From the IMG/VR virus record IMGVR_UViG_3300021964_000151, positions 1 through 42,824 of that record: 42,824 bases of DNA, one strand, 5' to 3'. The number at the start of each line of letters is the position of its first letter. Positions within the stretch are counted from its first letter, which is position 1. Below, piece after piece: positions 1-42,824 of the stretch. The stretch is from a virus (Duplodnaviria > Caudoviricetes). Below the pieces are notes generated by a model. It worked only from the letters and a program-made list of their open reading frames with translations. It did no database searches and was not told the origin of the DNA. The translations under genes were made by a program, and so were the position numbers.

Positions 1-74
1 GAAAAGGAATGAAAGAAGGGTTTCCTAAATTAGAATGGGAAGCTGAAGCATATAGAAGACAAACAAAAAAATAA
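1..74 (+). CDS. 3' end of a gene truncated by the window edge, possibly a small zincin-like metallopeptidase
   Basis: The frame from nt 3 reads KGMKEGFPKLEWEAEAYRRQTKK*. The LxWExEAY ending resembles the C-terminal helix of small phage HExxH proteins, but the HExxH itself would lie outside the window. Confidence 0.4.
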   Translation, partial: KGMKEGFPKLEWEAEAYRRQTKK

Positions 75-79
75 ACACA

Positions 80-214
80 ATGGATTTACCTATCACTAAA
101 AAAGTACACGCTCAAAAGAAAGCTGCAACACCCGTATGCCCAAGTTGTATGAAACCAATTGGAAGCTGTGGATGTGCAATGCGTGGTAATAAAAAAATTC
201 AAAGAGGTAATTAA
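80..214 (+). CDS. 44-aa basic Cys-rich microprotein (not in the ORF track)
   Basis: Manual translation gives MDLPITKKVHAQKKAATPVCPSCMKPIGSCGCAMRGNKKIQRGN*. It fills the gap between neighbouring genes, has an A-rich start context and contains CxxC-x6-CxC. Confidence 0.7.
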   Translation: MDLPITKKVHAQKKAATPVCPSCMKPIGSCGCAMRGNKKIQRGN

Positions 215-241
215 TAATACCTTTTAATCCAATTTAATATA

Positions 242-706
242 ATGAAAATAAGTGACCATATAAGTATGAAAGAAGCGCTGCGTTCTAATACAGCACAGCG
301 TTTAGGTATTGATAATATGCCAGACAACGATACACTTGTTACAATGCAGATAACTGCTCAGCATATTTTTGAACCTTTAAGAAATCACTTTAACGAGCCT
401 ATTTATATATCATCATTTTATCGTTCACCGGAGCTTAATAAAGCAATTGGTGGATCTGCTAAATCACAACACTGTAAAGGCGAAGCAATTGATATTGACG
501 ATGTGTATAGCAAAGCTTCAAATGCAGACTTTTTTAATTATATTAAAGACAAGTTAGAATTTGATCAGCTTATATGGGAGTTTGGTGATAATGAAAACCC
601 CGCTTGGGTTCACGTTAGTTATAGCTTGGGTAAAAATAGAATGCGAATACTTAAGGCTATAAAAGAAAACGGTAAAACAAAATACATAGACATTACAAAT
701 GAATGA
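242..706 (+). CDS. Peptidase M15 family endolysin (Zn D-Ala-D-Ala/L-Ala-D-Glu peptidase fold)
   Basis: Motifs SFYRSPELNKAIGG, SQHCKGEAIDI (His...Asp ligands) and WVHVS (third His). It lies close to a holin gene. Confidence 0.9.
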   Translation: MKISDHISMKEALRSNTAQRLGIDNMPDNDTLVTMQITAQHIFEPLRNHFNEPIYISSFYRSPELNKAIGGSAKSQHCKGEAIDIDDVYSKASNADFFNYIKDKLEFDQLIWEFGDNENPAWVHVSYSLGKNRMRILKAIKENGKTKYIDITNE

Positions 707-1031
707 TCCAATTACTTCAAGAGTACAAAAAGCACCTTTATTTAAAAAAGCAAAACCACCTGCTCCTTCTAAAAAGAAGAGTTTAGGTTATTATAATGAA
801 GCTAAGCCAACAGGTACAGGCGCGGCAGCAGGAGGGGGTATGTCTCAAAAAGGTGTTTCTAAATATAGAAGAGATAATCCTGGAAGTAAACTAAAAACCG
901 CAGTTACAACACCCCCTAGTGAATTAAAACCAGGAAGTAAAGCTGCTAAAAGAAGAAAATCATTTTGTGCACGATCTAAAAGTTGGACTTCAGAAAGAGG
1001 TCGTGCTGCTAGAAGAAGATGGAACTGTTAA
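699..1031 (+). CDS. Small highly basic phage protein (KRRKSFCAR family, recalled as DUF6321-like)
   Basis: Contains YRRDNPGSKLKTAVT...KRRKSFCARS...RRRWNC, a motif set I recognise from marine phage proteins. It overlaps the endolysin stop codon. Confidence 0.7.
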   Translation: MNDPITSRVQKAPLFKKAKPPAPSKKKSLGYYNEAKPTGTGAAAGGGMSQKGVSKYRRDNPGSKLKTAVTTPPSELKPGSKAAKRRKSFCARSKSWTSERGRAARRRWNC

Positions 1032-1044
1032 CTTAAATTTTATA
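1028..1044 (+). promoter_or_regulatory. Repeated 17-nt pre-start element, copy 1
   Basis: TTAACTTAAATTTTATA ends 2 nt before the ATG at 1047. An identical copy lies at 12279-12295. Confidence 0.5.
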
Positions 1045-1046
1045 TT

Positions 1047-1328
1047 ATGAATACAATTACAATTATTTTAGCTATAGTAGCTATTTTATCAATTTTATTA
1101 AATTTTTACTTAATTTATCTATATACAGGTAAGATTAAAGATGCAGATCGTGATATGATTGCTGATGCTGCAGAAGAAGCTGTAGCCGAAATTAAAGATA
1201 GAGCTCAAACGGTAGTTAAAGAAATGAACGACGTTGGAGCTGCAATTAAAGAAGTAGGAAATCAAATTGGAGATATTCCTAGTGCTGTAGCTGGTAAAAC
1301 AAGAACAGGAAGAAAACCTAAAAAATAA
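1047..1328 (+). CDS. Single-pass membrane protein with amphipathic helical C-terminus (lysis-associated candidate)
   Basis: N-terminal hydrophobic helix (ITIILAIVAILSILLNFYLIYLY), DADRDMIAD acidic loop and basic tail. Its stop overlaps the holin start (TAATG). Confidence 0.65.
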   Translation: MNTITIILAIVAILSILLNFYLIYLYTGKIKDADRDMIADAAEEAVAEIKDRAQTVVKEMNDVGAAIKEVGNQIGDIPSAVAGKTRTGRKPKK

Positions 1329-1744
1329 TGGCTGATAAGAAAAAATTCAAAGACACAGCTGTCGGGCAATTTTTACTTAATAAAATACCCAATGTTGTGG
1401 GTGCTATAGCGGGTGACACACCCGTTGGTTCAGTTATAGAAGCTATTATTGGTGGATCTGATATGTCAGACACTGATAAAGAAATTGCTCTTGAAAAGCT
1501 TAAAATGGAAAGAGCAGAGATTGATGGAGTTACAAAGCGTTGGGTTGCTGATGCTCGCTCTGGATCTTGGCTTGCTTCTAACGTAAGACCATTAACTTTA
1601 GTATTTTTAGTCATATCTTATGTAGTAGGATGGTATTTAGGTTACTCTTTAGATAATATAACATCACTTTTAACAATAGTAATTGGAGGCTATTTCGGCT
1701 CACGTGGAGTAGAAAAAGTCTTTGGAAACAAAATGCACAGATAA
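1328..1744 (+). CDS. Holin, 3TM (GTA-holin-like) family
   Basis: Has the SWLASNVRPLTL motif, two C-terminal hydrophobic helices and the terminal GGYFGSRGVEK typical of this family. It is near the endolysin. Confidence 0.8.
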   Translation: MADKKKFKDTAVGQFLLNKIPNVVGAIAGDTPVGSVIEAIIGGSDMSDTDKEIALEKLKMERAEIDGVTKRWVADARSGSWLASNVRPLTLVFLVISYVVGWYLGYSLDNITSLLTIVIGGYFGSRGVEKVFGNKMHR

Positions 1745-4700
1745 ATGGCTAGAATATTTACGTACGATCAGGATCCTAGTTTAAACCTGAATGACAAATT
1801 AATAGGTACAAACTCAGAGGATAATGTAACAAAGAATTTTACCATTGAAAGTTTTTTAGAGTTAGCTAATAATGAAAACTTTATTAAACATTTTGATGGT
1901 ATTGTTTTTAAAGTACAAGACTATAATGTAGATTCAGATCAGTATGGTATTATTACTACCGGTACTGGCACTTATACCAATACAAACTTTGCTAATATAC
2001 AGACAATATATCTATCAGATAAAAATTTAAAAAACGCTGATGTAAGTAACTATATTGATGTATTAGCTGGTTATGACGTGCGTATTACAAATAAAAACGA
2101 TGTAAACAACTTTGGTATATATCGTGTAGATGAGGTTAGTGATAGCAGTTCTGATACATACAAAGTACTTACACTTACAAATCAAGATGCTTCTGGACAA
2201 CTTATAAAAGGTGACGAATACTATGTTTCCACATTAGGAAACAATTTAAAAAATCTAAGCTCTTTTTCAGTAACATCAACATATGATGTAACAGATGCAG
2301 GTTCTGGTAGAATTATTACAGATGCAGAAAGAACAGCTGTTGCTACTATATATGACAGAGTATTATATACAGATGTTAAAAATAATTTAGAATCTACTGA
2401 AACATCATATCCTTTATCTGCAAATCAAGGTAGAGTTTTAAAAGGATATATTGACGATATTAATACTCTTCTTGTTTCAGATGATACAACATTAGATCAA
2501 TTACAGGAAATAGTAAATTATATTAAAGATAATAGAACCGATCTTGATTCTTTAAATATTGCCGCAATTGCAGGGTTACAAACTGCATTAGACGGTAAAG
2601 TTGATGTAATTGTAGGTAAAGGTTTATCTACTGAAGATTTTACAACAGCATTTAAAACTAAATTGCAAAATATAGCTGATAGTGCTGAAGTTAATGTACA
2701 AGCAGACTGGAATGAAATAAACACATCATCTGATGCATTTATTCAAAACAAGCCAACTGATATAACTGTCTTAACAACGCATAGCGCTACAGAATTATTA
2801 GATATTAGTTCCGTAGGATCAGGAGCCATTATAACTTCAGCTGAAAGGTCTAAACTTTCTGGTATAACCGCGGGCGCAGAAATAAACGTACAAGCTAATT
2901 GGACAGAAACTGATACTAATTCAGATGCATTTATACAAAACAAACCCACTATTTTAGATCAAAGTACTACATTAACTGTTAACGGTACTACAAATGAAAT
3001 AGAAGTTGCTGGCGGAGCACAAGATTTAACTACCGATAGAACTTGGACGGTTGGTCTTCCAAATAATGTTGTTGTAACAAGTGATATAAGTGCAGCAACA
3101 GCAACTATTACAAATGGTATTACAGCAGGTTCGGTTGATGCTGGAAATATATTATCTTTAGATACAGCATACAGCGGCACACCATCACAAGATAATGCAA
3201 TATACTATACTACAGAAAATAGTCATGATACATTAAACTTCCGTTATCATGGCCATACTTTAAAAATAGATACACTAACAGAAGTTATTCCTTCTGGTAT
3301 TACTTCTGGCGGTACATTATCTGCTGCTAATACGACACAGTTTACTATCGCCGCTGGTACAGGTATTATAAATGACCTCAATAAAGAATCCGGCGCAACA
3401 GAGCCATATCCAGAAATACAATATATTTCTTGGAATCAAGCTACAGTGACAGTTTCAAATCTTGACTCTGGAAGTACTGTACAAAAGAACTCATGGATAT
3501 ACATTGATGAGAATGGTGATATTCAACAGCAGTCTACAGCATTTACAGATGCACAAATAGCTAATAAAATTATTATTGGCTCTGTAGTACACTCTTCCGG
3601 TACTATTGATTTTGTAAAAACATTCCCAATTACAGCATATGCAGCAACAGCTCAATTAGCAGAGTTTGCTAGAATGTTTGGCCCTATGAAAAAGACTGGA
3701 CATAAAATAACTGCTAATGGTACAAATCTTTCTATAGATAGAGCTGCTGGTACTGCTTTTGCTTTTGGTCGCAACTATGCTAATGATCCTAATAATCCAT
3801 CTATTATCTCTGATGCTGCTAAAACAGTTTGTAAGATACATAGATATTATTCTGACGGTTCAACAGGTCATTATAAAAATACTAATGCTGGCGCTGGATA
3901 TAACTTTTTAGATCCTGGTTATTATGATGATGGTGACGGTACATTAGCTGCTATGAATTCAGCTAAGTTTAGTGTACAAAGACTATATTTCTTTCCAACA
4001 ACACCTGATGTAGTTGTAGCATATTATGGTAAAAATTTCTATGCGTCCATAGAAGAAGCAGAAAAAACATATTTAATTGAAGATTTTACAGAGGCTGATA
4101 ATACATATTCACAAGCTATATATTTAGGTGCTGTTATATTAAAAGGTGATGCTACAGATTTAAGTAATACAGCACAAGCTAAGTTTTTAACAGCTGGTAT
4201 ATTCAGAAGTCTTGCCGCTGTAAATGTAGGTGGAGTTGCTGCAGACGCAGTAATAAATGATTTAGTTGATGTTAATGTTTCTTCAGTTGCTGATGATCAT
4301 ATATTAAGATATGATAGCAGCTCTGCACAATGGTTAAACGAAGCTTTAACAACTGATGGTATAACTGAAGGTTCTACTAATTTATATGATAAAACAGTAT
4401 CAATAGCAAATGGTGATAATATAACAGTTTCTGGTACATATCCAAACTTTACGATTGCTTCTGCTCACCCGACAATTGCAGGTGCCGCTTCAGATTCAAC
4501 AAACTCTGGAACAACATTTATACAAAGTTTAGGTTTTGATAGTAATGGTCACGTTACTAGTTTAGCAACTGGCACATTACCTACCGATGTTAACACAACT
4601 TATACTATAGGTGTTGAAGCTGGTGCGGCAAATACATCGGTGATTAGATTAACAGGTAATGATGCATCAACAGATGATATAACAATTGCTGGTGGCGGCA

Positions 4701-6511
4701 ATGTTACTGTTACGGAAGTAGGAGATACTATTACAATAGCATCATCTCACCCAAATATTACCGCGGCTTCTAGCGTAGATAATTCAGGATATTCTTATAT
4801 TCAGGACTTAACACTTGATTCTAATGGTCATGTTACGGGTGTAACCTCAACAACTATATCCACAGCTGCCGTAACTAACGGTAGCACGTCTCTTGTTACT
4901 GGTGATCAAGTTTATGACTTTGTTATTGGACTGGGATATTCAACAACTACTGGTACAGTTGATACGGCTAATAGTCCAGGTGCTGCTGAATTTGCTAAAT
5001 TTACTGATAGTAATACAATTGAAGGTAGAACTGCAAGTGAATTAAAAGCTGACCTTGACTTAGAAATTGGTGTAGATATTCAAGCTTATGATGCCGATCT
5101 CACAACCCTAGGCAGTTTAGCTAAAACAGATGGTAACTTCATTGTTGCAAATGGTACAACTTGGATTGTTGAATCTGGTAATACCGCTAGAACATCACTT
5201 GGTCTTGGTACAGCAGACAATCCTACATTTAACAACTTAACTGTATCTGGTAATCTTACAGTATCTGGTACAACTACAACTGTTAATACCGAAACAATAA
5301 ACCTTGCAGATAATATTATACTTATTAATAGTAATGCTACAACAGGTGAAAATGGTGGTATTCAAGTTGAGCGTGGTAGTACAGGAACTGATGCATCATT
5401 AATATGGGATGAAACAAATGATTACTGGAAAGCTGGTTTAGTAGGATCTGAATATGAAATATTTACTACTAATAGTCAAATACCTTATTCTAATCTTTCT
5501 GGAACTCCCACGATACCCACAGTTAACAATGGTACGTTAACGGTTCAAGGCACAGGTGTATTAGGAGGTACAGGTACATTTACAGCAAATGATTCTACGT
5601 CACCTACTATTAGTATAACACACGATTCTGTTGCTAGAACAAATAATACCTCAACTGCTTCTCCATCACATGGCGGAACATTTACAGCTATTGATAGTAT
5701 TACTACATCCACAGAGGGGCATGTAACAGCGGTAAATACAAAAACAGTTACATTACCTGCTGATGCGGCTGGTGTTACAAGCATTACAGCTGGCACAGGA
5801 TTATCAGGGGGTACTATTACTTCTACAGGTACAATTGCGCTTAGTCATTTAGGTATACAAAATTTATCAGATCCTAATGTTGATAGAATATTAATGTGGG
5901 ATGATTCAGCGGGTGCTTCAGCTTGGCTAGAAGTAGGAAGTGGATTGTCTTTAGCTGGCACAACTCTTACCGCTACAGCAACAAGTTTAACAGCTGGGAA
6001 AGGTATTGATATTAACAGTAGTGCTATTGATGTAGAAAGTGATATTAGAGAGCATGCGACACAAATAATAGGTAATAATGCAGGCGAGCATACTTCTTAT
6101 AACGCAAATGATATTGTATGGTTTGTGGGTAACACAGCCAGCATGCAGCTAGATGCTACTAATCAAGACTTACTCGTTAAAGGAGATGTTGTTGCTTACA
6201 GCACCACTTCTTTTTCAGATGAGGCTTTAAAAGATAATATTATTACTATCGATAGTGCTCTTGATAAAGTTAATGCAATGCGCGGTGTTGAATATGATTG
6301 GAATACTGGTAAAAAAGAAGGCAAGCATGATATTGGTGTTATAGCGCAAGAAGTTGAAAAGATATTACCAGAGATTGTGTATAGCAAAAAAGATTTTGAC
6401 GGTAATGAGTTTAAAACTGTAGACTACGAAAAAATAACAGCTGTGCTTATTGAGGCTGTAAAAGAATTATCACAAGAAGTTACTGAATTAAAGAAACAAA
6501 TAAATAGCTAG
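1745..6511 (+). CDS. Long tail fibre with C-terminal intramolecular chaperone (peptidase S74)
   Basis: 1588 aa, Thr/Gly/Ser-rich with internal repeats. The C-terminus reads SDEALKDNI...RGVEYDW...IGVIAQEVEKILPEIV...VDYEKITAVLIEAVKEL, the S74 signature plus a terminal coiled coil. Confidence 0.9.
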   Translation: MARIFTYDQDPSLNLNDKLIGTNSEDNVTKNFTIESFLELANNENFIKHFDGIVFKVQDYNVDSDQYGIITTGTGTYTNTNFANIQTIYLSDKNLKNADVSNYIDVLAGYDVRITNKNDVNNFGIYRVDEVSDSSSDTYKVLTLTNQDASGQLIKGDEYYVSTLGNNLKNLSSFSVTSTYDVTDAGSGRIITDAERTAVATIYDRVLYTDVKNNLESTETSYPLSANQGRVLKGYIDDINTLLVSDDTTLDQLQEIVNYIKDNRTDLDSLNIAAIAGLQTALDGKVDVIVGKGLSTEDFTTAFKTKLQNIADSAEVNVQADWNEINTSSDAFIQNKPTDITVLTTHSATELLDISSVGSGAIITSAERSKLSGITAGAEINVQANWTETDTNSDAFIQNKPTILDQSTTLTVNGTTNEIEVAGGAQDLTTDRTWTVGLPNNVVVTSDISAATATITNGITAGSVDAGNILSLDTAYSGTPSQDNAIYYTTENSHDTLNFRYHGHTLKIDTLTEVIPSGITSGGTLSAANTTQFTIAAGTGIINDLNKESGATEPYPEIQYISWNQATVTVSNLDSGSTVQKNSWIYIDENGDIQQQSTAFTDAQIANKIIIGSVVHSSGTIDFVKTFPITAYAATAQLAEFARMFGPMKKTGHKITANGTNLSIDRAAGTAFAFGRNYANDPNNPSIISDAAKTVCKIHRYYSDGSTGHYKNTNAGAGYNFLDPGYYDDGDGTLAAMNSAKFSVQRLYFFPTTPDVVVAYYGKNFYASIEEAEKTYLIEDFTEADNTYSQAIYLGAVILKGDATDLSNTAQAKFLTAGIFRSLAAVNVGGVAADAVINDLVDVNVSSVADDHILRYDSSSAQWLNEALTTDGITEGSTNLYDKTVSIANGDNITVSGTYPNFTIASAHPTIAGAASDSTNSGTTFIQSLGFDSNGHVTSLATGTLPTDVNTTYTIGVEAGAANTSVIRLTGNDASTDDITIAGGGNVTVTEVGDTITIASSHPNITAASSVDNSGYSYIQDLTLDSNGHVTGVTSTTISTAAVTNGSTSLVTGDQVYDFVIGLGYSTTTGTVDTANSPGAAEFAKFTDSNTIEGRTASELKADLDLEIGVDIQAYDADLTTLGSLAKTDGNFIVANGTTWIVESGNTARTSLGLGTADNPTFNNLTVSGNLTVSGTTTTVNTETINLADNIILINSNATTGENGGIQVERGSTGTDASLIWDETNDYWKAGLVGSEYEIFTTNSQIPYSNLSGTPTIPTVNNGTLTVQGTGVLGGTGTFTANDSTSPTISITHDSVARTNNTSTASPSHGGTFTAIDSITTSTEGHVTAVNTKTVTLPADAAGVTSITAGTGLSGGTITSTGTIALSHLGIQNLSDPNVDRILMWDDSAGASAWLEVGSGLSLAGTTLTATATSLTAGKGIDINSSAIDVESDIREHATQIIGNNAGEHTSYNANDIVWFVGNTASMQLDATNQDLLVKGDVVAYSTTSFSDEALKDNIITIDSALDKVNAMRGVEYDWNTGKKEGKHDIGVIAQEVEKILPEIVYSKKDFDGNEFKTVDYEKITAVLIEAVKELSQEVTELKKQINS

Positions 6512-6514
6512 AGT

Positions 6515-9500
6515 ATGGCAATTAGAGATGAATCACTAGGGGATTTAAGTTTAAATAACGATATACGACCAGAAATTGGTATTGATGCTAACCAAGACAA
6601 TGTTTCTTTAGGTGATAATAATACACAATTATTTGCGGCTGTTGGCGACGGAGATACTGTTACCGGTAGATCCATGTCTGAAATGGGTGGTGAAGCTTTG
6701 TTTTCTTCAATATTGCCGCAAACTGAAGCCGAAGGCGCTTTAGGTGAAAGTTTAGTTTATGATACGAACAGCAGCTCATACACTAGTTTTACACCTTCAT
6801 TTGATGGTAATAGAAGGACTTGGACAGTTAGTGCTTGGGTAAAATTCAATAGGACTGGAAGTAGAGAAACTATAATGTCTCAAGGGTCTACTAGTGTACT
6901 TGAAGTAGTACACATGACGAAGCATTCAGATGATAAATTAAGAATTTATATAGAAAGATCAGGAGGTGAAGTATCAATACTTGGTAGTTCTTTAATATTA
7001 GATACATCTGGTTGGTATAATATTGTATTTGCTTTTGATGCTACAAAAAGCTACACTAATGATAAATGTAGAATCTATGTTAATGGTATAGAAGATACGG
7101 GTGTAACTATTTCAGGCGGCACCTTTACTGATGATGACTACGGTTTTAATAAAGCAAATAATGCAATTAGAATTGGTCAATATAGATATACTAATTCTTA
7201 TTATTTAGATGGTCTTATTGCCGACTTTAAATTCATAGACGGTAAACAACTACGGCCAGATAGCTTTGGTGAGTTAGTGCAAGGTATATGGATACCTAAA
7301 GCATTTAATACAGCAACTGGAGAATCTTTGGTCACATCTAACTTAAGAGCTAATATTCAGTTCAGCTCTGATGGAAAATTTACTGAAGAGCAAGGCAATC
7401 ATAGTATATCAAATTATAGTGTAGATATTATTAAAAATAACTACGGCGTATCTCATTACGATAATGTTAATGATAGATTTATTTTAGCGGACACTGATAA
7501 TAGTAATAATATTTTTGATAATGGATTGTCTATATCCGCTTGGGTACGTGTTGATAATTTTGCTTCTGATAATCATGCAATAGTAAGAAATAAAGCCAGT
7601 TCCGCACAAAAAGGTATAAATTTTAACGTAGGTACCTCTGGGCGATTGAATTTTGGGGTACATATGCAAGACTTCCAAAACAGCGTTCAGGCAGACGATA
7701 TGCTTAAAGAGCGTACTTGGCATCACGTGGTTGGTACGACAGATGGTTCAGCCAATACAAATGCATATAAATTATATATTGATGGTGTTCTTGTGGCTAC
7801 CGAAACGCCATCTACATCTATAGCTTCTATAGGTACATTTACTTTTGATGCAGCAATTGGTAATAGACCGGGTTCTTATTCATTAGATAATTTTGGTGGG
7901 CAAATAGGAGAAATACAGCTTTATACAGATCAACTAACAGATGCAGAAGTACTACAAAACTACAACGCTACAAAACACAAATACACCTACGGTTTAAACG
8001 GTTTCTGGTTACCACTTAATAATACATCAATCGGTAGCATAGATAGTAGCAGTAATTTAAAATTACACTTAGATGCTTCTGATAGTTCTTCATATGGAGG
8101 TAGTGGTACAACTTGGAGTGATTTAACTAGTAATAATAATGATGGTACAATATCAGGTTCACCTAATTTTTTATCTTCAACTAATGGTGGTATATTTGAT
8201 TTTGATGGTTCTGATGATTATGTTACAATACCCCATAGCACAAATTTAGAGCTATCGAATAATGGGTTTACAGCTGAAGCTTGGATATATCATACAGATA
8301 GTAGCACTAATAATTTATTAGATAAAGGCGATAATGGCCAGAGAGTTAGAGGATATAACCTACAAATATCAGGTAATAACCTTGATTTAAGAATGCATGC
8401 AAATAACGCTACAACTGCTACTATAAAAATATTGGGAACAAAAACCCTTACTGTTAATGCTTGGAACCATGTAGCTTTTACTTTAACTGATTTATCTTCT
8501 TCAGCTAAAGCAATTACTTATATAAATGGCGTAAAAGATGGCGAAGATACAGATAATATGACTTCTTATTTAGCCAATGCTAGCTCTGATAGTTTACTAA
8601 TAGGGTCTCAATCAGGATATAGTCAAGCTGATAAATTTGATGGCAAAATAGCACAAGTAAGAATATATAATAAAACTTTAACTCCCCAAGAAATTATTAC
8701 AAATTACCGTGCTACACAAGGTAACTACGAACAAGTAAGTACAGTAGATATATCTGGTAATGCTAATAGCTTTACAGCAACTAATATAGATGCTACAGAT
8801 CATATTAAAGATGAACCGTTAGATAACTATCCAACTTTTTCATTTGATCAAAGTGCTATGACGGGTAGCAACTGTGCTTATGGTAATGGTGGACTTACTG
8901 TTAATAATACAGCTACAAGCGGTAGTGCATATTCAAGACATTCTGGCCCTGCATTACCTATTACAGGAAAATGGTATTGGGAGGCTACGTATACTGGTGA
9001 CGGTTCTGGTTATGCTTTGTTTTCAGGTATAGTTCCTGAAAATTTTTGGTATAGTGCTACGGGTTCTTCTATGCGACAATTTGCAGCTAGCTACGGAATA
9101 TATGGTTTAGAAGACGACGGAGATTTTTGGGCGCTTGGTACAAATACATTAGACTTAACTACATTAAATACTACAGATAAAACCGCTGGTTTTGCTTATG
9201 ACGCTGATAATGGAGATTTATATATTTACATAGGGGGCGTTGCACAAAATTCAGGCAATGCCGTTGCAACAGGATTAAGTGGAGAAAAGAAAATATTTGC
9301 TCAAGTTGCTGGAAGTACGACCCATAGCGGTTTAATTTTTAATTTTGGTCAAAATGGATTTACATATACCCCGCCAACAGGTTATTTATCTCTAAACACT
9401 AAAAATATTCCAGCCCCTGCATTTGACCCAGATGGTACAACACCAGATAAACCAAGTAATTACTTTAAAGCTATAACATATCAAGGTACTGGTAGTACAC

Positions 9501-12256
9501 AAGGTGAAGATTATGGTTATAAAGATGGTAGTAGAGCTGCGGTGTTTAATGGGACTACAAGTAGAATAGTTATCCCAAAAATTACAGACATTACAGGAGA
9601 TGTAACATATAGTACTTGGGCAAGATTAGATTCAAGTATATCTAGTTCTACTTATAGAATAAGATTTACTGAAATAAATCAAAATGGAGCCAATGGCTAT
9701 GCTGGAATTTTAAGTTTTATGTACAGGCCTTCAGATGGAGAATTTTTAATTAGAGCTGGAAATGGCACAAGTAGCCACACCAGTGTATTAACCCATACTT
9801 ATCAATTAGAAACTGAAAGATGGTATCATATAGCTGCAACTAGAAATGATACAACTAATGTAACTATATTATACATAAATGGCGTTGCAGTTGATACTGA
9901 AACAGTCAGTGTAAGTGCTTCATATCCAAGCGATGCTCAAACTTGGATTGGAGATTTATCTTATAGTTCTGGTCTTGATTATAACTGGTCTGGTGAATTT
10001 GATGAAGTAAGAATTTACAGCAAAGCATTAAACTCAACAGAAGTTGGTTATCTAGCAGATGATGATACATCTAATATTAGTACTATTAGTAACCTTGTTG
10101 CATACTATGATATGGAAGGTGATGCTAATGACGAATCTGGTTCTGCTACAACATATAATGGAAGCTTAAGTAACGTAACATTTACTCAAGATAAACCTTA
10201 TGGTAATATTGATATTGGGTTTGCTCCGGATTTGGTTTGGACTAAATCCCGTAGTAATGCATTAAACCATGCTCTTTTTGATTCAATAAGAGGCGTAACA
10301 AAAGCATTAAGACCAAATGCAGCCACCACCGAGCAAACAAGAATTGGTGTTACATCTTTTGATTCAAATGGATTTAGTATTGGTTCTGATGATGAATCCG
10401 GAGGACAAGCAGGATATGATTACGTTTCTTGGGCTTGGAAAGCAGGAGGAAAAGCCGTTGAAAACACAGATGGGACAATTACTTCACAAGTGTCAGCAAA
10501 TCAAGATGCCGGGTTTAGTATTGTGAAGTATACAGCAAATGCAACTTCTGGAGCAACTATTGGACACGGATTAGACCAAGAATTAGATTTACTTATTGTT
10601 AAGTCAACAAATTTAGGTCAGGCGTGGAATGTTTATGTAAAAGATGTAACAGATACAAACTCCAAGTATTTAAGGCTTAATGAAACTTATAGTATTGCAG
10701 ATTTAAATACTGTAAACCCAAGATTTATTCCTAACAATTTTACAGATAGTGTTTTTTCTGTTGGTAATGATAATGCAACAAATGGAATAAGTGGTACAGA
10801 TACTTATATCGCCTACTGCTTCCATTCAGTAGATGGTTTTTCTAAAATTGGCTCGTACACTGGAAATGGTTTATCTAATGGTCCATTTGTTTACACAGGA
10901 TTTAAACCTGCTTTTGTTATAATAAAAAGATCGGATTCAACTGGTAGTTGGATTATATTTGATAATGCAAGAGAAAAACAAAACCCACTTGAGGGAAGAT
11001 TATATGCTGATTTATTTAATTCAACAGATATAGCTGATTCAAGCGGAGAAATAAACTTTTTTTCAAACGGATTTAAATTAGATTCTTCTGTTACATATTC
11101 TAATGCTAATGCAGGCACTTACATCTACATGGCATTTGCTGAAGACCCAGTTAAATACTCTAACGGTGTATCTACATTAGGTGATGGTAATGAATTTATT
11201 CAAGGTGGTAATTACCCTGAAGATAATTTCACTACTACAACATACACTGGTAATGGAGGAACACAAAAAATTGTTACTGGGTATAAACCTGATTTGGTTT
11301 GGGTTAAGAAGAGAGATGGGGTACACGACCATAAGTTAGCAGATAGTGTAAGGGGTGCTACTAAAATAATAGAAACAAGTACCGATGATACTGAACTTAC
11401 TGCAGCAGGAAGTATTAATGCTTTTCATACAAATGGATTTTCAGTGGGTTCTGACAGTTCAGTTAATGGTAACAATAATAATTTTGTTGCTTGGTCATGG
11501 AAAGCTGCAGGTAATGACAACACGTATAATATACTAGAAAACGGTACTGTAACATCAAGCGCATCTGCCTCTACCTTAGGATTAGATACAGGTACAATAA
11601 CGCCAATAAAAGTTAGTGCTAATAGAGATAATGGATTTAGTATGATGAATTTTACAGGAACCGGTACGGCTGGAGATACAGTGCCTCATGGTCTTTCAAA
11701 ACCGCCTGAGTTTGTTATAGCGAAACAATATGGAGGGGCAGATGAGGATTGGTTTACATGGCACAAAGACTATGGAATAAGTGGTGGAGAATATCAATGG
11801 TTAGCATTAAATAGTACCACTACACCAGTTACATTTAATAACGAAGCTGTTTGGAATAACGTTGCTCCTTCAAACACTTTATTTACTTTAAACGGTGGAG
11901 GATCACCAAATAGAAGCGGAGATGAACATATTTATTATTCTTGGCACTCTGTCCCTGGTTATAGTAAAATAGGTTCTTATGAAGGAAAAAGTACAACTAA
12001 TTTTTTGTATTTAGGATTTGAGCCCACTTGGTTAATGGTTAAACGGATTACAAATACTACTTCTGATGGATGGATGATATATGATAATAAAAGAGGTGAT
12101 GCTGATTTAAAATTAGCTGCAAATAGTAACGGTACAGAATATTCGTCAAGGGACGATCTAGACTTTGAAGTAGATGGTGTAACTTTTAAAGGAAGTTATG
12201 GTCTTTCTAATGCAAACGGAGAAACTTACATATATATGGCATTTGCACACAGATAA
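6515..12256 (+). CDS. Giant receptor-binding/adhesin protein with four LamG (concanavalin A-like) domains, a SPRY-like domain and a duplicated C-terminal module
   Basis: Repeated LamG motifs (T/S-x-S/E-A/T-W; W-Y/H/N-H/N; LYIDG/YING; GxIxxVRIY), SPRY-like GKWYWE...FNFGQ...PPTGY, and two copies of the GFxPDLVWxKxR...YIYMAFA module. Confidence 0.8.
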   Translation: MAIRDESLGDLSLNNDIRPEIGIDANQDNVSLGDNNTQLFAAVGDGDTVTGRSMSEMGGEALFSSILPQTEAEGALGESLVYDTNSSSYTSFTPSFDGNRRTWTVSAWVKFNRTGSRETIMSQGSTSVLEVVHMTKHSDDKLRIYIERSGGEVSILGSSLILDTSGWYNIVFAFDATKSYTNDKCRIYVNGIEDTGVTISGGTFTDDDYGFNKANNAIRIGQYRYTNSYYLDGLIADFKFIDGKQLRPDSFGELVQGIWIPKAFNTATGESLVTSNLRANIQFSSDGKFTEEQGNHSISNYSVDIIKNNYGVSHYDNVNDRFILADTDNSNNIFDNGLSISAWVRVDNFASDNHAIVRNKASSAQKGINFNVGTSGRLNFGVHMQDFQNSVQADDMLKERTWHHVVGTTDGSANTNAYKLYIDGVLVATETPSTSIASIGTFTFDAAIGNRPGSYSLDNFGGQIGEIQLYTDQLTDAEVLQNYNATKHKYTYGLNGFWLPLNNTSIGSIDSSSNLKLHLDASDSSSYGGSGTTWSDLTSNNNDGTISGSPNFLSSTNGGIFDFDGSDDYVTIPHSTNLELSNNGFTAEAWIYHTDSSTNNLLDKGDNGQRVRGYNLQISGNNLDLRMHANNATTATIKILGTKTLTVNAWNHVAFTLTDLSSSAKAITYINGVKDGEDTDNMTSYLANASSDSLLIGSQSGYSQADKFDGKIAQVRIYNKTLTPQEIITNYRATQGNYEQVSTVDISGNANSFTATNIDATDHIKDEPLDNYPTFSFDQSAMTGSNCAYGNGGLTVNNTATSGSAYSRHSGPALPITGKWYWEATYTGDGSGYALFSGIVPENFWYSATGSSMRQFAASYGIYGLEDDGDFWALGTNTLDLTTLNTTDKTAGFAYDADNGDLYIYIGGVAQNSGNAVATGLSGEKKIFAQVAGSTTHSGLIFNFGQNGFTYTPPTGYLSLNTKNIPAPAFDPDGTTPDKPSNYFKAITYQGTGSTQGEDYGYKDGSRAAVFNGTTSRIVIPKITDITGDVTYSTWARLDSSISSSTYRIRFTEINQNGANGYAGILSFMYRPSDGEFLIRAGNGTSSHTSVLTHTYQLETERWYHIAATRNDTTNVTILYINGVAVDTETVSVSASYPSDAQTWIGDLSYSSGLDYNWSGEFDEVRIYSKALNSTEVGYLADDDTSNISTISNLVAYYDMEGDANDESGSATTYNGSLSNVTFTQDKPYGNIDIGFAPDLVWTKSRSNALNHALFDSIRGVTKALRPNAATTEQTRIGVTSFDSNGFSIGSDDESGGQAGYDYVSWAWKAGGKAVENTDGTITSQVSANQDAGFSIVKYTANATSGATIGHGLDQELDLLIVKSTNLGQAWNVYVKDVTDTNSKYLRLNETYSIADLNTVNPRFIPNNFTDSVFSVGNDNATNGISGTDTYIAYCFHSVDGFSKIGSYTGNGLSNGPFVYTGFKPAFVIIKRSDSTGSWIIFDNAREKQNPLEGRLYADLFNSTDIADSSGEINFFSNGFKLDSSVTYSNANAGTYIYMAFAEDPVKYSNGVSTLGDGNEFIQGGNYPEDNFTTTTYTGNGGTQKIVTGYKPDLVWVKKRDGVHDHKLADSVRGATKIIETSTDDTELTAAGSINAFHTNGFSVGSDSSVNGNNNNFVAWSWKAAGNDNTYNILENGTVTSSASASTLGLDTGTITPIKVSANRDNGFSMMNFTGTGTAGDTVPHGLSKPPEFVIAKQYGGADEDWFTWHKDYGISGGEYQWLALNSTTTPVTFNNEAVWNNVAPSNTLFTLNGGGSPNRSGDEHIYYSWHSVPGYSKIGSYEGKSTTNFLYLGFEPTWLMVKRITNTTSDGWMIYDNKRGDADLKLAANSNGTEYSSRDDLDFEVDGVTFKGSYGLSNANGETYIYMAFAHR

Positions 12257-12278
12257 AAATACGTAATAAATACTTATA

Positions 12279-12295
12279 TTAACTTAAATTTTATA
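12279..12295 (+). promoter_or_regulatory. Repeated 17-nt pre-start element, copy 2
   Basis: TTAACTTAAATTTTATA ends 2 nt before the ATG at 12298. Confidence 0.5.
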
Positions 12296-12297
12296 CA

Positions 12298-12549
12298 ATG
12301 AAAAATCAAATTAAAACTGAAGAGCTGACTAAGCTTCAAAATCTATCAACTGTGTTAAAAACAACACAAACACAATTAGGTTCAATTGAAATACAAAAAC
12401 ATACGCTTTTACATAGATATGACCTAATTAGTCAAGAGTTAAATAAATTTAAATCTGAACTACAAGAAACTTATGGTAAGATTAATATCAATATAGAAGA
12501 CGGTAGTTACGAAACAATTAAAGAAGATGAATCTAATACGGAAGATTAG
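12298..12549 (+). CDS. Small coiled-coil protein, hypothetical (possible assembly chaperone)
   Basis: 83 aa, heptad-rich helices followed by a YGKININIEDG hairpin. It is preceded by a 17-nt element also found upstream of the 1047 ORF. Confidence 0.65.
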   Translation: MKNQIKTEELTKLQNLSTVLKTTQTQLGSIEIQKHTLLHRYDLISQELNKFKSELQETYGKININIEDGSYETIKEDESNTED

Positions 12550-12745
12550 TATTGGTCGTGACTATAAGAACGATGCCATGCACTACTCAATAGGGCAAGA
12601 AGTTTTTGGAGGTCACATTATATCAGAAATACTAGAAGAAGAAAACTGCTATAAAATATATATTAAAAAGAATGATGAGGTTTTACCTTGGAAAGAGTTT
12701 AACAAGAATATGGCAGTATCAATTGAATTTAATTTAGAATATTAA
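12527..12745 (+). CDS. Conserved hypothetical phage protein
   Basis: 72-aa beta-rich ORF (IRKISIGRDYKNDAMHY) that overlaps both neighbours, as expected in an operon. Confidence 0.7.
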   Translation: MNLIRKISIGRDYKNDAMHYSIGQEVFGGHIISEILEEENCYKIYIKKNDEVLPWKEFNKNMAVSIEFNLEY

Positions 12746-13344
12746 TGAAGCATACACATGCTTATATTGTTGAACCAATTGATGGTAGATACAATAATAA
12801 GAAAGATGTTGAAGGTCAAGAATTAATATTAAATACATTGATTGAAGATCATAAGTTTGTAAATAGATCTGGTATTATAATTGAAACACCAGTTATTAAA
12901 GACGAATATGATCTACAAATAGGTGATGAAGTAATTATTCATCATAATGTATTTAGAAGATATTATGACATAAGAGGCAATGAAAAAAATAGTCATAACT
13001 ATTTTGAAGAAAATAAATACTTTTGCTTTAGTGACCAGATATTTTTATATAAAAGAGGTGGTGAATGGTACACCCCATCAGGTTTTTGTTTTGTAAAACC
13101 AATTAAAAGTACTAATGATCTATCCGAAGACAAAGAAGAGCCACTTACAGGCGTTTTAAAGCACGTAGGGAGCAACCTAAGGAACTTTGGTTTAGAAGAT
13201 GGTGATTTAGTAGGTTTTACACCAAACAGTGAGTATGAGTTCGTTATAGACGGCGAACGATTATATAGAGTACCACTTAATTCAATTTCAATTAAATATG
13301 AACGCAAAGGAACTGAAGTCGAATATAATACAAGCTGGGTATAA
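12745..13344 (+). CDS. Co-chaperonin GroES-like protein with two tandem domains
   Basis: Domain 1: YIVEP...GIIIETP...LQIGDEVIIHH...DQIF. Domain 2: CFVKP...TGVLKHVG...LEDGDLVGF...EFVIDGERLYRVPLNSI. Both follow the GroES pattern (G-x-V-x-x-V-G; V/L-x-x-G-D-x-V; IDGE-x-Y). Confidence 0.7.
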   Translation: MKHTHAYIVEPIDGRYNNKKDVEGQELILNTLIEDHKFVNRSGIIIETPVIKDEYDLQIGDEVIIHHNVFRRYYDIRGNEKNSHNYFEENKYFCFSDQIFLYKRGGEWYTPSGFCFVKPIKSTNDLSEDKEEPLTGVLKHVGSNLRNFGLEDGDLVGFTPNSEYEFVIDGERLYRVPLNSISIKYERKGTEVEYNTSWV

Positions 13345-13573
13345 AGCAGTACACGAACTTATACGGGTAGCAGAAGAAGAAATAATTGTTGAAGGTGGCG
13401 ATGATGAACTTGCCGCTGATAGATTAAAAAATGCTGCTGCAACTAAAAAACTTGCAATATTTGATGCTTTTGAAATTCTTACGCGCATAGAAGCTGAAAA
13501 GAATTTAATGGAAGATAAACCCATTGAAAAGAAAGAAGCATTTGGTGGATTTGCTGAAAGAAGATCTAGGTAA
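13298..13573 (+). CDS. Helical protein, candidate terminase small subunit
   Basis: 91 aa, all-helical, translationally coupled (TAATG) to the large terminase. The assignment rests on position only. Confidence 0.45.
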   Translation: MNAKELKSNIIQAGYKAVHELIRVAEEEIIVEGGDDELAADRLKNAAATKKLAIFDAFEILTRIEAEKNLMEDKPIEKKEAFGGFAERRSR

Positions 13574-15780
13574 TGTACGAACAGACATTAGTTAAAACTG
13601 TAACACCAGTTAAACCTAATATAATCAAAAGATTAAATAGGTATAATAAATGGAATTATGGTTATAATAAAGAACACGATATTGTTGTTATAAGTAAGAA
13701 TGGTAAGATCGGTGAGATAATAGAAATACAAGATTTGTGTATAGCATTACCGCCTGTTCCAAAAGAAATTGATAATAACAATAACAGATGGACGCCACAT
13801 GAGTTTCCTAAAGAACTTAAAAACGTAAAAAGTATATTTGATTGGGAATCATACCCGGAGTCTTTTAAAAACAAATGGTATGCATATATTGATAGAGAAT
13901 TTACCAGACGCGAAGAAGGTTATTGGTTTATTAACAAGAATATACCTACTTTTATTACTGGTTCTCATTATATGTACCTGCAGCACACCAAAATTGATGT
14001 TGGGAAACCAGATTATAGAGAAGCAAACAGATTATTCTTTATATTCTGGGAGGCTTGCAAGGCAGATAAAAGGTGTTACGGAATGTGCTACCTCAAAAAT
14101 AGACGGTCTGGATTTAGCTTTATGTCATCAGCAGAAACTGTTAACCAAGCTACAATTACATCAGATGCCAGATTTGGAATATTATCTAAGTCCGGTGCAG
14201 ACGCAAAAAAAATGTTTACAGACAAAGTGGTACCTATATCCGTCAACTACCCGTTCTTTTTTAAACCGATACAAGACGGGATGGACAGACCAAAATCAGA
14301 ATTGGCATATAGGGTACCAGCATCCAAACTCACAAAAAAATCGATTACGGAAACAAGTGAAAAACAAATACTCGAGGGGCTTGATACAACAATAGACTGG
14401 AAGAATACAGGTGATAACAGCTATGATGGTGAGAAACTTAAGCTATTAGTACATGATGAATCAGGCAAGTGGGAGAGGCCTGATAATATATTAAACAACT
14501 GGAGGGTAACAAAAACAACGCTGCGTCTAGGTAGCAGAATTATAGGAAAGTGTATGATGGGATCAACATCCAATGCATTAGAAAAAGGTGGGGATAACTT
14601 CAAAAAACTTTATTATGACTCAGACGTTACAAGACGCAACAAAAATGGACAGACTAGCTCGGGATTATATAGTTTGTTCATACCTATGGAATGGAACTAC
14701 GAAGGATACATTGATTCTTTTGGATACCCTGTCTTTGATACTCCAGAAGAATCCATCCTTGGAAATGATGAAGACTATATCGATACCGGAGTCGTAGAAT
14801 TTTGGGAAAATGAAGTAGATGGATTAAAACATGACAGTGACGGTTTAAATGAATATTATCGTCAATTCCCTCGCACTGAAGAGCATGCGTTTAGGGATGA
14901 AGCTAAAAATAGTATATTTAATTTAAGTAAAATATACGAGCAGATTGATTTTAACGAATCTGCTATTCGTGATGGCTTAGTAACAAAAGGATCATTTAGT
15001 TGGGAAAACGGTATTAAAGATAGCAGAGTAATATTTTCACCTAATCCATCAGGTAGGTTTTTGGTTAGCTGGACCCCTCCTAAAAACCTAGAAAACAATG
15101 TAATAATAAAAAATGGAATGAAATATCCTGGTAATGAGCATATGGGCGCATTTGGGTGTGACTCGTATGATATATCAGGAACAACAGACGGAGTAGGTTC
15201 TAAAGGCTCATTACATGGCCTTACTAAATTTAGCATGGAAGATGCCCCGCCTAATACATTTTTTTTAGAATACGTGGCAAGACCTCAAACTGCTGAAATA
15301 TTTTTTGAGGATGTATTAATGGCTATCATATATTATGGTATGCCAATATTAGCAGAAAATAACAAACCTAGATTGTTATATCATTTAAAACGAAGAGGTT
15401 ATAGAGGATTTTCAATGAATAGACCTGATAAAATTTGGAATAAATTATCTGTAACAGAAAAAGAAATAGGCGGAATACCTAACACATCTGAAGATATAAA
15501 GCAAGCTCACGCTGCAGCAATTGAAACATATATAGATAAATATGTTGGTTATAATGAGGAGGGTAGCGGTAATATATATTTTAATAGAACATTAAATGAT
15601 TGGGCAAGGTTTGATATAAACAAAAGAACAAAATATGACGCAACTATTAGCTCTGGGCTCGCTATCATGGCTTGCAATAGGCATTTATATCATCCGAAAC
15701 CGAAGTATGAAAAACAATCATTAGGAATACAAATAAAAAGATTTAATAATAAAGGAATGCATTCGCAAATAATTAAATAG
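13573..15780 (+). CDS. terL: Terminase large subunit
   Basis: Deviant Walker A YLKNRRSGFS, Walker B LLVHDESGKW, motif III MGST, RQFPRTEEHAF linker, RNase H-like nuclease acidic motifs (FGCDSYD, LAENN, YDATISSG). It lies directly upstream of the portal. Confidence 0.92.
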   Translation: MYEQTLVKTVTPVKPNIIKRLNRYNKWNYGYNKEHDIVVISKNGKIGEIIEIQDLCIALPPVPKEIDNNNNRWTPHEFPKELKNVKSIFDWESYPESFKNKWYAYIDREFTRREEGYWFINKNIPTFITGSHYMYLQHTKIDVGKPDYREANRLFFIFWEACKADKRCYGMCYLKNRRSGFSFMSSAETVNQATITSDARFGILSKSGADAKKMFTDKVVPISVNYPFFFKPIQDGMDRPKSELAYRVPASKLTKKSITETSEKQILEGLDTTIDWKNTGDNSYDGEKLKLLVHDESGKWERPDNILNNWRVTKTTLRLGSRIIGKCMMGSTSNALEKGGDNFKKLYYDSDVTRRNKNGQTSSGLYSLFIPMEWNYEGYIDSFGYPVFDTPEESILGNDEDYIDTGVVEFWENEVDGLKHDSDGLNEYYRQFPRTEEHAFRDEAKNSIFNLSKIYEQIDFNESAIRDGLVTKGSFSWENGIKDSRVIFSPNPSGRFLVSWTPPKNLENNVIIKNGMKYPGNEHMGAFGCDSYDISGTTDGVGSKGSLHGLTKFSMEDAPPNTFFLEYVARPQTAEIFFEDVLMAIIYYGMPILAENNKPRLLYHLKRRGYRGFSMNRPDKIWNKLSVTEKEIGGIPNTSEDIKQAHAAAIETYIDKYVGYNEEGSGNIYFNRTLNDWARFDINKRTKYDATISSGLAIMACNRHLYHPKPKYEKQSLGIQIKRFNNKGMHSQIIK

Positions 15781-15781
15781 C

Positions 15782-18205
15782 ATGGCTGAAACAATTTTAA
15801 AAAGTTCATTTCCAAGTCAAATAGCAAGCGATGCTGAGAAGGCTAGTTTAGAATATGGATTAAAAGTAGCTCGTGCTATTGAACACGAATGGTTTAAAAG
15901 AGACTCTGGTGCTACGCGTTTTTATTCTAATAGAGATGAATATCATAGACTCAGACTATATGCTAGAGGTGAGCAGTCTGTAAAAAAATACAAAGATGAA
16001 TTATCAATTAATGGTGATTTGTCTTATCTTAATTTAGATTGGAAACCCGTACCAATTATTCCTAAGTTTGTAGACATTGTTGTAAATGGCATGTCAGATA
16101 GACTTTATGATATTAAAGCATTTAGCCAAGACCCGTCTTCTGTTAAACAACGTACTAAATATGTTGAATCAATAATTGCTGATATGCAAACAAAAGCAAT
16201 ATCAGATCAGATTCAAGAACAACTTGGTATTAATGTATATAATAACGACCCTGAAAAACTTCCTGAAACTGAAGAAGAATTATCATTACACATGCAGCTT
16301 GAATATAAGCAAGCAATTGAAATAGCTGAAGAACAAGCTATAAATTCTGTAATGAATGCTAATAATTATGAATTAACTCAGCGTAGAATTAATTATGATT
16401 TAGTTACAATTGGTATTGGTGCGGCTAAAAATGAATTTAATACTTCTGAAGGCATTAAAGTTAAATATGTAGATCCTGCTGATATTGTTTATTCTTATAC
16501 ATATTCACCTTATTTTGATGATATATATTATATTGGTGAAGTTAAAAGTGTAACAATCAACGAGTTAAAGCAACAATTCCCGGCATTAACAGAAGATGAT
16601 TTAAATGATTTAACTAAACAAGGCACACAAACATCTGCATCGCACAATCGTTTTATAAATGAAGATAGTGTACTTGACGCAAATACAATTCAAGTTTTAT
16701 ATTTTAATTATAAAACATATAATAATGAAGTATTTAAAGTAAAGAAAACAGCTAGCGGTGCTGATAAAGCAATTCCTAAAAGTGATCAATTTAATCCGCC
16801 AAAAGATGATAGAGCAAGATTTTCAAAAGAAGCAAGATCTATTGAGGTAGTATATGATGGAGCTTTTGTATTAGGGACAAAAAGAATACTAAAGTGGGAG
16901 TTAGCTAAAAATATGATACGCCCTAAAAGCGATACAACAAAAGTAATGTTAAATTATCATGTTGTTGCTCCTCGTATTTATAAAGGACGCATTGAGTCAC
17001 TTGTAAGCCGTATTACTGGTTTTGCTGATATGATACAGCTAACGCATTTAAAACTGCAACAAGTAATGTCAAGAATGATTCCAGATGGGGTATACCTTGA
17101 TGCTGATGGTTTAGCAGAAATTGATTTAGGTAATGGTACAAACTATAATCCGCAAGAAGCATTAAATATGTTTTTTCAAACGGGTTCTGTTATTGGTAGA
17201 TCAATGACAACAGAAGGTGATATGAATCCTGGTCGTGTACCAATTACTGAATTAACATCAAATGGCGGTAATAATAAAATAAGTTCACTTATAAGCACTT
17301 ATAATTATTATTTACAAATGATCCGTGATGTAACAGGTTTAAATGAAGCAAGAGACGGTTCAACACCTGATGCAAATGCTTTAGTGGGCGTACAAAAGCT
17401 TGCAGCTGCAAATTCAAATACAGCTACAAGACATATATTACAATCAAGTTTATATTTAACAGCAAAAACTGCTGAAGCAATTAGTTTGCGCATATCAGAT
17501 GTATTAGAGTTTTCGCCTACAAGAGATGCTTTTATATCAAGCATAGGAAGATTTAATGTTGGTACGTTAGAAGATATTAAAAATATGCACCTACATGATT
17601 TTGGTATTTTTATTGAATTAGCACCGGACGAAGAGGAAAAACAAATGCTTGAAAATAATATACAGCAAGCATTAGCCAAAGACCAAATATATCTTGAAGA
17701 TGCAATTGATATTAGAGAAATTAAAAATATTAAACTTGCTAATCAATTACTAAAAGTAAGACGTAAGAAAAAACTTGAACAAGATCAACAAGCACAGCAA
17801 CGTAATATTCAAGCCCAAGCAGATGCTAATTCACAAAATACACAAGTAGCAGCTCAAATGGAAATTCAAAAGAATGAAGCAATTACAGGGCAAAAAGTTC
17901 AACTCATTCAAATTGAAAATGATCTTGAAATGCAAAAAATGATGCAAGAAAAAGAACTTAAGAAAGAACTTATGAAATATGAGTTTGATCTTAATATAGC
18001 TCTTAAGGATAAAGAGACTGACATGCTTACTGATAAAGAAAAGTATAAAGAGGATCGTAAAGACGAAAGAACTCGTATACAAGCATCACAACAATCTAAA
18101 CTTATAGAGCAAAGAAAAGATAAAAAAGGTGAACAAGAATTTGAATCTGCTGGAAATGATACAATGGGTAGCGGATTTAATTTAGAAATGTTTGAACCTA
18201 GATAA
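15782..18205 (+). CDS. Portal protein
   Basis: 807 aa, immediately after TerL. Contains the PIIPKFVDIVVNG motif, IRDVTGLNEARDG, and a long Gln/Glu/Lys C-terminal coiled coil (barrel) as in P22/crAss-like portals. Confidence 0.85.
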   Translation: MAETILKSSFPSQIASDAEKASLEYGLKVARAIEHEWFKRDSGATRFYSNRDEYHRLRLYARGEQSVKKYKDELSINGDLSYLNLDWKPVPIIPKFVDIVVNGMSDRLYDIKAFSQDPSSVKQRTKYVESIIADMQTKAISDQIQEQLGINVYNNDPEKLPETEEELSLHMQLEYKQAIEIAEEQAINSVMNANNYELTQRRINYDLVTIGIGAAKNEFNTSEGIKVKYVDPADIVYSYTYSPYFDDIYYIGEVKSVTINELKQQFPALTEDDLNDLTKQGTQTSASHNRFINEDSVLDANTIQVLYFNYKTYNNEVFKVKKTASGADKAIPKSDQFNPPKDDRARFSKEARSIEVVYDGAFVLGTKRILKWELAKNMIRPKSDTTKVMLNYHVVAPRIYKGRIESLVSRITGFADMIQLTHLKLQQVMSRMIPDGVYLDADGLAEIDLGNGTNYNPQEALNMFFQTGSVIGRSMTTEGDMNPGRVPITELTSNGGNNKISSLISTYNYYLQMIRDVTGLNEARDGSTPDANALVGVQKLAAANSNTATRHILQSSLYLTAKTAEAISLRISDVLEFSPTRDAFISSIGRFNVGTLEDIKNMHLHDFGIFIELAPDEEEKQMLENNIQQALAKDQIYLEDAIDIREIKNIKLANQLLKVRRKKKLEQDQQAQQRNIQAQADANSQNTQVAAQMEIQKNEAITGQKVQLIQIENDLEMQKMMQEKELKKELMKYEFDLNIALKDKETDMLTDKEKYKEDRKDERTRIQASQQSKLIEQRKDKKGEQEFESAGNDTMGSGFNLEMFEPR

Positions 18206-18237
18206 TTTTTATTTAACCAATTTTATATTATTTTATT

Positions 18238-19482
18238 ATGGCTGAAGAAGCAAACAACGTTGAAGAAACTGTACAAGAAACAGTTGAGCAACAAGTAGAA
18301 GAACAACCAAAGGTAGAAGTTCAAGAAGAAGAGAAACCTAGCAATGTTACTGTTGATGATGATGGTACCATTAAAATAGATTTAAGACAACAACCTCAAA
18401 CCGAAGAAACAGATGCCGTTCAAGAGCAAGAAACAACAAGCGTGGATGTGGGCGAACGAACCGAAGATAGCGCGGAAGTGGACCAAGAAATACGGTCCGA
18501 TAACAATGAAAGTACAGCAGAAGAGCAAGTCCTCGAGCTCGTACAAGATGAAGAAACGGTAGAACAAGAAGCTACATTAGCGGATAAAATAAAAGATATT
18601 CCTAATAAGCTTAAAGAACAAGAGGAAGATGTAAATAATAATCAAGAAACCAATCAGTTACCAGAAAATATTGACAAATTAGTCAAATTTATGGAAGAGA
18701 CTGGTGGAACGCTTGAAGATTATGTAAGTCTTAATAAAGACTATGATAGTATGGATGACATGCAACTTTTGCGTGAATACTATCAACAAACTAAACCGCA
18801 TTTATCAACTGATGAAATTGATTTCTTAATTGAAGACAATTTTTCATATGACGAAGAAGTTGATGAAGAGCGAGATGTAAAAAGAAAAAAATTACTATTT
18901 AAAGAATCAATTGCTGAAGCTAAATCAAATCTTTCTAATCTGAAGAATCAATATTACGATGACCTTAAGTTAAGTTCAAAGTTAACTCCAGAACAAAAAG
19001 AAGCGGTTCAGTTTTACAACGATTATAAAGTTGAACAAGAATCAACACAAAAATTGCGTGAACAGCAACGAAATGTTTTTGAACAGCAAACCAATAAATT
19101 ATTTTCAGATGAATTCAAAGGTTTTGAATACAAAGTTGGAAGTAATAAATATAGGTTTAATGTAAAAGATATTGGTAATGTTAAATCATCTCAATCAGAT
19201 ATAAATACATTGGTTAACAAGTTTGTTAACGAGAATAATGAATTATCTGATGCAGCTGGTTATCACAAAGCATTATTTACTGCTATGAATGCAGATGCTA
19301 TTGCAAACCATTTTTATGAACAAGGAAAGGCAGATGCCGTTAAAGAAACTATGGCAAAATCTAAAAATGTAGATATGTCGCCTCGCCAAGGTCATGAAGC
19401 GGTTACAACAAATTCTGGATTTAAAATCCGCGCAGTTAGTGGTGATGACAGTTCTCGATTAAGAATTAAAATGAAACAATAA
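18238..19482 (+). CDS. Capsid scaffolding-like protein
   Basis: Very acidic, low-complexity N-terminus with a helical C-terminus, located between portal and major capsid protein. Confidence 0.65.
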   Translation: MAEEANNVEETVQETVEQQVEEQPKVEVQEEEKPSNVTVDDDGTIKIDLRQQPQTEETDAVQEQETTSVDVGERTEDSAEVDQEIRSDNNESTAEEQVLELVQDEETVEQEATLADKIKDIPNKLKEQEEDVNNNQETNQLPENIDKLVKFMEETGGTLEDYVSLNKDYDSMDDMQLLREYYQQTKPHLSTDEIDFLIEDNFSYDEEVDEERDVKRKKLLFKESIAEAKSNLSNLKNQYYDDLKLSSKLTPEQKEAVQFYNDYKVEQESTQKLREQQRNVFEQQTNKLFSDEFKGFEYKVGSNKYRFNVKDIGNVKSSQSDINTLVNKFVNENNELSDAAGYHKALFTAMNADAIANHFYEQGKADAVKETMAKSKNVDMSPRQGHEAVTTNSGFKIRAVSGDDSSRLRIKMKQ

Positions 19483-19501
19483 CAATAAAAAATAATTAAA
19501 A

Positions 19502-20944
19502 ATGGGATTATTTGAAACAGGTGGATCGTTTCCAGCAGGATTAACGCCTTCACCTACTAAATCACTTTTCTCAGGTAACTACCTGACTTTTGACTCTGCC
19601 ACTGGTGGCGGAACATTTGCACAACAATTTTTACCAGACGTATACGAAAAGGAAGTTGAGCGTTACGGAAATCGCTCTGTTTCTTCTTTCTTGCGCATGG
19701 TAGGAGCTGAAATTCCTTCTGCTTCAGATCAAGTTATCTGGTCAGAGCAAGGAAGACTGCACATTGCTTATGATGCTGCTGCTGCTAATACAGGAACTAA
19801 TGTAATCACAGAGGCTGGACATGCTGTTCGCGCTGGACAAACTGTAGCTGTTGCTGAGGGACTTGTAACTGTAAAAGCAGTTGTTATTTCTGTAACTACA
19901 GATACATTTACAGTTGCTCCTTATGCTGAGCAAACACTAGATGCTGCTGGTTTATCAACTGGTGCTGCTGTGGCTGTAAAAGTATTTGTTTACGGTTCTG
20001 AATTTGCTAAAGGTTCAGCTGGTATGACAGGATCTGTAGATGCTGGTTTCCAACAGTTTAGCAACTCTCCAATTATTATCAAAGATAAATATTCTATCTC
20101 TGGTTCTGATACTGCACAAATTGGATGGGTTGAAGTAACTACTGAAAACGGTGCTTCTGGATACCTATGGTATTTAAAATCTGAGCACGAAACTCGTTTA
20201 CGTTTTGAAGACTACCTTGAAATGTCAATGGTTGAAGGTGAATTAGCTGCTACTACTGGTAATGGTTCTGAAGCTAACGATCAAGGATATAAAGGTACTG
20301 AAGGTCTTTTTGCTGCTATTGAAAGCCGTGGAAATATCTATCAAAACTTTAATTCTGGTGAAGCTACACTAAGTAACGCTGGATCTGATAGAACTGCTCT
20401 TCAAGATTTTGATGAAATACTTAAAAACCTTGACAAGCAAGGAGCTATTGAAGAAAACATGCTTTTCTTAAACAGAGCTACTGCGCTTGCTTTTGATGAT
20501 ATGCTAGGAGCTGTAAATGCTCACTATAATGGTGGAACTTCTTATGGAGTATTCAACAATAGCGAGGATATGGCACTTAACCTAGGATTTAGCGGTTTCC
20601 GCAGAGGTTCTTATGACTTCTACAAAACTGACTGGAAATACTTAAACGATGCTGCTACACGTGGGCTTACTGAAGATATTGATGGTGTAATGGTACCCGC
20701 TGGTACTTCAACTGTATACGATCAGCAACTAGGTAAGAACATTAAGCGTCCTTTCCTACACGTACGCTACAGAGCTTCTGAAGCTGATGATAGAAAAATG
20801 AAATCTTGGATCACTGGATCTGTAGGTGGAGTTTATACTTCTGACGTTGATGAGATGAATGTACACTTCTTGTCTGAAAGATGTTTATGTGTTCAAGGAG
20901 CAAACAACTTTACTTTATTTAAGTCTGTTACTCAAGGAGCATAA
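19502..20944 (+). CDS. Major capsid protein (HK97 fold, crAss-like type)
   Basis: 480 aa after the scaffold gene. It has an Ala/Val-rich insertion domain, a GTEGLFAAIESRG segment, codon usage typical of high expression (GCT/GGT/ACT/TTC/AAC) and a strong downstream terminator. Confidence 0.85.
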   Translation: MGLFETGGSFPAGLTPSPTKSLFSGNYLTFDSATGGGTFAQQFLPDVYEKEVERYGNRSVSSFLRMVGAEIPSASDQVIWSEQGRLHIAYDAAAANTGTNVITEAGHAVRAGQTVAVAEGLVTVKAVVISVTTDTFTVAPYAEQTLDAAGLSTGAAVAVKVFVYGSEFAKGSAGMTGSVDAGFQQFSNSPIIIKDKYSISGSDTAQIGWVEVTTENGASGYLWYLKSEHETRLRFEDYLEMSMVEGELAATTGNGSEANDQGYKGTEGLFAAIESRGNIYQNFNSGEATLSNAGSDRTALQDFDEILKNLDKQGAIEENMLFLNRATALAFDDMLGAVNAHYNGGTSYGVFNNSEDMALNLGFSGFRRGSYDFYKTDWKYLNDAATRGLTEDIDGVMVPAGTSTVYDQQLGKNIKRPFLHVRYRASEADDRKMKSWITGSVGGVYTSDVDEMNVHFLSERCLCVQGANNFTLFKSVTQGA

Positions 20945-20952
20945 TTATTAAT

Positions 20953-20995
20953 GTAAGGATGGGGCGTCTTTTGGGCGCCTCTATCTTTGCTTTTT
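20953..20995 (+). terminator. Rho-independent terminator after the major capsid gene
   Basis: GTAAGGAT-GGGGCGTCT-TTT-GGGCGCCTC-T-ATCTTTGC forms an extended GC-rich stem with G-U pairs and is followed by TTTTT. Confidence 0.8.
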
Positions 20996-21017
20996 ATCAA
21001 TTTTATTATATTATATT

Positions 21018-21845
21018 ATGGCTAAGAAAAAAGAAGCTGTAGAGAGCCCAAACGCTCCTGTAGCACAAGTGATTGAAACATCACAACCAACAAAACCTAT
21101 TCAAAAAAAAAATGAATGGGAAATTAAAGATAGAACTTATATTTTAATAGGTAATAAAGCGCCTATAACTTTTACCCTTGCATCAAAACATCATAGCAGA
21201 AATCCTTTAATGTGGTGGGATGAAGAAAAAAGTATTAGTAGAGAATTAAGATATGCTTCTAATCAAAACTCACCGTTTAAAGATGAACAAAATGGTTTTT
21301 CAACTTTAAAGCATATTGTTTTTAGAAATGGTTCATTATTGGTGCCAAAAGCTGATCAAGCTTTACAAAAATTATTATCATTATATCATCCTCAAAAAAA
21401 TTTAACATATTATGAGGTTGATGCAGTTGCTGAGGCTAAAGATGATTTACAAGATCTTGAACTTGAAATTACAGCACTTAATTTAGCACGTGATTTAGAT
21501 ATAGAACACGCAGAAGCTGTTCTAAGAGTTGAACAGGGTTCAGGAGTATCAAAAATGACTTCTTCGGAAATTAGAAGAGATCTATTGTTATTTGCAAAAA
21601 GAAGTCCTGCAGCTTTTGTTTCACTAGTTGAAGATGATAATGTACAGCTTAGAAATTTTGCTATTAAAGCAGTAGAAGCTGGAATTATTAATTTATCAGG
21701 TGATCAAAAATCATTTCACTGGACAAGTAATAATAAAAAATTAATGTCAGTACCTTTTGAAGAAAATCCATATAGTGCGTTTGCATCGTATTTAAAAACA
21801 GATGAAGGTGTTGAGGTTTATAAATCAATAGAAAAGAAAATTTAA
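21018..21845 (+). CDS. Conserved virion-module protein downstream of the capsid gene (function unknown)
   Basis: 275-aa ORF in the slot after the MCP that crAss-like phages also conserve. Flanked by two hairpins. Confidence 0.6.
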   Translation: MAKKKEAVESPNAPVAQVIETSQPTKPIQKKNEWEIKDRTYILIGNKAPITFTLASKHHSRNPLMWWDEEKSISRELRYASNQNSPFKDEQNGFSTLKHIVFRNGSLLVPKADQALQKLLSLYHPQKNLTYYEVDAVAEAKDDLQDLELEITALNLARDLDIEHAEAVLRVEQGSGVSKMTSSEIRRDLLLFAKRSPAAFVSLVEDDNVQLRNFAIKAVEAGIINLSGDQKSFHWTSNNKKLMSVPFEENPYSAFASYLKTDEGVEVYKSIEKKI

Positions 21846-21856
21846 ATAAACCACTT

Positions 21857-21891
21857 TAGTGATAGGGTCACTTAGGTGGCCCTTATCATTA
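21857..21891 (+). terminator. Intergenic stem-loop (terminator or RNA processing/stability element)
   Basis: TAGTGATAGGGTCAC-TTAG-GTGGCCC(T)TATCATTA inverted repeat. The U-tract is weak. Confidence 0.55.
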
Positions 21892-21904
21892 TAACATAAA
21901 AAAT

Positions 21905-22588
21905 ATGATTAGCGTAGATACAGTATACCAAAGAGTATTAGCAATCCTAAATAAAGAAAATAGAGGATATATGACTCCGCAAGAATTTAATCTTCTTGCT
22001 AATCAAGCTCAACTAGAAGTATTTGAGCAATATTTCTACGACTTAAATCAATTTAACAGAATGGGCGAAATTACCAATGAGTTCGCTAATATAGTTAAAA
22101 ACATAAAAGAAAAAATAAATTTATTTAAAACAAATGCTACTTTAACTAAAAGTAGTGATAAATTTATTTTGCCTAATAATTTATATAGATTAGGCACAGT
22201 ATACTATAATGATTATATAGAAGTTGAAGAAGTAAACGAAAATGAATTACTTTTTATTAATCAATCTCCACTTACAAGACCAGATTCTACAAGACCTTTA
22301 TATGTAAGAACAGGCGATCGTATAGCCGTATATCCATCTGGTATTACTTCAAGTATTAAATGTTCACTTATAATTTCTCCTGCTAGACCTAATTGGGCAT
22401 ATGAAGAGATTAATAATACACCTATGTATGATGCAACAAACTCAACTGATTTTGGATTGCATGAATCTGATGAAACCACAATAGTATATAAAATATTAAG
22501 TTATGCTGGATTAGTTATAAAACAACCTGAAATTAGTCAAGTTGCTGAGCAAAAAGATAGTATTAAAACCCAAAAAGAAAAATCATAA
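21905..22588 (+). CDS. Tail ring/head-tail adaptor protein (P22 gp4/crAss ring-like)
   Basis: N-terminal helices with NKENRGYMTPQEFNLLANQAQLE, a central beta region and a C-terminal helix. Position fits a ring protein. Confidence 0.65.
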   Translation: MISVDTVYQRVLAILNKENRGYMTPQEFNLLANQAQLEVFEQYFYDLNQFNRMGEITNEFANIVKNIKEKINLFKTNATLTKSSDKFILPNNLYRLGTVYYNDYIEVEEVNENELLFINQSPLTRPDSTRPLYVRTGDRIAVYPSGITSSIKCSLIISPARPNWAYEEINNTPMYDATNSTDFGLHESDETTIVYKILSYAGLVIKQPEISQVAEQKDSIKTQKEKS

Positions 22589-22591
22589 AGA

Positions 22592-23485
22592 ATGGCTTTA
22601 GCAAAATACACTCCAAAAGATTATTACAATGGTAAAAATAAAGGCTATTATCAGTTTATAACACTTTCTGATATTATAAGTAATTTTATAGTTTCTTATG
22701 TTGGTGATGATAAAATTATAAAAAGTACAAAAAGACCAGAGATTGCTTATCACGCTCAGCGCACTTTACAAGAATTGAGTTATGATACTATTGATAATAT
22801 AAAGGCAATTGAAGTTGAAGTACCGCCTTCATTATCCATACCTATTCCTCATGATTTTGTAAACTATGTAAGAATAACTGCTGTTGATGAAGCTGGTATT
22901 GAAAGGCCATTGAAACCTGTTGATATTACATCAGCACCAACTCCAATATTGCAAGATGATAAATATAACTATCTTTATGATGATAAGGATAATTTATTAA
23001 TAGCAACAGAAAGTGAGGCTGTAAAAAGATTTAAAGATAATAAATCTGGCGAAAATAAACTGCAAGACGCAAGTGAACTCACTTATCTTGAAGAAGGTTA
23101 TGGTTATAATGTGGATTATGGAAAAAGATACGGTATTGATCCACAACGTGCGACAAAAAACGATTTATTTGTTATAGATCAAAGAAGAGGTGTAATATCA
23201 TTTAGTAGTGGTGTTAAAGGTAAGATATTAATAATTAAATATGTATCTGATGGTCTTAACATTGATGATGATTCTAAAATACACAAGTTTGCAGAAGAAG
23301 CCATGTACAAATCAATAGCACTTGCTATTATGTCTGCGAAAACAAATATACCTGAATATCAAATAAATAGACTTAAAAAAGAAAAGAAAGCTGCTATGCG
23401 CACCGCTAAGTTACGTCTTGCTAATATAAATATAGAAGACTTAACTCAGGTAATGAGAGGTAAATCGAAACAAATTAAACATTAA
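22592..23485 (+). CDS. Second ring/tail tubular structural protein
   Basis: Helix-beta-helix layout with the IPHDFVNYVRI motif and IKYVSDGL. It lies between the first ring gene and the muzzle gene. Confidence 0.6.
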   Translation: MALAKYTPKDYYNGKNKGYYQFITLSDIISNFIVSYVGDDKIIKSTKRPEIAYHAQRTLQELSYDTIDNIKAIEVEVPPSLSIPIPHDFVNYVRITAVDEAGIERPLKPVDITSAPTPILQDDKYNYLYDDKDNLLIATESEAVKRFKDNKSGENKLQDASELTYLEEGYGYNVDYGKRYGIDPQRATKNDLFVIDQRRGVISFSSGVKGKILIIKYVSDGLNIDDDSKIHKFAEEAMYKSIALAIMSAKTNIPEYQINRLKKEKKAAMRTAKLRLANINIEDLTQVMRGKSKQIKH

Positions 23486-23487
23486 AT

Positions 23488-26400
23488 ATGGCAGAGCTTA
23501 AGCATACTTTTACGTCCGGTCGAATGAATAAAGACTTGGACGAAAGACTTATTCCTAATGGAGAGTATATTGATGCACAAAATATACAAATATCTTCATC
23601 TGAAGGTTCTGATGTTGGCGCTATTGAAAATTTATTAGGTAATGAAAAATTATCTAAATTAAATTTAAAAAACGCAAAAACACTAGGTAGTATTGCTTAT
23701 AACTTAAAAGATAAAATATATTGGATTGTTACATCAGACAACATAGATGGTATATATGAGTTTGATGAAAAACAACAAACGGTATCTCCTATATTAATAG
23801 ATAGCAAAGAAACTAAATCTATTAATTTAAATAGTGCCGCTGTGTATAGCAACGTTGATAATGAGCTTATTATAGATAGTTTTAATTTGGGTAGCATTAA
23901 AGAATTGATTGGTAATGATTTACCGGGTGCTATTGATGAGGAAAAGTTAGTAAAAAATAATATTTACATTTCTTCTGTTGATCCATATATAAGAATATCT
24001 ATACCAAAAAATACTGTTATAAAAAAAGATACAAATGGAAAAATTGTATTTAAAAACGTAGAATATAACGGTAAAAAATATAGGGTTGACTTTAAAGCTA
24101 CGTATACTTCAAATGGTATATTAAATTTTTCTAAAAACAATTTAATTACTGGTATAAATATAGTAGATGATCTTTTGTTTTGGACTGATAATCTTAATCA
24201 GCCAAGACGCATAAATATATCTTCATTTAAAAAGCATACTGACGATGAGTTTAACAAAGACACACAAATAGAATATGCTGAAAAAGATCCTACAACCAAA
24301 CAAGTAACAAAACTCAAAAGAAACTTTACCGAAGATGATATTTCTGTAATTAAGAAATCTCCTATGTATGCACCGTCTATGGAATTATATGATTCTGTAA
24401 CAGATGGTATAGTTGATATTAAATATACTTTAAATTTATCAAACTTATACATAGGTCAAATATTTACGTTGAGTAGTTTAACTAATGTGCCGTCTTGGGT
24501 TGTTGGTGATTTTGTTACAATACAATCTGATGCCGCTGACTTTGTTTTAGACGCATCGGTAAAATCTGTTACAGATACAGCGGTTGAATTAAGTCTAGCT
24601 ACTATATCTGGCGATATTGATAATATATCATATGACTGTAATATAAATCTAAAACAAAAGAAAGCTTTATATGAACTTAATTTTGTAAGATTTGCATACC
24701 GTTGGAAATATAAAAACGGTGAATACTCTACATTATCACCTTTTACAGAGCCCGCATTCATTCCGAATGAATTTAAATATGACGGAAAAGAAGCTTTTAA
24801 TTATGGCATGATTAATAAGCTACAACGTGTTATATTAAATAACTTTGATTTAGGTAAGGATGATATAGCTGAAATAGATATATTATTTAAAGAAGGCCGT
24901 AATCAAAACATATATGTTCTTAAAACAATTAAAAAGTTAGATTTTACTAATGAGTATATAATTACTAAAGAACAAATACATTCTGTAATACCTAATAATC
25001 AGCTATTAAGAGCATGGGATAATGTACCTAAAAGAGCCAAAGCACAAGAAGTTACAGCTAATAGAGTTATATATGGTAATTATACACAAAACTATGATGT
25101 ATATAGTGAACCGGATATAAGTGTATCTACTGTGGCTAGACAAGATGATTTAAATAGAACAATAAAGTCTAATAGAACATATCAAATAGGTGTAGCTTAC
25201 ATAGATGAATATAATAGGCACACACCTGTTCTCTCTAATGATACTGGAGCTTTTGAAATTACAAAAGATAATTCTGTATTAAAAAATCAATTTTCTTTAA
25301 CCCTTAATAACCAACCGCCTGCATGGGCTAAGCATTTTAAATATTACATAAAAGATACTTCTGGCGAATATTATAATTTATCTGCAGATAGATATTATAA
25401 AGATACAGAAAATGGATTTACTTATATATCATTTCCATCATCAGATAGAAACAAAGTAACTAATGACCACTATCTTATATTAAAGAAAAATCATGGAGAT
25501 AATAATCCAGTTTTAGAAAAAGATAATAGATATAAAATTATTGATATATTTTCTGATCCTCCAGAATTTATAACAAATAGGAAACGTGTTGTATATTCTT
25601 TAGGTGATATTGTATTTACTGATGACTATGCTGGATCTGGCGGAGGCACAACTATTACTAATAAAGCAGATGCCGAAGGAAATGCGCCATTAAAAGATTA
25701 TGCTACTATTCAAATTAAACAAGCAAACTCTAGCGCAGATGGGGTTAGCTTAGATGATGCAAATGAAATTAAACCTGGAAGATATATTTCTTTTGAATAC
25801 TTGGGTAAGGAGTCTAAAAAATATAAAATAAAAAGATTATCACAACATCCATCTGGAGATAATGAAATTAAAATTGATTTTGAAGAACCTTTTGGTGACG
25901 ACGTTGAAATAATTTATAATAAAAATACTGGTAATTTAGGAGACGTAACTACTAATTTTGGCGTTAATATGAATATTTCAGAAGAATATTCAGCCGCTGG
26001 AGATAAAGAATTTGATGGAAGATTTTTTATTAAATTAAAAACAAATTCTGTTTTAGAAAATTCTATAATATCTCAGACTATTGGAGGTGTTAGTTATTTA
26101 GCTAAAAAATCAATACCACTTATTGGAGTTTATTCTAAAAACGATGATAATGGAACCGGTAGAAGAGGTGAAAATAGTTGGTTTAATATAAATAGAATTA
26201 AAGACAACGCATCAAGAGACCCTAAAAATGAATTTGTTGTTTCTGATGGTGGTACAGCTATACCAGGTAATACACCTGAATCTGGTAAAAGAGTTGTAAA
26301 AGGTAGTTTAGAGTATAATATTACTTTAGAGTCAGCTACTGAACACATGCACAGAAGCGTTGATAGCTTAGCTAAACTAGCTAAAATTGGAAATTTTGTA

Positions 26401-29400
26401 AGATTTGTAAATGCTGATGGAACACCTCACCATGATACCGTATATGAAATTGGAAACGTATCTGTTGATTCATATGAAACAAAATACGGAGCTAGTGGGC
26501 CTTTTTCAGCTAAAGGAGACATAAAAAGAATAAGCTTTAGATTTGTTGATGAAAATGGTGATTTTAAAGCTTTAGATGCTAATGTTGTAAAAAGAGGTGA
26601 CGATACTTGGGGTGAAGAACCTCAAATGGAAATATTACAAGAATTAACTGAAGAAAATGTTTTAATAAAAGATCCAGCTATATTTGAAACTGAGCCATTA
26701 GATAGAAAAACAGAGCTTGATATATATTACGAAACTGAAAAAGCAATATCAATTGAAGAGCATGGACAAACCCATATATTAAACTGGTATAATGCTATTT
26801 CTTTTGGTAATGGTGTTGAATCTAACCGTATTAGGGATGATTTTAACGCGATATTTATTGATACAGGTGTTAGAGCATCAACTGTACTTGCTGAACCGTT
26901 TAAAGAAGAGCATAAGTTTAATGGATTAATTTGGTCTGGTATTATTAATTCAAGATCAGGCACAAATCAGTCTAACCAATTTAATATGGCAAACGCTATA
27001 ACGAAGGATTTATTACCTTCTTATGGTAGTGTACAAAAGCTATTTGCTAGAGACGGCGATATTGTTATTTATTGTGAAGATAAAATTGTAAGGGCTTTAG
27101 CAGATAAAGATATACTCTACAATGCTGATGGGTCCGCAAATGTTACAGCAAGTAGAAATGTAATAGGTAATGTAATCCCTTTTGCTGGAGAATATGGTAT
27201 ATCACAAAATCCCGAATCATTTGCTTTTTATGGTTTTAGAGCATATAATGCTGATCCAAAACGCGGTGTTGTATTAAGATTGTCGCGAGACGGAATTACA
27301 CCTATTAGTGCTGCTAATATGGGGAGTTATTTTAGAAATACATTGTTTGGTTATGACAATGAGATAATAGGTTCTTACGATAATAGAAATAAATTATATA
27401 ACTTATCATATGGTAATGACACTATATGTTTTAGTGAAGATATAAATGGCTGGGTAACTTTTAAAAGCTTTTTACCACAAAATGGTGTATCATTAAATAA
27501 TGTATATTATAGTTATTATGATGCTGAATTATGGCAACACGACTTTGTAGATGCTATAAGAAATAGATTTTACGGTGAACAGTATTATTCATCAATTGAA
27601 CTCAACATAAACGATAATCCTTCTGTAGTTAAAAAATATAAAACTTTAGGGTATGAAGGGACTAAAGGATGGAAAGCCAGTGTTATCACTGACCAACAAA
27701 CAAGTTCAGAATTAACTTTTAAAGAAAAAGAAAACAAATATTTTGTAAATATAACTGGCGAAGCTAAAGAGCTAGGCAGCATTGATACAAAAAACTTTTC
27801 TGCACAAGGCTTAGGTAGATCAGTCAGAAAAACATCAATATCATTTACAACAGGTAATGTAGTTGCTGGACAAAACGGTGAAATAATAATATTAGGCGCT
27901 GGTAACACAGCTATTGGACCCGACTACATTATAACAGGTGAAAATATTATATATACACCTAATCCCGATGGAACAATAACAGTCAATGGAACTAATGTTG
28001 GAGGTTCGAGCGGTACAGGTAATACTACTGGCGGCACAACAATTTCTACCGGTGGTAGTACAGTTACAGTTAATGATACCGCATCAAATACAACAGGAGA
28101 TTTTAGTGATACTGGGGGCGGTAACACTACTGTAAATGATGAAGATCCTTATGTTGATCAAGTAGGTGACGTAGGAAATACTACAACTACATTAGACTTA
28201 GATTTAAATGGTACTGGTTTTTACACTAAACCTGTAGAAATAACACAGAAACCTGGTGAGCAAATATCACAAGCTGTATTTACAATATATCCTGAAGACG
28301 GTTATCAAATAACAGCATCTGATTTTGTTTCATCAGAAGTAGATTTAAATGGTAATAACAATATAGTATTTGAGCAAGATGGTAACAATGTAAAAGCTAC
28401 CGTTACAATTAATGAAAATCAAAGCTCAGACGATAACACTTTAATTTATAATGTTACTGCAACTGCTGATAAAAAACCTATAGAGATTAAAGGTACTCCA
28501 CAATTAAGTCTTACTAATGCAACTATAGACAATACAGATGTTGATAGTTATCAAGTTAGTGGTAGCTATGGTGAAGAAAAAATTATTTCTGAAAGGATTA
28601 TAACTGCCGATGATGGTTATTATTTAACAGCTGATTCTATTACTGTAGATAATCCTAATGTAATTTTAGAAAAAATTAAATTATCTGATAAATCTTATAA
28701 GATAATAGAGACTGTGTTTGTACCTAAAAATGCAACAAGTAATAATAATTATACTATTACAGTTACACCATTAGAGGTTGTATTACCAGATCCAAAAATT
28801 ATATCTAAAACAATAAATACAAGTGTAATTCCTAATATTGCAGAAACCAGAGAACTTGTAGTTAATGGAGAGCAAAATGCTGAATTTGAAGTTGTATTAT
28901 CTGATACATCTGGTTTAATATCAAAAGAAAGTTATACTATTGATGTAACTGGTAAAAAAACAATACCTTTAATATTTGATAGTTCTGATGCTGCAGAGAC
29001 TTATACATTAAAAATAAATAACATAACAGGTACAGATGTAGATACTGGTTTTGGTAATCAAACAATAACATTGACTCGAAACCAAAAAGGTAGAAAAACA
29101 GCAACGTTTTTAGTTAAATACTCTAACACTATAAATAACACTTTTTCTATTGAAGATTACATAGGACAAGGTACAAATAGACAATTTACATTTGATTTAA
29201 CTCTTCCAGCTGGAACTTATACTATAGGAAAACAACCGGCATCAACAGATGTTGTTCTTGGAGATAATAATAATGGTGCTTTTGTGTTATTAAATAATAT
29301 AGAGTTTGATGCTGTAAATACAAACGTACTTACTGTTTCTGGTACTTTATTTGTTAGCAATTTTCAAGAAGATGAAACTTACACTTTAGATATATCACCG

Positions 29401-32055
29401 TTTGTTGGAAAAGATGTTACAACAACATTTGCATCTTCTGTAAACGCTAGTGACGGGAATCCTGCGGGTAATTTTACAATAGCAGCTACATCGTATACTG
29501 TTGATGGTGGATCAGGCTTGAATTCAACTCCTGCTGAAACAGAGTACTTTTTTACATTAACACCCTCTGCTTCATTTGAATTTGACAGTACTATTGATGC
29601 TGATGATTTTGTATTGTTAGATTCTAGTAATAATAACGTAACTGCTGATTATGCTGCGAATGGAGAATTATTATTACGTAAAGTTGGTGATACAATAGAG
29701 GTTGGCTTTAAATCAAAAACTTTTATACAGCCTTCAGCGACATCTACATTTACTTTAAGACCAAAAGTTGGTGTTACATTAACTCAAGCTGAGGTTACAA
29801 CTAATGTAACTAAATACACTTTAAAAGTAAATATTAATTATACGGTAGACGGTGTTTTAAATAATATAAATACAGCTACTAGAAGCAGAACTAATTTTGA
29901 TTCTACAACAGCTACGTTATTTCCTATATATCAATCATTAACTCAATTAGCTAATTTAGGTATTATTGATACAACACAATTTACAGATAGTAATTTATTC
30001 TTTATAGATAACGCTAATAATACTGAAGTTACATTAGCCCCAGCAGGATCTTATACAAACGATAGTGGTAATGCAGTAACAACTACTGGTGAATTTGAAT
30101 TTAACGCATCTAATAATTCTTTAATAACAAACTTGCTTGTTGATTTAAATAGTGATGCAACTATATCATTTAATGAAGTAAATGTAAATGTAAATTTAAA
30201 TTCTAATAAAACGATAGATGCCAACGGTAATGTTATTACAAAATATCATTTAGTTGAAGTTAAATTAGCTGGATGTGCAGAGCAAGTTAATGGCCCTAAT
30301 GAAAATGATAGATCTTGGTCACCAATAAATGAGTCTTCTAATGTATACCCAAAATACTATGCTACAAGTTCTTTGCTTGATGAAGATGTAAGAATATTTG
30401 TTAGAAATAATTCAAATGAAACAATACCTGGCAACTTAGCTTCGTTTACAGCAACTAATCTGATACAAAAAAATAATGAAAAATTATTTACAGTAAGTAC
30501 TAAAAACATAACTTCAGGCACACAAGCAGGGTGGTTGTTTAACAAGGGTGTTTGTTCTTTAGATGGTTCGCACTTAAAATTATTTACAAACACTAAGAAG
30601 CACGAGCTGTATAATGATATAATAAAATACAGTTATCCTATTAGTAGTACTATATTTAAAAATGAAAAGCAAACTTTAACAGGTAGTATTAAGATAGATA
30701 ATAAAGCAAATTATGATGCTATAGTACAGGACATATCCTCAAAAGGTTTTAATATAAAGCCAGTACAAGGGGCATCAATAGACGCTAATGCTTTAACTTT
30801 TACTTATGATGCTTATTTTGATAATAATGGTAATTCTAGTTTTGATTTTAATTTATTACGAGGAGCGGACGAATATAAATTAGACTTTACTTTTGATGAT
30901 GTTACGGCAGACAGCACATTCAATAAATTATCTGGTACATCGTATGAAATGAGAAGAAGAGCAATTGATGATCAAGATAATAACGATCATATTGCGCAAA
31001 ATACATTGAATCAATACAACGTAATAGAAGACTACAATACTACAGTTGCTCTTGATAGATATGATGATGGATCAAGTAATTTTGATAGTACGGCTAATAG
31101 AATAACAGATAATGCGCCAGCCGGTGGTGGTGTATATGGGTATACTGCAGATGCCACTAATATAAAAATTATACCTCAACAATATTTAGATAATAATAAT
31201 GTTTTAGAGTTTTTAAATGGAACAACATTTGCTAAATTAGGTGCTTCTAATTTTCGATGGAATGTTTCAGCAACGCCAAATGTTCCTGATTTATTAAGAA
31301 ATGGTGATTATTTTGATTTAGACATTAGATCTACAAGTGCTGGGCCTTTAGGAAATACAACTTATACAAAAACAGGTTATACAGTGGTATTATCGGCTCC
31401 TTCCGCCGCTACCGCTGATTATGCGTCTTTTATTGGATTATGGGTTGCTATTAACAACGGAGATATAACAAGTTTAAAAATTCCTATAGATTTGGTTTCC
31501 CCTTCATCTAAAGCATTAAATAATGAAGATATAGTTACAACAGAAAGAGTATCTATTGATATAGCAGGAACTATTATAAATACAACTTTAGATATAGGCG
31601 GTGGTTATGCTGCGTTAGAAGAAACCGGGTGGTGGCCAAGTTCGAATAGTAGAGTAAACCGTTGGAAAAATTATTATATTGGAGGGGGGAATAATGTATA
31701 TATTTCAGAAACTCAAGGACCTGATGGATTGATAGCATTACCAAATTTTGCAGGTATACAATTTAGTTTTGGAATTACAACAAAACGGCTTACAGATTCT
31801 AAAAGTCCAATTTTAGCTTTTGGAAAAGTTCCTTTTTCTATTTATTCTTTTAAAAGTGTTAGCAGTAGTAAACTAATCAATAGTGCTACAAATTATTCAT
31901 TTTCACAAATTGATTACCAAAAAGGAAATCGATGGGATTACACTTATCATGAAAAAAATAATTTATATATTACTAATAAAATGATGGGAAATCAAAGTAT
32001 TCATGGTACATATAATCCCTCTAATCTAAATTATCTAAAATTTAAAATGGCGTAA
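23488..32055 (+). CDS. Tail stabilisation/muzzle protein (P22 gp10/crAss muzzle-like) with a ~1400-aa C-terminal beta-rich extension
   Basis: N-terminal F-x-x-GRMNKDLDERLIPNGEYIDAQNI, ITGINIVDDLLFWTDNLNQPRRINI, RFAYRWKY, YGISQNPESFA and WVTFKSF beta-propeller motifs. These are followed by a Gly/Thr linker and Ig-like segments. Confidence 0.8.
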   Translation: MAELKHTFTSGRMNKDLDERLIPNGEYIDAQNIQISSSEGSDVGAIENLLGNEKLSKLNLKNAKTLGSIAYNLKDKIYWIVTSDNIDGIYEFDEKQQTVSPILIDSKETKSINLNSAAVYSNVDNELIIDSFNLGSIKELIGNDLPGAIDEEKLVKNNIYISSVDPYIRISIPKNTVIKKDTNGKIVFKNVEYNGKKYRVDFKATYTSNGILNFSKNNLITGINIVDDLLFWTDNLNQPRRINISSFKKHTDDEFNKDTQIEYAEKDPTTKQVTKLKRNFTEDDISVIKKSPMYAPSMELYDSVTDGIVDIKYTLNLSNLYIGQIFTLSSLTNVPSWVVGDFVTIQSDAADFVLDASVKSVTDTAVELSLATISGDIDNISYDCNINLKQKKALYELNFVRFAYRWKYKNGEYSTLSPFTEPAFIPNEFKYDGKEAFNYGMINKLQRVILNNFDLGKDDIAEIDILFKEGRNQNIYVLKTIKKLDFTNEYIITKEQIHSVIPNNQLLRAWDNVPKRAKAQEVTANRVIYGNYTQNYDVYSEPDISVSTVARQDDLNRTIKSNRTYQIGVAYIDEYNRHTPVLSNDTGAFEITKDNSVLKNQFSLTLNNQPPAWAKHFKYYIKDTSGEYYNLSADRYYKDTENGFTYISFPSSDRNKVTNDHYLILKKNHGDNNPVLEKDNRYKIIDIFSDPPEFITNRKRVVYSLGDIVFTDDYAGSGGGTTITNKADAEGNAPLKDYATIQIKQANSSADGVSLDDANEIKPGRYISFEYLGKESKKYKIKRLSQHPSGDNEIKIDFEEPFGDDVEIIYNKNTGNLGDVTTNFGVNMNISEEYSAAGDKEFDGRFFIKLKTNSVLENSIISQTIGGVSYLAKKSIPLIGVYSKNDDNGTGRRGENSWFNINRIKDNASRDPKNEFVVSDGGTAIPGNTPESGKRVVKGSLEYNITLESATEHMHRSVDSLAKLAKIGNFVRFVNADGTPHHDTVYEIGNVSVDSYETKYGASGPFSAKGDIKRISFRFVDENGDFKALDANVVKRGDDTWGEEPQMEILQELTEENVLIKDPAIFETEPLDRKTELDIYYETEKAISIEEHGQTHILNWYNAISFGNGVESNRIRDDFNAIFIDTGVRASTVLAEPFKEEHKFNGLIWSGIINSRSGTNQSNQFNMANAITKDLLPSYGSVQKLFARDGDIVIYCEDKIVRALADKDILYNADGSANVTASRNVIGNVIPFAGEYGISQNPESFAFYGFRAYNADPKRGVVLRLSRDGITPISAANMGSYFRNTLFGYDNEIIGSYDNRNKLYNLSYGNDTICFSEDINGWVTFKSFLPQNGVSLNNVYYSYYDAELWQHDFVDAIRNRFYGEQYYSSIELNINDNPSVVKKYKTLGYEGTKGWKASVITDQQTSSELTFKEKENKYFVNITGEAKELGSIDTKNFSAQGLGRSVRKTSISFTTGNVVAGQNGEIIILGAGNTAIGPDYIITGENIIYTPNPDGTITVNGTNVGGSSGTGNTTGGTTISTGGSTVTVNDTASNTTGDFSDTGGGNTTVNDEDPYVDQVGDVGNTTTTLDLDLNGTGFYTKPVEITQKPGEQISQAVFTIYPEDGYQITASDFVSSEVDLNGNNNIVFEQDGNNVKATVTINENQSSDDNTLIYNVTATADKKPIEIKGTPQLSLTNATIDNTDVDSYQVSGSYGEEKIISERIITADDGYYLTADSITVDNPNVILEKIKLSDKSYKIIETVFVPKNATSNNNYTITVTPLEVVLPDPKIISKTINTSVIPNIAETRELVVNGEQNAEFEVVLSDTSGLISKESYTIDVTGKKTIPLIFDSSDAAETYTLKINNITGTDVDTGFGNQTITLTRNQKGRKTATFLVKYSNTINNTFSIEDYIGQGTNRQFTFDLTLPAGTYTIGKQPASTDVVLGDNNNGAFVLLNNIEFDAVNTNVLTVSGTLFVSNFQEDETYTLDISPFVGKDVTTTFASSVNASDGNPAGNFTIAATSYTVDGGSGLNSTPAETEYFFTLTPSASFEFDSTIDADDFVLLDSSNNNVTADYAANGELLLRKVGDTIEVGFKSKTFIQPSATSTFTLRPKVGVTLTQAEVTTNVTKYTLKVNINYTVDGVLNNINTATRSRTNFDSTTATLFPIYQSLTQLANLGIIDTTQFTDSNLFFIDNANNTEVTLAPAGSYTNDSGNAVTTTGEFEFNASNNSLITNLLVDLNSDATISFNEVNVNVNLNSNKTIDANGNVITKYHLVEVKLAGCAEQVNGPNENDRSWSPINESSNVYPKYYATSSLLDEDVRIFVRNNSNETIPGNLASFTATNLIQKNNEKLFTVSTKNITSGTQAGWLFNKGVCSLDGSHLKLFTNTKKHELYNDIIKYSYPISSTIFKNEKQTLTGSIKIDNKANYDAIVQDISSKGFNIKPVQGASIDANALTFTYDAYFDNNGNSSFDFNLLRGADEYKLDFTFDDVTADSTFNKLSGTSYEMRRRAIDDQDNNDHIAQNTLNQYNVIEDYNTTVALDRYDDGSSNFDSTANRITDNAPAGGGVYGYTADATNIKIIPQQYLDNNNVLEFLNGTTFAKLGASNFRWNVSATPNVPDLLRNGDYFDLDIRSTSAGPLGNTTYTKTGYTVVLSAPSAATADYASFIGLWVAINNGDITSLKIPIDLVSPSSKALNNEDIVTTERVSIDIAGTIINTTLDIGGGYAALEETGWWPSSNSRVNRWKNYYIGGGNNVYISETQGPDGLIALPNFAGIQFSFGITTKRLTDSKSPILAFGKVPFSIYSFKSVSSSKLINSATNYSFSQIDYQKGNRWDYTYHEKNNLYITNKMMGNQSIHGTYNPSNLNYLKFKMA

Positions 32056-32058
32056 TAA

Positions 32059-32382
32059 ATGGCAAATTTAACTATAAACTTCAATCAAAAACTAAACACA
32101 TCACTGCAGACAGGTGACATTGTTTATTACAAAAAAAATAATCAATTAGTTGAATTAGGTAGTTGTATTGCAATTTCATCTGATAAATATAGTTTTACTG
32201 TTGATGTAGATTCAACAACGCCAAGGCCTGCAATAGGTGATTACTTTATGTTTGCTAAAAATAATGTAATAAATAGTAATGGTGTACTTGGCTATAACGC
32301 TAATGTTAAAATGACAAATAATTCAACAGATTTTACTGAATTATATGCAGTAAATTCTGAAATAAATATAAGTAGTAATTAA
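32059..32382 (+). CDS. Small beta protein resembling the usual C-terminal domain of the muzzle protein
   Basis: Ends GVLGYNANVKMTNNSTDFTELYAVNSEINISSN, similar to gp10-like C-termini as I recall them. It is in frame with the upstream gene, separated by TAATAA. Confidence 0.55.
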   Translation: MANLTINFNQKLNTSLQTGDIVYYKKNNQLVELGSCIAISSDKYSFTVDVDSTTPRPAIGDYFMFAKNNVINSNGVLGYNANVKMTNNSTDFTELYAVNSEINISSN

Positions 32383-32394
32383 AAATAAAATATT

Positions 32395-33171
32395 ATGCCT
32401 TTACCATTAATAGCAGCAGCTGCTCCTGGAATTATAAAAGCAGCGGGTTCTCTTATAGGAAGTAAAGCTAGAAAAGAAGAACAAGAATCTGCTAAAGCAG
32501 AATTAGCTCAACGAAGACAAGCTTACGAAACATTTGAGTTTAAGGACCCTTCAGCTCAAATGACAAACCCTTTTGAAGACTTAACTGTTAATCAACAACA
32601 AGCACAGTTTCAAGCTCAACAACAGCAACAAGGTTTAGCTAGTACACTATCTGGCATGCAAGCTGCGGCTGGGGGGTCTGGTATTGCAGCATTGGCGCAG
32701 GCAATGGCTGGGCAACAATCTCAAAATCTTCAGGCTGCGTCGGCAAGTATTGGACAACAAGAAGCTGCAAATCAAATGGCTGCAGGCCAAGGGCAAATGC
32801 AATTACAACAAGCAAGAGCGACCGGTCAACAATATGTCCAAGACAAGGAATTTGAAAGAACAGAAACATTATTAGGCATGTCACAACAAAGAAAAGCAGC
32901 AGCAGATGCAGCAAGGGCAGCAGCAACGCAGGACTTAGTTGGTGGTATTGCCGAAGCGGCAGGCGGTGCATTAGGAGCATTAGGTGGCCCAACAGATTTT
33001 AAAAAATATAATAAATCACAAAATACAAGGGGATCAATAAAATCAGTAACGTCTGGAAATGAATTACAAACTGCTGGGGCTCAAAAATTAACAACCCCTG
33101 GAATAAGTAAATACAATAGTCCAAGCTCAATGTCTATAAATGATGCGTTAAGAGCAAAACTAGGCGGATAA
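32395..33171 (+). CDS. Ejection/DNA-pilot-like protein
   Basis: Ala/Gly hydrophobic N-terminus, Gln/Ala-rich coiled coil and a second Gly/Ala segment. It is the first of three genes after the tail, the usual position of podovirus internal virion proteins. Confidence 0.6.
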   Translation: MPLPLIAAAAPGIIKAAGSLIGSKARKEEQESAKAELAQRRQAYETFEFKDPSAQMTNPFEDLTVNQQQAQFQAQQQQQGLASTLSGMQAAAGGSGIAALAQAMAGQQSQNLQAASASIGQQEAANQMAAGQGQMQLQQARATGQQYVQDKEFERTETLLGMSQQRKAAADAARAAATQDLVGGIAEAAGGALGALGGPTDFKKYNKSQNTRGSIKSVTSGNELQTAGAQKLTTPGISKYNSPSSMSINDALRAKLGG

Positions 33172-33183
33172 AAATAAAATAAT

Positions 33184-34737
33184 ATGGCAAATTTAGCATT
33201 AATAAGAGGCGCAGGGATTTCTGCAGACAGATATGTTAGTATAAGCAATGCTGTAGACAGGGGTGTACGTACTTTTGAAACAGCCCAACAAAAAAGAGAA
33301 GCCGAAGCAGAAAAACTTAGACTAGAAAAAGAAAGAGAAGAATTAATAAAGGCTAAAGACTATAAAAGCTTAGGGGCTTTACAGACTGATAGTATACCTG
33401 AGGCTTGGCGAGGCTGGTATACACAGCAAGCTTTATCTGTTAAAGATGAAAATAGGCAATTAGTTAGTCAAAAAGGATCAATGAACCAATTTGATTATAT
33501 GGATTCTTTATCTAATCAAAATAAAAAAATTGCACAAATGCAAGGCTCTATTAATGCTATAAAAGAATATTCACAAGCTTACAAAGAAATATCTGAAGGT
33601 GGTGATTTTTCAGATTCTTTAACAGCTGATGAAAAAGGTCTGATACAAGATATTGTGCAATTAAATGGTGAGCCAGTATTTAAAGATGGTCAAATGTATT
33701 TTAAAAGTAATACAACAGGTCAGGAAGTTTCTTTTGATGATTTACCTGAATTAACTACAAAAGATTATGAAACTCATAATAAAATAGAAAAAGATATTAT
33801 AGGTATTGCAGAACAAGCAGCCTCTAAAGGAATGTTTATTGGAGGTGAAGATACTGAACAAAGTGCATATCTTGAACAAAAGATTGATAACTATTTTAGA
33901 AATCTTGAAATGCAACCAAAACAAGCTCTTTCACTAGCAACAGACTTTTTAAAAATGGGTGGGCCATTTGGAGAGTTAGCACCTATGTTTAAAACACTTA
34001 CGGGCAAAAATGCTATTGACGCAAATAATGATGGAGAAATTGATGAAAATGAATATATACAATCATTTAAAGATATTGCTTTACCAGAAGACTTTGTTAA
34101 TAGAGTTAAACAACAATATAAAACTATAGCTTTAAACACATCGTCTAATCTTAAAACCGAGTACGATAGGGTTAATAAAATTAAGGCTGAGCAAGCTAAA
34201 AGAAAAGGAGATTTAAATAAATGGGAGTTTGATGAATTAATGCGTCAAAGAGAATTAAAAGCGACTTCAGTATTTTTAAAACCTATAAAAAAATTTTTAG
34301 GGCCTAATGCAATAAATGAAAGTCAAGCAAAATCTTTTATTAACTATGCAAATACAAATTTACCCGGTCTTGAAATTTATCAAAATACACAAACAGATGA
34401 TGATGGAGAACTTTTAAATCCAAATGCATATGTTATAGAAGTTGATGGTAAACAAAAACCATTTATTATAGGGGAAACAACTGGTGCGGCAATAGATAAA
34501 TTTATTAAGGATTTATATGGTTATAGTATTACTGATCGTTTAACTATGTTCGGTGAAGAAGCAGAAGAAAAAGAAGAAGAATTTGATGAAACTGAATTTG
34601 AAATTTTAGATGATATTGATGTGCAAGGTACATTAAATGAAATAAACACTGCTAATACTTTAAGTGAATTAAATAAAGCTGATTCTGCTCAAAGAGCTAG
34701 ACTTAGAATACAAAAAGAACAAGCTGGAATAAAATAA
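33184..34737 (+). CDS. Probable ejection (internal virion) protein with an EF-hand-like loop
   Basis: 517 aa, helical and charged, with DANNDGEIDENE at 34018-34053. Position within the ejection cluster. Confidence 0.55.
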   Translation: MANLALIRGAGISADRYVSISNAVDRGVRTFETAQQKREAEAEKLRLEKEREELIKAKDYKSLGALQTDSIPEAWRGWYTQQALSVKDENRQLVSQKGSMNQFDYMDSLSNQNKKIAQMQGSINAIKEYSQAYKEISEGGDFSDSLTADEKGLIQDIVQLNGEPVFKDGQMYFKSNTTGQEVSFDDLPELTTKDYETHNKIEKDIIGIAEQAASKGMFIGGEDTEQSAYLEQKIDNYFRNLEMQPKQALSLATDFLKMGGPFGELAPMFKTLTGKNAIDANNDGEIDENEYIQSFKDIALPEDFVNRVKQQYKTIALNTSSNLKTEYDRVNKIKAEQAKRKGDLNKWEFDELMRQRELKATSVFLKPIKKFLGPNAINESQAKSFINYANTNLPGLEIYQNTQTDDDGELLNPNAYVIEVDGKQKPFIIGETTGAAIDKFIKDLYGYSITDRLTMFGEEAEEKEEEFDETEFEILDDIDVQGTLNEINTANTLSELNKADSAQRARLRIQKEQAGIK

Positions 34738-34749
34738 ATAGAATTTAAT

Positions 34750-37700
34750 ATGCCTATATATACATTACCAAACGGAAAAAAATATAATATACCGGAAGAT
34801 AAAGTAAATACTTTTTTAAACAAATTTCCAGAAGCAACAATTGATTCTTTGGGAAAGATAACTCCTCCGCGGGAAGATCAAATGGGTGCGCTTGCGGAGG
34901 TAAATGTAGCACCCACAAATATGGATTTGTCTTTGGAAATGCCTTCTTTGGGTTCACAAGAAAAAGACACAGCAATTGAAAGAGCTTTTGGAAAAAATTC
35001 TTTAACTGATTTTTTTGGTGATATTTACAGGGCTGCTAATAAAGGATTAGAACAATCTAGTTTAGTAGACCCTAGTATAAATTTATATAGAGAAGGGGCT
35101 GAAGCAGATGATGAAACTATTTTAAATTTTATAAAAGCCAATGAAGAAACTAATAAGAATATCATGCAATCCGACGAGATGCGTGAGTTTAATAAAATAT
35201 ATGAAGAAGAAGGGGGCGGCTGGTGGGGCTTTATAAAAGGTGCTGCTTTAAATCCGACCGTATTGACTCAAGAATTAGCTAGCTCTATTGCAATGCAAAT
35301 TGGAGCATTAAAATCTGATGAAGTTGCAACAGCCGCAACAGCGGGATTAGGGGCAGGGGCTTTAGCTGGTGCTCCTTTTGCTTTAGTAGGCGCAATACCG
35401 GGGGGAATTGCTGGTGCAATGGGTGGAGCAATGGCAGCATTAGAAACTGGTTTAACATTTTCAGAATTATTAAATAAAGAATTAGGAGATAATTTAACAG
35501 TTGAAAATGTAAGAGCATTTTTACAAAATGAAGAAAAATTATCTGACCTTAAAAATAAAGCTTTAGGCAGAGGGCTAACTATTGGTGCAATTGAATTGGC
35601 TACAATGGGTATTGCTAAAGGTGTTGGTAGCAAAATAGCTAAAGCTGGATTTAAAAGAGCAGGTGTAGCCGCTGCTGGGGCTATTGGAGGTATTGAAATA
35701 GCCGGAGGAGCAACTGGAGAAATAGCTGGAAGATTTGTTGCTGGACAAGAAATGGACGCAGCTGAAATTGGGTTTGAAGCATTTGCAGGGCTTGGATCTG
35801 CTCCAATTAGCATTTTAGGACAGTCCAAAAACATTAGCAAAAGTATAACTAGATTAAAAATAGATAAAGAGCTTAAAAATACAAATTATAATAATGCTTC
35901 AGATTTATTTATTAATGAAGAAAAAACATCTGACGCAGCGATTAATTTAGCTAAAATTAAAAATGCTGAAACAATAGTTTCCGAGGAAATAAATAATAGA
36001 GCTAAAAAAGGCGAAATTACAAAAGAGCAAGCAGAAAAAGCTAAAGAAAATCTTGCTAGTACTACTTTTTTTAATAATATACTTGAAGACGTTAATGTTC
36101 CAGAAGCTAATAAGGCTGAAGTAATTGATTTATTAAAAGAGCAAAATGCTTTAAGAAATAAAATTAAAAAAGTTAACAATCCTAGCCTAACAAAACGCGA
36201 TTCAAAAAGATTAGAAGAATTAGATAATAGAATTGATCAAATTATAACAGAAAAAAAATTAGAACAATCCATTCAATTTGCTGAAAAAGGCGCTAAAAAG
36301 TTAGGACTAAAAGTACAGTCGCTTAATAAAAAAGAAATTGCTAAAAAATATAAAGGCAGTAAAAAGCTTAATGATTACTTAGAATCTGATGGCTTTATAG
36401 AAAATGGGGTAATTACTATTAACACAGACACAGCAAAAGAAACACGCGCTGTAACAGTAGGTAGTCACGAACTTTTGCATGGGATTTTAAATAAAGAGCT
36501 AAAAGGAAAAGACAGAAAAAAAATAGTAGCTGAATTTAAAAATATAATTAGCAAAGATCAATTAGCTATAATTGAAGAAAGGCTGTTTGCTAAAAATGAT
36601 AAAGGCGAGAGACTTTACAGTGATGAGTATTTAGAAAATGAAGGTATAGACGAATATTTTACTGCATTTTCAGATGCTATATTATTAGGCGATATAAAAT
36701 ATAACGAAAATATATTTACAAAGCTTGGGGATTTTATAAGGCCTATATTAAGAAAATTTGGATTTAGTAAAATAAAATTTGATTCTGGTAGAGATGTATA
36801 TAACTTTCTTAAAGAGTATAATAAATCTGTAAAAAAAGGTGAGCTTTCAAAAGAATTATCAGGTATTCAAGCAGCTATTGAAAGTGATGTAGCACAATTT
36901 TCAAAATCAAAAGCTTCCGATAGAGTACAACAAATATATGAAGCACAAGGCGCCGCAAACGCGTTAGATATTATAGATGAGTTCAAGCCCATTGTAGACA
37001 GAATTGTAAATAAGTATCGCAATGTACCAGGCTTTGAATATCAACTACTAAAAGATGAAATAGAAACAGGCAAGCGTGGTATTCTTGACATGATAATGTC
37101 ATATACCCCTGAAAAAGCTAAAGGGGCACCATTAGCCGGTTATATAAATAGTTTACTACCTAAAAGAGCAATTGAAGCAGCCCAAAGAGTTTTAGGTACT
37201 GAATTTACTGTTGATGTTACAGAAGCAAAAGGCGTTACAGACACAGTCACAGAAGACGTTTTAGAAGCCGCAGAAGAGACTAATGTTGCTGATGAAATAA
37301 AAAGCTTACGTAAAGAAATAGGATTACCAGAAGAGCTTGTAACTAAAGTTAAAAAAGCTGTAATAAAAACATTTGGTACTAAACTACCAAGCCCTGAAGA
37401 TCCTAAATTTAAACTTGAATTACAAAAAGCATTTAGAACAGAGCTTAAAAAGCCTATAGCTAAATTTGTAGGTAGACAAGAAGATTATGAATTGTTTTTA
37501 CGGGACAATTTTAAGGCTATATATGATAAATTACCTCAGTCTTTAATTAATAGAAGATTTAAAGACTTTGCTGAACCTGTTTTAGATAAAAGCGGCAAGC
37601 AAATGCGGGAGCGCACTGCAGAAGGTAAAAAAATATTTACAAAGAAAAAACTTACTACAGCTGAATTTATAAAATACTTTTTAGGTTCCGATGTTGGCCG

Positions 37701-40700
37701 ATCAACGCAGGGAACGCGTAAAACAGCTATTGTTGAAGCTGTTGCAGAAGAAATTGCATTTGATGCTACAATGGAAGTTTTGCAAGATCCTGATGTTTTA
37801 AGTAGATACGAGGAAATTGCAGGTATTACTGAAATTACTTTACCTGAAAACTTTAAAGCATTAATTGCAAAACAAATAGATAGATCAGAAGGATTACAGT
37901 TTTCAAAATCATTGGCTAATGAAGCTAAACTTGAGTACAATTTAGAAAGACCAGATCTGGTTAAACTATTAGAAACTACGGACAGTAATAAATTACGTAA
38001 AAATTATCCATTAATAATGGATAGTATAATGCATGAATATGATGACAACACTGTTCAGTTTAGCCTTACAACTAAAGCTGAAGGCAAATGGATACAAGAG
38101 CCATTAAATCCATTAGATGAAAGTTCAAAATTATATAAATTTAAAGTAGGAGAAGTAGATTATGAAATAAAAACATTTAAAGACCCGGCTGCTTTTGATT
38201 ATAGTGTATTTGAGCAAACAGAAGGTATTGGGCTACGTGAGGTTATTGACAATGATCCAAAGTCATGGGCTATGACTTTTGCAGATGCATTAGATGGCTC
38301 TACAGATATAACAGGGGTTGCAGTGGGAGGGCTTACTAACCAATTTAAAGTATTTGGGACTGTAGCTAATGCAACTATAGATTTAATTAAAAGCCAAAAA
38401 TTAAATTCTATAACATTTACTGCTAAAGAAAAAAGCAGAAAAAGGTTATATAGATCTTTAAATGAAAAATTTGCTAAGGATTTAGGATGGGATACATATG
38501 ATTATGAAATACGCACCCCAGATGGCGAAGAAACTGTATTTATAGCTTATAATCCAAAATTTACTGAAAATAGAAATATAGATTCCAATCCAGCTTCAGT
38601 ACAATTTAGCAATACACCATCTGCTAATGATATTCTTAATAATACGGAAAAATGGAAAAAATATCAAAAAGAGGAGTTAAATAATGCTAAAATTTTTCAA
38701 GAAAAAGTAGGTAATATAAAAGCTAGATCTGGAAGTTTTTGGCCTTCTTGGATATTAAATACGAGTATTATACCTGGTTTTGATGAATTAAAGAAAAAAG
38801 ATTCAAAAAAATCTAAAAATGTAGAAAAGCGTATTAATGATTTTAGAAAAAAAATAATAAATACTAAAATAAAAAATAAAACAAGTATACGCGAAAAATA
38901 CAATGTATTTTTTTATAGGCCTAATAAAGCTTATGGAACTAATTATACTGAATTTATAAAACTTTTAAAAAGTGGTCAAATTTTTAAATTGCAACAGGCT
39001 TACCTAAATATTTATGATGATATGTGGGGTGCTTATTTTGATTTACTTAAAGAAAACCCTAATATATACGATTTTCTTGAAAGAACATTGCAAACTTCTA
39101 ATAATGAAGTGGGGCACTGGCATAGACTAGGTGCTGAATTTATTGGAATTGACCCTGAAGCTATAGAAGACTTTGTTTTAGATAAAAATGGCAAAAAAAT
39201 TAAAATTTATCGTACGGATAAAGACGGTAACATTAAACAATATTTTAAAAAGCAAACATACGAATTTGAGCATGCTGTTCAGAATCATATTGTATGGAAA
39301 AAGCTTTTAAATTTAGCTAAAGATCTTTCTAAAAAAGAAAATGGCAAACAGCTTTTTATGGAAGAAGTTCAAAAAGCAAAAGAAAATTATAAATTATTTG
39401 CTTTATCCGTTTCTGATGCAAGAAAAGTTGATAAGGCTGGGTATGGACAAAAAATGCCTAAAGATTGGAAAACATTTTTAGATAGATATTTTAATACTAA
39501 AGTAGCGGCAATAGATAATGGTATTGACCCTGGAAAAATTGTTTTTATAGAATACAAAAATGGCAAAGCTGAAATAAACGGTAATATTAAAGATGCGTTT
39601 AATATTAAAGATAATGAAGGCAAAACACAGTTTTCAAGATCATTAAATAAAGAATTTAATAAACTATTAGAACAATCAAGTGGTATCAGAGCTACAAAAC
39701 AGTTTTCACCTATTGAAGCTAGAATTTTAGGTAAAGGTAAAGGCCGTAATAAATTCTTTATTCCTTATTCAGCTGATGATTTTGTTGGTTTGCTATACGC
39801 AACTTTAGCTGGTGGCAAAACCGGTGATCAACAAATGGAATGGTATCGTGAAAATCTGCTTAGACCATTTTCTCGCGGTATACAACAATACGAAGCAGCA
39901 AAACAGAATGCTCTTCGTGAGTGGCAGATTCTTAAAAAAGAAGCAAAGAAAAATGTACCTGGCGGATTAACAAAAAAGAACGCAACAGGTTTAACAAATC
40001 AAGACGCTGTTCGTATTTATATTTGGAATCAACAAGGTATGGAAATTCCTGATACAAAAGGAAGCCAAGCTCTTATTAATGAAAATATAAAAATTGTAAG
40101 AAAGAATAAAGAGCTTAAAGCATTTGCCGAAAGACTAATGGCTTTACAGCCAGAAGGTTATCCAGAACCATCTAAAAATTGGGATTCAGGTGATATTACT
40201 ACAGACATTGTATCATATATAAATGGTGTTAAAAGAAGTGAATTTTTAACTGAATGGAAAAATAATGTTGATATTATATTTTCTGATAAAAATAAAGAAA
40301 AGCTAAGAGCTTTATATGGTGATAGATATGTTGAGGCTTTAAATGATATGCTTGACCGTATGCGTACTGGCACAAATAGAAAATTTGGTATAAGCAGAAT
40401 TGAACAACAATTTATGGATTGGACTAATAATTCTGTAGGTGCTATTATGTTCTTTAATGCAAGATCTGCTGTACTACAAACATTATCTGCCGTTAACTTT
40501 ATAAACTTTACAGACAATAATCCGCTCAATGCAGCATTAGCATTAGCTAATCAACCACAATATTGGAAAGATTTTGCTACGTTATTTAATTCAGACTTTC
40601 TTAAGCAAAGAAGGTCCGGTTTACAAACTGATGTAAATGCAGATGAAATTGCAAGAGCAGCTAAAGGCGCTGAAAATACAGCAAGAGCAGCATTGAGTGC

Positions 40701-41673
40701 AATACTTAAATTTGGATTTACACCAACACAAATTGCTGATAGTTTTGCAATTGCGTCTGGTGGTGCTACATTCTATAGAAATAGAATAAATAAATATTTA
40801 AAAGAAGGGTTATCACAACAAGAAGCTGAACAAAAAGCATTTACTGATTTTCAAGAAATTGCAGAAGAAACACAACAGTCTGCAAGACCTGATAGAATAT
40901 CATCACAGCAAGCAAGCTCATTAGGACGTCTTATATTAGCTTTTGGTAACACACCTATGCAGTATGCTCGTTTAACTAAAAAAGCTACATTAGATTTAAT
41001 TAATGGACGCGGTGATTGGAAGACGAATATAAGTAAAATTATGTATTATAGCGTAATACAGAATATTATATTCTCTGCATTACAACAAGGATTGTTTGCT
41101 TTATTATTTGACGATGAAGATGATGATAAAGAAAAATCAAGATTGTTTAGAATAGGCAATAGTAGTTTAGACACATTATTACGTGGGGTTGGGGTTTACG
41201 GTGCTGCGGCTGCTACTGTTAAAAACATGATCCTTGAAATAATAGACCAGCAAAAAAGCGGTAGACCTGATTATACTGAAGTTGTAATTTCAGCTACTGC
41301 AATATCACCTCCAATTAATTCTAAATTAAGAAAATTAAATTCAGCTGGTAAAACATTTACATATAAGCAATCTAAAGAAAAAGTATTTACTGAAGGCTTT
41401 AGTTTAGAAAATCCTGCATTTTTAGCTGGTGGCCAAATAATTTCTGCAGCAACAAACTTACCTGCTGATAGAGTTGTTTTAAAAGCTGATCATATTAAAA
41501 CAGCTATGCAATCTGAAACAGAATTATGGCAGGCAATAGCATTATCGCTTGGTTGGAGCGAGTGGGATTTAAATATGATTGAAAAGCAAACTAAAAAATC
41601 TAAAAAGTTTGATCCTAGAAATACAAATAGAAATATTAATAGGGGATTAAAAAGAAAAAAAGTAAAAAGATGA
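34750..41673 (+). CDS. Giant polyvalent ejection protein: membrane-insertion region, zincin metallopeptidase, sigma-like domain, further cargo domains, helical C-terminus
   Basis: 2307 aa. Gly/Ala hydrophobic helices at about aa 190-355, HELLH at aa 573-577, a sigma70 region-2-like segment at about aa 738-815 and six QFS motifs. Confidence 0.7.
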   Translation: MPIYTLPNGKKYNIPEDKVNTFLNKFPEATIDSLGKITPPREDQMGALAEVNVAPTNMDLSLEMPSLGSQEKDTAIERAFGKNSLTDFFGDIYRAANKGLEQSSLVDPSINLYREGAEADDETILNFIKANEETNKNIMQSDEMREFNKIYEEEGGGWWGFIKGAALNPTVLTQELASSIAMQIGALKSDEVATAATAGLGAGALAGAPFALVGAIPGGIAGAMGGAMAALETGLTFSELLNKELGDNLTVENVRAFLQNEEKLSDLKNKALGRGLTIGAIELATMGIAKGVGSKIAKAGFKRAGVAAAGAIGGIEIAGGATGEIAGRFVAGQEMDAAEIGFEAFAGLGSAPISILGQSKNISKSITRLKIDKELKNTNYNNASDLFINEEKTSDAAINLAKIKNAETIVSEEINNRAKKGEITKEQAEKAKENLASTTFFNNILEDVNVPEANKAEVIDLLKEQNALRNKIKKVNNPSLTKRDSKRLEELDNRIDQIITEKKLEQSIQFAEKGAKKLGLKVQSLNKKEIAKKYKGSKKLNDYLESDGFIENGVITINTDTAKETRAVTVGSHELLHGILNKELKGKDRKKIVAEFKNIISKDQLAIIEERLFAKNDKGERLYSDEYLENEGIDEYFTAFSDAILLGDIKYNENIFTKLGDFIRPILRKFGFSKIKFDSGRDVYNFLKEYNKSVKKGELSKELSGIQAAIESDVAQFSKSKASDRVQQIYEAQGAANALDIIDEFKPIVDRIVNKYRNVPGFEYQLLKDEIETGKRGILDMIMSYTPEKAKGAPLAGYINSLLPKRAIEAAQRVLGTEFTVDVTEAKGVTDTVTEDVLEAAEETNVADEIKSLRKEIGLPEELVTKVKKAVIKTFGTKLPSPEDPKFKLELQKAFRTELKKPIAKFVGRQEDYELFLRDNFKAIYDKLPQSLINRRFKDFAEPVLDKSGKQMRERTAEGKKIFTKKKLTTAEFIKYFLGSDVGRSTQGTRKTAIVEAVAEEIAFDATMEVLQDPDVLSRYEEIAGITEITLPENFKALIAKQIDRSEGLQFSKSLANEAKLEYNLERPDLVKLLETTDSNKLRKNYPLIMDSIMHEYDDNTVQFSLTTKAEGKWIQEPLNPLDESSKLYKFKVGEVDYEIKTFKDPAAFDYSVFEQTEGIGLREVIDNDPKSWAMTFADALDGSTDITGVAVGGLTNQFKVFGTVANATIDLIKSQKLNSITFTAKEKSRKRLYRSLNEKFAKDLGWDTYDYEIRTPDGEETVFIAYNPKFTENRNIDSNPASVQFSNTPSANDILNNTEKWKKYQKEELNNAKIFQEKVGNIKARSGSFWPSWILNTSIIPGFDELKKKDSKKSKNVEKRINDFRKKIINTKIKNKTSIREKYNVFFYRPNKAYGTNYTEFIKLLKSGQIFKLQQAYLNIYDDMWGAYFDLLKENPNIYDFLERTLQTSNNEVGHWHRLGAEFIGIDPEAIEDFVLDKNGKKIKIYRTDKDGNIKQYFKKQTYEFEHAVQNHIVWKKLLNLAKDLSKKENGKQLFMEEVQKAKENYKLFALSVSDARKVDKAGYGQKMPKDWKTFLDRYFNTKVAAIDNGIDPGKIVFIEYKNGKAEINGNIKDAFNIKDNEGKTQFSRSLNKEFNKLLEQSSGIRATKQFSPIEARILGKGKGRNKFFIPYSADDFVGLLYATLAGGKTGDQQMEWYRENLLRPFSRGIQQYEAAKQNALREWQILKKEAKKNVPGGLTKKNATGLTNQDAVRIYIWNQQGMEIPDTKGSQALINENIKIVRKNKELKAFAERLMALQPEGYPEPSKNWDSGDITTDIVSYINGVKRSEFLTEWKNNVDIIFSDKNKEKLRALYGDRYVEALNDMLDRMRTGTNRKFGISRIEQQFMDWTNNSVGAIMFFNARSAVLQTLSAVNFINFTDNNPLNAALALANQPQYWKDFATLFNSDFLKQRRSGLQTDVNADEIARAAKGAENTARAALSAILKFGFTPTQIADSFAIASGGATFYRNRINKYLKEGLSQQEAEQKAFTDFQEIAEETQQSARPDRISSQQASSLGRLILAFGNTPMQYARLTKKATLDLINGRGDWKTNISKIMYYSVIQNIIFSALQQGLFALLFDDEDDDKEKSRLFRIGNSSLDTLLRGVGVYGAAAATVKNMILEIIDQQKSGRPDYTEVVISATAISPPINSKLRKLNSAGKTFTYKQSKEKVFTEGFSLENPAFLAGGQIISAATNLPADRVVLKADHIKTAMQSETELWQAIALSLGWSEWDLNMIEKQTKKSKKFDPRNTNRNINRGLKRKKVKR

Positions 41674-41825
41674 AATATAACCCAATAACAGCAAAAACAT
41701 CTACACCTTTGGCGTTGAAGGATGCATGTTATCGTAAAGCAAAAGCTAAATATAGGGTATTTCCTTCAGCTTATGCATCGGGTTATATTGCTAAATGCCG
41801 TAAAAAGGGGGGTAAATTAGGATAA
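41670..41825 (+). CDS. 51-aa basic protein with PSAYASG motif (not in the ORF track; recalled as DUF5872 N-terminal-like)
   Basis: Manual translation gives MKYNPITAKTSTPLALKDACYRKAKAKYRVFPSAYASGYIAKCRKKGGKLG*. It overlaps its neighbours by ATGA and TAATG. Confidence 0.75.
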   Translation: MKYNPITAKTSTPLALKDACYRKAKAKYRVFPSAYASGYIAKCRKKGGKLG

Positions 41826-42112
41826 TGACTGCACGTAAAACTAAAAAAGGAGCATCACTTAGACGTTGGTTTAAAGAAGAATGGACTGATGTTAAAACTG
41901 GTAAGCCGTGTGGTCGAAGTGAAGGAGAAAGCAGAGGTACACCTTACTGCCGTCCTAAAAAAAGAATATCAAGTGATACACCAAAAACAGCAAGCGAAAT
42001 GTCAGCTGCTGAAAAAAGAAAAAAAATTAACGAAAAAAATAGATTAGGGCAACCGCCGGGTAAACCAAAAAGAGTAAGTCCTGTAACAATGAAAAGTTCT
42101 TGTAAATATTAA
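41825..42112 (+). CDS. Small basic protein with LRRWFKEEW motif (recalled as DUF5872-like)
   Basis: Contains LRRWFKEEWTDVKTGKPCGR...PYCRPKKRISSDTPKT. Confidence 0.7.
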   Translation: MTARKTKKGASLRRWFKEEWTDVKTGKPCGRSEGESRGTPYCRPKKRISSDTPKTASEMSAAEKRKKINEKNRLGQPPGKPKRVSPVTMKSSCKY

Positions 42113-42113
42113 A

Positions 42114-42287
42114 ATGGAAGATTTGAAAATATACGGCATAAGTATCTCGGCGTTAACCGGAGCATCTATAAGTGAAATCAATCCAATATTATCTACTTTA
42201 GTTTTAACAGCAACACTTGTATATACTGTTATACAAATAATAGAAAAACTAAAAAATAAAAATAATGGAAAATCCGTTCAAAAATAA
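42114..42287 (+). CDS. 57-aa small membrane protein (holin-like; not in the ORF track)
   Basis: Manual translation gives MEDLKIYGISISALTGASISEINPILSTLVLTATLVYTVIQIIEKLKNKNNGKSVQK*: a hydrophobic helix plus basic tail. It fills the intergenic gap. Confidence 0.65.
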   Translation: MEDLKIYGISISALTGASISEINPILSTLVLTATLVYTVIQIIEKLKNKNNGKSVQK

Positions 42288-42630
42288 AGAATTACGTGGT
42301 TATATAGGAGCAGCAACAGTATTTATCTTAGTTATGGGATTACTATTGTTTTTAGCTTTTTATGAAATACCAGAAACAAATAACGATATATTTAAAGTAA
42401 TTGTAGGTATGCTTGTTGGATCTTTATCTGTAGTTATATACACATTTATAGGTAAGAATCCTGAAGAGCTTGAATCCCTTAAAGGTAAAAATGAATCTTT
42501 AGAAAACCAAATGCTACAAATTGTAGACGAAAAAGACAAACTTGAAAAAATGCTAAGAGATTATCAATCTGAAGTTATTGATAAACTTGCATTATCAGGC
42601 GATAATTTTGAATATAAAACTAAAAAGTAA
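42265..42630 (+). CDS. Two-TM membrane protein with C-terminal coiled coil
   Basis: Two hydrophobic helices (YIGAATVFILVMGLLLFLAFY; IFKVIVGMLVGSLSVVIYTFIG) followed by a heptad-rich segment. Confidence 0.7.
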   Translation: MENPFKNKELRGYIGAATVFILVMGLLLFLAFYEIPETNNDIFKVIVGMLVGSLSVVIYTFIGKNPEELESLKGKNESLENQMLQIVDEKDKLEKMLRDYQSEVIDKLALSGDNFEYKTKK

Positions 42631-42824
42631 TGGCTAAGGTTGATCTTAATGGTGACGGAAAAGCGGACATTAGTGTTAGCTTGCCACAGATTATTACCGT
42701 ATTAGCAATGTTTGCTTCTATAGTTGGGTCATATTATACTCTTAATGCAAGAGTAGAAGCGGTTGAATTGTCTGCTAAGAAATTAAAAGAAAACGAACAG
42801 AAGTATACTTGGCCTAATCAAAGA
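42630..42824 (+). CDS. 5' part of a single-TM coiled-coil protein (truncated at the window end)
   Basis: MAKVDLNGDGKADISVSLPQIITVLAMFASIVGSYYTLNARVEAVELSAKKLKENEQKYTWPNQR... stays open to the edge and starts at a TAATG overlap. Confidence 0.65.
   Translation, partial: MAKVDLNGDGKADISVSLPQIITVLAMFASIVGSYYTLNARVEAVELSAKKLKENEQKYTWPNQR

Follow-up and report, generated by a model that had tools for sequence, protein, structure and literature searches.

Phage infection is known to start from host-type promoters or from a packaged polymerase. The window analysed here, the whole 42,824-nt stretch of IMG/VR record IMGVR_UViG_3300021964_000151 (Duplodnaviria; Caudoviricetes), raises the question of how infection begins in a marine phage whose largest putative ejection protein resembles, over part of its length, a sigma factor. 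An initial annotation had proposed that a sigma-like factor is injected here at the locus where crAss-like phages encode a virion RNA polymerase. Strictly, the phage is not crAss-like: the major capsid protein (19502..20944; all features given here lie on the plus strand), which was used to place it, shares 41–53% identity with Elemovirus, Callevirus, Panino and a Manatee Spring podovirus and 41–51% with the cultured members, making Elemovirus, Callevirus (Pervagoviridae) and Panino its capsid relatives, and in the capsid tree the window falls into a separate uncultured clade. A host outside the Bacteroidota is unlikely, as none of 23 window genes has a Shine-Dalgarno-like site and 18 of the 23 carry A at −3; a scan of bacterial genomes had as its sole match a 2-kb contig binned with Arcobacter, which we do not regard as host evidence.

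The ejection block follows directly downstream of a muzzle-like tail protein (23488..32055; crAss_MUZ_C, E 7.9e-10; phrog_14478). It comprises putative ejection protein 1 (32395..33171, 258 aa, with a weak T7_gp14 match at E 0.0073), putative ejection protein 2 (33184..34737, 517 aa) and, as the largest of the three and last gene of the virion block, putative ejection protein 3, a modular polyprotein of 2,307 aa (34750..41673). The block is syntenic with phi38:1 gp099–101, which are annotated as structural by similarity, the first two proteins corresponding to gp099 and gp100, while blastp detected no similarity between the polyprotein and gp101. Residues 63–489 of the polyprotein match phrog_32588 (2e-58), hydrophobic segments lie at aa 195–231 and aa 2102–2120, and none of the LPD families scored above cut-off. 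As the initial annotation had stated, a polymerase catalytic motif is lacking: neither DxDGD nor D[FY]DxD occurs in any of the three ejection proteins, nor does the DFDxD motif of the crAss-like virion RNAP.

The peptide on which that annotation based its resemblance to sigma-70 region 2, quoted from between the first two QFS sites, is in frame (36970–37188, aa 741–813) and belongs to a segment, aa 718–818 (36901..37203), whose predicted fold resembles sigma-70 domain 2, covering about regions 1.2–2.4. The AF2 model (pLDDT 65–87 for this block) has its best VIA match in S. aureus SigB, with rmsd 3.0 over 86 residues and a Z of 8.0, a level which the structure-search tool grades as possibly a common helical arrangement. 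The likeness maps to model residues 1–101. Among the top 24 VIA rows, 19 are sigma factors, four belong to transcription complexes of bacteria or phages, the gp45-dependent activation complex 7d7d among them, and one is an epitope scaffold, and the first unrelated fold appears at rank 25 with Z 5.8, leaving the sigma factors a margin of about 2 Z units. The nearest solved sigma structures are SigB (8x6g), sigma-32 (8hkc), sigma-70 (1sig), FliA (6pmj) and AlgU (8z6g), and overlap with solved sigma domains 2 extends over 80–91 residues at rmsd 2.7–3.6. Foldseek gave no match to the two-domain model at E≤0.001, and the Atlas match, with a recognition of 2242 and 129 shared features, is weak by the standards of the Atlas itself.

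At the sequence level, an 84-sequence profile of aa 719–822 scored 27.2 (E 0.0005) against the stand-alone sigma factor of the relatives, compared with 14.5 for the reversed control and at most 13.4 for 30 column shuffles, and this score, together with the predicted fold, bears out the region 2 resemblance. The domain lies below detection by standard families: plain Pfam assigned no family to it or to any of 19 close members, Sigma70_r2 had no match above its curated cut-off and matched 2 of 44 distant homologues faintly (E 0.044, the best, and 0.099), the PHROGs search gave nothing significant, and searches of the PDB by sequence and by profile gave nothing significant, with fragments of SigE and RpoS only at E 0.44–0.45. 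Residues Y785, L795, Y798 and R806 are conserved; among 84 diverse representatives, position 785 is aromatic in 100% and 798 in 96%, position 795 is L or F in 91% and 806 is R or K in 100%. The region 2.3 aromatics for −10 melting are kept, in a register set by eye, and the WW pair of group 1 sigmas is absent. Within the region 2.2 core-binding motif D769 (D in 56%, E in 14%) and G774 (62%) are kept, while the QE of DLIQEG reads ET here, both positions being less than 55% conserved.

An acidic disordered linker, aa 822–849 (37213..37296; pLDDT below 50, with 10 D/E against 1 K/R in aa 819–850), leads from domain 2 to a conserved helical domain with a basic beta-hairpin, aa 851–1049 (37300..37896), which is present in 119 of 119 homologues and constitutes a confidently predicted fold (pLDDT 92, pTM 0.86) without a clear solved relative. 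The initial annotation had placed a region-3 helix-turn-helix here; the segment exists, but it opens this separate domain of 200 aa, which, folded alone, has no sigma 3 or 4 among 50 VIA rows (best Z 5.1), nothing in Foldseek at E≤0.001 and no usable Atlas match. Its profile reached E 0.27 against the stand-alone sigma. Winged-helix rows are scattered at Z 3.6–4.6 only and were not taken as evidence for such a fold. The basic stretch holds 12 K/R against 5 D/E in aa 935–970, and the domain is a candidate reader of upstream promoter elements.

Upstream of both domains, at aa 573–577 (36466..36480), lies a HELLH zincin motif of the MPTase type, a candidate self-processing protease in a region conserved in 99 of 119 homologues. 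The polyprotein has six Q-F-S sites, the first two of which (aa 716 and aa 1050) bound the module; by sequence motif, both are QFSK linkers and candidate cleavage sites, at its N-terminal edge (aa 716–719, 36895..36906) and its C-terminal edge (aa 1050–1053, 37897..37908). Across homologues these linkers appear to track the upstream zincin: of 183 homologues with HExxH, 73 have [FY]S[KRL] before the module, against 2 of 25 without HExxH (background 7.8%), and a linker follows the module in 142 of the former and 2 of the latter. In the accessible text of Iyer et al. 2017 (PMC5512222), MPTase-type polyvalent proteins likewise combine a large protein near virion genes, an HExxH zincin and exchangeable cargo; the main text does not contain the word sigma.

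Cargo is also exchanged freely here, as three other cargo modules of the polyprotein each occur in only 20–25 of the 119 homologues. This would suit a domain that is sigma-derived or merely a sigma-like helical bundle, its RNAP contact lost, and that has a structural or another effector role within a polyvalent ejection protein, and the modest Z, the missing Foldseek match and the degenerate core-binding motif point the same way. We consider this hardly probable: the module is present in 119 of 119 homologues examined, which were selected by the module itself, and in 12 of 12 genomes of which 7 were found by DNA motif, its conserved residues coincide with sigma-2 positions, and the clade that carries it has hardly any host-type promoters.

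The promoters are best seen in relatives, the window being 65% complete with its own early region missing and no convincing instance of the early motif. Concerning an RNAP of the phage's own, which the initial annotation had suggested looking for, PF00623 had no match in 5 complete relatives, with 14 of 14 controls detected, though a crAss-type polymerase may escape this family; no RNAP was among the 52 ORFs of two terminal-repeat genomes; a T7-type RNAP search was negative in all 5 genomes but detected none of its controls either and is given no weight; and the single D[FY]D[GIV]D match among large ORFs of relatives is at aa 195 in G037. The complete relatives have no recognisable RNAP. What they do carry is a stand-alone sigma with both r2 and r4, found in 14 of 15 module-bearing genomes and in 10 of 10 of those at least 90% complete. 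Before their early genes stands a fixed-spacing motif, TACA/YACGA/GGATAATA, with 21 nt from TTTACA to GATAAT, which has 6–9 copies in each of 12 genomes and occurs in none of 3 module-less relatives. All 12 carry the module, 7 having been found by the DNA motif and not by the protein. The module HMM did not match G037, although this genome has the early motif and the stand-alone sigma, and the available DNA of module-bearing G004, G010, G038, G042, G049 and G052 showed no early motif. Identity of the early motif with the phi14:2 middle promoter was rejected, the intergenic sites of that region being of TAnnTTTG type and the early motif being absent from the half genome scanned.

Intergenic TAnnTTTG sites, the Bacteroidota promoter, number 0–4 in the 12 early-motif genomes, compared with 8–16 in elemo, Manatee Spring, Panino and phi38:1 and 7 in half of phi14:2. 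When 10 genomes were selected solely for the similarity of their capsids, 5–13 host-type sites were counted in the 4 that lack both module and sigma, and 0–2 in the other 6. A single branch of the capsid tree divides module-bearing from host-promoter genomes, and the co-occurrence therefore counts as one event. With no recognisable RNAP and almost no host-type promoters in the relatives, it is likely that the phage injects its own transcription starter, and this promoter landscape favours an injected sigma that reads promoters over a mere blocker.

Weighing against the module as the reader is that it varies far more than the early motif, which fits the stand-alone sigma at least as well. In G017, G021, G022, G025 and G027 the modules are barely recognisable, yet the early promoter is nearly the same, and the stand-alone sigma is highly conserved, being nearly invariant in regions 2.3–2.4. 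The stand-alone sigma, with its r2 and r4, could therefore be what reads the tripartite early promoter, following a leaky transcription start or being itself packaged, with the embedded domain acting as an injected decoy that displaces host sigma-A or as a gp55-like reader of the −10-only late motif. This late motif, YGTRATAW, precedes late genes in relatives and has one candidate in the window (12262..12269, 28 nt before ORF 12298); over 87 sites it has no upstream element, which suits a factor reduced to sigma 2. However, the early motifs are upstream of the stand-alone sigma gene, whose transcription few host-type promoters could start, and a spacing of 21 nt is too long for sigma 4 in the usual sigma-70 geometry, the TACA and YACGA boxes being about 4 bp too far upstream for canonical 17-bp contact. 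A decoy, moreover, would not need the melting-type aromatics that the module keeps. The eight early-motif copies in G035 are uniformly CGATAAT, a change of the −13 base accompanied by only one residue change in region 2.4 of the stand-alone sigma relative to the GG-type G034. We regard this division of roles as rather unlikely.

Constancy of the motif despite a varying module would also fit a host reader, namely an alternative (ECF) sigma, in which case the injected module would do no more than bind core RNAP, silencing the housekeeping transcription of the host or competing with it. The accessible text of PMC9723704 describes several ECF sigmas in flavobacteria with targets resolved in part; the early motif is unlike the TAnnTTTG, TAnnTTGY, sigma-54-type and CGT-box elements given there, and its variants, CGATAAT in G035 and GTGATA at a longer spacing in G033, are fixed genome-wide, which suggests a phage-encoded reader and renders a host sigma improbable.

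We lean, with moderate confidence, towards a model in which the two-domain module of about 330 aa is an injected early sigma acting on host core RNAP, while the stand-alone sigma serves later genes. Judged by its gene position, the polyprotein would be a core protein of the virion and enter the cell, where the zincin at aa 573 may cut QFS-K and free the module, as the co-occurrence of linkers and protease suggests; this cleavage would be optional, since some relatives are without both protease and linkers. Going by its predicted fold, domain 2 would then bind the beta-prime clamp helices and melt the GGATAATA −10 box via its conserved aromatics and, most speculatively, the tethered C-terminal domain might replace sigma region 4 and read the TACA and YACGA boxes. 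From the gene order of the relatives, early transcripts would run towards an HTH gene and the stand-alone sigma-70, and the latter would subsequently serve the YGTRATAW middle and late promoters. The sigma injection reading of the initial annotation is partly supported: by the domain-2 fold, by the missing polymerase motif and by the lack of a recognisable RNAP in complete relatives, but not in its region-3 helix-turn-helix.

In gp55, the late sigma of phage T4, which redirects the host core RNAP, only domain 2 is left. The module would share this reduction, and the gp45-dependent complex 7d7d stands at rank 8 of its VIA list, but gp55 is produced in the infected cell as a free protein that serves late genes, whereas the module lies in a virion-block protein, comprises a second domain and would be the first to act. 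With the sigma-70 family (PF04542) it shares the predicted helical fold of domain 2 and the aromatics of regions 2.2–2.3, and it differs in falling below Pfam detection, in the degenerate QE, in having no sigma 3 or 4 match and in being embedded in a 2,307-aa polyprotein. It would fill the slot of the virion RNA polymerases of phi14:2 (gp66; 10.1101/2020.03.07.982082) and N4 (PMC13434306): like them, it is encoded by the largest ejection-block gene after the muzzle and would solve early transcription by delivery with the DNA. It differs in that there is no DFDxD here and in that the cargo would be a specificity factor needing host core, so that early transcription would be rifampicin-sensitive. 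The podoviruses phiEco32 and 7-11 encode, like the relatives here, a sigma for host core RNAP, but one free sigma only, as far as the accessible text of PMC8948821 goes, whereas the relatives add an embedded sigma to the free one and are nearly devoid of host-type promoters. Literature searches on virion-delivered sigmas and on this phage group gave no such description, subscription papers lying mostly outside their coverage.

Since the analysis defines the module, the free sigma of the relatives and the two promoter motifs, the proposal can be tested without culturing the phage. Cultured phages have no detectable homologue of the module, while the clade that bears it is large, with 597 protein clusters at 50% identity. 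Tentatively, and at slightly less than an even chance, we suggest that this uncultured clade of Bacteroidota podoviruses made its transcription independent of host sigmas without a polymerase of its own, by means of a proteolytically released injected sigma with a new DNA-binding domain in place of region 4, a tripartite promoter with a 21-bp spacer and handover to a second phage sigma. If true, infection could be started in a third manner, by a packaged sigma instead of from host-holoenzyme promoters or by a virion RNA polymerase, and this would be a cheap route by which the earliest genes become independent of the sigma status of the host.

The initial annotation had described a peptide resembling sigma-70 region 2 between QFS sites of the 2,307-aa protein encoded at 34750..41673 (+), and this peptide is indeed present at aa 741-813, flanked by QFSK at 716 and 1050, within a predicted sigma domain-2 fold. 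In an AlphaFold2 model of the stretch between the linkers (the module), built from 41 sequences, an acidic, disordered region connects two domains, and comparison with 48,161 solved chains matched model residues 1-101 to sigma domain 2. Going by entry titles, a sigma factor is named in 19 of the top 24 rows; four of the others are further transcription complexes and one is an epitope scaffold. SigB ranks best (Z 8.0, rmsd 3.0 over 86 residues), ahead of the first unrelated fold at Z 5.8. By the tool's own caveat, Z values at the level of the sigma matches can reflect common helical arrangements, and Foldseek returned no significant match for the model. A sequence-profile test agrees with the predicted fold, scoring 27.2 (E 0.0005) against 14.5 when reversed and at most 13.4 for 30 shuffles. 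Among 84 representatives, aromatic residues 785 and 798 and basic residue 806, mapped by eye to sigma regions 2.2-2.4 and presumably with the roles of those positions, are 96-100% conserved, and the QE of the core-binding motif is poorly kept. By the criteria of the sigma-70 family, the module combines a predicted fold and, in this by-eye register, melting residues with a score below the Pfam cut-off, both for the domain itself and for close members; only 2 of 44 distant homologues gave faint Sigma70_r2 matches at the module start. The family is large, with 653 proteins among 5,074 candidates and, in a separate count, 597 clusters at 50% identity. That the module is a non-transcriptional domain appears to us improbable.

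The segment originally read as a region-3 helix-turn-helix instead opens a separate domain (aa 851-1049), which, when modelled alone, reached a pLDDT of 92, had no clear structural match (best Z 5.1) and gave no alignment to the complete sigma of the relatives (E 0.27). It was found alongside the sigma-like domain in every one of 119 homologues and contains a basic hairpin; it may serve in DNA binding.

The 42.8-kb virus record has an estimated completeness of 65%, and its + strand encodes the entire virion operon, from endolysin, holin and tail fibres through terminase, portal, capsid and muzzle to ORFs of 258, 517 and 2,307 aa. The 517-aa protein carries an EF-hand-like loop (aa 276-296, 34010-34070; Pfam E 0.006). 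Capsid protein identity is 41-53% with Elemovirus, Callevirus (phi38:1, Pervagoviridae), Maribacter phage Panino and a Manatee Spring podovirus, and falls to 25% with phi13:2-type phages. Since none of 23 genes has a Shine-Dalgarno-like site, the host is probably a member of the Bacteroidota. A syntenic trio in phi38:1 is annotated as structural by similarity, and the virion RNA polymerase gene of phi14:2 lies in the block 3' of the tail genes. Because tblastn against 50,697 phage records gave no matches to the giant protein, its putative virion location rests on gene position.

A zincin motif lies at aa 573 of the giant protein. In the 208 of 249 homologues with enough flanking sequence, and against a background of 7.8%, [FY]S[KRL] occurs C-terminal to the module in 142 of 183 proteins with HExxH compared with 2 of 25 without, and ahead of it in 73 of 183 compared with 2 of 25. 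This co-occurrence of linker and protease would fit self-cleavage. The relatives G028 and G008 lack both features, so release of the module would not be universal. One further cargo module lies between QFS linkers at 38065-38601 (aa 1106-1284); it weakly matches DUF6934 (E 0.0005) and occurs in 20 of 119 homologues. A second variable module, of no recognised kind, is at aa 1288-1626, and the homologues P0122, P0239 and P0240 contain a P-loop kinase module (AAA_33, zeta-toxin-like) as additional cargo. For the missing genome part, G028 serves as the best proxy, with 86-94% nucleotide identity over long stretches and only 65% in the module. Across 34750-39600, the 5' two thirds of this gene are 65% identical to G028 (L250) or unalignable, while its tail end and most of the window remain at 86-94%, which we read as probable module exchange between near-identical phages.

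In two terminal-repeat genomes, none of 52 scanned ORFs (41 from G005, 11 from G008; for the core virion genes the window's orthologues had been scanned instead) was a recognisable RNA polymerase, and PF00623 was found in none of five complete relatives, with all controls detected. The replication blocks of these two genomes (L063, L066) encode primase-helicase, ERF, exonuclease, thymidylate synthase and ribonucleotide reductase; unlike phi38:1, no DNA polymerase family was found among their scanned ORFs. A second, stand-alone sigma of ~245 aa with regions 2 and 4 occurs in 14 of 15 module-bearing genomes and is absent from Elemo, Manatee Spring and Panino; its gene follows an HTH gene where the replication block begins.

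The early motif, TACA-N7-YACGA-N8-GGATAATA with fixed spacing, precedes tiny genes near the genome end and occurs in strict form in 72 IMG/VR stretches. Each of twelve near-complete genomes has 6-9 copies, almost all facing the HTH and sigma genes; the motif is absent from three relatives that lack the module. In 3 of 10 complete genomes with the motif, a shallow profile failed to detect the module; deeper profiles recovered one or both domains in all 12. TAnnTTTG, the flavobacterial housekeeping box according to PMC9723704, stands in intergenic positions before ORFs 0-4 times in these 12 genomes, compared with 16 in elemo, 14 in Manatee Spring, 15 in Panino, 8 in phi38:1 and 7 in half the phi14:2 genome. 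Ten genomes chosen by capsid similarity alone behaved likewise: four without module or sigma had 5-13 such sites, six with either had 0-2. The late motif YGTRATAW stands without an upstream element; it is found ahead of late genes and replication genes, among them the window's ORF 12298. Six genomes (G004, G010, G038, G042, G049, G052) have the module and no early motif in the DNA examined; five are incomplete, and part of a second giant gene in G004 suggests an assembly problem. G037 has early motif and sigma and no HMM match for the module. A TGTGAC..TAG inverted repeat whose CTA..GTCRC partner is ~20 nt distant occurs ahead of the HTH-sigma operon and close to the genome end (L061:232, L065:16583, L066:2573, L248:9267 and about 40 more in relatives) and probably serves as operator for the 205-aa HTH protein. 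Just 5' of some early-motif copies (L063:15267, L065:17302, L067:17672), a short GTATA-loop-TATAC hairpin followed by a T run is possibly a terminator separating early cassettes.

In a midpoint-rooted capsid tree of 33 sequences, a single branch with support 1.00 separates all eight host-promoter genomes from the module-bearing ones. The correlation of module and promoters therefore counts as a single evolutionary event that would have brought in the module, the stand-alone sigma and the new promoters at once, and it cannot assign which protein reads which motif. G033 (L296:452-6469, L299:9013-9756, L299:541-5640) has a capsid close to that of the window, yet its module, its stand-alone sigma and its early motif (here TACGA, a different, 19-nt spacer and GTGATA) have diverged as a group, which looks like replacement of the entire transcription set.

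Because host-type promoters are few and no polymerase is recognisable, a factor other than the housekeeping one must initiate transcription. A host ECF sigma reading the early motif, with the module as a decoy, is in our view improbable. The stand-alone sigma as early reader is rather unlikely, and stays alive because it is conserved while the module diverges far more than the motif; its own gene lies downstream of early motifs, the 21-nt spacing speaks against a reader with an ordinary region 4, and in G035, where eight early copies read CGATAAT, the -13 base has changed with little change in region 2.4 of the stand-alone sigma.

By analogy, the module may act like T4 gp55, a minimal phage sigma. 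It is embedded in a polyvalent protein of the type in PMC5512222, whose main text does not mention sigma, and occupies the slot of a virion RNA polymerase such as phi14:2 gp66, as described in 10.1101/2020.03.07.982082. Our literature searches found no description of a virion-delivered sigma. Given the position of the stand-alone gene, the scarcity of host-type promoters and the lack of a recognisable polymerase, we lean towards an injected early sigma as the best reading of the module. It would be packaged, injected and cleaved from the giant protein, bind core polymerase and recognise the early promoters; a sigma entering with the phage would simply resolve how transcription starts.
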